The notes beneath the pieces are model-generated. The model did not search any database. It saw nothing but the letters and a program-made list of their open reading frames with translations, and was not told the DNA's origin. The position numbers were made by a program, and so were the translations under genes. DNA of 62,390 bases, counting the filler. It is 10 parts of 10 records of this genome, joined end to end, with 100 filler letters (N's around TTAATTAATTAA, not from the genome) between each part and the next. Parts side by side here need not be neighbours in the genome. Positions count along the whole stretch, not along the records: positions 32,201 to 36,624 come from SRR9670534_1153; positions 36,725 to 41,756 come from SRR9670534_1164; 8 more parts are not named here. One strand, written 5' to 3'. Positions within the stretch are counted from its first letter, which is position 1; the number at the start of each line of letters is the position of its first letter. Of the stretch, positions 1-62,390 are shown piece after piece.

Positions 1-1584
1 ATAATAATAATAATAATAATAATACATATTGCTAAATTATTCTCAATAAGATACTTCCTCAGGATATTATATTAATAAGTACTAGAAGTAGTGAAAGGAA
101 TTGCCTTTTGATTACGTTTGAAAGTAAATTTACTTAATTTATTATATTATATATAATAATAATAAGCATTATAAGCATTATTATTATATATAAGTCTTAA
201 TTCGGTATTTTTATTTTCGTCATACATTGTTATTATTAATAAATCTATTAAAAATTTTAATAATATTGTTAATAATAACGAAAATAAAATGTTAATTTAA
301 AATAATGCTTTTTATATATTATTAGAAAACAAATAGATAAACTAAATATAAAAATTACTTTTGTAGGTATACCTTTGTAGGCGCTATTTTGTACTATAGA
401 CTTGCACAACCAGTGTCAGCTTGTATGTATATTCTTATAAGATTATAATAATTTTAATAATAAATAAAAACTACCATATTATTAATAATAAGGGTATAGA
501 AGTATTTACCTAATTTTCTACGACAATTTTGTGTGACTGTGACCTATGGTTATTATTAAGGCTATTGGTATACCATTATTATAATATAATATTATAATAT
601 TAATAACTCAATATTATAATATTATATATAATATTAATAACTCAAGAATATTAAATTTATTAATTTCTCAGTTATTAATAATAAAGAAGTGACTGTGTTG
701 ACTTTAGCATAACAATCAATGATGAGAAACAATGGAAAATTTTTATCAAAAGTTCAAAGTTCACTAAATAGGCATGCTTATCGTTTTATTACATGTAACT
801 GCAGTTATTGCTCATTCGACATGATTGTCTTATGGCAACCATCACTTCCTCATAATTACATATTATACATTAATAATAACATAGTAGGCCTATGTTGTCA
901 TGAGACATATGTGATATTTTCCAACGTGATCATCGTATCTTCTATCAGACAACTTTACTCAGACTTACTAAGCCCAATTAGTAGCTACATAATATCCTTG
1001 TATTAATATTATTAAAAATTAAGTCAAGGTAAGATTTTTTACCGTCTTTTACCCTTTATTATGGGCCTACTTTAAATTCGTAATTTTAGGATTATTCTGT
1101 TTTCTGATCATATGCACATATGTCAATAATATTTGCTAAATATATATTATTTATACGATATTAAAATTATATTATATTTAAATTATAATATTATTAATTA
1201 CGTACAGTACCTATTTGGTGTCATTAGTGTTTCTTTTGTCTTTTAAAACATGTCCTAAAAGCCTTGGGGTGAAATTCCTTTGAGACAATTAAAGCAATTC
1301 CTTCCCAGCTCAAGTTACTGTTGCTAAAAATAGCCATTGCCCCTCATGGGAACTTAACTTATGCTTTTTTACCACAAAGGTAACCTTTCCATATGCTTAT
1401 TAAGAACGCACCTTATTTACATACACCCTTTTCACCCCTTTATGCAATCAATTCATTTAGATACTATAGTATAGTTTGTTGTATAACCTTCATATGTAAT
1501 AATGTATGATAATCCTGCATTGGTTATACACTAATCCAAGACTCGGATTCCTAGTGCCTATGAAATCTGAGTGTGAATTCAGAC

Positions 1585-2179
1585 TGACCATGGGTCAGCA
1601 CAGCATACATTTTAAACAAACTGTAACGCAAAACCATGAATACATAAAGCACATTTGCATGCAAGAATAGGTATTAATAATTATTGTAAAAAAATTGTAC
1701 TAAAATTTTTACTGAAAAAACCTAGGTTTGAATTATTGTATGCAATATAATACCTTAATTATTAATAATACTGTCCTACTGATTTTTAAATCATGATTGG
1801 TCAACAAGAGAAATATTTTTTGTGAAATTGTATTTTTATAAATATAATAATAATAAAAATAATTGTATCTTTATTAATTAATACATAATTATAAATTAGT
1901 TTTAACTGCTCGACTAGCGAGATTGTAAAATGACAAAGTCAACCTTGTCCATGCAAAGTCAGCTGTTTGGTAGTTATTATTAGAAGGTTAGGAATGACCA
2001 GTGGTCATAAGTGCCTTCATTATTGATCCTAGCTATATTATGTAATAGGGTAGTTGCATTTATACTTGTATTGATTTGACCCAAGGTCATATTAGCTAGA
2101 GATAGCCATTGGTTATTCATTCAATTTTAAGGTGAGTGCTGGGTCATTCTTCATCACCATGCTGAGGTTTAAAAGGTCA
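1585..2179. promoter_or_regulatory. Cluster of nuclear-receptor half-site elements upstream of the TR gene
   Basis: TGACCATGGGTCA 1585-1597, TGACCAGTGGTCA 1995-2007 and TGACCCAAGGTCA 2077-2089 are everted repeats with a 1-nt spacer. AGGTGA-n5-GGGTCA lies at 2130-2146 and AGGTTT-n3-AGGTCA at 2165-2179. Confidence 0.45.
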
Positions 2180-2258
2180 TTTATTTTCACTATAAATGCT
2201 CGTAGTTGTTGCCTATATATGATTAGACAGTTTGTTTCCCTAAAGTGTCTAGGAAAGG

Positions 2259-2813
2259 ATGGAAGAATCTTATTATTCTAGAACTTCATCTAATGAGTCT
2301 CCTCCAGTTGAGGAACTGATGAGTAAAGCATCAGTATCTTCGCCACAACAATTTGGTCGAAGAGGTTCTGGTTCTTCCACTGACTCTTCGAGAATAGTCT
2401 CTTCGGATTATTCAGTCACACCAGATTCAAATGAAGAAACTAATAGTAGCTCTGGAAATGATAACGTTGATGGAACAAAAAGTATTTTTGATAGCGATAT
2501 CAAAATTATACTGCCATTATGCTATTATCATTAGCCCTATTTTTTAATTATGAATCATAATTTTTGATTATGAAAATTAAACACGAAACTTAGTAAACAT
2601 AAGATATAAAAATTAATGCATGAAAATTATAATTTAAAATTATAAGGTTTTTTGCCTTTGGCAGCTCACTGTTATTAAAATATAATATTAATTTTAGGAA
2701 CTCCATACATTCCATCCTATATGGATTTGTCCAATGGACCTGAGCCCTGTGTTGTATGTGGTGATGCTGCGACAGGATTCCATTACCGATGCATGACTTG
2801 TGAAGGCTGTAAG
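2259..2813 (+). CDS. THR: Thyroid hormone receptor (NR1A), first two coding exons; gene runs off the contig
   Basis: Exons 2259-2481 and 2698-2813 join in phase across a GT..AG intron. The second exon reads [39 protein letters not shown]: the TR-specific YIPSY motif plus the first C4 finger with a CEGCK P-box. Confidence 0.88.
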
Positions 2814-3185
2814 GTAAGAAGATTACATTAATTAATAACACTTTTTTGTTCACGTCCATGGTACCTCGTTATCGATATACTTTGTGAGGGTGGGTAGTGA
2901 AGAGTATTATTTGGGATTTGGGGTCACAGAAGGGACATGCAAGCATAATTTCTGCTCTCCATAGGTCTGTCCGACAGAGACAGCTAGCAAATTGGCCTTG
3001 TCATCACTTACTACTATTTGGTGTGACATGATATCATTTGCGAATTGATGCAGCTGCTGTTACGTAATGAAAATCTATATGCCATTAGTAATTGATTGAG
3101 GTTATGTCCTTTTGGCCAAAGGTGAAATTCTTTTCACAACCTTACAGTGATGCTGCAGCATGCTGCTCCTCATTACTTCAAGTCA

Positions 3186-3285
3186 NNNNNNNNNNNNNNN
3201 NNNNNNNNNNNNNNNNNNNNNNNNNNNNNTTAATTAATTAANNNNNNNNNNNNNNNNNNNNNNNNNNNNNNNNNNNNNNNNNNNN
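3186..3285. other. Artificial contig linker N44-TTAATTAATTAA-N44; also at 10192-10291, 15944-16043, 20098-20197, 24888-24987, 32101-32200, 36625-36724, 41757-41856 and 55645-55744
   Basis: The same 100-nt spacer with stops in all six frames occurs nine times. Confidence 0.99.
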
Positions 3286-3335
3286 AAATAAAAAAAATAA
3301 TAGAGCCTGGGAACTTTAATTGAGTAAATATGGTA
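3286..3335 (-). mobile_element. Degenerate pogo/Tc2-like transposon terminus at contig start
   Basis: Reverse complement reads TA-CCATATTTACTCAATTAAAG, similar to the termini at 20225-20252 and 62365-62390. Confidence 0.45.
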
Positions 3336-4076
3336 ATTTCTTATTAACAATAATAATTATTATTTATATTAAGTTTTTGTATTTTAGTACTATTATCTAT
3401 TACAATTTTGTTCAAAATTTTCAATAAATGCTTCAATAATACATATAAAATATTTTATTTGGTTTATAGTAAGTAACTTAGTTTTGTTAATTTATTATAA
3501 AGGCTTTTTATTATGCTGTGTTATTTCATTTCTTTTTAGAGTTTTAATTGCAATACTTTACTTTTTACTTTTTTACTTTTGGGGCTATTTTTAATTTTTC
3601 ATATAAATTCTGTAATTCTGAAATTCTATATGGTTATAAAATACATATAAGTTATGCTCCATGCAAAAGTTTGCAGGGTTGCATCATATGTACATACTGT
3701 ACTTATTAGGTAAGTAGGTAAATGAAGGTAGACTAATATCTTAACAACATGTTGCCAACAACGTACAATGTATGTATGTATGTACATATTTAATAATATG
3801 TATGTAATTATTAATTAATAGGTACTTATTAGGTATGCATGCAACAACGTACTGGTATGTAGGTATTTATTGGATATCATAGGGTACATACATTGTATAC
3901 CTACTATGTATGTATTACCTATCCAACCATATACTGTTATGTACTATACTGGTATACTGGTATGTACCCTAACAACAATGGGTATGATATGTACATAAAG
4001 TAACGACAAAGCTTTTTCATATTGTGTCTGCTTACAATAGCCTGTTATTGTCTGCTGATACCTAAAGTCCGTCGAG

Positions 4077-5218
4077 ATGTCAGTCAAAGCTCAGATTGGG
4101 AAACCTGCACCTGATTTTGATACCGTAGCGGTTGAGAATGGTGAATTTAAAAATATTAATCTGACCAGATATAAAGGAAAATACGTGGTCCTATTCTTTT
4201 ATCCACTGGATTTGTAAGTAGCCAAATCATTGTCATAATTTGTAGAAGTAGGTCCTACCAGTCAGTATTTATTAGGATAATTTCTCAAATGTTTGTCTAT
4301 TTAGCACTTTCGTTTGTCCAACTGAAATAATCGCATATAGTGATCGTGTGGAGGAATTTAGAAAGATTGGGTGTGAAGTTGTTGCAGCTTCTACTGATAG
4401 CCAGTTTTCGCATTTGGCATGGTAATAAGTTGCGCTTGCGTTTTTATACATAATATGTATGATACATACATACAAAATTTATTTACCTACGGTAACTGTA
4501 GAAACTTTCTACTAGAAAGCAATAAAATTAAAATTACCTTATATCTATGCATTCTTTCCAAAGGGTTCTTTGCATAAAATGGCGTTTCAATGTTCATGCA
4601 CATTGAAATGCGTAAAACGCAAAGAAGGTCAATTTATTGTAATACGACATAGGTAGGTAATCATTATGCATAAGTAGTACTTATTACCTAAGCACTGTAT
4701 GCATATGTACCGATGTATATCGTTGCAATGTATGTAGGATCAACACTCCTAGAAAACAGGGTGGATTAGGGCCTATGAATATCCCTATTTTGGCTGATCC
4801 CAATCATACGGTTTCTAAATCATATGGCGTCTTGAAGGAAGATGAAGGCATTGATTATAGGTACCGTGTGGATTTTTATTAAATTCCTACTTTATGTACA
4901 ATTAAAAGGATGCTATGATCATTCAATGTAACTCACAGTCATAGGAATATCTAGGAGTCTTTTTTGTACTTTGTCTCTCAGCAACTGCTTATCTTTTGTA
5001 GAGGCTTATTTATCATTGACGGCAAGGGCATTTTACGTCAAATAACGATAAATGATTTACCTGTTGGCAGATCAGTTGATGAAACGTTGCGTTTGGTTCA
5101 GGCGTTTCAATTTACGGATAAGTATGGGGAGGTTTGTCCAGCTAATTGGAAGCCTGGTGGTGATACCATGAAACCTGATCCATCTGGAAGCAAGAAATAC
5201 TTTGAGAAGGTTAATTGA
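4077..5218 (+). CDS. PRDX1/2: Typical 2-Cys peroxiredoxin (PRDX1/2 type), 4 exons
   Basis: Exons 4077-4213, 4305-4421, 4738-4860 and 5002-5218 encode [26 protein letters not shown] and a C-terminal YF motif. Confidence 0.96.
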
Positions 5219-7766
5219 AATTAGATTACGTTTGTCTTTATGTAACCCTTTGGCTACTATTATTTTCATCGTAGGTTGTAGTTTTTCTTAATTATTATAA
5301 TAATGTGTAATACATTTAAGTACCCGGATAAGGTTAATGTTTAAGAAATACTATGTTTATCGTTTCTCTTGAGATCTTTTTGCTACAATATTGCCATTAA
5401 TAACATGTTATTAATTTTTGTTGTCACAGTAACATCATGTTACTAACATGTGTTACTTATAAAATGAATGATCAATTATGAATTATTCTCTGTGATCTAT
5501 GCTATTATTATACGTGTGATTACTTTCAAAAATAGGCAATAAAGCTAGGTGTTTTAGATGTATAAAAGTTTCGAAAATCAAGTTCGAAAAAGAAAGGGTA
5601 TTTTAAACGCAATATAAAATTTTGCTTTACAAAGCGCTTGTATCTTAAGGTGATGAATCAGTAAATGAAGGTGATTGTAAGAAGATGAAATAACAAATGA
5701 TTGGAATGATTCATAGACGTAACATTACAGGAATTCTTTAGTTTAGCGTAATAGGTAAAGAAGAAGTGATCTGATAAAAACAACCACATGATTCTGTATA
5801 TCAGCTCATTGTTATTAGACTACCTAGCAGTGTTAGTCTGGTCATAAGGTTAGTTTGTGTAACTGCTTGGTATCGTGATTATTATTAATAATAGTAGTAA
5901 TAGTAATACCGCGTTTTGGTAACAGTAAAGGTCGAACGAAATGAAGATTCTTCGGGAAGTGTGTTCTCATAGACTCTGTACAATAGTTCACTTATATCAA
6001 TGTGTGTTCTTGAGGCGACATCTTTTTACATACCGATAAGTTTTGGTTTCTTGTTCACGCCCCTTTTTTCGTCTAAATAAATCGAGTCGAGCAAATAATC
6101 TGAATGATCTGAATCAGATCGGCCTTACTATTACGCCACATAGCAACGTCTTATACGGGTTGTTATGATTATTATTTACCATGGTCTATCGTTTAAAAAA
6201 ACATGGACGAGTACACCCTGATACAGTCACTGTATATTATCATGAACCATGATTCATGGTGCCACCATTGGTGCCAATACCATGTGACAGAAGTCTACAA
6301 CCAAGAATCTTGGTCCAAGATGATTGTTCCGAACAATTTGTTCGCTTGATTGCCAGTCACTGCCAGTGGTCAGTGCTACGTGCTTTTCATTATTAATAAT
6401 TGCACCGTGATGTTTTTGGTGCTTACAATATTATGGTGCTTATACTATGTATAATAATAAGCAACCTATTCAACTTGACAATAATTGTTGTCTAATAGAT
6501 GCTCTGTTGCTTATGGTGTACATGTACTGGTGCCAATTATAAATGGAATTATGTAATACAATATATTAGTGTAGTGAAGCTACCGTGACAGCTAGCATCA
6601 CTCCAGATACATTTAATAACTATTAGGATATTTATTAATTATTACTTTTAAAAGGATAATTATAAAAGTATAATTATAAGGCTATTGATATGTAATCTTA
6701 CGGTTTATCATTTGAACCATTTGCAATGTCTTTCTTCTGGTAGGTGCCATACAGTCATTCTTCGTCTGTTCTGACCATAGATAACAAAGAGGAATTTGTT
6801 ATGTATGCTTCTGACAACGAGTAGGTATGTAGAATGTAAATCCTTTCCAATAAATAAATATTATGTTATGCAAAGTCATAGTGAATTCATCATAACCATC
6901 ATGGCCAATGTAAGCTTTGCAGCATAGTTTCAACTGGTCATGATGACTTTATCTATTATTATTATTATTTCCAAATACGCTTCGATCCTTATTATAAAGG
7001 CACCATAGTTCATTAATAATAAATCATATGCTCAAACTGTGCAGCGCGATTGTTTTGCAACAAATTTTTGAAATGATTAAGTTGACTTCCAGTTTTCCGA
7101 TACCAACTTGTTGCTATCATAATTATAGTCTCCTAATTAATACGGAATAATTAATTCTAGCGTGAACTGCCTAGTACACGAATAGGTCCTTAAAGGACCG
7201 TCCTTTGTAGAATTTGCCATTTAGTGTATGCCAAGTTGGCATTTCCAAAGACAAAAGAGAATTTGCGAGTACGCTACCTTCCCAAAACTTTATTCTAGAC
7301 AAATGGTCTATGCAAAGTCAATATTGTACACAAATACTACCTACAAATATAATCTTACATTTAGATGAGCAATAATTTTTACTAAAAATGATATTTATTA
7401 GTAATAATAATAATAACGAATATATAACATCGCAATTGCACTAATGAAAACATAACAATGATTATTAAATATTATTATTAATAATTAAATTATAAATAAC
7501 AAAAAGTTTTAATCCAATTACATGTGTTGGAATAAAAAAATTAAATACATATTACATGCACAATGACGTATTACTATTACCATGTAGCAACTTATTATTA
7601 TTAATACCCTACTGTCCATTACATTGTCCAATTTATATGCAATGTATATCTCTGGTACAAGTACTACTACCGTAGCGGATTCACTGCCCAAGACAAAATG
7701 TAAAACTTTTTTAATCAATGTACGCTAATTATTAACGGTAATAGCAAATGCCAAGTCCCATATACA

Positions 7767-9695
7767 TCAGTCCAATGTTCTGTTGTGTTCCTTAGGCATA
7801 TGTTTCCTCAACTCTCCTCGGGTAAGAAATCCCCTATGACAGCCTGAGACTGAACACTTAAAAGGAAACTCCTTTGTATGCATTACCATGTGCCTATCCA
7901 ACATGATATGGTCGGCAGTGTTCTTGCCACAGATTTTGCACTTAAACTTTTCATCAAAGACATCATGCACACCACGAAAATGTCCCCATAAAGTCGACCT
8001 ACTGGAATAAACTTTATCGCAAAAATAGCAATGCTTCGTGTCCGTAACCCAATCGGGAAGGTTATATCTATCCGTACATCCTTTGGGCAACTTGACATTC
8101 TCTGAGGGCCTTGCTGGACTTGCCTTTATGGGACTTTTACTTTTGGGTGAAGTTGAAATCTTTGGCTTTTTCTTCATTGGTACAGCTGGTTTATGGTCTC
8201 TTTTCTCTACTTTCATTTTACGCTCTTTTCCAGAGCTTTCACTTTCTGATGAAATTCGCATTTTTGATGTTCTTCTCACTGCCTCAAGTGGTTCCTCGTC
8301 TTCATCGTCTAGTTTCATTTTCCTCTTCACAGCCTTAGTAGCAGACGACGGCAAAGGCACCACTTCACAGCCATTAGATTTACCCTTCTTCGTAATCACT
8401 GATTCTTTGATAATGTTTTTCGTATTACGAACAGAATGAGCTACTTTTCTATGTTTCTTTAAAGCCTTACGATGGGGAAAAGTTAACTTGCAAATTTGAC
8501 ATGATACAGAGCTGTCACTGTGATCTTCTGCATTATCATTACCGACTGTTTCAGGGTGTATTATAGCGTTTAATGCATCGTTCAGTAAATCGTTCTTCGA
8601 ACGACTCACTATCATCTCAACATCGTTCAAAACTTGTTGAACGAAATTACCTACCTGTGACTCAACAGAATCCGAATGTTTAAAATCACTGTGTTCATAT
8701 GAAAATGTAATGGTTACTGGTTCATCAGAACTTCCTCCATTCTCAGCAACCGGCTGTATGGTTTCATTTGCAGAAAAAGATGGCGGTTCTTTAATCGCCA
8801 TTTGCCATTGCAGATTGACTTCCATTTTATTTGGTTCATTGTTCGTTACAGTTGACCCATGCTTTAACTTCGAAAGACTATTTACATATCCATTTAATTT
8901 TGATACCATACCATACACCCTAAAATAACAGCTAATCCAGTATTACACATTTGCAATGGTATAGAGATGATCTAAACATGATATGCTTATTAATAATTAG
9001 CAATATTAATACCAACATACCAATCAATGACAAACTCGTAAATTGATATTTCTTCATCTAATTGTAAATTTAAACTTAAAATACAAAGTTGTTTTTTCGC
9101 TTCATCGTCTAACTGCCGATAAAATGAAGATTCAAATTTCACAGAATCTATTCCTAAAAACATTATATCCTTTAGTAAAAAATGTTATAACAAGTCTATT
9201 TTTATTAGAAATTTCCTAACCATAAGTCATAGATAACAAAACAAATTTGCTTTATTAATTTGCAATTATCTATCGTTTAAGTATATCTATTGTAAACAAA
9301 AGTGGCTGGTATAAAATAGTGCCAGCGCACGCTACAGGATAATGTAGCGCTACTTTGTCCGGAGACGTTCCATCTGTTTATTAAATAGTTATTACATCTT
9401 ATTACATAAGGTAATTTGCATACTTACAAGCTGTGCCTACAAGCTGTATATTTGTAAAAATATGTATTATAAGCTGTGCACAACTTCCACATACTGTGCC
9501 GGTAAGTATTGTATATTGCCGGTAAGTATTGTATATCATTCTACGTTTGGGGTCTAACATATATAGATTAAAATTACTTGATCTAGAAGTAGAACTGATA
9601 TTCTTCAGCAAAACAGAGGGAACTGCTTTTGTAGAACCACCTTTCTTGCTACCACAAAATTTTTCTATCAATCTGTTCTTCAGCGTCTCTTTCAT
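7767..9695 (-). CDS. C2H2 zinc-finger protein (one isolated and three C-terminal fingers), at least 3 exons; start uncertain
   Basis: Fingers CQIC..H..H, CYFC..H..H, CKIC..H..HT and CSVSGC..H are visible, with an HTKEFPFKC linker. Upstream exons at about 9578-9695 and 9021-9153 splice in frame. Confidence 0.8.
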
Positions 9696-10386
9696 GACAT
9701 CTTCAAATTCCAACGCAAGATTGCTTGTCCTAAGTACAGTACCTGTAATTAGGTAGTTCACCAGTTATGGTTAGGCACAGGTATGTTATATGTAGTACAT
9801 ATTATGTACACAAGCTTTTTATTTGTCTATCATTATAATATACCAGAATCATAGAAAAACGTGATACATCGTACATCGTACAATATCATAGTACAAGTAG
9901 TAGGTATCCATGGAGCTAGTATAGATTTCTTCTAGCTCCATGCTATGTATGAATACTAATGTGAAATATGTATGTACTCTTATTTCTACAGTGTAATAAT
10001 ACAATAACAGTACATATATGTATTACATACAATGTGTAATAACAATGTATTCTATGAAAATATATCCTAAATCGTCTTTCCTTTTATTATCTATGTTATT
10101 TATATACATAATTCTATAAACGTAAGTTTGTACTACATATGGTAATATATACTACATACGTACAAGGATATTACACACAGTGTGTAATATCNNNNNNNNN
10201 NNNNNNNNNNNNNNNNNNNNNNNNNNNNNNNNNNNTTAATTAATTAANNNNNNNNNNNNNNNNNNNNNNNNNNNNNNNNNNNNNNNNNNNNAATGCATAA
10301 AAACAGGTTAGCTGTATAACAAAACTATATGAATATATGATAAAAGCAAAACAATGTAGCCAGGCAGCCTCATTTGTTTTCTTTGT

Positions 10387-13300
10387 TCACTCTGCCTGCT
10401 GAAATTCAGATTCGTTGTATTGTGCAGATTCCATTAAATCGTAATTAGCTGAAAAGCGCTTGGTTGCACGAATGAATTTTACAACATTACAAAGACCTTT
10501 TTCAGTGTGTAAAAGATCGAAAATGCCAACGAAACCTTTTGCTGTATATTCAGTTATTAGCTGACATCTTTGGATTTCCCAGCATGGGCAATGAAAGAGG
10601 AAGTGTTCACTTGTTTCTTCCATGTATCCACACTTGCAAGTTTCATCGTCGATGATACCCATGATCCACAGGGAATGCTGTAAAGGACTTTTTGAGGTAA
10701 GTAACATTGTTAATTCAGGAGGGATGCTTTTCACTTTCCAAAACACCATAAAGTCCTGAATACTACCATAGTATTTAGTAGCAAATCGGTTGAGGGTTAA
10801 AGATTTGTAACGTAGGTCCCAAATTGCTGTTGCTTTTGATTGTACTATTCTGAGTTGATTGCCTATAGGGGTGCTCATTTCACATTTGGCGCCATCATTT
10901 GTGGCTGCTTTTGCCAGCAAGTCAGCAGCTTCATTGCCAGCGATACCTTTGTGTGCTGGCAACCAATGGAAGGATATTGGATATGCAATCGCATCGTTTT
11001 GAATTTGCGTCAGCGTAGTACTATTTGATTTCCCCGACTTTATTGCGTAAATTGAACTTTGTGAGTCAGAGTATATAACTAACGGGATTTCGATGTTGCA
11101 TAAACGCTTTGCAGCTTTAATTGCCTTCTGAATTGCAGTGAGCTCTCCTTGAAAAACGCTGTTGTATGTGTTTAGTTTCCACATGCCTGTTGTAACCACT
11201 TGTTCACCTTTGTAGATGATAAAGCCTGATGCAGCAGGACTTCGGTCAAATTTACTGCCATCAGTGAAGGCCGTAAGACAATTTGAGGAATGCTTGGAAG
11301 TTCCCTGAATGAATGCTTCTTTTTCTGGCAGGATGGAGACTGGAATGGTGAGAAGTTTATTCTTTGGTACATCCAGACGCTTTTTTGACTTGGGTTCAAC
11401 ATCTTGGTGGATTGGTAAATTGAAAAGTTCGAATGATTCATAGAGAAAACCAAGATTTCTATCAGAAGCTTGCTCAGCTAACAGGTCAGTTACCATCACT
11501 TTGCCGTCATAAAAACGCTTTATCATTCTGCATCGTATATGTAAGTCAAATGGTATGATATTACATATTGCCATGAGGATATCCCCTGATGCCTTGGAAT
11601 ACCCTCGAGTGGCTATTTTCGCTGCTAGTTTTTGTATTTTTAAAAATTTTTCTAATTTATACTGTTGGTTTAGAGCGTTACACCATGCCAAGAAGCCAAA
11701 TTCCATGATTGGCAATGCTATTGAATGGTAAATTTGAAGAACAGCCGCACTTTTCAGACCCTAAGTTCGGTAAGCAACTTTTTTTGATGCCATTACTGCT
11801 TTAATTGCCTTATTGCAGGAGTATTCGAAATGTTGTGACCAATTTAGGCTTTTGTCGAAAATCACACCAAGAAATTTGATGGAATCTGTGAGTTGAATGG
11901 TAACCCCATCAAGAACTAAGGCAGGATAACCGATGGTATCCCAGTGCTGGCGGGTAATAACCATAGCTTCAGTTTTCTTTGGATTTATAACAAGCTTATT
12001 ATTAATTGCCCATTTAGAGAGAATGGAAAGGTTGGAATTGGCATCATACAAGCAGAAGATTGGCAGAGAGCTTTCGCACAGCATGACTGAATCATCAGCA
12101 TATCCCACCAAGTCTGCATTGGTAAGTTCACTTTCTAACCGTAGCATAGGATCGATTACAAGCTTCCATAAAAAAGGGCTATGAAGCGCTCCTTGGGATG
12201 CTCCTAACCCTTCTAAATTCTTTGAAAATTCGGCATAGTTGTACTTCAATGTAATTGATCGATTCTGTAGAAATTGTTGATAGTACTGTAAGTAACTAAT
12301 AGGACAGCATTTGTCAATCAATCGATCAAGTATAATATCATGATGAGGGCTATCGAATGCACCTTGAAAGTCCAATGAAATCATCAGAACCGCTTTCTTG
12401 TTGTATAACGCTTTTTCAGTTTTTGTAGAAATGGCCTGGAGAGCGTCATCGATTCCTGTATTGCGCATGAACCCAAACTGTCTATCACTAAACCATTTAT
12501 CTCTGGTGGCAATAAATTCCATTCTGGTAAGAACAACTGTATCGAAAAGTTTACTAATGTTACTTAATAAACTAATGGGACGATATGAATTAACGAGCAA
12601 GTAATTGCTTTTTCCTGCTTTAGGGATAACAATGACCAGAGCATTCTTCCATTGCTGCAAATATTGACCCGCCTGCAGAAGGTAATTGAAAAACTTTGTT
12701 AACTAGTCCAGAACCGACTCAGGACACTTTTTAATTGCTATGTTTGATATTGCATCCAATCCAGGAGCAGAGTAGTCCCCTTTTTCCTTGAGAGCCATCA
12801 ATATTTCTTCCTTCGTTATAGGTTCGACTTCTTCCAGGAATTTAGCTACATTAGCTGTTGGTATAACATCGATATTGATGCATTCTTCAAAAAGATGTCG
12901 CAGTTGTTTACGGCAAATTATTAGAACCGTTTTTGGAAGTTTGCATGTTAAAAAACATCTCTGAAGAAGTTCGTCAAGTGAATCAGTGGAATGTGATCTT
13001 GTGCTCAGTACTTTGTGGCAGCAGATCGTAGACAAAGATTCCAAACCAGACTTCTGTTGATGTGAACTTGTAGAAATTAAACTAGCCTCGATTCTTTGTT
13101 CAATATGTGTTATTTTTTTAGGTAACACCTGAGGAATGGACATGCCTGTTGGAAAAAATTTTGAAGCAAATTCTTCAGCGATATCCTTGTCAGCATAGAG
13201 AATATTCCCACCAGAATCCTGGATTTCCGCGTTCATGACAGCATCAACATTGAAAATTTTCTTGAAAAAATTTGGAAAGACATTGTCACATAAGGAGCAG

Positions 13301-14394
13301 GTTTCTTTCCAACTTTCAAATTTGCATTCGTCTATTTTACTTTCATAATAGCGTTTGTATGCATAATAAGCTTCTTTCTTTGTTAGATTGGTTTTATCCT
13401 TCTGAAAAGTTTTTCTCAACCTGTTGATTTCTGTTCTCATTGGATCCAATTCTCTGGACCACCAGGGGACCCGTCTTTTAATGGTCTGTTTGTGGTAAGT
13501 ACAGTCATTCTACACTTTGATTAACAATGACGTGAAGTCAGACATTTGTTTTTCAGCTTGAGAAAGGCATTGATTTTCTTGGTGAAGTTGGGGAAATTCC
13601 GCAAACTTTTGCTCCAAAATCTTGTGAAATCTTGACCAGTTAGTATAATGTGGATTCAAAGGAGGACGTGAAGAAACAGAGGAATCAGTTCGTATCAAAC
13701 AGTGAACAAAATTGTGGTCAGCATTTGACACTTCAGCATCAACTCCCCAAAAAGTGAAATCCAGCTGACGACCAATGATGGTTAAGTCGATCACGCTTGA
13801 ACCACCAGCATTCTCAAAGGTAACTTCTCCTTTTCCATAGATATTTAAAATATCGAGGCTATGACGGTTGCAATAATCAATAACAAAATCTCCCCGTGTG
13901 TTGGAGATTCTGTCATGCCAAATACTGTGGCGAGAATTAAAGTCTCCCATTAAGATGACCCTTCCTTGTTTGAATAATTCGTGTTCAGCAAGGCCATCAA
14001 GTACAGGGAAATTCTTCCAGTTCCCATCAGCATACAGGGAGACAATTAGAATAGAATCAGTTTCGTTTAATGAAAGAATAGCCACAGTTCGATCTGTAGT
14101 GGAGAGTTCTGTAGAAATTTTCGCTTTTAAATTTTTGCGAATGAGAAGCATAGCACGCGTAGCTTTGTCTTCTTCTTGAACATGAAATACGTTGAATTGT
14201 GAACGAAAATCCATAAATGTATCAAATGTCTTGTTAAAGTAGGGCTCTTGAATACTAAATATATCTGTGCGAGTAAGAATACGAGAAGCTGCAAGGGTGG
14301 TAATGGCATTAGCTTTATGTTGAAGGTTAACATGAGAAAGACATAAAGTATAAGGTTTTTCTGCTTGTCCTTTGTGATTATTATTACGGCCCAT
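10387..14394 (-). pseudogene. LINE ORF2 (endonuclease, RT, RNase H, zinc knuckle) interrupted by three in-frame TAG codons
   Basis: The four track ORFs share one frame. Motifs: QEP, GDFN, SVIDL, ADH (EN); YRPISLL, SQG, YADD, FLGV (RT); FTDGS, GELTA, SDS, HKGIAGNEAAD (RNase H); CKCG..ETSEHFLFHC. TAG codons are at 13510-13512, 12703-12705 and 11761-11763. Confidence 0.9.
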
Positions 14395-15781
14395 AATCCA
14401 ATGTTGAGGCTAAGAAATTTTCTCTAATAATTGCAGCTTTGCATTCATGATACTGTCTCGTATTGTGTTGTGTTGGAGCATGCAAATGCGGGTATTCTTT
14501 GTTAAGTGTTATGCAATTCACACATTGCCAGTACGAATGAGCCCTGGGGTCACTATGACGGCATGAATCAGATCGGTGATTGCCACTGCAATAGCCACAA
14601 ACCTCTTGATTATTGCAGCTGTCACTATAATGTCCAAACTTTTGGCACCTATAGCATTGAACCAAATTGAAGTAGGAGCTAGTTCTGATAGAAATACCAT
14701 CAACATATAATTTATCCCCTGCTTCAGCAAGTACTTCACGAACCGGGAAACTCGCTTCAGCTATCCAATGGTTATACCAAACCTGCTCACTTTTCTGCTT
14801 TAATTTATACAATAAACGAAAGTTACATACATGCTGTTGACCAGTCAGATCATCCTTACGACGTGATTCTTGCTCCATCTGTTCTACCTTTTGCATCACA
14901 GGATTCTGTGCATAAAGAGCTTGTTCAATTTCTTCCATAGAATATTCCTTTGGAACAAACTTTAAAATTAACTTGGGCAATTTCTTTGGAGCAGGGCTGA
15001 CGCACCAGTGTTCTCCGAATTCTTTGTCTGCCTTGAGCACTGCCAAAGCTTTCTCAGCACTGGACTTGTTGGCAAAAACAATTGCAATTCCATCGTAATT
15101 TAAAGCTTTGAAAAAATCAATTTGCAGCTTGTTCTCTCTTGGTTTGATATACGATAGCATAGCCTCTTTCATTTCTTTCATTTGCTCTTTATTATACCTA
15201 GAGGGGTCGCCCTTGGGAAAAGCTAGGTCAAGTTTCATTGAGACATCGTAAACCAGTAATGTATTAGACGTATTCTTGGGAGTTGGACCTGCATCAATCT
15301 TTTTAGTGAGAGCAGAAGGTGGCAAAATATCCCATGGTTTACTTGCTGTGACTGTAGCATATGACTTGCCCATGTGTGAAGAGCCATTCACAGTTGTGCA
15401 TGGCAATTGTTGTGCTTGCTGGTTACGTAATTCCAGATTATCCTCCTTTTGTTGAACTAACAGGCTTTTCTGCTTCAAACCCCAAATTGCCATGTTTAAG
15501 AACAAATTCTTTGCTTGTGGTGCCACAGTTTTGACCTTTTTTTCTTGATGAACCGTTACAAATTTAGGAATATCTTTGATATACTGATTGAGATCATCAT
15601 TGCCTAGTTTCTTGAGAGCTTTGAACAGAACTTCCGTTTCTTCTTTGGAGAGAGGAAACTTTGCATTTTTACCTGCCAGGTATGGTATGTTGGAGATATT
15701 ACCATCGTCATCAGCAGGATCTTTGGTATCTTCAGCAATGTTTGGCTGGGAAATAACAGTAGAATTGAGATCATCAGCCAT
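14384..15781 (-). CDS. LINE ORF1, gag-like protein with three CCHC knuckles
   Basis: Knuckles CYRCQKFGHYSDSC, CGYCSGNHRSDSC and CVNC...H...C. First ATG is at 15781 and the ORF overlaps the ORF2 start by 11 nt. Confidence 0.9.
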   Translation of the reverse strand: MADDLNSTVISQPNIAEDTKDPADDDGNISNIPYLAGKNAKFPLSKEETEVLFKALKKLGNDDLNQYIKDIPKFVTVHQEKKVKTVAPQAKNLFLNMAIWGLKQKSLLVQQKEDNLELRNQQAQQLPCTTVNGSSHMGKSYATVTASKPWDILPPSALTKKIDAGPTPKNTSNTLLVYDVSMKLDLAFPKGDPSRYNKEQMKEMKEAMLSYIKPRENKLQIDFFKALNYDGIAIVFANKSSAEKALAVLKADKEFGEHWCVSPAPKKLPKLILKFVPKEYSMEEIEQALYAQNPVMQKVEQMEQESRRKDDLTGQQHVCNFRLLYKLKQKSEQVWYNHWIAEASFPVREVLAEAGDKLYVDGISIRTSSYFNLVQCYRCQKFGHYSDSCNNQEVCGYCSGNHRSDSCRHSDPRAHSYWQCVNCITLNKEYPHLHAPTQHNTRQYHECKAAIIRENFLASTLDYGP

Positions 15782-16292
15782 AAAAACCCACAGATTCCTT
15801 ATGGAAAGTGGTTGAATACGAATTAAGAGCACTACTTTGGACGGAGGTAGTGGTAAAAAAGAAAATTAATCAGAGGGCTATTGAAAGGGGCGGCCAGGTG
15901 AGCGAAGAAAATGAGGGTTTGGTCAATTCCTTCGATGCCGCTANNNNNNNNNNNNNNNNNNNNNNNNNNNNNNNNNNNNNNNNNNNNTTAATTAATTAAN
16001 NNNNNNNNNNNNNNNNNNNNNNNNNNNNNNNNNNNNNNNNNNNTGAATTTGAATTTGATTTGACCAACTCTAACTTATAAGATACTTGACTATTATTATT
16101 GATTCAACAATACTAATTTATAATACTTACATGTTACATCATTACATAATTAGATTACAATAATTTGATAGTACAGGTATATTATACCTGGTATAAGCGA
16201 TTAAATGTTACTTACTAAAATCAACACTAATATATATTTATTAACTAAATGTATAATAATGATGATTAATTATAATTATGCTGCATGTTTAG

Positions 16293-16847
16293 ATTGACAA
16301 AGCAGGAACAGCAAAACTAACTGACATGGGATTTTGTAAGCCTTATGCTATGCTAAGTGGTAGTGTGGTAGGGACTCCAATTCACATGGCACCTGAAATG
16401 TTTTCAGGAGAATATAATAACTCTGTGGATATATATGCTTTTGGTATATTGTTTTGGTATCTTTGTGCTGGAAGTGTCAGAATGCCCTCCAATTATGAAC
16501 AGTTTCCTAGCAAAGATCATCTGTGGAGAGCTGTCAAAAGGGGTAAAAGACCAGAAAGATTGCCACATTTTGGTGAACTCTGCTGGTCACTGATGGAGGA
16601 ATGTTGGGCCAATGATCCATATTCTCGACCAGTTCCAGGTCATATCAAAGAAAAGTTAGAAATTATTTTTAACAAGGAGCATCCAGGTTCTAAACCGAAA
16701 CCAATTAACTATGGCTCACCTTTCTCTTCTTGCTCAGTAACATCTCCTTTTGGTGTGTCCAACACATCATCTAATTATAGACCTTATTCTGTTTACTTTA
16801 AATTTTCACCACCAGTTATCATTCTGACTCCACCAGACGGTCTGTAA
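16293..16847 (+). CDS. DSTYK: Dual serine/threonine and tyrosine protein kinase, terminal exon
   Basis: [59 protein letters not shown] matches DSTYK. Acceptor tttag ends at 16292. Confidence 0.92.
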
Positions 16848-17869
16848 ACAATAGTCAGATGTTTTTCTTTTTGAGATTTTTTGTAATTGAATCAATAATT
16901 CTAATAGAAATTCAGGACAATTAATTAGAATTTGTTACATTGATTTTTTAATTTCTTAGCTACTTTTTATAAATGGACTTTATTCTCATTATGACAACAG
17001 ATGTTATCACTCGAATTATGCACAATCATTTTTGTGGTAGTTTAGTAATATTATTACTGTAATAACACTATATAATATATATCTACTTAATAAAATCATA
17101 TCCATTAATAATGCTTTATAGGACTATCATGACTAATGATATACCACATAGACTCTGATGTATTTTACAATTCATAGTACATTAGATTTACTATCTGTGA
17201 TCCTGTAATAGGTAAACCATTCCTAACTACAATGTGAATAGTATACAATAATTGCATTTCTGTATATATTACTTATTTATTTTAAAAAATCTAGTTAAAC
17301 ATAATTTCTTGCAAAGTAGCCATAGTAAATGTTTATGTATACAACTATTTAATAGTATTTCTAATAGAAAATTAAATAAAATTTAACAAAAATTAGCATT
17401 GTAGAATTGTGAATAAGTTTAATAAAATTCAAGTTTATTCTAGAGTAATCAATTATATATAATAAAGTCACTTTACTATATCATACAATAAATAAGAAAA
17501 CTAGAGTTACTGATGTTCTTAAAGATAATTTTGTTTTTATTTATTAGTTTATATTGCTTATAAAGTTTAAACTTCAGTAACATAGGAACTCTTAGACAAA
17601 TGCCTTATTAAAATTTAATTTTGCCTTTACTGTTAATATTTTCTATAATTTTATTGCATTTTTATCACTAAATTTTTTTATTATGTCCTACTAGGCTAGT
17701 AAACTAGGCTAGTTTACTGAATTGTCAAAATAGGTAATTACTATATCTTTACTATTAATAAACTTAAATTACTTTACTAAGATTTTTAAAAAAAATATAA
17801 TTAACATTGTTATATTAATCTATGTATCTATAAGTATTAAATTTTCTATATTTTATATTTACAATTTAA

Positions 17870-18035
17870 ATTTATGAACTTTTTTAGATTAACTTTATTT
17901 TAACAAGATTAACTTTATTGAGGTTTTTTAGGTTAACTTTATTAACTTTAAGAAGAACTTTTTTGATATCAACTTTATTGAGATTAACTTTATTTAGATG
18001 ATTATTTTAATATGTAATATAGTTAACTTTACTTA
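17870..18035. repeat. Degenerate tandem repeat of (GA)TTAACTTT(A)TT units
   Basis: Several spaced copies of ttaactttatt are visible. Confidence 0.6.
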
Positions 18036-18110
18036 TTTTATTGAGGAAATTAGGTTAAATAAAAATGAAATAGACAATTCTGCTGATATAGATGATATAA
18101 TATGTATACC

Positions 18111-18230
18111 TATATATATTAATTTTTAATATTGATATAGGTATCCATATGTATTCTAGACATATGGATACCCATATCAATATTAATTTTTAATATTGAT
18201 ATAGGTATCTATATGTCTAGAATACATACA
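18111..18230. repeat. Nested inverted and direct duplication
   Basis: attaatttttaatattgatataggtatc occurs twice, with an inverted copy (gatacccatatcaatatta) between the two. Confidence 0.7.
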
Positions 18231-18768
18231 TTAGCTATGTATTTAATGTAAAGTAATTTGCTTATAGAAAGTATCATTATTGAATTTATTACTACTGATA
18301 TCAGTATTGTATTTTAATAAAATATATTCAATAGAAATACATACAGACTGTATGATACAGTAAGCCTTACTGAGTAAGGTCCTATTATACTGAACTGAAA
18401 AATCATAGGCTCAAAATTTGGTGTAAGTGGAAAGTTGTGATAAGTAGGAAAATTTATAGTGTGCGTGCGTATAGTTAGGTATACCTACAGGTACTTTAGT
18501 TAGGTAAATTAAAATAGGCATTACAATACAAACACCACAAGTTTTGCGTAGATCAGCCTCTTCTGAAAAGGAATGTTAGGTACATAGGTAATATGTACCT
18601 ATTAGCCTAATAGTGTTAGGTATGTTATGGCCCATAACATAACATTCCTTTTCTACGTTATTAATTGTGTTTTATTAGAAATAGGTAAATTATTACCTAC
18701 TCAGCATCAAAAGTTTTGATTCCAAACCAATTTAGAATTCAAATCTTATTTTATCATAAATCAGGGTG

Positions 18769-19962
18769 ATGTCTGACGAAGAAGGATCCGGTGAAGGCGA
18801 AGATGCATTTGATCAGGAGCAAGATGATTTTTTTCACGATGAAGATATTGACGAAAACTTGCAAGATGATTTAATGGTGTAAATTTTATAAGCTTACCTG
18901 TTAAATCCTATATAATTATTAATTACAGACTGTAATTTACAGTACATTGATGTTACATACCTACATTAAAATTTATGTCGAAGTATGTCGTCCTATAATT
19001 TATTTATACATGTGCATTCTACTGTACATGTGAAGGCCTACTTGCCAAACAATTGCTTAATTTAGTTAAACTTCGAGATAACGTACAAGGTAAGTACAGT
19101 AGAACGAAATTGACTACACGTTGTAGCTCTTTCCAGTCTTATGTACCTGACAATCGACAATATATGTATGTGGTGTTTAATAATTATTAGCTTAAGCTTT
19201 GCTTAGGTATATATACGTAAATTACGTAACGTAATTCTCTATGCTTGATAATGAGCGTTACCTATGTGCTCGAAATCGATCGCATGTTTTGTACAGTGAT
19301 ATGTAATAAAATTCGTTCTACTGTAATTACCGGACGTATTGCGAACTTCACATTGCGAAGGTCTACCTACTACGTAAACCATAAATTTCTTTATTTTGTT
19401 ATAAGTAATTTAGTAAATTAAATTTACATACGTATGTACATATAAATTACATATGAATAATGTGCGACATTGGTGTACAAATTGAGTATGTCGTAGCCTG
19501 CGTACTCGTAGGTACGTATGTACATTATTTATATACTACATAATACACAATATCCTACTGTAGAATACAATTTGTACACTGGTACCGCGTACGAAGCAAT
19601 GCTTCGGAAGCATAGACTATCTATAGTACGGTATGGCGTATTATAATATAGGTAAGTATGTATTCTAGAATGTCTACATATAGGTACATATGTGGAAAAT
19701 TACCACTGGTAATGTGTGTACCTAGGTAGTACTAAGGCTTCCTATAACAACCGTTGTTATAGGAAGCCTTGGTAGTACTTACTAAGCAATGCTTATCTGA
19801 TGTACAACTGTAGGGTGAAGATGGTGGAGGAGATGGAGCTCAAGTAATGACACAACAAGATGCAGCTGCACAACCTGGTACTAGGAAGGAACGAATAACG
19901 ACCCCATACATGACGAAATATGAAAGGGCGAGAATACTGGGAACGCGAGCATTACAGATATC
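18769..19962 (+). CDS. POLR2F: RNA polymerase I/II/III subunit RPB6, first two exons (partial)
   Basis: Acidic exon 18769-18876 and exon 19814-19962 with [24 protein letters not shown]. Confidence 0.95.
19732..19772. repeat. 41-bp hairpin element flanked by TA
   Basis: AAGGCTTCCTATAACAAC-c-GTTGTTATAGGAAGCCTT has perfect 18-bp arms and resembles 61494-61540. Confidence 0.8.
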
Positions 19963-20197
19963 GTATGATTTGATCACCACGTCCGTATTGAGTATATGTA
20001 GTACATATTATGTACCTACTCGTATACTATATTGAGTACTACCGTTACCAATGGTAACTTACTATTACCGCGACGATCCATAGTTACTGTGAGATACNNN
20101 NNNNNNNNNNNNNNNNNNNNNNNNNNNNNNNNNNNNNNNNNTTAATTAATTAANNNNNNNNNNNNNNNNNNNNNNNNNNNNNNNNNNNNNNNNNNNN

Positions 20198-20252
20198 TAA
20201 AAAAATCGTTCAAAGAATAAAAGCCCCGGCTTCTAATGGAATAAATACGGTA
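20198..20252 (-). mobile_element. pogo/Tc2-like (Tc1-mariner superfamily) transposon or MITE terminus
   Basis: Reverse complement reads TA-CCGTATTTATTCCATTAGAAGCCG, closely matching TA-CCGTGTTTATTCGATTAAACGCCG at the window end. The contig breaks inside it. Confidence 0.65.
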
Positions 20253-20337
20253 GTATACAGTAGGCAGCTAAGTAGGTGCCTATTTCTATCTATGGTATTA
20301 TTGCATGTGATCAATACATACTATGTATTACGTAGAT

Positions 20338-20412
20338 GCGTAGTATACATTAGGTACCTATTATGTAGTATACATTAGGTACCTATTATGCGTAGTATAC
20401 ATTAGGTACCTA
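20338..20412. repeat. Three tandem copies of a ~25-27 bp unit
   Basis: gtagtatacattaggtaccta(ttat) occurs three times. Confidence 0.85.
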
Positions 20413-21308
20413 GCTACTATTGAATGGCAAATAACCAATGCGAATATGTAGAGATTTGGCTAGGTGCATGATACGACGCCGAAAATTGCAACATTAGGTA
20501 AGTTCGGTAAGTTCGGATACTACTTATTTAGATGTGGAAAATGCAGTTTTGAAGCAGGAACAGGATACGGGACCTTGAATATAGCCATGATAGAATGTCT
20601 TGGGAATGTTAGTAGCAACTGATGTACTTAATACGATATAAAAAATACCTGTCTTAATGTAAAAGTCCATTACATAGATAATTACGTACAAATGTACGAT
20701 ATCTTTTGAAGGAATAAAATCAATATCAATGAAACCAATCGTTAATTTCGAATAGAACAGTAAAGGAAAATACTGCGTGTTAATGTTTAATAATGGAGGT
20801 AAACTAAAGCGCTTTGACTTCGCTTCTCAAGCTATTTAAATCTCACATCGAGTTTTATTGTAACAAAATCAAAGTCATATATTATAATGTATTGTATTCG
20901 AGTAACGTTTGTTAGGAAATAATACTTAATTTTAATTAATGCGCTTTCATCAAAATATGTATGTGGGTGCTAATTGTCAAATATGTGAAAAAATAAAGCC
21001 AAAATAATAAGGAAACTTATTAAAAAACAAAAAATACAGCTTCATTTTCTAACATTAGAAAACTCCCAATTGCAAATGATTTTGTATGTAGTTATCTATA
21101 TTCCACCAAAGTAGCATCATGTGTGAACTGAGCAAAAGAGATTCCATCATAATTTTACAAAATAATCACAAAAATATTTCGTTGACAAGAAAAATATAGT
21201 TTAATTTACATACTGAAGCTTAAACAAATGTGAAAAACTCAAGTGTATGGCATTATTGCCAACAAAAATGTGAAAAAATGCAAAAAAAAATACCTAATGA
21301 GAAGATGT

Positions 21309-23031
21309 TTATTTGTGACTAGGAAGAGGTGGTGATGCCTTGTGAAATTCGTCAAATTTAAGATCTTCAGGTGTAATTCCAGATCTCCTCATAACTGTTT
21401 CTATTTCAGCGACTGTCCACACTCTTGCTGATAAATCAGAGGGTTTCACAGAACTATGCATGAGAATGGTTTCTATACAAGTTGGTGAAAATTTCGGTAG
21501 GTAAATCTCATAAAGGTGTTGAGACATTTCTGATGGATTATTCTGAAAACATAAATCCGAGCATTTAGCTAATACCTCCACCAATTGTTCTTTGGTAGCT
21601 TTGTTTGTTCTTGGTCTGATGGAAAAACTTGGCATCTTTTCAGCGAGTAAGATGTTAGTTGGTGCTATGTCCTGACGGGAAACTTCACTGGGGTTTGGTA
21701 AAGCCCGACTTTTATGATATGTCTAAAGGAAAAAAGTTAATTTGAAATGTACACACTACGGTACCTAGAAAAAAAGCAAATTTTTGTTGTTAATGTCTGA
21801 AGCACTAAAACCAGTCTCCCTAGTCGGGCTACAAGCAAAAGTATGCACATGCTGTCATGGCGTACTTTTATTGAACGAACAAATATATTGCATGAAAAGC
21901 ACAGGATGGGACCATTTTGGAACGAACCATCAAAGAAAATAATGATGTACATATAATCGCACTTTTTTGGAAATTTAAAATTGCTATTTCTTTTGCGTTT
22001 TAATAGCGACATCTATATTATTTGTAAAAAAGAAAACCATCTATTGCTTTTCATGCACTAATTGATGAGAAATACCAATCAAATTGTCCTTAGGGAAAGC
22101 TCTTTTAGTGTTGCAGACGTTAAAAAGTAAATGTATATCTACCTTGACAGGATTTGGAAATGTGCGGGCCTTTCCAGACTGTTCAGGGCACCTCTCCACA
22201 TTAATGATAAAATCCATCATGTTAAAACGACGTAAAATCATGTTATGAGCAAATGCAAGAAATTTCATGATATGTTTTGTTCCGATTAAAGTCGGCTTTA
22301 TTTGGTCCTTGAAAAATCTGGCACCAGCTGTTTCAATTGGGCAAGTGCGTTTTTTCTCCATTCTTGCTAATTGACGTCGTTGATTTAACTGTTCCAAAGG
22401 AAGAACATCAGCCAAGCCAAGTTGATGACCAACGAATAATCTCCATTCCTGCCAAGACGTTAATGTTTTGGATTCTGCTGGGTATGATGTGGCCATTAAC
22501 AACATAAAGATACTCTTAGCATCGGCGTCCAAAAGAATTATACCATCAAATGGCTTCAACCCTACCAAAGCTTCAAGTGCTCTTCTTGCCTCGCTTAAAT
22601 CGGATAGTTTTAGAAGACGACGAACATTGATCATCGGATTGTTGGAAATATCGCAGCAGTATACCATTAAGGTAATGACAATCTCTGAAAGGCACCATCT
22701 TGATCGCCAGTTTATATTTATTTCTTCTTCATGCCAGCCGATAAAGCGAATAAAGGAAGGGGACTCTTTAACAATCGGATTATTCTGAATGAATCCTGGA
22801 ATGGTTACAAATGGAAAGTCGGTAGGCCAGATAACATAGGTTCCAGAGACTAAAATATAACCTATATGATACCTATTTCATCTCTCGTTAATATCTACCT
22901 ATTTCATGTCTGGTTAGTTCCTCAGCAAACAAAGTAAAAACATCATCATCATGATCATTTGGCAATTTGCAAGTTCTTTTCAGCTTAAACTGACCTAGGT
23001 ATCGGTCCTGATCAGCTGTGTTTCTTGCCAT
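21309..23031 (-). CDS. Multi-exon gene of unknown function
   Basis: ATG at 23031 follows tttag. The exon ending near 22899 splices in frame to the exon starting near 22849, which contains ORF 22041-22667. The last exon is about 21309-21722. Middle exon structure is uncertain and no family was recognised. Confidence 0.55.
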
Positions 23032-24988
23032 CTAAATTTTAAGCTACAGTATTTATTAGTACACAAATCTGCAATGTAGTACATTAATGATATGATAAGT
23101 ATGTATGGTACATAATGTACCTGCTACATTGTATTTACCATAACGTGTAATCACACGCGAAAATAGGCCGATCGGATTAATTATGGCACTTTTCTAGATG
23201 ATGATAATGTACAAACATTTTTTGAACCCGAAATGTTTATATGACTGCACTAGTTGTACAATAACATCTACTTCCATAATATAATAGCATTATGAAAATG
23301 ATAAATTTGAAAAGGTAAGAAAAAATGAGACTCATTTGTATGTTATGAAAATTGTGTAAAAGATAAGTATTATTTAAATAAAAAATGATAAACATATAAT
23401 TCAATCATTTATTTCATTATGTATGTACTATTGTTGAATGTGTAAACATAAAAATTAAAAGAAAAATTTTAGTGTTCAAAAATATTGAGTATGGTAAAAT
23501 AATGGTAACCTAAGTATTTAGCTATATTTCAGTCAATTACTGTAATATTGAAATGTTTTCAAAATCAGATTGAGACTATATATTGGTGAATAAAATAAAA
23601 ATGTATGTACCATAAAATCTTAAGAATTTATATAGTTACTTTTTATTATATTGTAGATTAATGCAAAATTAAAATATAATAGTTAAATTGTAGGATCAAA
23701 CAATTAATTTATGAGATAATAATGTAAATTATACAAAGGATATTTGAAATTATAATAAATATATAAGATAATTATGTTATAATATACAAGTATTGTTATT
23801 AAGAAGACTTCAATTTTTAATTTATTTGCTTATTTTAAAAACTGCTACTTCTTACAATATTCTTACAAAAGATTACTATTAATTTAATAAAGTACATTTT
23901 TTTAGACATTTCACTTAAGCGTAAAAACTATTTCAATTAATATTTTTAAACTTTGATTGAAAAAAAAAATATATTAAAAGAAGCTAATGTATACAATAAA
24001 TATATCATTCTAAATGACATATTAGTTAATTATTATAATTTTATGTTATTATTATAATAAATATTTTTTAGAAATAAATTTAAGTGGCATAATTTTAAAT
24101 TTAAGTTACTTATAACTCTTTTTATATCTTATTATATATTTGTTAATATATTTAAGATGACTGCGATAACAAACATAAAAATAATATAAAGCAATAAAGA
24201 ATTTTCACTATTTTTGATACTATGAAATGTTATTAAAAATTTTTTTTATTAGATTTTATTATTATTTATATTGCTTTGATTGATTATAGGGACAATTGTC
24301 ACATAAGTAGAACAAAAACATTGAAAAACTTTAGTAAACTGTTTAAAATGTTAATTTATAAAATAATATTTTACAAGAAAAAAATGTATAACACAAAAGT
24401 ATTATTAACAAAATACTAATAAGAAGATAAATAAACACTATAAATTAAGTTAACTATATGAACAAAATACTTATTTTTACAATGCTATGAATTTTGTTAA
24501 AAAAAGAAAATTTTTATGCTTAATTTTGTTAAAAGAAACACCTACTGCATTATCTGCATTTGTTTGGTTAATCATATCAAAAATTTAATTAGATATTATA
24601 AAGATATTGTTAATAAATCTAAAGTTAATGCAATTATTGTATTTAAAATAGCTAATAATATATCATATTTTTTTATAATATAGCATATATTTTATTATAA
24701 TATACAATATGTAATGAATATTAATATAGTTGTAATTAAATTTATTTTTTTATAATATTAATTCTTTAACTTCCAGTAGTTTATAGAAAATCTTATCTTA
24801 TAATAGACATATTTTTTTATAAAATAAACATATTTTGATTAATGTATAAAATTTACTATAAAAAAATGTTAGTATAAAATAATAAATNNNNNNNNNNNNN
24901 NNNNNNNNNNNNNNNNNNNNNNNNNNNNNNNTTAATTAATTAANNNNNNNNNNNNNNNNNNNNNNNNNNNNNNNNNNNNNNNNNNNNC

Positions 24989-25192
24989 GTAATCATTGAG
25001 CATGCGAATAAAATCCGAACGCTTTATGCCCATTGTTCTTCTTTAAATGTTGAAGTAGGAGATAAGGTACGAAAAGGAGATCTCATTGCATTTGTGGGAA
25101 TGACTGGAAGGACGACAGGCTATCATTTACATTTCGAATTAAGAGTGGATAATGTTCCTATTAATCCATTACCATTTATGCAGGAGTTTTAA
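24989..25192 (+). CDS. M23 family metallopeptidase, C-terminal fragment (bacterial)
   Basis: VIIEH..IRTLYAHCSSLNVEVGDKVRKGDLIAFVGMTGRTTGYHLHFELR..PINP contains the HxH zinc motif. It is absent from the ORF track. Confidence 0.93.
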   Translation, partial: VIIEHANKIRTLYAHCSSLNVEVGDKVRKGDLIAFVGMTGRTTGYHLHFELRVDNVPINPLPFMQEF

Positions 25193-25195
25193 TTT

Positions 25196-25519
25196 ATGGA
25201 TATTTGTTTTATTTCAGAAAAAAGCATTTTAAAGGGCGATTTATTTTATGAAGAAAAAGAAGTTCGCATTGACGGAAGAATTGAAGGAAATGTCCACGTA
25301 AAGCATGTATTACACATTTCAAAATCTGCCATTATCAAGGGAAAAATCGAAGCAAAGGAGCTTTATTGTGACGGAAATATAAAAGGAGAAATTCGTGTTT
25401 TAAAGATTCACCTTTATGAAAATGCGAAGATCCAAGGAAAACTTATCTGCAATTCATTAAAAAACGAATCGGGTGCTCAATTTAAAGGCAATCTCTTGGT
25501 GGGAAAAACAAAGAAATAA
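25196..25519 (+). CDS. Bactofilin (polymer-forming cytoskeletal protein, CcmA family)
   Basis: Repetitive beta-helix pattern RIDGRIEGNV..IIKGKI..CDGNIKGEI..IQGKL..GAQFKG. Confidence 0.9.
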   Translation: MDICFISEKSILKGDLFYEEKEVRIDGRIEGNVHVKHVLHISKSAIIKGKIEAKELYCDGNIKGEIRVLKIHLYENAKIQGKLICNSLKNESGAQFKGNLLVGKTKK

Positions 25520-25529
25520 AGAAGTTGTA

Positions 25530-25558
25530 TTGCTATTTTTCCACAAATAAGATAAAAT
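25530..25558 (+). promoter_or_regulatory. Sigma70-type promoter for argS-recA
   Basis: TTGCTA, a 17-nt spacer, then TAAAAT. Confidence 0.6.
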
Positions 25559-25567
25559 GGAAGGGTT

Positions 25568-27145
25568 ATGTTGTATGAATTGTTTAAAGAAGAGCTTTAT
25601 AAACTCATTCCTAATCCTTTTAAAGAAAATTTGAAGGAAGAAGACATTGAGCTTTACAAGCCTTTAATGAAATTTGGAGATTTTGCCAGTCCCTTAGCCA
25701 TGACATTGGCACAGACTCACAAAAAGAAGCCATTAGAAATAGCAGATATCCTCGTTTCTTCTTTTGAGAAATCCCCCTTTTTTGATAAAATTAGCGTTGT
25801 TAAGCCAGGATTTATCAACTTTGTCATGAGTGTTAATTTTTACAATCAAATGCTTTTTAAAATAAGAAAAAGAGATAAGGGAAAAAATATTGGGAAAAAG
25901 AAAAGGATTCAAATAGAATTTATCAGTGCAAATCCCACAGGTCCTTTACATATAGGACATGGGCGTTGGGCAGTGATGGGATATATTTTATCCAATGTTC
26001 TTTCTTATTTTTCTTATGAGGTACAAAAGGAATTTTATATCAATGATTATGGCAATCAAATAGCACAATTTCGTGCAAGCGTAAAAGCTTTAAGGGAAAA
26101 TAAAGAATTAGAAGACAAAGCTTATCAAGGGGAGTACATGAATGTCTTTTTAACAGAAGACATTAAAGATCCTGTGGAATATTTTATTAATGAGCATAAA
26201 AAGACCATAAAGAGATTGGGATTTGAAATGGATTCTTTCTTTAAGGAGAGTAGCCTTTATGAAAAAGGAGATAAAGTTGCCAATCTCATGGAAGAGCTTC
26301 GCAAAAAAGGCTATATTTATGATGCTGATGGAGCAACTTTTTTAAAAAGCACCTTATTAGGCGATGATAAAGATAGGGTTATCGTTAAGAGTAATGGAGA
26401 AAAAACGTACTTTTACTCTGACATTGGCTATCATTATGACAAGATAAAAAGAGGATTTGAAAAGCTTTACAACATCCTTGGTGCCGATCACCACGGCTAT
26501 GTCAATCGCATTGTCCCCGTCGTCACCTTACTCTCAAAAGGAAAAATTAAATACGAAATATTACTGGGCCAATTAGTATCTCTTTATAGGGGAAAAAAGC
26601 TTTTGTCCATGTCCAAAAGAAGTGGAGATTTCGTTAGTCTTGAGCAACTTATTGATAACGTGGGAAAAGATGCAGTCTTATATTTTATGTCAATGTTCTC
26701 CATAAATACTCCCATTAATTTCGACCTCGATCTTGTGACAAAAAAATCCAATGACAATCCTCTATTTTACGTTCAATACGCCCACGCACGTTTAAGTTCT
26801 GTAATGAGAAAAAGAGAAGAAGATTCGTTTTTTTCTGAAGATTTTAAAGAAAAGGATTTTTGCTTTTCTCACATTGACAATGAGATTAGCAGAGATATTG
26901 CGAGGAATTTATTAGTATACGAAGACCTTTTACACAAGGTATTAACGACAAAAGAAAGCCATCATATTCACAGTTATTTAGCAAAACTTGCATCTTTACT
27001 TCATAAATATTATGAAAAAGAGATCTTTCTTGATAAAAATGCAAAAAAGAAGAGCGAGAATATTCTGTATTTTTTGGAAATTTGCCTTTTAGTTTTACAG
27101 AGGCTTTTCCATATTTTAGGGGTGGAGGCTCCGAAAAAAATGTAA
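25568..27145 (+). CDS. argS: Arginine--tRNA ligase
   Basis: EFISANPTGPLHIGHGR, GADHHGY, MSKRSG, YVQYAHAR and a C-terminal APKKM. Confidence 0.97.
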   Translation: MLYELFKEELYKLIPNPFKENLKEEDIELYKPLMKFGDFASPLAMTLAQTHKKKPLEIADILVSSFEKSPFFDKISVVKPGFINFVMSVNFYNQMLFKIRKRDKGKNIGKKKRIQIEFISANPTGPLHIGHGRWAVMGYILSNVLSYFSYEVQKEFYINDYGNQIAQFRASVKALRENKELEDKAYQGEYMNVFLTEDIKDPVEYFINEHKKTIKRLGFEMDSFFKESSLYEKGDKVANLMEELRKKGYIYDADGATFLKSTLLGDDKDRVIVKSNGEKTYFYSDIGYHYDKIKRGFEKLYNILGADHHGYVNRIVPVVTLLSKGKIKYEILLGQLVSLYRGKKLLSMSKRSGDFVSLEQLIDNVGKDAVLYFMSMFSINTPINFDLDLVTKKSNDNPLFYVQYAHARLSSVMRKREEDSFFSEDFKEKDFCFSHIDNEISRDIARNLLVYEDLLHKVLTTKESHHIHSYLAKLASLLHKYYEKEIFLDKNAKKKSENILYFLEICLLVLQRLFHILGVEAPKKM

Positions 27146-27148
27146 ATT

Positions 27149-28207
27149 ATGAAAAACAAAGAATTAGAACAAAAAAAGAAAAATCTAGAAAATACGATTA
27201 AGAGTCTTGAAAGAGGCTATGGAAAAGGTGTTGTTCTTCGCATGGGAGATAAGCCATTAGAAGACGTTGATGTGATTCCCAGTGGTTCTTTACTCATTGA
27301 TGAAGCTTTGGGAATCGGAGGTTATCCTAAAGGTCGCGTAGTGGAGATTTACGGACCTGAATCCTCTGGAAAGACGACATTGGCCCTTCATGCCATTGCA
27401 GAGGCGCAAAAAGACGGAGGACTTTGTGCTTTTATTGATGCAGAGCATGCCCTTGACCCTGTTTATGCCAAAGCCCTTGGCGTGGATATGGAAAATCTCT
27501 ACGTTGCTCAACCAGAAAATGGAGAACAAGCTTTAGAAATTGCTGATGAACTTATAGGAAGTCATTCTATTTCCCTTATTGTCATAGATTCTGTTGCGGC
27601 TCTTGTCCCAAAAGCAGAAATTGAAGGGAATATGGGAGACCCCACCATGGCGATGCAAGCCCGATTAATGAGTCAGGCGCTAAGGAAACTCTCAGGAAGT
27701 CTTTCTAAGACCAACACATGCCTGATATTTATCAACCAACTAAGAATGAAAGTTGGCGTCTTCTTTGGTAATCCTGAAACAACGACAGGAGGAAATGCCT
27801 TAAAATTTTATGCTTCTGTTCGTGTGGATGTCAGAAGAGCAGAACAATTGAAGAAGGGAGAGCATATTGTGGGAAATCGCACGAAAGTGAAAATTGTCAA
27901 GAATAAAATGGCTCCTCCTTTTCGCCTATGCATTTTTGATATTATTTATGGAGAAGGCATATCAAAAGAGGGAGAATTGATTACTTTAGGTTTAAAAAGT
28001 GGAATTATCCAACAAGCAGGTTCGTGGTATTCTTATAAAGACGAGCGCTTAGGACAGGGATTGGAAAATCTTCGGAAATTCTTTCGCGAACATCCTGAGG
28101 TTTATCAAGAGATATATAAAGAAATCCTCCTTGTTCTTAGCACAAATATTCCTTTTTTTCAAAAACGCTTAGAAAAATTAAATGCAAAAGAAAAGCAAAA
28201 AGCCTAA
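27149..28207 (+). CDS. recA: Recombinase RecA
   Basis: [27 protein letters not shown] and [12 protein letters not shown]. Confidence 0.99.
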
Positions 28208-28240
28208 GAAAAAAGGCCTAAGAAAGGCTCGTTTTAATTA
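28201..28240. terminator. Possible weak terminator between convergent recA and ppnN-like genes
   Basis: Short AGCCT...AGGCT stem with a gcctaagaaa direct repeat in a 30-nt gap. Confidence 0.25.
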
Positions 28241-29362
28241 AATTTCTTCAAGGGTGTAAAAATTCTTATAAGAAACCTTTAATCTACTGTTTTTATCAAG
28301 AGTATCCATTAATTCTCGAATCAGGACAAGGGGATATTTTTCTCCACGCAAAATAACCCTTTCTAATTTTTCACCACTTTGGGATTCTTGAATCAAATAA
28401 TTATTAATAATTCCTTTAGAAAAGGCCTTCATGAGAAGAAAGAAATCTCGTTTTTTCATCCCCCTATGCAAATAATGCTTTTTCAATGCGCCTTGCCAAG
28501 AACGCAAAGGAGGAGGAAATTGAATACTTTCATCCCAAGCAATTTTCGTTTTAAGAAAAAGATGCTTTTTAAAATAATTTATCACTTCATCAAGAAAAGC
28601 CTTTTGGCTCTTGCCATTATAAGAGATAAAATGAAAAAGGGAATCCTTATCTTTTGGAGAAAAACCCAATACTTCTCGCATTAAAGGCCATAAATGAGAG
28701 AAAAATGGATTGCTGGCAAATTCAAAAAGAATAAGGGGATAAGAGCTATGATTATTGCCCAATGTCATCCATAAGAAAGTAAAAAATTCTTCCAAAGTGC
28801 CAATGCCCCCAGGGCCAATTATGCCTCCTTGAGCCATGCGAATAAAAGCTTCCATTCGATATTCCATGCTATCAAAGACAAAGAAATTTTTGACAAAAGG
28901 ATTAGTTTTTTCAAAGAGCAAAACGCGTTTTTCACTAAGGCCAATGCCTTCATACGAGCCTAATTTATTATTTTTCTTGTGATAAAAATAAGCGGCTTTA
29001 AAAGGCGCTTCCATGGCCCCTCCGCCTGCTCCTGTAATAAGAGTATAAGATTCTTCGGCAAGTCTATGGCCTAAATTATAATAAAGATCGTATTCGCCAG
29101 ATGAAAGCCGATGACCTCCTTGAATAAAAATGCGATAATAAGGAAGTTCTTTACTTAAGGCATAAAGAATTAAATCTTTAGGATTCTTCTTTAAATAACG
29201 CAAACTCATGCTAAAAGTTGTCATTCTTCTTTTTTCAAAAAAAGATAAATCTGCCATCACATCTTCTTCTAAGTTGAGATTTTTGTAAAACTCTGGAGAA
29301 AAGCTCAGAGCATCTGTCATTTTATCCAAAAATACTCCTGTTTTATAATCTTTAGCATCCAC
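28238..29362 (-). CDS. ppnN: LOG-family nucleotide 5'-monophosphate nucleosidase, PpnN/YgdH-like
   Basis: GGH..S..EY, TGAGGGAMEAP, RMEAFIR and GPGGIGTLEE (PGGxGTxEE motif). GTG start with a GGAGG Shine-Dalgarno. Confidence 0.75.
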   Translation of the reverse strand: MDAKDYKTGVFLDKMTDALSFSPEFYKNLNLEEDVMADLSFFEKRRMTTFSMSLRYLKKNPKDLILYALSKELPYYRIFIQGGHRLSSGEYDLYYNLGHRLAEESYTLITGAGGGAMEAPFKAAYFYHKKNNKLGSYEGIGLSEKRVLLFEKTNPFVKNFFVFDSMEYRMEAFIRMAQGGIIGPGGIGTLEEFFTFLWMTLGNNHSSYPLILFEFASNPFFSHLWPLMREVLGFSPKDKDSLFHFISYNGKSQKAFLDEVINYFKKHLFLKTKIAWDESIQFPPPLRSWQGALKKHYLHRGMKKRDFFLLMKAFSKGIINNYLIQESQSGEKLERVILRGEKYPLVLIRELMDTLDKNSRLKVSYKNFYTLEEI

Positions 29363-29375
29363 CTAATCACCTCCA

Positions 29376-29777
29376 TTAAGAGCGACGCACTTTCCACACC
29401 CAAATTGCACTTAAAAGATAATTCCAAAGAGCCCCTGCACTAATACCAAAAAATGTCGCAAGATACCAAGGAAAAGCCAAATAAGGCAGATAGAACAAAA
29501 GTGTAGAGACAAGAAAATTAATGATTGCTCCACCTAAAGATACGGCAAAAAATTGTATCATACGGGTAAAAAAAAGATTTGGGGATTTTTCTTTTGGATC
29601 TGTGGGAAAAGTGAGTATGGAATTTCCAATGTAATTAAAAAACATAGCGATAAGTGTCGCAATCCCATGGGCAATGTAATATTCAAGCAAAAGAATAGAG
29701 AAAAAGAAAGCTAAAAAAGCATAATGAATGAAAAGGCCAGAAGCACCAACAAAAAAGAAAGAAAAAAAACTTCTTAT
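29376..29777 (-). CDS. GtrA family membrane protein
   Basis: FFSFFFVGASG...NYIGNSILTF...IQFFAVSLGG...WNYLLSAIWVW. The frame stays open upstream of the TTG at 29690, so the true start is uncertain. Confidence 0.85.
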   Translation of the reverse strand: MRSFFSFFFVGASGLFIHYAFLAFFFSILLLEYYIAHGIATLIAMFFNYIGNSILTFPTDPKEKSPNLFFTRMIQFFAVSLGGAIINFLVSTLLFYLPYLAFPWYLATFFGISAGALWNYLLSAIWVWKVRRS

Positions 29778-31228
29778 ATTGAGGTTTTTGTAAGTTTTAT
29801 TGATGCAAGGCCTCCTTCTGAAGTTTCTTTATATGCGTCTTTAATATCCCTTCCAGTTTCTTTAAGAATACGAATAATATCATCAAGAGCAAAAAGTTCA
29901 TCTACTCCATCAATATCAAGGGAAAGATAACTCGATTTAATCGCCTTTAACGAAGCTAAAGCATTCCGTTCAATGCAAGGAACCTGAACAAGGCCGCCAA
30001 CAGGGTCACAAGTCATTCCAAGATGCTGCTTTATGGCAATTCCTGCAGATTCTAGTATTGCTTTCAAATTTCCACCCAAAACGTAAGTTAAGCCTGCAGC
30101 TGCCATTGCAGCAGCAGCACCCATTTCTGCCTGACATCCCCCTTCTGCTCCAGAAATACTGCCATTTCTTTTAATAAGAGTGCCAATTAATCCTGCAACA
30201 TAGAAAAATTCATAGACTACTTTTTTCCTCTTCGCCTCTGTTTTAATTTCTCTTCCCTCTTCACTAAGGTATAAAAAATACATCAGTACTGCAGGAACAA
30301 CTCCAGCTGCGCCATTAGTAGGACTCGTTACCATGCGAGCAAAGGAAGCATTTTCTTCTCCTACTGATATGGCAAAAGCAGATATCCATTGATTTATTCT
30401 TCGAAAAGAGAGTTTTTCCTTAAAAAGAATTTTCCTTAAATCCTCAAAATTTTCCAGCTTTACAGAACGACCACATATCTTTAATAGATAATTTCGAGCC
30501 TTTCGAGGAACATTATAATCTCCTGGTAAAAAGCCGCTTTTCAAAAATCCTCCAAGGATACATGACTGTATTACCTTCCGCACTTTATTCCATTTTTCTT
30601 CTTGCTCCTTCATGCTCCTGTCAACTTTCTCATTGGCTTTTATGAGATCAACAAGATTTAAAGAAGGATGCTTTTCAAGATGCATTTCCAAATCTTTTGC
30701 AAAATAAATAGGATAAGGATATTCTTTGCTCCCCTCTTCCTCCTTCGTTTGTTCCAATTGTCCCTCTTCTTTAATAAATCCTCCGCCAATAGAATAATAT
30801 TCTTTTCGTAAAATAACCTCACCCTTAAAGTCAAAAGCGATAATTAATAATGTATTAGGATGAGGAAGATTGAACCTTTCAAAATCAAAGTGCACATTTT
30901 CTTCAAGGGAATATTCAATTTCCTTGCCATAAATTGTAATACGCTTATTTTTTTTAATATCCGCAACAGCTTCAGAAAATTCTTCTGTCGTCATATCTGC
31001 TGGAGAAACTCCACTTAATCCAACGCTCACACCCAAATTCGTTCCATGACCTATTCCCGTCTTAGCCAACGAGCCATAGAGATAAATATCAATTTTCCTA
31101 AGATCTTTTAAGGATTTCTTATCTAAAATTTCCTTCGTAAAAGCATTAGCAGCACGCCATACTCCCTGAGTGTGGGAGCTTGAGGGCCCTATTCCCACTT
31201 TAAACATATCAAAAACACTTATATACAT
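29774..31228 (-). CDS. sdaA: L-serine ammonia-lyase, Fe-S dependent, single-chain type
   Basis: [38 protein letters not shown] and [16 protein letters not shown]. Confidence 0.97.
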
Positions 31229-31281
31229 AATATGAATTTTAACTTATTCTTTAAAAACTTGCCCTAAAATTTTAAATAAAT

Positions 31282-32100
31282 TTATAATTTTAGCACTTTG
31301 CGATGTTCTTTTAAAATTTCTTCTTGAAGCTCTTTAATGGAAAAATTTTCATAAATAATTTCTTTTTTTAAAGGAAGAGGAATAAGTTTTTCTATCTTAT
31401 CAAAAAGGATAATATTTTTATTTGCTTCTATTTCTTTTATCCTAGAAACAGGGGTAAAATGAGGAGATGTTCGAAGGATTTCCGGATTTTTATGAAGAAG
31501 TTCCACCATGGCAACAAGTGCCTTAGCAAAACGATTAATCTCTTTAAGGCTATAAGATTCTGTTATTTCAATCATAATTCCCTCTGGGATGGGAAAGGCT
31601 ACCGTAGGCGTATGATAACCAAAATCCAAAAATAATTTACCAAAGCGAACTATCGCCTTTTTCCTATCAAGACCAATACTTTTTTCAATCTTCTCAAACA
31701 AATCATCCTTTAATGTAATGATGAATTCATGCATGCGCAAAACAGAATAATCTGCTGGAAGAAAACGATAATGCTCTTTTAATAAAGAAGCAAGATAAAT
31801 TGACGATAAAACCGCTGTATAACTCATTTTTCTCAGACCATCTGAACCTAAGTGAAGAAGATAAGCTAAAGCTCGAATTTTATGGGCGAAATTCCCATTA
31901 TCTCGATGAACTGAGCCAATGGATTTGGGCATTATTTTCTTATAATATCTATTATTCTCATCTTTTTTCACCACAAAAGCAGGAATATAAGGACGCAATT
32001 CCTTTGTCACAGCGACTATCGCATCTCCAGGCCCTCCTCCTCCATGGGAAATCGACCACGTCTTATGTAAATTATTATGCACAGCGTCAACCCCGAGCTT
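31282..32100 (-). CDS. gcvPB: Glycine dehydrogenase (P protein or subunit 2), C-terminal fragment
   Basis: PLP-lysine motif NLHKTWSISHGGGGPG, plus MHEF, DFGYHTPT, MIEITES and PHFTPV. Confidence 0.9.
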   Translation of the reverse strand, partial: KLGVDAVHNNLHKTWSISHGGGGPGDAIVAVTKELRPYIPAFVVKKDENNRYYKKIMPKSIGSVHRDNGNFAHKIRALAYLLHLGSDGLRKMSYTAVLSSIYLASLLKEHYRFLPADYSVLRMHEFIITLKDDLFEKIEKSIGLDRKKAIVRFGKLFLDFGYHTPTVAFPIPEGIMIEITESYSLKEINRFAKALVAMVELLHKNPEILRTSPHFTPVSRIKEIEANKNIILFDKIEKLIPLPLKKEIIYENFSIKELQEEILKEHRKVLKL

Positions 32101-32276
32101 NNNNNNNNNNNNNNNNNNNNNNNNNNNNNNNNNNNNNNNNNNNNTTAATTAATTAANNNNNNNNNNNNNNNNNNNNNNNNNNNNNNNNNNNNNNNNNNNN
32201 AAATTTCGACATGTTGTTGTTTAATAAATTTTAAATTAAAAGATTAAAATTTAATTTAAATTATTTAAAATTTTTA

Positions 32277-33120
32277 CCTTTCTATAATCCCTCTTAAAAT
32301 TTCATCACTAGGAATAACGTAAGTTTCTTTCATCCTGTTGAAAAGTGCCAGGTCAATTTGAAATTCTTCTTCACTTTCCTGAAAAGGAAATTCCACAGTA
32401 ACAATCATGACATCTTTTTGTATAATTAGATGCACGTTCGTTTTGTCATCTATGGTCCTACTAACCTCATTACTTTCCCATTCATCATCAGCATCATGAC
32501 GTAATGTTGTCAATTCAATTCTCTCTGATTGCTTCAAAATATATTTAATGTGTATTAAAATTTCCTTGAAATTTTAAATTTTCAAGTACCTGATTAGAAT
32601 GAGCAGATGAAGCTCTTTGTTGCTGCTGCTGCTGCGCGGCTGAAGCAGGCTAAAAAGCAGAGATGAGTCATCGACTAGCGGTAGTCGTATATAGCCAAGC
32701 AATATAACATATAGTAAATATATGCTGGCTAAACACGATCGCCAGCATGCATCGGCGATGAGTCATCGCTTGCCTTCCTCAATGAGGCAAGGAACGTTGG
32801 CAGCCGTGTTTAGCCAAGTTGACGTTGGCTAAATACGCTTGCCATAAACTTTTTACCCTTTGTTGCTGGGCTTGTGGTTGTTGTTGTTGTCTTCTGTGAT
32901 ATTGTTCAGCATAATACTTTGAACGAGGATCTTCCCACGATGTCTGTCTTGTTTGATGGTTAACGTAGAAACTATAAAATACCATTTAAAAATGTAATAA
33001 ATTGAACAATTGAGGATTTTACTATCGTCGATGTTCTTGGGAATATTTAGCTTCCCAATTTGGTGGCAACGGTTGTTTTTGAACCCAAGCATACCAGTCT
33101 CGTTGCTGTTGAGTTGCCAT
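32277..33120 (-). CDS. WW-domain protein, first four exons (partial)
   Basis: Spliced product PLPPNWEAKYSQEHRRYFYVNHQTRQTSWEDPR followed by a Q-rich linker; canonical GT-AG introns. Confidence 0.8.
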
Positions 33121-33447
33121 GTTTCTATCAACAAATATATATGTAAACAAATTGTAAACAAATATTCTCCAAACTAAAAACCTAGACCTTGAAATCTTAA
33201 TTTTAAAATTTAATATAAATTTGCACATAAAATGAAATTTTTGAAAATTTTTAAAATGTTAAATTTTTTAATGTTTTAAATTAAAATTTTAAATTTTGAT
33301 CAGTATTGCAATATATTTAATTGCAAAAACCTAATTAATCCTAATAGATTAACACTTTTTCAAAAACGCTGTTACAAAAAATCGTAAAAAAGCAATTACA
33401 AAACACACATGACGTAAAGATTGAAGTTAATTTTTAAAATTTACCAA

Positions 33448-33864
33448 ATGCAACATGCTATCGATGTCATCAAAGTAACAAATCCATCAATATTTATACA
33501 GTACTTGCTAATTAGTCTGGTATTGCTGTTAATTTGTGTAATTTCGATAATTAATTGCGGAGATGGTAAGGAAAGTGCAGAAACTCCAGATGAAAGTCCA
33601 GAGCAGCACCAAAGGCACAGGAGGAAACGAAGAAGCCCCAGAGAAAGACCAAGGGCGCATCATCAGCCTACACCCCCGCCTCCACCTCCGCCTCCGCCGA
33701 CGCAACCGCAAGTTGTCAATGAAAAAGCCAGCGCCACGCCTGTAAGGATTTTACCAACAAGAATGAATTCAAAGGTGAAAATACAAAGTGAAGTTAGTGT
33801 CATTGAAATTACACCTGAGGAACGAAAGAAAAAACATCACAGGAGTCATAAGAGTCGAGATTAA
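33448..33864 (+). CDS. Small single-pass membrane protein, Pro/basic-rich, paralog 1
   Basis: Hydrophobic LVLLLICVISIINCG segment and C-terminal PTRMNSKVKIQSEVSVIEITP, both shared with 34377-35075. Confidence 0.75.
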   Translation: MQHAIDVIKVTNPSIFIQYLLISLVLLLICVISIINCGDGKESAETPDESPEQHQRHRRKRRSPRERPRAHHQPTPPPPPPPPPTQPQVVNEKASATPVRILPTRMNSKVKIQSEVSVIEITPEERKKKHHRSHKSRD

Positions 33865-34376
33865 AATGAATAACTTAAGCAAAAAAACAAATTTTAAAAA
33901 TACACACAATAAATAAAAGATTGTCAATTTGTTTTTGATTTGGTATAGTTTTTATTTGGTATAATTAATTACTTATTGCAAGATTTGAAATTTAATACAA
34001 ACATACTGTATGTATTACATTTATTTTGATTTTAAATTATGCTGAAAAATAAGACAGATTTTTTAACTTTATTTTAAAATTATGTTAGCTCGTGAATTTA
34101 AGGAAAATTCAATTTGACCTATTTTAATAGACATTCATTTTTAATTTTAAAAAATTTAAATTTAATTTTATTAAATACACTGTACTTAATAAGCTACAAT
34201 AAATTCAAAATTATTTAAATATCGCTTAAAATACAATTTTTGTTTGATTTTAATTTTAATCCAAAACAATACATTTTATGAAAAATTGCGTTTGAATTTT
34301 AAAAATCAAAAACGCTATAATTACAATTAACAACAAAATATTCTTGGAATTGTATTTTTATTATAACATAACCAAA

Positions 34377-35075
34377 ATGCATCAAAACTTTCCAGATGTT
34401 CTCAACGTTGTAAATCTAACATTTCAATACTATTTGGGAGTTGGTCTTTGCTCAATACTTGTACTGCTAATTTGTGTTATATCAATACTAAATTGTGGAG
34501 GAAAAGTGGAGGAAAGTGATCCAAATCGAGAAGACGAAAACATAGACTTGTATGCAAATCAACGTAGGCATAAGAGAAAGTTAAGAAGTACAAAAAAAAA
34601 GAACAAAAGTCGCGCCCCAGCCACGCAAACAAGGAAGCAACCTGCACCCCCGCCACCACAACCTTATCCACCCCCACCAGAACCTCAAGGTCCCCCACAG
34701 ATGGCGCCACAACGAAGAGAATCACCAAAATACAACATGGGGTATTCAAATCAATATCCACCCCCACAATCACAGGGACCTCCACCACAACCCCCGCCAC
34801 AACAACAGATCTCGTCAGGGGATCCACAAATTGCGTTCCAAGAACAGCAACAATCACCGCGTGCTAGGTATGGAGTAGCATTTGAAAATAGTCCCCAGGC
34901 CGGAGGGTCACAATCAGCAGACAGGTATGATGCTTATGAGAACACCAAAACACCTCCGCACAGAAGAGTGGTACCAACAAGGATGAATTCCAAAGTCAAA
35001 ATACAACAACAAGTCAGTGTCATTGAAATAACCCCCCAAGGACGGAAGAAAAAAGTTCCCCAAACGTATGGTTAA
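34377..35075 (+). CDS. Small single-pass membrane protein, Pro/Gln-rich, paralog 2
   Basis: LVLLICVISILNCG and PTRMNSKVKIQQQVSVIEITP; AATAAA follows at about 35104. Confidence 0.78.
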   Translation: MHQNFPDVLNVVNLTFQYYLGVGLCSILVLLICVISILNCGGKVEESDPNREDENIDLYANQRRHKRKLRSTKKKNKSRAPATQTRKQPAPPPPQPYPPPPEPQGPPQMAPQRRESPKYNMGYSNQYPPPQSQGPPPQPPPQQQISSGDPQIAFQEQQQSPRARYGVAFENSPQAGGSQSADRYDAYENTKTPPHRRVVPTRMNSKVKIQQQVSVIEITPQGRKKKVPQTYG

Positions 35076-35124
35076 AAAGTTAAGATCTAATACACACAAA
35101 ACCAATAAACTCTTTATTAAATAC

Positions 35125-36466
35125 TTAATCATCGCAAAATACCTCCTTTGCAAATGTTTTAGCAACAATTAAAGGGAATATAATGGTAGCATCACCATAA
35201 ACCTTCACGGGATGAGCATCCATCTTAATTTTCCCCCAGGAAACGGCCTCGTCGGGTCGAGCGCCAGCATCAGAACCATCGAATTCTTGACCAGTGTTGA
35301 TATAAACGGAAAAATCAGCACCATTTCGCATTAAATTAGCATTACATATATGGTGCTTCACCATTCCACCACCGAGGATGATCATACCAGAATTGGCAGC
35401 ACAAACGGCTTGTTGGTTCATTAATTTAATGTCTAGAAACGAAGCAATCAATTCGATCCAGCGAAATCGAGTTGATGAGGATGAGTCATTTCCGTTACTA
35501 AGCAACGTGTACAATATTTATATAGGACGGCTACAAATCCAGGATGGCCGACAATACAAATAGAAATCGAACCATTTCGATGACTCATCGTCGTTACTAA
35601 GCAACGCATATTACATTTGTGTAAAACGGCTACAAAATAAAAACGAACCTTCGACGATATCTAGAATTAAACCAGGATTTCTGTATGAATGAAAGTAAAG
35701 CATGTCACCAATCGATCCATCGGTAATCGCCGGAGAAAACACCGGGATGTTGTTCTTATAGGCCCAATAGTACACCGACTCAGGATCATTTATTTCTTTT
35801 CCTAATCGATGTATCATTTTCGAAGGCGTCCAATGAACGTTCTAAAAATTACGGTTGCTTTTCTTTTTTTCGTGAAATTCACTTACCTACTTGAGTCCTT
35901 TGTTCATTGAGCATGGAATCAAAAATAGGAATTATCCAGTCTTCAAAAGCACAATAATTATTATTTGGAACGATTAAGTTACCAATACGATTGAGTCCTT
36001 TCTTCCGAAGTTCAGAACCTTTCATATAAAAATCGCCTAAATACGTGTTTCCAAGACATTTGATAAAATCTTCTTCGATTCCGCCAGCAGAACTAACAAT
36101 ACAATCGACTAAATCATGTTTCGCCAAAAATCTAAATATGTCGCGTAGACCAGAAGATATTAAATTCGATGTATAACCAAGGAATATGGTACAGTTTCTT
36201 CTTTTTCTTTCAATCGGATTATTCGAAACTTTTGTCAAATTTTGCTCTGATATCGGTTCATTTCGACTGTTTAACATACGTTTAATCTCCTTAATTGCAA
36301 GCCCAAAATTGGTAGCTTGAAAACCGGTAGTTTCAAAGGTGTCAAGTAATTTTTCGTAACAAATTCCCTCTTTGTCAAAATCGTAACCAAGAACAGATTT
36401 TGTACCTGCAGGTACATCTTCGCTTTTCATCAAAACAGCAGTCTCTTCATTTTGGAGAAAGTTCAT
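35125..36466 (-). CDS. DHPS: Deoxyhypusine synthase, 3 exons
   Basis: Exons 36466-35891, 35841-35649 and 35432-35125 encode [25 protein letters not shown] and [19 protein letters not shown]. Confidence 0.97.
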
Positions 36467-37654
36467 GATCTTTCGATGTTAAGTACCACACTCCCTTTGC
36501 TTTATACGGTATAAATTATACCTAGGTATGTATCATAGATAATGTATGTAAATTAAATAATTTAATAGGTATGTACTATGTATTACAGTATTATGTATGT
36601 ACTATGTAGACTACATAATGTAGTNNNNNNNNNNNNNNNNNNNNNNNNNNNNNNNNNNNNNNNNNNNNTTAATTAATTAANNNNNNNNNNNNNNNNNNNN
36701 NNNNNNNNNNNNNNNNNNNNNNNNAAGTCAAAATGCTAAAATATTAAGTAATTTGTGTGTACACAATGCATTAAATTGCCTATATATATTTTATAAATTA
36801 TATTTTTGTACTTAAGGTAAAATATTTGATGTTACAATGTATATAAGTTTTCATTTATTATCATATATTAACTTAAGCTTCAGAGTTTTTAGTAACAATA
36901 TTAACTGTTCTTAATTTTAGTAAATTGTTATTAACTTTCAACACTGTTAATTGATTATAATAGTTTATCTACTTATTATGCATGTTTAATGATGCTAAGT
37001 TTTATAGACTTTTATGCTAATTTTTTTGCTGCTACAAAATACTAATTTATAAACATTTGCAAAAAAATTGACAAAACTTTAAAAAAAGTTAAATAAAATT
37101 AATAAAGTTAAAAATTAATATAGTTAAAAAAGTAACCAAAGTTAAGAAATTAATAATTGAAAATTTAATATGAATTTAATTAAAATTAAAAATGTGATAC
37201 TAGTATTTTATAATACATGCTGTACAGTACTAAATATTTATAATGCAAATTACATAACACATGCTAAAATGTAAATTATAGTATATACTATAGTACTATA
37301 ATATAATGATATTGCATAGGTAATTAGATTCTTATTTTATGTTTTAAAGAGTTTACATGCTCACCAAAAGGTACCAATTCAGAGAATTTTATGTTGTATT
37401 CTAGTATTGTAGATACGGTATCTAATAATATTAGACTAATATACCTAATTACATTGTATGTAATAGCAAGTTGCTACTAGCAACTACGTATGATTATTAC
37501 ACACCGTATTATTAATACCTAATAAAAATTAGACGATGTATGTGTGCATGACATGCACTGTATGTACGTACATAGGTATGTATTTAGGTACCGTACTGTA
37601 CAGTGAGTAGATGTAATTGTTTTTAATAATTTTTGCAGTAATTGTATGACATAG

Positions 37655-38278
37655 ATGAAATCCGAAGAATCTGAAGGTAGTAAAACTGCAGCTGATATAA
37701 ACATTTTTGTTCATCATATGTCTAAAAGACACCCACTTTCTATGAACAAAGATCAAAGCATTCAGCATTTATCGCAGGAGATAGAACAGCTCATCAAAAT
37801 ACCAGTTTGTCGCCAAAAACTTATTTGGAATGGCCGTCAAATCAATAAGAACAATGCACAATCCCTTGCTCAAGTTGGTTTAAACAATAATTCTAAGGTA
37901 ATGGTCATTGGTACAAGACATTCTCCTGAAGATGAGCAGATGTTAGCTATTTTGGAAACCCATAAAAACAATCTGGCTGATTTAGATAAATTGGTGCAAG
38001 CGACTAAGGATCAGCTTGAAGGAATAGAGAGTGGTCATTTGCCAAAAATTCACAAGGAAACTGCTTTAAATGAGATCCAGAAGAAGTTGCTTATGTATGA
38101 AGAAAAAGCCATGAAAATACTCGAAAATATTGATACCTCGTGCCAATGTTCTACGTTGGGAAATGACCCTAAGGAAAAGAAAAAAAATATAGTCACGCAA
38201 ACACAAAACTTACAGACCCAAATAGATAAATTAATGCAGCTATCAAACTCGTTTCGAAATCATGATCATTTGAAATAA
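37655..38278 (+). CDS. BAG1: BAG family molecular chaperone regulator 1 (ubiquitin-like plus BAG domain), intronless
   Basis: UBL region (RQKLIWNGR..KVMVIG) followed by BAG helices (LEGIESGHLPK..EKAMKILENID..KKKNIV). Confidence 0.85.
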   Translation: MKSEESEGSKTAADINIFVHHMSKRHPLSMNKDQSIQHLSQEIEQLIKIPVCRQKLIWNGRQINKNNAQSLAQVGLNNNSKVMVIGTRHSPEDEQMLAILETHKNNLADLDKLVQATKDQLEGIESGHLPKIHKETALNEIQKKLLMYEEKAMKILENIDTSCQCSTLGNDPKEKKKNIVTQTQNLQTQIDKLMQLSNSFRNHDHLK

Positions 38279-38323
38279 GTACAACCTGATCTGTACCGTA
38301 CAGATCAAGTTGTACTTATTTCA
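38271..38323. repeat. 53-bp hairpin overlapping the BAG1 stop codon
   Basis: 26-bp arms with one mismatch, centred on TACCGTA. Confidence 0.9.
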
Positions 38324-39340
38324 GTTGATCATACTGAGTAGTACTGTACAGTATCTGTAGTATTACTGTACTGTAATTTACAAACGTTATTGTACATTCT
38401 TACGTCATAGATGGATAATACATAACTGTGTTCGTAATAGCGACCATTGATGTTCCTATGTCATAACAGTTATTATGATAACTTACGTAGTACCTAAGAT
38501 TATTAATATTGATTGTATAATATACGATGGTACATTAAATGTACTACATTTATAACTAGGTGTATATCTTTATTGCATATCACTGATATCAGGTACCTAG
38601 TCTAATAGGCGTATTTTTAAAAATATTAGATACCGTAGACAATTTGTTTATGATTATTAGTAGTGATTTATTAGTTAATTAATAATAATTGCCCCTACAT
38701 AGGAAATGTGCTACCAATCATTTGGCTAATATACGGTATGCGTACAATACCTAGTAGCGAAAACGCATGCGTGGTAATCAAAAATTGTTTAGGAGTCATT
38801 GGAACGTACCGTACATACTGCGCATACGGTATGCGTAATATGTACCTACTTATATGCACCACTTACAGAACCATGGAGAAACAACGCCTTTGTTGTACGT
38901 ATAATACGTAACGTATTACGTGATAAACTAACCATATATGAAATTTATTGTTATTACAAACGTAATGATAGGCATATGATATGCCACATTACATATGTAA
39001 TGTGAAGTTGCTTGTTGCAAATTACGCATTTAGGTATACAGTGTAGGTACTATACACTGTAATACAGTTACTGTATTCAATATACTATATACGTTACATA
39101 CTTGAATGTTGTTCCTTTGTTTACTATTATTCTGAGTTTATACTTACACTTTGGTTTTTGTTATTGATAACACCTAATTCGTAAGCTTGATAGAATAATA
39201 CGGAGCCTGTAGGTTGAAACCATTATATGTTTACGATATTGACAAATATACCTATAAACATTTTTATAATGATATACTTACCTATATTGTGTTGTAATAG
39301 GTTTTTTGGTGTATACATTAAATTCATAATACCTGCAATC

Positions 39341-40968
39341 ATGGCTAAAGATTTTCCCTCGAAGACTACATCGTCCTTAAATCCAAATGCAGCAGAATTT
39401 GTACCAACGTTTGGAATGCCTTCTGGAAGCGGAGATGTATGGTTTGTAGTAGATGTAGCACTTCTTTTCATTTTAGTACTATGTACTTATTCCAACTGAA
39501 CTTCTTTAGAACGTCGGAGCCATGTATCAATTTGGTGATGAAAAAGATCCGTTAGATGAATTTGAACACCAGGAAGCTAATCAACTTTCTCAAAAAATGT
39601 TGAGGCAGGCATTGGAGTATCTACGATTGCATCCAGCAGAAACGGAGAAAGAACTGCCAACCTTAGGTGAACAGTTGAGTCAAATTTTGGATCCTACTTC
39701 AGATTATGTATCATTGGCCAATATTTTAATTGAATGCGTAATGCAGTTTTATTATTCTATTAAACTATTCGAATACCTTATTATTTATTATTATGTATTA
39801 ATAAAACAGTTTTATCAAAAATAACTACCTAGGTAATTATTATACATTGTTCTGCATAATAAATTTTGAACCACAAACACATAATTATTATTAATATTAT
39901 TAATATGTCATTGTAGTTTTTATCATCCAATGAAACCTCCTACATCGTTGGTAATATCTGTAAATACCTTGTGTACCACCTCCCGAATCCATCGGCTGAA
40001 AGTTTTCGTAATTCGGTTTTGCTTGCTTTATACTATGAATATGGGAAGGTTGACGAATACTTCAAGTCCGGAGATACACCAAGAGTTCATAGATTGTACT
40101 TAAGCATTTGTGATTTATATTTAAACTTTGTTTTAAAGGTACAATTATAACCAGCAAAAATAACATTACCTGTAATATAATCCCATTTAGGATAGGAAGA
40201 CAAGAATATCTAAATTGCAGGAAGTAGTTTTAGAAAGCTTAGATCGCCTACTTTTTCAAGAAGAATTGAGTGATTCGAATGTTCTAACTGCATCCAAAAT
40301 GTTAAAGGTGCGTTACTCCTATCAATTATTTTTATTGTTAAATGGTCTATTTAAGTTTCCAAGGATCTATTTTCAAGAATTTCTCTTAATTACCGCCATC
40401 TGTTTCTGATTGGCTATATAGAGTACTTTATTATTATTAATAGTTGATTCTAATCATTAAATGAATCCTTTAAGTTTTAAATGAGTGAATTTTTTATTTC
40501 ATCTATTTTTTACAGTTGTGTGGTTCAGCGCTGTACGAAGATGAAGCTATGTTATCCGCAGAACATAAACACTCTTTGCGTAAAGTCATGAGCAAAATTG
40601 AAGAAATTATTCTTGATGGAAAATGTGACCGGTTTACTAGAAAAAGTCTGCTGCGTTTGTTCGAGTTACAAGGAAACAATTGGGGTCATGTGGAAAAGGC
40701 TGAATCCAGAATGGATAATGCAAATGAAGAAGGATCAACTGTTTTTGATTCAAAACCAATCTTTTACGGCAATGATGGGAAAATAATCTCAGCAAGAGAA
40801 GCCGGATTTGAAATATCAGGTGAATTAGATGATACGGATAGCCTGGCTGAAGCTGAGGGTGAAGATCAAGTTGATCTTCGTCGTATGGAAAGTACCTCTA
40901 GCGAATACATGGACGAAGAAATTGCGAAATGCTATGATCAGTTTTGTAAAGAATTCAACTTGGATTAG
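39341..40968 (+). CDS. PAIP1: Poly(A)-binding protein-interacting protein 1-like (PAM2, MIF4G-like region, acidic tail), about 5 exons
   Basis: PAM2 motif SSLNPNAAEFVP, LLRLFELQGNNWG, PIFYGNDG and MDEEIAKCYDQFC. Confidence 0.85.
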
Positions 40969-41069
40969 CAACATTGCATTATTATTAATAAATCAATAAT
41001 AACGTTTTGAAACACAACTAAACTGTTATAATATTCCTTAAAAGTTACTAGAATTAAATAAAATTCAGG

Positions 41070-41756
41070 CTACTTTAATATTAAAGCATAACTTAATGAC
41101 TTAGTACCAAAGTTATCAGAAGGGCAACGGATTTCTTCTGTTGTTGTGAAACCTTTGCGTTGCTTAGTTTGTTCAGTTCTTTTTTTACCTCCTCTAGGAT
41201 GTATCATCCAGTCATATGGAACTTTATGGTATTCATGGCGATCAACCAGTTCTCGAAACAAGTGATGTAGTAGAATGTAATCAGGTTTGCAGTAGTATGT
41301 AAGGGCATTTGTATGATGGATGAAAACCTAAAGGAGTGGTTTTTCGAACGAGAATTTGTGCTGTCTTGCATTTAGTAAATATTGATACAAGACAACACCA
41401 ATTCTCGTTCGTGAAAACAAGTCCTTTACCTGAAATTCTGCTGGTAAATTTTTCACCAAATTCAAGTTGTCAACTTTGGATTTCATCTCTCCTATCAACT
41501 GCATGTTTTCTGAACTGTCGGCTTCTTTCCGCCATGGCAGCGTTCCCGTATACATTTCAACTATGCAGTACACTATTGACCACAAGTCATCCCTGCGCGC
41601 CAGTTCTTTATCAGAGTGGCAATTAGCACTTGCATACGCAAGAGTTCCACGAAATGGTGCGCTTTTTCTTGGCTTTTTTATCGAACCATTTGATTCCCTA
41701 TATCTCCTTGATAAACCAAAATCCAGCAAATAAACGATGTTTTCCTTTGGTGGCAA
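41070..41756 (-). CDS. Tau-tubulin kinase / CK1-superfamily kinase, last two exons
   Basis: YLLDFGLSRRY..PRKSAPFRGTLAYAS..RRDDLWS..LPWR; intron at about 41328-41429; last exon has PDY..PYDW. Confidence 0.85.
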
Positions 41757-41856
41757 NNNNNNNNNNNNNNNNNNNNNNNNNNNNNNNNNNNNNNNNNNNN
41801 TTAATTAATTAANNNNNNNNNNNNNNNNNNNNNNNNNNNNNNNNNNNNNNNNNNNN

Positions 41857-41886
41857 GGACCGGCTTAATTACGGAACTTCACGGTA
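41857..41886 (-). mobile_element. pogo-like transposon terminus at contig start
   Basis: Reverse complement reads TA-CCGTGAAGTTCCGTAATTAAGCCG. Confidence 0.45.
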
Positions 41887-42140
41887 CTGCTTCTACTGTA
41901 GAAGTTCTACAGCACCTAGGTACCTATTTACATCAATTTGATATAGACATCTGTTTTGACTTTAGCCTAGAAGACGACAGAATCGAAAATTGAGCTATGG
42001 TATGCCCTTTTGCTATAAATTGTAGCCTATAGTATGGTTCCTAATTGCTTAACACGATAACGAAACGTTATTTACTGCATTTGTTATTTTAATGTCTAAA
42101 CGTCTATTGTTCTTGTTTACGTTTAATTGTTAACCTTTAG

Positions 42141-43534
42141 CCACACAGCTGGACCAAATCAGGGAAGGTTATGTAGATCTTGAAAATTCATCATCAATAT
42201 TGGCTAGTCCTTCTGTTAATTTGAAGGTATGCTCAAGTAAATAATGTATTACTGGGAATTGAAATAGCTAATGTGTACCCTTATGATTTAGACAATTCTC
42301 TGTACTGAAACTTTCCAACTTTTACCTCAAGCATATCAAAGGATGTTGATTCAATTATTGCCGACTTGCGATCAAATTTATAATAGAGATTATTCGCTAA
42401 TTAGGTAATGTTGGAATATTGGCAATTGTTAATTGTTATTACTTACTATGCAAATATAATAGAGCAAGTTCAACGGGTTTGACAAATGAATTTTTTGCAA
42501 AAGGATTGGAGTCTTGGAAAAGACGATTGGCAGAAGGTGAATTTACAGCCGATGCACAAGCCAAAATAAAACAAGAATCTGATAAAGAACGCTTAAAGAT
42601 AGATCCCTGGAAGTTGAAAAATTTTGAACCTATATGGGGTCAAAGCATATTAGATAGTCGTTTTCAAAGTGACTTGTTTCTGAAGGCTAGCCCTATGAAC
42701 ATGCTGTCAGAAAGCGACGACATACAGCAAATCATCTCTGGCAGTAACAATTTTCCAAATGCTACTACTACTATCACTTCTGCAACGTTCAGTAGCACCA
42801 CTTCAGCTACTTCTCCTTCTAGATATGTTATGAAAGATCATAAGCCGTCCCACTCTAAAAAATCCTCAACTAAACAACCCAAACTGGTATCAAGAATGCT
42901 TAAAAAGCGTTCACTGAAACGAAAGTTGGAAGCCGCTATGCAGCCTGCTCCTGTTAGAAAGACCCCTTTTATTCCTGAAACAGTCCCACTGGTTTCAATG
43001 TCTGCTGTTCTTAGTAACAGCAGTAACAACTCTCATCTAATCTCAAAAAAATCACCTAGTCAAATTATTGCTGCTGCTCCCTTATTGCATCAACAAGAAT
43101 TTGGTCTTGATAAGTCCTTTGATAATGAAGATGTGCAACAGCTCTGGGAAGTCATCCATAAAAAGTATGTTAATCTTTCTAACACCAAACTTTACAACCA
43201 TCAGCATGGTTGTACCAAAACATTAGCACACTTAAAAACAAGACTGAAAACGACGAGATATCAAGAACCATTGTTTCTGTCGGCAATGCAAGATACTTCT
43301 AGTAGTAGTGTTTCTCTTGTTATTCCTCCATATGATCAACTATCGCAAAATTTATCGACGACAAAACAGACAACTTCAGAACTTGATGGGACGTCAGCGC
43401 AAACAGGTACAGTTATAAATTTTGAGCGTTCTGCAAAAATTTGCCATGAAGAATTTACTAGAATTCAACGACAAAACGGTACAGCCTCTCTTAAGGTGCC
43501 AATCTTTCCAAAAGACGACAGTTCAGTACCGTAA
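42141..43534 (+). CDS. ASXL: Polycomb protein Asx/ASXL-like (DEUBAD domain); 5' end uncertain
   Basis: Spliced DLENSSSIL..TFQLLPQAYQRMLIQLLP..LTNEFFAKGLESWKRRLAEGEFT..DPWKLKNFEPIWG, plus KTLAHLK and INFERS..IC motifs. Confidence 0.88.
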
Positions 43535-45885
43535 AGGATCTCCTAATCTATAAAAGGTAAATGTCATGTTTGAAATAGGTATTTGAAATATGTACCTTAT
43601 TACTAATAAGCTATAATAAAGTATATAATATTATAGATATATAATATATCTATATTTATAAATAATATATATAATATATCTATATCTATAATATATCTAT
43701 GTATAAATATTATTTATTATTAATTAAAAAATGAAATGTACAACATTTCACACCAAAGCTAAGATATAAAAATTGTAGTTGAAAGAAACAAGGCACCGAT
43801 GGTTTTCCTGGTAGATTCGTCCATAATTTAATGTCCGAATTGAACCTAGCTTGTAAGTTTTATTATGTAAGACTTACATTGTAAGTATAGATCGAATACA
43901 CTGGTTAATATATATTTTCAGCCTTTTTTTTGAGTATAACGTACATTACGTAATGAAGTATATTTATTTATTTAATATAATTTATTAATGTTATTATTAT
44001 AGATGTGTTGTGATTATTCGAATTGCTTTATTATGCTGTGCATGTGCAACGTATCCTATATTGTGCCGTATGTACTACTGCATATTATTGTAAAATTAGG
44101 TGTATAGCCTATGGATGTATATGAATATATGTTTGTTTTCAGAATTGCTCGTTATGAACTTTTTTACAAATATTTTTGTAAAGCTGATCTATAATAATAT
44201 TGCACCTTTGTGGAAATATAAAGTTATTTTGATAAATGGTGAAGTGTTATTAGAGTATTTTACATAGTATACTTTATATGGTTTTACACTATAGTGTATC
44301 AAATATATGATACAAATGCTCTGACAGAGTACTTACGAATTGTGATATCACATATTATTTTGTAATAAGGCTAATTGAAGTATTTATTCATTATTTATCA
44401 TTTAATTGAATGTATTACGACCAATCAGTGAAATTGGCAAAGATCATTTTACCCACTGCATGAAATGAGCAGGAATTGTAAGTCAGTGATTTGCTGTAAT
44501 CTTGGTTCTCCCAAAAGCCCCTATATTCAACTTGAAAGTTTCAAGATATACTACGTATGTGTCGTGATATATCAAGTAACTAGTCAGCAACTATGAGTTA
44601 CCAATTCCTGATCATCTGGCAGTAAATGGTAAATCACCAGACTATATTCTGTAATTTCCTGTGCTACAACTTTCATGAAAACCCATTTTACGGATTTACA
44701 GATTAGGCAATGCCGCATTGCACGTTCAAGAAACGGACGTAACAGTGGGTAGTGCCCACTGGGTACTGCGACGAATGTAACTTCTAACTTGGTTTATCAA
44801 ATTATCTATACAGAATCTGTATAGATTTTGTTTCTAATACGTCTTTTAAAAAGAGTTTGTTGTTGGGGAAACTATAGTTATTTATAAATAATGGCGCTAC
44901 GTTCAAAGTTTATACACATGCGTTACCCATTATATTATCTTAATACTATTATGTTTTTATTCCATTTACCTATTATGATAATTTGTTATTATTTGAAAAC
45001 TTTTACTGAAAAGAGTTAGTTTTCACAAGCATTGACTGTAAAAGAGACTGCAAGAGTAGTACTCCTGTAACAGATCGTACTGGCTGTCATCTTTTTTGCT
45101 GTTATTGATTGTTATTATTAATATTGAATACATAATAATTAAAGTTGTAATAAATGCTCTACGTTCTCTGAGATAATACTATTGATGTTATATCGATCAT
45201 AATATTGATTTTTATGTTTCAGGTTTCATATCTATTATAATAGTATAGCATGTCGTTATTAGATGACATGTTATCTGTTTTACACAACGCTATTTACTAG
45301 CGTGTGTTATAGAATCTATATTATAGAATACAACTTTCTATAATATACTCAATAATGCAACTTTCTTGCCTGCTTGATACTATTCGAAATAGAGAGCCTT
45401 ACTTTGCATGGTAGACTTGCTAGGCATCATAACGTTTCTCATGAGAAATTTTTTCCATTTGATTTAACTTGTTATGACAGAACACATGAACAAATTATTC
45501 TACTATAGTAGCTATGACAAATTTGTTCTTATATTCTGTCTAAGGCTTAGACTCTAAGCAATAAATGGCAGCATCGGGTTGTGGGTGGCAAAGATGCTAT
45601 GCATGGTGAAACCTACTGACCAAACAGAACAGTCACTGTTATTCATTTATTCACATATTATTTCCATACTCAACTCTTTAGTCATCCATGATTACATTAT
45701 TAATAATGCGATCAATAATATACAGCCTTTTATAAGTACCATCAGCAGATAGATTTTGCGCATTAAGATCAATATAGTTGAGCCACTCAGAGACATTATT
45801 ATAATTACTGCAACAGTGGGTTCTAAAATTGACTCCGTTCAGTCACCAAATGCATCAAACGTTGCAGAAACGATAAAGCAAATAA

Positions 45886-48800
45886 ATGTTTCTTGTACAG
45901 TTAATGTATCATTTGGTACTGCTATGTTGGTTTTGGTTTGGAATTGTCAATGGATTTTATTTAAGCAATTACAAGGATTTAACTGGAAAATGCCACCAAT
46001 CTTACTATAAAGCCCCAGAATGCATGTACTATTCACATGGGGGCTATTATTGTCATTGTGGTCCTGGATTTTCATGGAATACCAAAGTATGCTTAGCTGC
46101 CAGTGTTAATTCAAGACTTGAGTTTGAGCCCGTGTTTCAGCAGTCAAAAACCCTTTCCTATGCTGCACTCTTGGATAAAGCCTTCCCATCTCTGACTCAA
46201 CTAACGATTTCATTTTGGGTTAATTTGCCCTCCAGAATTTATGCTGATGCATCGAAAACCTCCTGGAAACCAACCCTGCTGAGTTTGGCTCCCAGACATG
46301 GTCACGATGTTGATGCTCACGATACAAACAAACCTCTCTATTATTTGGTAGTCATTGTTTGGCCACAGATAAAATTTCAAGTTTGTAACGAAACCATCAC
46401 ACTTCGAACTCATAAGCTATCCTTCGATGCATGGCATTTTTTGGTACTTTCATGGAAATCTTTTAATGGACAAGTTTCTATATTCTTAGATGGAGAACTT
46501 GTGTTTCGAAATGCCCATTTAGCCAGTGCATGTACCATTAAACCAACAGAAAATCACACCTTAGTTCTTGGGCAAATGCCTTACCAAAATGAGTCAAAGA
46601 AAGATGGCAAAGACCAAATTTTGTACATCTACACTAAAAGCCATTCCTTTGTAGGCAATATTTCACATGTTAATTTTTGGAATAAATTTTATGATGATGA
46701 TGGTATAGGCTGGGTAAATCAAACCATGAGAGATTATACATTCATCATGCCAGGTTGTGGAAATATTGTTGAGTGGAGTGACTTTAGGTTATTTAACTAT
46801 GATTTCGTCAATAACATTATTGGTAAACTTTAATTTTTCTTTTACTTTAGGTTAGGAATTCGAGGAAATGCAAAGCTGAGATGGCCTTCGGATATTCCAT
46901 ATTATTCAAAAGTAACTTATTTTAATCAAAAACAGCTGTTTGAGGACTGCAATAAATACTGTGGTTTTAAATATGGATCTATTTGTAATGCAGAAATCAG
47001 GGAAAGTATTTCATGGCCAAGAACCAAGGTTAATGAGTTGGCCATGGCGCCCTGTCCCGCCATTGCAAATGGTAATCCAAGTTCTCACACAACTGCCCCT
47101 TCCAACCAATCCCAGCAACTAACGATGTTGAAGGCCACAAGAATGTGTGTCATTAGTCCAAATGGTGTTGTGGGTCTTTGGCAAGAACCAAACATTACTT
47201 CTTGTGTAAATGAAAGTTTCAAAACAATTTTCGAAACAGCAAAGTTGTATTCGAGAGAAAACTTTGGACTATCTGATTTGATGGATTTATTGAATGACAT
47301 CAAAAACATATCTTTACATTTAACAAATCCTTCAGATTTGGGTATTCTTATAGATACTTTGAAGTTAGTGCTAGAACTTTCTAAAGATGCGTATTCTAAG
47401 GAAGACTTGAAATTTCCCATCAAGAGAAGTCAAGAACAAGCCTACCATTATTTACGTGTTAAAAGTTCAGATGGTAGTGTACCTGCAGATAGCATTTTTG
47501 CTATGGGTAACTTAATTTTAAACATCACAGATGGTTTGCTAAGTGAAAGAGCTTGGGATAACACCCTTCCCAAGGGAGGGGAGGCAGCAGAATTGATACT
47601 TTGCTTGAAAGACTATCTGGGTTTGGTGGCTCAAAGTTTAACTAATGCTGTCACGATCGATTTTGTTGACCTGTCAGAGGCTTTCCTGGCTTTTCATGGT
47701 GAAAAAATTGACGCAAAAGTTAAACTCTACAACAAAAAGATAAATTTTAATAGTGGCATTAATTTTCCTGATATTTTGGATGAATATAAGTATAAAATGC
47801 TACGGTCTTTAGGAACTGTAATGTTGCCCAATGATGGCTCAATTGCCAACAGTTCAGCATGGCCAGATATTTTTTCATTGATTATGGTTCGACTTAACAT
47901 ATCTGAATTGTTACCAAACACTAACCTTACTGGTAGCATCGTAGAGCCTGATTATAATGTTGAAGACAAAGTTAATTCCTTCGTATTTATGATGAGTGCT
48001 TGGGGAAATGGAACTTGGATTAAAGAATCAGCGAAAGGTGCACCTCTTGTTTCCCAAAGTTCTGGATCGTTACCAGGCCATTTGACACCATCATCCATCA
48101 CTTCCAACAATGAGGGTTCAGGATTGAAGTTTTTCTTTCCCTTTCGAAACAAGTTCAACATTTCGGATGAAAAATGTGTTAAACTTTGGAATGGTACACT
48201 GATAGACAGTGTTGGATGGCAGTACAATAACACTAACTGTTCTATCACAAATGTCAATGCAGATTATATCATTTGTCAGTGTGCAAATGAGACTCTCAAA
48301 TACGAATGGGGTGGTATTTACACTGCTACTTCTGACATGTACAACCCTAACTGGGCCAAACCCAATCCAAGACTGGCTTTGGTAGGCCCAATAAGTTTTA
48401 TTGGGTGTAGTGCCAGTACCCTCTCAGCATTGGTAACCTTTGTCATGTTAACTTACTTGGGCACTACTTCCTCAACCACTACCCTCCATAAACATTTCAG
48501 TATTGCAATCATCCTGGGCCAACTTTGCTATATGATTGGCATTGACAGGGTCGAAAATGCTCTTACATGTAAAGTATTTGCCATTGCTCTGCATTATTTC
48601 TTCCTTTGCATATTTGCATGGATAATGAATGAAGCATTTAATTTGTACATCTTGGTAACCTACTCAGCCCATGCTTATGGAGAACAAATTGAAGGAGGAA
48701 GTCAGTGGAAATTTTGGCTTTTAGGCTGGTTGGTCCCTGGAGTATTGGTTGCAGCTTTTGTTGGTACTAATACTAAGGATTACTGCTCACCTGATATGTG

Positions 48801-49485
48801 TTGGATTGATTGGAAGTACATTTGGTTATTTGTTGGTCCTCCAATTGGTATAGTTGCAGTCACTTGCCTAGTTATGACATTCAGTGCGAAAGAACACCAT
48901 GAAAGTAGTTATACCAAGAGTGGAAAGGCCGTGAAGAATGTTAACAATCATTTTAAGGCTTTGTGGACGCAAATGATCTTGTTGGTTATATCTTGGACTT
49001 TTGCTTTTTTGAGCTTAAAAAGGGCAGAACTAGTCATTAGAATTATCTATAGCTTGTTGACATGTGCCCAGGGTGCTTTTTTCCTTGTTTTTTATTTTCT
49101 CTTAAATGATGAAGTAAGGAAGATTTTTTATATTTATTACAAAAGATTTCAGATTGATGTTCCACATAATTCAGTCATTACAAACAACACTTCAAACAAT
49201 CCCAATACTCGGCTTCTGCACCAGGAAAGTGAAAATGAAGATGATGAAGAAGAGGAGGAAGATGCTGAAGAAGCAGCCCCAACAACAAAGACATTTATAA
49301 GTATTAATCAAAATGGCCAACGTGACGATGATGAAGATAGTGATAATACTATAGACATGAGAAGGGGTGGGCTGGATGACGAATTGGAGATGGAGGAATC
49401 TCCTGATGTATTCAAACCTTTGCTCCTACCATCCTCATCTAGATTAAGTAGTTCCACCAAAGATGTATTGATGACAAGTGTATAA
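45886..49485 (+). CDS. Adhesion GPCR: signal peptide, EGF-like, pentraxin/LamG, HormR, GAIN/GPS and 7TM-2
   Basis: One intron (46788-46850) joins the two ORFs in frame. WHFLVLSW..IFLDG (pentraxin); SWPRT..CP..ATRMC..W..PN..C (HormR); HYFFLCIFAWIMNEAFNLY and QGAFFLVFYFLLNDEVR (7TM-2). Confidence 0.92.
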
Positions 49486-51843
49486 TTTTGAAATTATTGT
49501 ATGGTATTAATAATAGTAGCATTATTATAATACATAGGTACCTGCCATTTTCACTTTGTATGAAATTTCAAAATCTTTTCCTTTATAGTGAAATAATGAT
49601 GTAGCATCTTCGAATAAATACTGCAAACAAAAATAGCAGCATCTTTTGAACATGCATGTGCTTATTTCATTTTTGCTATAAATAAATAAATATGTAGCCG
49701 AAAGATGTTAGATGAATCATAATTAATAATAATGATTAAAATATTATAATTCAGAAAAAACGGCTGAACCGCCCTGCGGCCTATTTAATAGACTGCAGTG
49801 TTCCGTGAAAATAGCGACATACTTTGAGCATTTTAAATTTAACTAAGCCTTAATAAAGGATCTGTTATACAATACAAGTGTCGTGTTAAGAGACTAGAAT
49901 TTGGGCTAATTTTTGCAAACGAGAGAATTGCTGCACTTTTTAAAAACATCTAAATATACTCCAGGCTTAGCTATAGCAGTAGAAGTTGTATCTTTTGCAC
50001 TATGGCAACTAGACTAATCGAGTATATTGCAGCAGTTAAAAATTTTATAGACTTTCACGCTTGCAAGCTTAAATAAACTTTTAATTTTATAGCACTATAT
50101 GCAATCAAAGTGCAAAGATTTCATTATTTATAGATTTTGCTTGCTTACAGTTTAGTTTATTGCAAATGTAATCATTGTTATAAAATGAACATATGCTCTA
50201 CTAAACGATAATTGTAAAGCAATCGAATTGGTTATTGTTATTTTCGATAATGCAAGAGGCCAACACATATGCTGCTATTAATAAGGTGGAATAAAGGTGT
50301 AGTTGTAGTTTTATTGCAACCCACACTGTATTTCAGACGATTATTATACAATTTAATAAACGATTTATGTTACAGATTTTATAGGAAGCATCAGGTCTTA
50401 TCCACAATAATTGAGATTTAATTATGAAGCAGGATGTTACACGACAGCGTTTGTTCGTGATAATGATACATAGTAGACCCATGTATTTTATATGTACATT
50501 TTCTTTCGAAATGCCAAGTGGAAGCAGCAAATTTAATAAATGTACTTCTTTGATACACATGCGCAGGTTTTTAGTAACTAATATAATAGGTTTGTTAACA
50601 GCCTAAACAAATATCAGATGTTTGACTATGGATCTATCACATTTTATTTTCCCGCTGTTTACTGATTTAATGACAGATGGCGCTAAACCCAAATGAGTTT
50701 GATCGAAGATAGACCTAACTTTTAACTAACGCAAAGTTAGTTAGTTTTGATCACAATCGCATAAAGCTACTATAATTGTTCAATTGTTCAGTATCATTAT
50801 TATCATTATTAATTAGTTGTTGAAAAATAGCCAGCTCTACAGGATACATGAGTAAACGGAAAATAGTCTAAATCTACCAAGAGTCTTCTAATAATGTGTT
50901 TTGAAGCTTACAGGATATGTTTCCAATACATCTTGGAAGCGTCAGATTTTATGAAGAAAGACTAGGATTTTTATGCCTATGCAGACGAACAATCTGATTG
51001 TTCCTTCTGAAGTGCTGCTTGATAATTGTTCAGGTTTCCCACTGAAATGCAATACACCTGTAATTATCACGTGTGATGCTGGGTAAATTGCAATAAGTAG
51101 ACTAATTGCTAATAACTGATCTTTCAACAATATTGAATTATTATTCTCAATAACACAGTCACTTCAAATAATAATGACAATGGAGCTTTAGGCCGTAGCC
51201 TGCCTATCATCATGAATCGCACAAATCGTGATTGAAAACCTTTTCAATTAATTTGTATGCTTAAGTTGAAAGTCGTTAAACCCTAGATAATTAGTAATCC
51301 TCAACTATAATACAATACATCTATTGTAGCATCATGCTATTAGTATGTATTGTACATATATTAGTGGGCTATGCATTATTATAATTATTACTATTATTTA
51401 AATCATAAATTAGCTTATTTGAAAGTTTACAATACATTAAAATCCTCGAACTGCGTTGTTGCATATTGTTCCATTGGTTCTTTCTTTCCTTTGTAAAAAA
51501 CATTGACGTTAGTTTAGTTTGCAGTTATCATTATTACTTTATTTTTCTTATAATAAATATACTAATCGTTAACACTTAACTGCTGCACCACCCATTTGGT
51601 GCTTAGTATTAAATTACACAAGGGATGATGTAGGCAGGTTACCAAGTTGACCAGGTAGTCAGTCACATCATCCTCTTAATGGATTGTAAAACAATACACT
51701 AGTATAGAGGTAGACGACGACGACGACCACACGAGTTTACTGTTTAACTATATGTATTAACTTTGACTTCAGCAGCACTATGGCAGCCATTGTTTTTAAT
51801 AGGATTACAAGGATGGTTAGTGTTTGCTTTATCATGCTGTGAT

Positions 51844-51870
51844 CTGATTGGTTAATCGTAGCTCCGCCCA
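51844..51870. promoter_or_regulatory. Inverted CCAAT box and GC box upstream of the RNF220-like gene
   Basis: CTGATTGGTT and CTCCGCCC lie about 170-190 nt before ATG 52038. Confidence 0.4.
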
Positions 51871-52037
51871 TTCCCTGTTCAAATTTATTATCCTATCAAA
51901 AAGACAAGCCAGGCAACAAATTGCTGCTTTTCCTTTTCAGCTAGCAAGCGCTACTATTGTCATTTTTTTTTCATCACCTACTATTTTAAAACGTTTAACA
52001 ATATTTACTAATAATTTACACTACAACAGTTCACATC

Positions 52038-54528
52038 ATGAATAATCCTAGTGGACTTTTATCCCAAACAGCACTGATGAATCAAATGCTGCTACATTAC
52101 GCTTATTCAGCCGCTTACCACCAGAACAATTCCACTGCACCACTATGCAGTCCTGGGGGATTAAATGGAACATCTAGTTCAGGTGGAAAGTTTGATCGTT
52201 CTCCATTTTTTATGGGAGGATCATACGGTAGCAACTGCAGTGGATTCCCTCCTTTATTTCACCACTCTGGATTGGCTACGTCTCCTTACAGTGCTTTTGG
52301 GGGATTGTTTAACAATTCGCTGCACTTATCAAAGAGTTCTCCTTCAAGTTACTCAGATTATTACTCACACCGAATGTTAAATGGAAATCAGAAATTCAAC
52401 AGTCCACTCGGTAGCAGTACAGTAATGATGGAAGACTCACCTCCAGCAGTGAAGAAACCCAAGAGTTCCTCAGCTGCATCTAGTCCTGCTGCAGCGGATG
52501 TGAATCCATTGAAAAGAGTAGAATCTGCTTCTGGTCCTACTACATGTACTACAGGTAAGAGAACTGCAATTTAATTAAGCATGATCTAGCTATTGATTGA
52601 TAATAAGGGTGTAGTATGTTGAAAAGTCGTGCCTACATTTCTACATACTCGGGTACTATTGCATACATGTACATGGGGTGGTTTTTTACTGGTCAGGGAT
52701 ATTGTAATATGCATTATGCGGATTACCTTTTTGATGTTGCACCTGTGCTAGTCGACAGTCCGTTTACACTATCAAATTCGATTCAGTCACTTCTGATGAA
52801 TAGGTAGCTTTTCCCACATAATAAAGTTTTACTAACACCCATTTCTAACGGTATATACCTGAGGGGGGTCTACTTGACTCTCTTTGCTTCAGTAATCTTC
52901 TTTATGTAGTGTATTAACTGAAACTAGATAATAACTGACAAACATGGTGATGGATACAAACAAACTCAAATCATCTGCTGCCTGCTCTATCCCTATTATT
53001 AATCAGGCCGCTTCTTTACTTATCACAGGTAATTAATAAATTACCTCTTCTACGTGTACTATTACCTTGTTTTGGTACTAATTAGCAGCATACTGTTGGA
53101 GTATGTTGTTTACCTGAGTACTTCATGTGCAGGTGTGCGAGACTCATTAAAAGAGCATCAAGTAGCTTACTAGTTTATCTCTACTTGGGTCTTTACAACT
53201 TCGTAACTTTATTATGAAGAAGAAACCCCTCAAGAAACCCCCTCTTCTCGAAGTAACAATAACTTGGACAATAGAAGTACTGAAGAGCATCTCTCGTGCT
53301 CACACCTGTAGGAAATTTGCACTTCTGTAGCTTCTCTATATCGCAGAATTCATAGTACTACTACGGGCTGTTATAATATTACTTTAACCAACTAAGTGGT
53401 TGGTTTCGCAGATGCATAATAAACATTGCACAAACCAAACTGATTGATTGATTAATTGCTGGCAAGCCAGCAGCTAACTGCATAGTATAGTAGATGGTCG
53501 GTAGCACTAACCATGTTACATCTTTATTCTTATAGCTCCAGAAAATGAAGATGAAAATATCAAATGTCCCATTTGTGGCCTCAAATTGAGTGATAGCATT
53601 GAAGCCATCGATGCACATGTTCGTGAGGAACAACACAATCTCATAGCACTGTAAGTTTTTGAACGAAAATTTATTGCTATTTATTACTACAGTAGTAATA
53701 CAAATAATACAGTGTTTATAAGCTTTCTAAACCATATAATAATACAAAATGGAAATTTATTTCTTAATAATAATAATAATACCTTTACAAACTAAAAAGG
53801 TATGCAAGTACAATATTATAAAATTTAAATTTAAAATTGAATACTTCCTGGAAAGCCTTTTCAGGTAACTACTAGTATTGATGACTATAGTCTATAGACG
53901 AGACCCTACAAGTAGAATTTCAATTCTCAGGATTCTTTAAATTTTATTATTCGGCTATGTTCTAGTTACTAAACCCTTGTGCGAGAATATGCCATACTAC
54001 TAGATTCCATTAGATTCTAGAATCGAGTAGTATGGCATATTCTCGCACAATGGTTATGATATATGTTACAGTAGCATCATGGTACCATTGACACCAATAA
54101 GTTATTGGCAATAACAGCATTAATTTCGTTCAGTTTATTTTGCTCACAAACCAACATATGATATCATAGTGATAAGATATGTACAATACATATTAACTTA
54201 TTAATATTGAATACAGTATTAGTAATACTATATTATCGTTTATTGTAAATGATTAATAAAATCTGCTAATAATATCTATAATCATGTCAATTTGTGTCTA
54301 CTTATGTGACGTGTCCGTGAATGACACAGTATGACTCGGATCGGATACTACACGATTTAACAATCGCTAAATTTTAATAATAATCATTGAATGCATAGTA
54401 GATCAATTAAGGTTCTTTATTAATTAGGTATACTATATGTATTTTCTAGGTATATAGGTGGTGATCCCAAAGAATCGAGTAACACCTATAAAGCAGAGTT
54501 TCAAGAAAACACCAAAAGTCGAGTTGAG
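52038..54528 (+). CDS. RNF220-like E3 ligase, first three exons (partial)
   Basis: Exons 52038-52554, 53536-53650 and 54450-54528 join in frame. KCPICGLKLSDSIEAIDAHVREEQHNL resembles RNF220 CPIC..L...L.EH..QELE.L. The RING domain is not on this contig. Confidence 0.55.
53977..54050. repeat. Intronic hairpin with perfect 25-bp arms
   Basis: TTGTGCGAGAATATGCCATACTACT ... AGTAGTATGGCATATTCTCGCACAA. Confidence 0.9.
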
Positions 54529-55744
54529 GTGGCTTCCATTACCAACTACGTATCGTACTCATACACATACTATAGCAAATGATAGATGGCCTATCTGTGG
54601 TGATAATAAATAACATAATAAAAGTGTCTTATGATAATAATGATGTTGATCATCACATGATTAATTGATAACAAGATTGATACAACAATTTATTAATTAA
54701 TTTAGACATTTGGCAAGATCAAAGCAAACAGAGTGGGTAGATTACAAGTTAAGAGCAAAATTAATTTGCTGTCACGAGCAGCAGCAAGAATTGAAGACTC
54801 CTGGGGGAAGGTAAAACACGTGCTTTCGTCGTTTATTATTTCATCAACATTTATGATTTTTCTTTTGTCAGCAGTCAAATATTCATGGTTACCATCAGTC
54901 TGGAGAAAGTAATAAAAGGTAGAGTGGCAAATTCGAGGGCACAAGCATGATCTTACATAAGAACAAGTGAAATTGCCTCATAAAAACCCATTTGTAACCT
55001 AAAAAAGTACCAAGTGATGTTTTTTATTTTGTTGCTACTGTGTGTTTTTTCATTTGCATTGTAGATCTTTGGTTCCTGTAATTTTCGTTTATGTCTCTTT
55101 GTAAATCCTATATTTATTATAACTAATAATCTACACATGTCCTTGTCAAAACAATGCATAATAATATTCATTGTGAAACATGACTTGCATTTTTCATGTA
55201 TTATTATAAATTATGATTCATATCACTAAGGTAAATGTAACAATAGGTGAGGTATGCAACACAATGGATGTGTACCTTTGTTGAAATATGTTTTGATAAA
55301 TACCATAATCAATCAATGTAATAAATGCACACTGATTTAGTAGAATAATACTAATAAAATACATAATACTAATAAAAAGAGTGAATAACTTAATTTTGAA
55401 TTGTTGCAATAACAACTGCAAGATGGCGGCGTCAAAATATTGTAAAACAGTTTCATTCACCCTTAGCTGTAATCACATCATTGTGAAGTTTACATCTTTT
55501 TCTTAGTGCCCTCTTAAAACATGGGTAGTGGTTGTTCAAGCAAACGTGGTAATACAACCATTGAAAAGGAGACAAAGGAAACTACCATTGTCCAGCAAAT
55601 ATGTAAGTGATCAAAATTATTATTATTAATTATTATTAATAATANNNNNNNNNNNNNNNNNNNNNNNNNNNNNNNNNNNNNNNNNNNNTTAATTAATTAA
55701 NNNNNNNNNNNNNNNNNNNNNNNNNNNNNNNNNNNNNNNNNNNN

Positions 55745-56658
55745 AAGTCTTTCATAACCCGCATATACAATATTTGACAATTGAGATGCAATAAAGACAT
55801 TATCAAAACAATTGACAATCTTTTCCATTGTCTTGTGAATAAGGGGCAGGGACTTATTGTCAACATGAATGCAGTAATGATTTTGTGGGCGCCATATGGA
55901 TTGCAATAACCTAACCGCATGAAAAATATCTTTATACATTACGATATCAAAGGCAATGGAATAATCTCCTTCTTCTGGGGTGGTTTTGTCAATAAAGCCA
56001 CCATGTTTTTTAAAAAGAGCACATCCAGACTTTGATTCTAGCATTGTGAACAGTTCTAAATCTGACAGGAGTTTGTAAGTTGCAGGCACTTGGCCGGTTT
56101 TAATGGCTTCATCACATTGGTCCTCTTTGATCTATGCACAATTGTAAGTCATATTGGTTGAACCAATTTGGTTCAATATATTTTACCCACTAATACCCAA
56201 TAATATTAAATTTAAAAATTCAATTAATTTGCAATGATCGAATCTTTAAATTTTTAACTTTTTATCTTATCAAGGGTGAATCATTTTTAATTTTCAGAAT
56301 TACTGAATTATTAAATGTTTTCAATTTTAACAATTTAATAAGAGTTTTCATAAATTATTAATTTTAAAATCTCAATTTAATTAATAAATTATGAGAAATA
56401 CGTTGCATTCATTGTATTGGCACTTACTTGTGGTTTTAAATAAACAAAAAGTTCTAAAATTTCGTCACTGATTACTACTTTATCATGACTTTTGAGTTTA
56501 GCAGTAGAACTAGAACGTTCTTGGTCAATTGGTTGAGGTATTGCTGTAAAAGATGCTATTTCTTCCATATCAGGAATTGGGAAATATTGAAGAAAAATAA
56601 GCATCATAAAAAGAATGATAGAATAAATGATAATGCGCCTTAAACGTACTTGGATCAT
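55745..56658 (-). CDS. GCNT: Core-2/I-branching beta-1,6-GlcNAc transferase (GT14), partial
   Basis: Type II TM exon 56658-56428 splices to an exon starting at 56131 with IAFDIVMYKD..RLLQSIWRPQNHYCIHVDNKS..CFDNVFIAS. Confidence 0.9.
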
Positions 56659-57093
56659 TTCGTAGCATGCTAATTGATCCCTTTGAACAACTTCATGGAC
56701 TATTCACTACATCTGTATACCTTTCACATTTCCACTTCCTTCTACAAATTATGATAGAATGTATATTATAATAAAAATTATTAAATGTATTCGTAAAAGG
56801 AACAATAAAAATCTTGTCATAAAAAATTAACAAGGGACGGGAAACAATTGTTTACGGAATGAGAGAAATGACGAAAATACTGTAAAAATCTTATTAATGA
56901 TATATATTCATAATAATATATAGAGATCACAGTGTTTTTAGTGCAAATTATGCCATTTAGTCCACGTTGAGATACGACAAAATATACTTGGACTAAAGGC
57001 AACAGTGATGATAACATGTATGAATATAATAAGGTGCGCAAAAGTAGTAATTTGAATTTGAATTCGATCGAGATCGTGAGTGAGACCAGCCAT

Positions 57094-60041
57094 TTAATTC
57101 TCTGGAGTTGGTGTTCGTGCAATTTTTGGTCTAGACTGAAATGGATCCTTCTCAGCTTTTGGGCTAAAAGGAAAAAGAATAAATAAGTAAACTGAACAAA
57201 TTCTTGATATCAATATTCACAGTTTGAAGTAGCATTTTGAAAGTACAATGTATGTATAAATTAATAATTCATATTCTAACATATTCAATATAGTTTATTT
57301 GAATAAAAAATGCACTCATATCAAGCACGCACTTTGGAATCGACTGAGGCTGGGCACTTTTGCCTTCACCAGGATTGGCTTTAGCAGACGTCTTTCTTAC
57401 AGAAGCTTGAGAACCAGAAGGATTCTGAATTGGACTTTTTAAACCAGATTCACGGCCTTTCAAGTTAGCCTGGCTGGAACCAGGTGATACATAGACAGTA
57501 CACAACAGTCTCTCGCCTGACAATTCACCAGGATCAATTTGTACACTTTCTGGATACATGAGTTCAATATCATCGTCATTATCATCAGTATCGTCCTAAT
57601 GTAATTAGCAATTACTAATATATAATTGTTATATACGCTAAAGCGTTATGTTACGTGGTACATGTTATTATTAATATTAAAACTACAACAATTTTCCAAT
57701 ACATCTTATGAATATTCTACAACATTTTAATAACACAAGAAAAAACCACTCAACCTCATTATCATCCTCAGCTTTAGGTTCTTCTGGTTCAGCATTTAAT
57801 TGCTTGACAACGAAGTCAATTTGACGAGCCATATCTTGGGTTAAACTATCCTTATAACTAATTAGCATTTCTTCCAAACCAAGAGATTTCGCTATAGTTT
57901 TCATCTGTTCAAGTGCCAGCAAGCTATACAGCGTACCATTTATATATGGTTTAATCTAAATTAACATCAATAACATTGTTAAAACTTGTCAGTGAAAATA
58001 AAGACATACATCCTGGCTTTCATGGCCAAGCAATTCCGCTAAAGTTTTAAATATATTTTCACCATATGGTATGCATATTTCTCTTCCTTTGGTTTTCAGT
58101 GTCAAATTCATGAAAAGCGCTACAACGTATTGCAACGCTAAATCACTGACATTCTCAAGTTCACTCATCAGAGACTTAGCAACCCATTCCAAAAGCCCAT
58201 TTTCAACAAAAGCTTCTTGAAGATTACGTCTCAAACTCAGCTTTTGTACAGTCGCAAATACATTATCCCACGTAAAGTTCCAAGCGTCAGAAGGGCGTTT
58301 CATCAAAAAATTGGACAGCTGCTCAATCAAAAAGCCTGATCTCTCAATGTATTCTCTACATTTGGCAAAAGATGCCAACGCATTCAAGAACCGTGCTATA
58401 TATTCATTTAGAAATGGTGGTATATCAGAGGATAACTTGGTCATAAGAGATTCCAAGATTTCAGGGCTACCATTTATTCCCAGTATATCATTTAATATTA
58501 TTTCCTGAACAAACTTGTCCAAGACCGGACCAGGATCTGTTTTAGATAACCTCTAAATAGACAAAATATAATGAAATTATTGATCAAAAATAGATTTACC
58601 CATCGAAGAGCCTGTAACAGCAAAATAATTTCTCTATCAGAACCATTAACCAAAGTAGCTTTAACCTTCTCATAATTTAGTGCACAAAAAACAGCAGCAT
58701 CACCACTAAATCTTTCAGCCCCAGCTTGTCTTAAAAACAAACAAATATTGTAGCAAATATAACACCATTTTATTTAATTGTAACCTTAACGAAGCATTGC
58801 TAACAACGGTTGGTTGAGGAGGAGCTGCTACTGATGTGCGTAATGCATTTCCAGCAGTTCCTGGCCTGCTGATGTTTGCGGGTAGTTGTCCATTAAAAAG
58901 TCTGTTACAAACTGACTGTATATACTCACTTGTGATCTGAAGTGGAAACAATACCATATTACGTATTTACAACTACGTTTCTCTTATTTATAATAAAATG
59001 TAGCACTTACAGGCTTTCCCATAACAGAAGCTTCCAAGGAATCTACTAGTTCTGCAGTTAATCCGATAATTTTGTGATAATCTCCTTGGATTTTATGATA
59101 GCGTTTCATGTAAGCGTTTAACTTTTTGTCTGACAAAATTAGCTGTTCTTTAAGTTTTCTAACTTCTCCATGAGAAACCAAAACTTTCTTCTTAAATTTT
59201 TTCTAAAGTTAAATTAATTTACTCATTTATAAACTATACTATTTTCAAAATAAGTTACTGCAGTATCATAAGTTATGATTCATAACTATAACATGTACTG
59301 TACAATGTACATGATGTACACACCATACTTGTTAGTAAGTATGTATTACTTACATATATTTCAAATAAACGGCAGCCAAATATTCCCTTTAAATTCTCAT
59401 CCATAAAATTTGATAAACGAGTTTTGCAGTTTTCCACAAATTCATCAGTAAACAAATTTGCATACGATGGATGATTCTTTAAATTAGGAACATAAGGCAT
59501 TGCATAATAAGGTAAGAATTCTGTAGTTTGACTTAGTGAAGCTCCTCTTGCTTCTAAAAACTTTTTAAAATGTGCCAATGAAGACTGAACTGCGGGAGAT
59601 TTCTAAAAATTTATTCTTTATTATTATTAATAACAAAAACAACCAGAACTTGGAAAAATGACTATTAACCATTGGTTCATCTGTTTTTAATCCTTTCAAA
59701 GGAAAAATTGCCAAATAGATATTTACATAAAATTCAGCCTTTTGACAATCCATATTTTTAGCTCTCATCTCATCTGGAATAAATCGATTCCAAAATCCAT
59801 AAAAAACCTTTCGATCTCCGTTGGCAAATGCATCCAAAACCTTGCTTTTTATGGAATCAAAGTCATCCACGGCATAAGCAGGATCGTCATCGGCTAATGA
59901 AATGGTTTGTGCAAATTCTTTCTGGCCTTTCTTGACGAATTCATCTTCAAAGGCCTTCGTGCTTTTCTTGAATTCGTTGCATTGGAGATATTCCTTGATC
60001 AAAGTTCCCAATTCAGAATCTATCGGAAGTTCACTGGACAT
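57094..60041 (-). CDS. ARMC9: LisH/armadillo-repeat ciliary protein ARMC9, multi-exon
   Basis: FLEARGASLSQTTEFLPYYAMPYVP, IQGDYHKIIGLTAELVDSLE, LLLQALRW, ARFLNALAS, QKLSLRR, VALFMNL and a terminal SRPKIARTP. Confidence 0.93.
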
Positions 60042-60557
60042 GTTCACTAAATTGCAAAATATAGGCATAATCGCAACTCATTGAGTTGAACTCATACAAT
60101 AATAAAAATAATACTGTATGTTGCTCCCACTATTACATACAATAAATATATAGCTTGTAATAGTGGTTACCATCAAACTCACAAAACACTACAATATTTT
60201 AGTAAAACATGATATAAAAATACTGCAAAATGATAATATTTCACGTTAATTGATCAACAAAAAAGGATGAATTAAAGTTGCTTATTAATAATACTAATAA
60301 TACGTAGTAATGATGTCATACAATTGTTATTGTTAACAATAAATCGATATAAGGATGAAATGCAATTGCAAATGTTGTAAAAAAGAATATACTGACTGTA
60401 CTATCTCATATAATTGCAAATTTTGCAGATAAAACTGTATTTGATAATATTGTATTTCACACAATAAACAATGATACATGAATCGTAATAACAGTAGTAA
60501 GTCTAGATGCAACTGTCAAGGTAGCTTGAGTTATTATATCGGGCATAAAAAGTAGAA

Positions 60558-62064
60558 TCATTTGGTGGCGCCAACGTACTTTTTCTTCAGTCGGACATAA
60601 ACAGGATGAGATTCCGCTAAATGGCACTTCATTTGTTGATAGGCATACAATTGCTCCATAAATCCAGGATTTGGTTTAATGAATCGTTTCTTCATTATGA
60701 AATCATGGGCTTCTTTAACGTTCATTTTACAATATTTCATTAAATACGCAATTATAATAGTTGCGCTGCGTGATTGACCCAAGTAACTAAAAAATGATTA
60801 CCTACATATTTCAAGTAAGTTACATACGTAGTGGGTACATTATGTATCATACATGTGTATTATTATTATTATTAACGGCGCACCCAAGCACCCTGTCCGC
60901 ACCCACCAACATTTTGAAGATCTTTTAGTTACTGTTACAAAATTGAGGTTTTAGAGATTTCATTGAAGATTGACTTCATATGAAGTCTGAAGTACTTAGT
61001 TTTTTCAATTAAACTACTTTTAGGTGCTTCTATACAAGTTTTACGATTAAATTTGACCAAAATTTTTGCTCCCATTTTTTTCTAATTTCACTCTAAATTT
61101 TGCATCCCCTTGAAAATGTTTGAGTCAAAAACGATCCTAGTACTGTGTACCATAGATCATTGATCATAATTTATAAATAAATAAATCATGGAGAAAAAAT
61201 GTACATATTATGGATTCACAACTAATAGTTATGCAGACTGCATAATGCAGACTTGTGCATCCGCCAAGGTGCAGGATTCCTGCAGCAGGAAGGTTTAAAA
61301 CGTACGTACATCAAGGATATTAAACCAACATTTAATATCCTTGACGTACATATATGTATACCTAACAGGTATTACCTGTTACTGTAACATTAATAATAAC
61401 AACGCAAACTTGTGCATGCTGCAAGGTGGTGAAGCGTTTTTTATACATTTTATTATGAATACGTTTCTTATACATTTCATGAATAGGAACATTCCAAGGA
61501 CTCCTATACTACCTAAACAAGGTGATATAGGAGTCCTTGGTAGTACCAAGTTGGTACATTCAGAATGTTACATATTCTATGGGATGATCGGACGTAGGCA
61601 TGCTTTTATTATTATGTGTACTAATGTACTAGGTATGTAATAATAATTAGGCATAGCCTACGCTACATCGGTTTACACCGTACTTCCGTAGTATGTACTA
61701 CTACGGTGACCGTACTGATCTTACAAGTTTATTATGTAAACTACTTGTTAGTTTATAAGTATACTTACCAATGAACCAAAACGGGGTGTTTTGCAGATAA
61801 AGCTTGATGGATCCAATCAACACATTCATCAAAGCTACACAGAAGGTTAAAGTTTGGAATGTCATTAGCGTATACAAATTTGACAAAAAAGCGATGTTCA
61901 TCAATCGTCTTTACTTTGCTAGTATTGACAGTTAAAACATGAGAAATACCGCAAGTTTTAGCCAAGCAGTCAACATTTCCAGCAGCAGCCATATTTCCCA
62001 CATAGAGATCATCAATTATTCTACTGAAAGAACTTTCAGTGACTTGATTTCCTTTCGAAATCAT
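60558..62064 (-). CDS. Atypical dual-specificity phosphatase, 2 exons
   Basis: Exons 62064-61768 and 60786-60558 join to give the VLVHCYLGQSRSAT active-site loop, AYLM and PNPGFMEQL. Confidence 0.92.
61311..61344. repeat. 34-bp hairpin element
   Basis: TCAAGGATATTAAA..TTTAATATCCTTGA shares CAAGGATATTA with 10163-10191. Confidence 0.8.
61494..61540. repeat. 47-bp hairpin element
   Basis: CCAAGGACTCCTATA..TATAGGAGTCCTTGG has 15-bp arms. Confidence 0.8.
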
Positions 62065-62364
62065 CTAAAATAAATAGGTAACTCAAATAGCCGAGTTATT
62101 ATTATGTACTATGTATTATGTATTATTAGTAATAATTTATTACATAATATGTACTACGTAGTTGAATTATGTATTAATTTATTAATTTAACACTGTACAG
62201 CAGGATTTCTATAAAAAGCAAAACCATGGACCACTTAATACTTACGTACTTTATTATGTACATATTACATACCTAACTACATAGTACATATTATTATTAA
62301 TTAACAGTTAATAATGACAGATTGGCAAAATAAAAAATCACTACTACATATAAAAGTACATACA

Positions 62365-62390
62365 TACCGTGTTTATTCGATTAAACGCCG
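62365..62390 (+). mobile_element. pogo/Tc2-like transposon terminus at contig end
   Basis: TA-CCGTGTTTATTCGATTAAACGCCG matches the reverse complement of 20225-20252. Confidence 0.65.

What the first reader, a model, noticed from the sequence alone, without database searches (positions are those of the whole stretch)
37400..39120. Housekeeping-gene 5' regions built from chains of transposon-footprint-like words
Seen: 37561-37604 parses as TA-tg-TA-cg-TA-ca-TA-gg-TA-tg-TA...TA-gg-TA-ccg-TA-ctg-TA-cag, and 38341-38376 packs several TACTGTA/TACAGTA words. The same vocabulary (TACATA, TATGTA, TACCTA, TAGGTA, TACGTA, TACAGTA, TACTGTA, TACCGTA, TACGGTA) forms islands at about 3680-4000 (PRDX), 9730-10190 (ZF gene), 18470-20060 (RPB6), 20250-20420, 23040-23140, 36500-36624 (DHPS) and 61600-62370 (DUSP). 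It is scarce upstream of TR, the adhesion GPCR and the tandem orphans, and in plain AT-rich DNA such as 23300-24880. Established: Tc1/mariner elements insert at TA, and excision leaves TA plus 2-3 terminal nt plus TA (Tc1: TACATA/TATGTA; Sleeping Beauty: TACAGTA/TACTGTA). CCG-ended elements would give TACCTA/TAGGTA/TACCGTA/TACGGTA. Inference: repeated insertion and excision in germline-open chromatin wrote these regions, each footprint creating a new TA target. The result would be a self-amplifying promoter signature, possibly co-opted like a CpG island.
Basis: partly seen in the sequence, partly recalled or inferred. Interest (0 to 1): 0.82.

Follow-up and report, generated by a model that had tools for sequence, protein, structure and literature searches.

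The report
Transposon excision scars in promoter islands
The DNA just upstream of several everyday genes in this AT-rich animal genome is peppered with tiny, uniform 22-letter scars of the kind left when a cut-and-paste jumping gene leaves its site, so these regions record a long history of transposon traffic.

Summary
The nine TA-N2/3-TA words cluster in eight islands, each above all 300 dinucleotide shuffles (z 4.6 to 8.8). Plain AT-rich DNA shows no excess. Only spacers TG/CA, GG/CC, CG and CNG are enriched.

The eukaryotic pieces hold 30 exact 22-mers of the form T[1..7] + revcomp(T) + T[2..8], where T is an 8-mer. Shuffles give 0.0. The structure occurs only for unit length 8 and only in the odd, one-base-pivot form.

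This is what a hAT-type excision predicts: an 8-bp target duplication, hairpins on the flanks, and palindromes centred on the complement of the base next to the element (PMC5873905). The two opened hairpins would be joined through the inverted duplication.

- The scars avoid long ORFs (43 of 46 outside).
- They are absent from the bacterial and LINE pieces.
- They show a decay series.
- They are 4.5 times denser in the islands.

Recognisable scars hold only 36 of the 167 island words. A Tc1/mariner origin for the words is therefore plausible but unproven. Slippage, a repeat family and a single motif are rejected.

No hAT element, genome or reads were available.

The parts
37400..37645 (.). Island A: GTA/TAC-word-rich DNA directly upstream of the BAG1-like gene (ATG at 37655)
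   Evidence: 13 words vs 3.5 expected, 0 of 300 shuffles reach it. Palindromes with arms of 7 or more: 8 vs 0.3. 37% of bases lie in recognisable scars.
37410..37424 (.). 7+1+7 palindrome (single; half-scar or decayed scar)
37421..37442 (.). Exact 22-bp scar T[1..7]+revcomp(T)+T[2..8]
   Evidence: all 14 complementarity constraints met
37463..37484 (.). 22-bp scar with 1 of 14 constraints broken. It contains the X-box-like palindrome at 37469-37485.
37544..37565 (.). 22-bp scar with 1 of 14 constraints broken
37561..37600 (.).
37414..37508 (.). TA-flanked 91-bp inverted-repeat element with termini CGG...CCG (12 of 14 TIR match). A third copy of the end lies at 38622-38637.
   Evidence: The long pair 37414/38637 (one of the 5 TA-flanked 14-nt pairs with <=1 mismatch at 100-3000 bp, 0.12 expected) is.
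37655..38278 (+). BAG1-like gene (ubiquitin-like domain). Only 1 vocabulary word falls inside it.
   Evidence: Pfam ubiquitin 8.9e-12. Atlas hits are BAG-domain clusters. Word count.
38279..39120 (.). Island B: lies between the BAG1-like stop codon and the next + strand gene
   Evidence: 26 words vs 9.4 (z 6.2). Palindromes 15 vs 0.8.
38287..38307 (.). Loop-1 palindrome with 10-nt arms (long P-tract type)
38342..38375 (.).
   Evidence: TRF period 5/11 rows
38530..38551 (.). Exact 22-bp scar
38896..38917 (.). Exact 22-bp scar
39055..39076 (.). 22-bp scar with 1 broken constraint
18900..20097 (.). Largest island (RPB6 5' region and introns). It holds 5 exact scars (18922, 19214, 19406, 19592, 19994) and an 18-nt-arm loop-1 palindrome (19734-19770).
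18340..18379 (.). Two exact scars overlapping by 4 bases, as expected for two successive events at overlapping 8-bp targets
19095..19325 (.). TA-flanked 227-bp MITE-like element with termini CAG...CTG (13 of 14 TIR match)
36501..36624 (.). DHPS 5' island with exact scars at 36501 and 36603. The second ends exactly at the piece end.
61500..62390 (.). Island around DUSP exon 1 (minus strand, ATG near 62066). Exact scars at 61536 and 62122. Candidate 8-bp-duplication element at 62097-62296.
3600..4000 (.). PRDX 5' island: richest in words (25 vs 5.8) but with no arm-7 palindrome
9500..10191 (.). Island 5' of the zinc-finger gene. The exact scar at 9788 is identical to the one at 19994.

Best explanation
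**Claim.** The islands are real stretches of GTA/TAC-rich, TpA-rich, CpG-retaining DNA at the 5' ends of broadly used genes. These genes include PRDX, RPB6, DHPS, a BAG1-like gene and DUSP. The islands have been hot spots for insertion and later excision of cut-and-paste transposons.

**The clearest scars** are 22-bp units made of an 8-bp target T written three times: forward without its last base, fully inverted, then forward without its first base.

**Proposed mechanism.**
1. A hAT-type element inserts and makes an 8-bp target duplication.
2. On excision the transposase nicks one base into the flank and seals each flank into a hairpin.
3. Host enzymes open both hairpins several bases from the tip.
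4. The two unfolded tails then carry complementary inverted copies of the duplication. They anneal over up to 8 bases and are filled in.
5. Any pair of opening positions far enough from the tips gives the same product. That would explain the uniformity.

**Shown here:** the structure, its restriction to unit length 8, its one-base pivots, its avoidance of coding DNA, its decay series and its concentration in the islands.

**Inferred:** the enzyme family, the repair route, and that open promoter chromatin attracts the elements.

**The words.** The TA-N2/3-TA vocabulary is a second, weaker layer. It is most likely Tc1/mariner-type footprints, or preferred target words, in the same hot spots. That is not shown.
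For: **The structure is far above chance.**
- 30 exact 22-mers against 0.0 in 30 local dinucleotide shuffles.
- Broken constraints out of 14, observed vs shuffle: 0 broken 30 vs 0.0; 1 broken 16 vs 0.15; 2 broken 22 vs 1.9.

**It is a discrete class.**
- The odd inverted triplication by unit length u, observed vs shuffle: u=8 30 vs 0.00; u=7 1 vs 0.07; u=6 3 vs 0.53; u=9 to 13 none. The even form gives 0 to 2 at every u.
- Loop-1, arm-7 palindromes: 90 vs 7.8. Other loop lengths at arm 7 are 9 to 24 vs 7 to 8.4, and the loop-3 value is partly inherited from arm-8 loop-1 palindromes.
- Among 119 such palindromes, a centre-to-centre offset of 7 occurs 30 times. Every other offset occurs 3 times or fewer.
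- 16 of 57 single palindromes carry 6 of 7 bases of the predicted third arm. Controls give 1 to 3.
- Inverted 6-mers are enriched only at odd distances 7, 9 and 11.

**It agrees with published hAT behaviour.**
- Hermes makes 8-bp duplications and prefers nTnnnnAn targets (PMC10368747, passages).
- hAT elements form hairpins on flanking DNA (PMC5499845 and PMC4763223, passages).
[quoted passage not shown] Arms reach 20 nt in yeast, and microhomology is used in 85-100% of joints (PMC5873905, passages).

**The inferred targets fit.** In 58 symmetrised sites, T at position 2 is 53%, A at 7 is 53%, purine at 1 is 64% and pyrimidine at 8 is 64%.

**The distribution is biological.**
- 43 of 46 scars lie outside ORFs of 90 aa or more, although those ORFs cover 24,980 of 54,377 eukaryotic bases.
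- There are 0 in the 7.1-kb bacterial piece and 0 in the 5.7-kb LINE piece.
- Density is 4.2 per kb in islands against 0.93 per kb in other non-ORF DNA, binomial p 3e-6.

**Link to the vocabulary.** 19 of 30 inferred targets contain GTA or TAC, against 30% of neighbouring 8-mers.
Against: **No element or enzyme was found.**
- No hAT element or transposase is in the window. 30 ORFs of 100 aa or more and 47 further ORFs of 75 aa or more give no transposase family.
- Only 3 low-complexity candidates combine an 8-bp duplication with inverted ends (0.43 expected).

**The footprint spectrum is unusual.** Experimental hAT footprints are heterogeneous: 28 types among 128 events in C. albicans. Here one product dominates. 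Shorter joints are only mildly in excess. For middle lengths 3 to 7 the count is 23 against 6.8.

**Some support is weak or recalled.**
- The target preference is weak (about 53%).
- The one-base offset of the first nick is taken from the Ac/Ds footprint description. The Hermes biochemistry is recalled, not read here.

**Scars do not explain the words.**
- Only 36 of 167 island words start inside scars.
- The rest remain enriched (z 3.4 to 8.7).
- The richest island (3600-4000) has no arm-7 palindrome.

**Data limits.** Everything rests on 54 kb of one assembly, with no second haplotype, outgroup or reads.
Confidence: 0.6

Rival explanations
1. First reader's model. The islands are chains of Tc1/mariner footprints: TA, plus the 2-3 terminal bases of the element, plus TA. 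Each footprint creates new TA targets. In this reading the 22-bp palindromic units are a separate side issue.
For: - Only spacers beginning with C or ending with G are enriched (TG/CA, GG/CC, CG, CNG). The other classes are flat or depleted.
- TATGTA/TACATA and TAGGTA/TACCTA exceed a trinucleotide null about 2.4-fold.
- TA-TA spacing of 4 occurs for 26.5% of island TAs against 12.5% in controls.
- TA-flanked elements sit in the islands with termini CAG...CTG (19095-19325) and CGG...CCG (37414-37508, plus a further end at 38622-38637). Together with 6212-8560 and the two overlapping 62145/62148 pairs, the 19095 and 37414/38637 pairs make 5 TA-flanked pairs against 0.12 expected.
- The canonical footprints TAC(A/T)GTA of Sleeping Beauty and TACATA/TATGTA of Tc1 are recalled knowledge, not read here.
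Against: - TACGTA is fully explained by GTA/TAC richness (14 vs 13.4). TAC-N-GTA is only about 2-fold up.
- Hexamers are close to their maximal-order Markov expectation (1.0 to 1.2).
- No element with a CC...GG terminus was seen, although GG/CC is the second commonest class.
- No Tc1/mariner transposase is in the window.
- Chains are no longer than independent placement at island density would give (253, 37, 6, 2 and 1 chains of 1 to 5 units).
- The pair 37414/38637 encloses a whole gene.
- The model cannot explain the 8-bp inverted triplications.
Confidence: 0.3
2. The islands are a promoter-type composition kept by selection or by lack of germline methylation. The palindromes come from an unrelated replication error, either short template switching or miniature inverted triplication.
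For: - Islands sit directly upstream of start codons.
- CpG o/e is 1.0 in islands against 0.73 in control non-coding DNA and 0.55 in long ORFs.
- 131 of 167 words lie outside recognisable scars.
- Small inverted triplications from replication errors are described (PMC13334657, abstract). Short template switches appear in a search listing (PMC7954356).
Against: - Template switching should give a continuum of sizes. Here only unit length 8 occurs (30, against 0 to 3 at u = 6, 7 and 9-13) and only with one-base pivots. The published triplications average 148/160/148 bp with 30-bp spacers.
- The words have no extended context, so they are not one binding motif.
- The inferred 8-mers show the hAT-like T2/A7 bias.
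Confidence: 0.12
3. The vocabulary is decayed tetranucleotide microsatellite, (TGTA)n/(TACA)n and relatives, made by slippage.
For: - An (ATGT)4.2 array lies at 3768-3784, and there are short period-5, -7 and -11 arrays in the islands.
- GTA-GTA and TA-TA spacing peak at 4.
Against: - Adjacent units in chains are identical in 11 of 59 cases, equal to the 18.4% expected for independent draws.
- TRF finds only short, low-scoring arrays.
- Islands share no alignable sequence.
Confidence: 0.05
4. The palindromes are an assembly or sequencing artefact.
For: - Three piece ends coincide with palindromes (10167-10191, 36603-36624, 55629-55643).
- The record is a draft made of short contigs.
Against: - There are none in the bacterial piece or the LINE piece, and 43 of 46 avoid long ORFs on the same contigs.
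- There is a mutational decay series.
- There is a target-base bias.
Confidence: 0.03

Closest known systems
hAT-superfamily excision footprints (Ac/Ds, hobo, Hermes): P-nucleotide palindromes from hairpinned flanks
   Same: - The unit is 8 bp.
- The palindromes are centred on a single base that is the complement of the base next to the element.
- The joint is made through microhomology.
- The target bias is T at position 2 and A at position 7.
- Long loop-1 palindromes (arms 8 to 18) are also present.

   Different: - Here one full-length product (target - inverted target - target, 22 bp) dominates, instead of a heterogeneous spectrum.
- The scars are fixed in a natural genome at about 1.5 per kb of non-ORF DNA.
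- No element or transposase is seen in the 54 kb examined.
Tc1/mariner and Sleeping Beauty canonical footprints (TA + 2-3 terminal bases + TA)
   Same: - The enriched words have exactly this form.
- Two TA-flanked elements in the islands have termini (CAG, CGG) that would give two of the three word classes.

   Different: - Part of the enrichment follows from GTA/TAC richness.
- The CC/GG class has no candidate element.
- This model does not produce 8-bp inverted triplications.
V(D)J coding-joint P nucleotides (RAG hairpins opened off-centre)
   Same: The chemistry is the same: a hairpin on the flank, opened away from the tip, gives a palindromic addition (mentioned in PMC5499845 and PMC5873905).
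   Different: - RAG/Transib make 5-bp duplications.
- P tracts in lymphocytes are 1-4 nt.
- These events are somatic, not inherited.
Small inverted triplications and short template-switch mutations
   Same: The forward - inverted - forward arrangement of one local sequence.
   Different: - Published events average 148/160/148 bp with spacers (PMC13334657, abstract), and sizes vary.
- Here the unit is always 8 bp, with no spacer.
CpG islands and unmethylated promoter domains
   Same: They are promoter-proximal, and CpG is not depleted (o/e 1.0 against 0.55 in long ORFs).
   Different: - G+C is only 32%.
- The defining words are TA-based.
- No methylation data exist for this organism here.

Membership tests
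hAT-type excision footprint | Built on an 8-bp target-site duplication | tested here: met
   The inverted triplication occurs 30 times for unit length 8, 0 to 3 times for lengths 6, 7 and 9-13, and 16 vs 4.8 for length 5.
hAT-type excision footprint | [quoted passage not shown] | tested here: met
   Loop-1 arm-7 palindromes are 90 vs 7.8, and even-loop classes are near expectation. In every exact scar the pivot is the complement of the last or first base of the 8-mer. The rule comes from PMC5873905.
hAT-type excision footprint | Target preference nTnnnnAn (Ac-like hAT) | tested here: inconclusive
   T2 is 53% and A7 is 53% in 58 symmetrised sites. Neither was tested against a background model. 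The consensus comes from PMC10368747. The direction is right but the bias is weak.
hAT-type excision footprint | Resident hAT elements or transposase in the same genome | tested here: not met
   None in this window. 77 ORFs have no transposase Pfam family. Three weak element candidates vs 0.43 expected. The genome is not held, so the wider test could not be run.
hAT-type excision footprint | Empty, filled and scarred alleles at one site | not testable with these tools
   No runs were listed. There was no metagenome match and no genome.
Tc1/mariner footprint | TA on both sides of 2-3 bases that equal the termini of resident elements | tested here: inconclusive
   Spacers are restricted to C-initial or G-final classes. 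Candidate TA-flanked elements have CAG and CGG termini. There is none for CC/GG.
Tc1/mariner footprint | Enrichment beyond local composition | tested here: inconclusive
   Met against dinucleotide shuffles. Met against order-2 Markov for TG/CA and GG/CC. Not met for CG, and weak for CNG.
Tetranucleotide microsatellite | Runs of the same unit | tested here: not met
   Identical neighbours are 11 of 59, as expected by chance. TRF rows are short.
Dispersed repeat or MITE family making up the islands | Islands alignable to one another | tested here: not met
   Self-BLAST gives only low-complexity AT-rich matches. The best island-to-island hit is 72% over 92 bases.
Single transcription-factor motif | Conserved context around the core word | tested here: not met
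   Flanking positions are close to background for TATGTA (n 178), TAGGTA (96), TACGTA (48) and TAC-N-GTA (96).

The most novel reading that the evidence does not exclude
In this animal a substantial share of promoter-proximal DNA has been written by transposon excision scars.
- Every hAT-type visit triples its 8-bp target, and repair goes almost only through microhomology. Preferred target words (GTA/TAC-rich) would therefore multiply locally and make the site an ever better landing pad.
- Tc1/mariner footprints would add the TA-N2/3-TA layer.
- The result would be a self-reinforcing, CpG-retaining, hairpin-rich promoter signature that can be read without any outgroup.

A bolder variant is that the uniform scars are made by a domesticated hAT-like enzyme that removes elements in a programmed way.
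Probability: 0.2. Interest if true: 0.85.

Novelty: new variant of a known kind. Interest (0 to 1): 0.64.

Why it matters
- **Excision history without an outgroup.** Excision footprints are normally seen one at a time in experiments, or by comparing two genomes. Here a single sequence rule (8-mer forward, inverted, forward, with one-base pivots) picks them out of one genome with essentially no false positives. That would let one count past excisions, map where elements landed, and read the target preference of an element that is no longer there.
- **A clue to the repair pathway.** The uniform product suggests that this lineage repairs hairpinned breaks mainly by microhomology annealing. This can be tested against its repair-gene set.
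- **A possible origin for promoter composition.** The scars concentrate at the 5' ends of housekeeping-type genes. They make up about 15% of island bases (3 to 37% per island). Transposon traffic may therefore have shaped promoter sequence composition.

Tried and rejected
- **Ciliate genetic code.** Adjacent ORFs separated by single TAA or TAG codons suggested it. It was rejected. The cases are a LINE pseudogene, a short in-frame intron in the adhesion GPCR, and back-to-back bacterial genes.
- **Islands as copies of one repeat.** Self-BLAST shows no such homology.
- **Microsatellite slippage.** Not supported.
- **One binding motif.** Not supported.
- **Structured RNAs or tRNAs in the window.** None found.
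- **Maximal-order Markov test**. I first read it as showing that the TA...TA frame carries no information. Lower-order nulls show that TATGTA/TACATA and TAGGTA/TACCTA remain enriched, so that reading was withdrawn.
- **Collapsing exact scars to look for older nested ones.** Only the one overlapping pair at 18340-18379 appeared.
- **Intact elements with 8-bp duplications.** 2 hits with a 12-nt end criterion, one of them enclosing PRDX exons. 3 vs 0.43 with a looser criterion. None is convincing.
- **Whole genome.** Not held.
- **Sequencing runs.** None was listed, and no RNA holder was listed.
- **Exact 32-mer of the BAG1-like gene in metagenome contigs.** No match.
- **BAG1-like protein homologues.** None at E of 1e-5 or better within the length range searched.
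- **Earlier notes of this scan.** Nothing on this genome or on look-alike stretches. The word searches returned unrelated bacterial findings.
- **Literature.** Searches for a genome-wide build-up of such scars, or for short palindromes in animal non-coding DNA, found none. This covers only the held open-access library. PMC321453 (yeast hairpin repair) is not held. Supplements were not consulted.
Full report
**What the window is**

The 62,390 bases are ten separate pieces joined by N44-TTAATTAATTAA-N44 linkers. Gene order across linkers therefore carries no information.

- Piece 24988-32100 is bacterial. It carries arginyl-tRNA synthetase, RecA, a LOG-like protein, serine dehydratase and a glycine dehydrogenase C-terminus. 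Its RecA is at most 66% identical to the best 80 loci listed from the prokaryote collection.
- The other nine pieces (54,377 bases, about 32% G+C) are from an animal.
  - The genes include PRDX, a C2H2 zinc-finger gene, a kinase, RPB6, deoxyhypusine synthase, a BAG1-like gene, an ASXH protein, an adhesion GPCR, ARMC9 and a dual-specificity phosphatase.
  - A LINE-like pseudogene lies at 10387-15922.
  - The first DHPS exon is closest to ascidian proteins (61-69%), followed by echinoderms.
  - The GPCR is only 32-36% identical to spiralian proteins.
  - I read this as a fast-evolving invertebrate, probably a tunicate, and did not go further.
- No genome, reads or earlier notes were available.

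**Checking the observation**

Words cluster strongly.

- In each one, 0 of 300 dinucleotide-preserving shuffles reach the observed word count (z 4.6 to 8.8).
- Seven other non-coding stretches, including the plain AT-rich ones, give z -0.3 to 1.8.

The vocabulary is sharp.

| TA-N2-TA spacer | Observed | Shuffle mean |
|---|---|---|
| TG | 50 | 13.0 |
| CA | 36 | 11.2 |
| GG | 23 | 3.8 |
| CC | 19 | 3.8 |
| CG | 14 | 6.3 |

All other spacers are flat or depleted. CGG, CTG, CCG and CAG are among the enriched N3 spacers.

The islands sit directly 5' of start codons:
- PRDX (ATG about 4078);
- the zinc-finger gene;
- DHPS;
- the BAG1-like gene (ATG 37655);
- the next gene downstream of the BAG1-like gene;
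- DUSP (ATG near 62066, minus strand);
- RPB6, where the island also covers intron sequence.

**What the words are not**

- The islands do not align with one another, so they are not copies of one repeat.
- TRF finds only short arrays. In chains of words, neighbouring units are identical in 11 of 59 cases, exactly the 18% expected for independent draws. Slippage is therefore not the source.
- No conserved context surrounds the words, so they are not one binding motif.

Much of the signal is GTA/TAC richness: GTA/TAC is 2.6 times control and GTAC 6.2 times. Against a trinucleotide null:
- TATGTA/TACATA and TAGGTA/TACCTA remain about 2.4-fold enriched.
- TACGTA does not (14 vs 13.4).
- TAC-N-GTA is only about 2-fold up.

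**The unexpected signal**

The islands, and other non-coding DNA of the animal pieces, are full of short perfect palindromes of one discrete kind: 7-base arms around a single unpaired base.
- There are 90 of these against 7.8 expected. Other loop lengths at arm 7 give 9 to 24 against 7 to 8.4, and the loop-3 value is partly inherited from arm-8 loop-1 palindromes. The bacterial piece has none.
- Among 119 such palindromes, the centres are 7 bases apart in 30 pairs. Every other spacing occurs at most 3 times.

Each pair is a 22-mer. It is an 8-mer T written forward without its last base, then fully reverse-complemented, then forward without its first base.
- There are 30 exact cases against 0.0 in 30 shuffles.
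- With 1 or 2 of the 14 complementarity constraints broken there are 16 and 22 cases, against 0.15 and 1.9.
- Of 57 single palindromes, 16 carry 6 of 7 bases of the predicted third arm.
- The series 30, 16, 22 is roughly what steady production followed by neutral point mutation would give.

The structure exists only for unit length 8.

| Unit length | Odd form observed | Shuffle mean |
|---|---|---|
| 5 | 16 | 4.8 |
| 6 | 3 | 0.53 |
| 7 | 1 | 0.07 |
| 8 | 30 | 0.00 |
| 9 to 13 | 0 | 0.00 |

The even form, without pivots, is absent or nearly so at every length.

**Why this points to hAT-type excision**

A fixed 8-bp unit calls for an enzyme with a fixed 8-bp stagger. Published passages read here support each element:
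- hAT elements make 8-bp target duplications and prefer nTnnnnAn (PMC10368747).
- They excise through hairpins on the flanking DNA (PMC5499845, PMC4763223).
[quoted passage not shown] Arms reach 20 nt in yeast, and microhomology is used in most joints (PMC5873905).

If each flank keeps 7 bases of the duplication on one strand and 8 on the other, unfolding the two hairpins gives two tails. Their ends are complementary inverted copies of the duplication. Annealing and fill-in then give exactly the observed 22-mer, whatever the precise opening points, provided they are far enough from the tips. This derivation is my inference. The Hermes nick position is recalled.

Independent details agree:
- The inferred 8-mers have T at position 2 and A at position 7 in 53% of symmetrised sites, a purine at 1 and a pyrimidine at 8 in 64%.
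- Longer loop-1 palindromes (arms 8 to 18) are also in excess.
- Two scars at 18340-18379 overlap by four bases, as two successive events at overlapping targets would.
- The same 22-mer occurs at 9788 and 19994.

**Biology, not artefact**

- 43 of 46 scars (0 or 1 defect) lie outside ORFs of 90 aa or more, which cover 46% of the animal sequence.
- None is in the LINE piece or the bacterial piece.
- Density is 4.2 per kb in the islands and 0.93 per kb in other non-ORF DNA (p 3e-6).

Only partly.
- Recognisable scars cover 3 to 37% of each island and contain 36 of the 167 island words. The other 131 remain enriched (z 3.4 to 8.7).
- The island richest in words (3600-4000) has no arm-7 palindrome.
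- 19 of 30 inferred targets contain GTA or TAC, against 30% of neighbouring 8-mers. The elements therefore either prefer such words or multiply them.

The Tc1/mariner reading of the words keeps some support.
- The spacer set is what termini CAG, CCG or CGG would give.
- TA-flanked inverted-repeat pairs are in excess (5 vs 0.12).
- One is a 227-bp element with CAG...CTG ends inside the RPB6 island (19095-19325).
- Three copies of a CGG-type end lie in the finding's own region (37414, 37508, 38637).
- Against it, there is no candidate for the CC/GG class, no transposase in the window, and no way here to test indel polymorphism.

**Rivals**

- Replication template switching makes forward-inverted-forward structures, but of variable and much larger size (PMC13334657, abstract). 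The single unit length argues against it.
- A selected or unmethylated promoter composition may well coexist. CpG o/e is 1.0 in islands, 0.73 in control non-coding DNA and 0.55 in long ORFs. It does not explain the scars.

**Verdict**

The finding is real. Its core idea of transposon scars concentrated at housekeeping-type 5' regions is supported in a different and more specific form than proposed.

Excision footprints of hAT elements are known. Their fixation in a natural genome as a uniform 22-bp product, at more than one per kilobase of non-coding DNA and enriched at promoters, did not turn up in five literature searches of the held library. That library lacks most subscription journals.

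Confidence that the 22-mers are hairpin-type excision scars on an 8-bp duplication is about 0.7. Confidence that scars of any kind wrote most of the island vocabulary is about 0.3.

Noticed in passing
window 3186-3285, 10192-10291, 15944-16043, 20098-20197, 24888-24987, 32101-32200, 36625-36724, 41757-41856, 55645-55744: Nine identical linkers (44 N, TTAATTAATTAA, 44 N) carry stops in all six frames. The window is therefore a chain of ten contigs, not one locus.
   Followed up: yes
window 24988-32100: This piece is bacterial. It has tightly packed genes for ArgRS, RecA, a LOG-like protein, L-serine dehydratase and a GcvP C-terminus. RecA is only 57-66% identical to the best 80 loci listed from the prokaryote genome collection, with Rickettsiales and other alphaproteobacteria among the best. 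It is probably a symbiont or co-assembled bacterium of the animal.
   Followed up: partly
window 10387-15922 (-): A LINE-like non-LTR retrotransposon with endonuclease, reverse transcriptase and RNase H. It is broken by four in-frame TAG codons and a frame change. It contains no 22-bp scar.
   Followed up: partly
window 10167-10191, 36603-36624, 55629-55643: Three piece ends coincide with a loop-1 palindrome or a 22-bp scar. Contigs may break at these structures, or at an unassembled element inserted there.
   Followed up: no
window 9788-9809 and 19994-20015: The same exact 22-mer occurs in two unrelated islands with different flanks. This means two independent events at the same 8-bp target, and that target contains the commonest word (TATGTA) at positions 2-7.
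   Followed up: partly
whole eukaryotic part: The odd inverted triplication with unit length 5 is mildly in excess (16 vs 4.8). It could be noise from palindrome-rich DNA, or a trace of an element family with 5-bp duplications.
   Followed up: no
window 37469-37485 and 20044-20058: Two palindromes look like RFX X-boxes (GTTGCY...RGCAAC type, recalled). They belong to the 7+1+7 class and sit in near-complete 22-bp scars. Scars can mimic dimeric factor sites.
   Followed up: no
window 37630-37654: A TTTTTGCAG acceptor-like site lies 17 bases upstream of the BAG1-like ATG. If the animal is a tunicate, this could be a trans-splice acceptor, and the island would then be an outron rather than a plain promoter.
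   Followed up: no
window 20336-20412: A 25-bp unit is repeated 2.9 times (92% match), built from the same vocabulary.
   Followed up: no
window 46831-46836: The adhesion GPCR ORF is interrupted by one in-frame TAA inside a hydrophobic, odd-looking stretch. This is probably a short in-frame intron.
   Followed up: no
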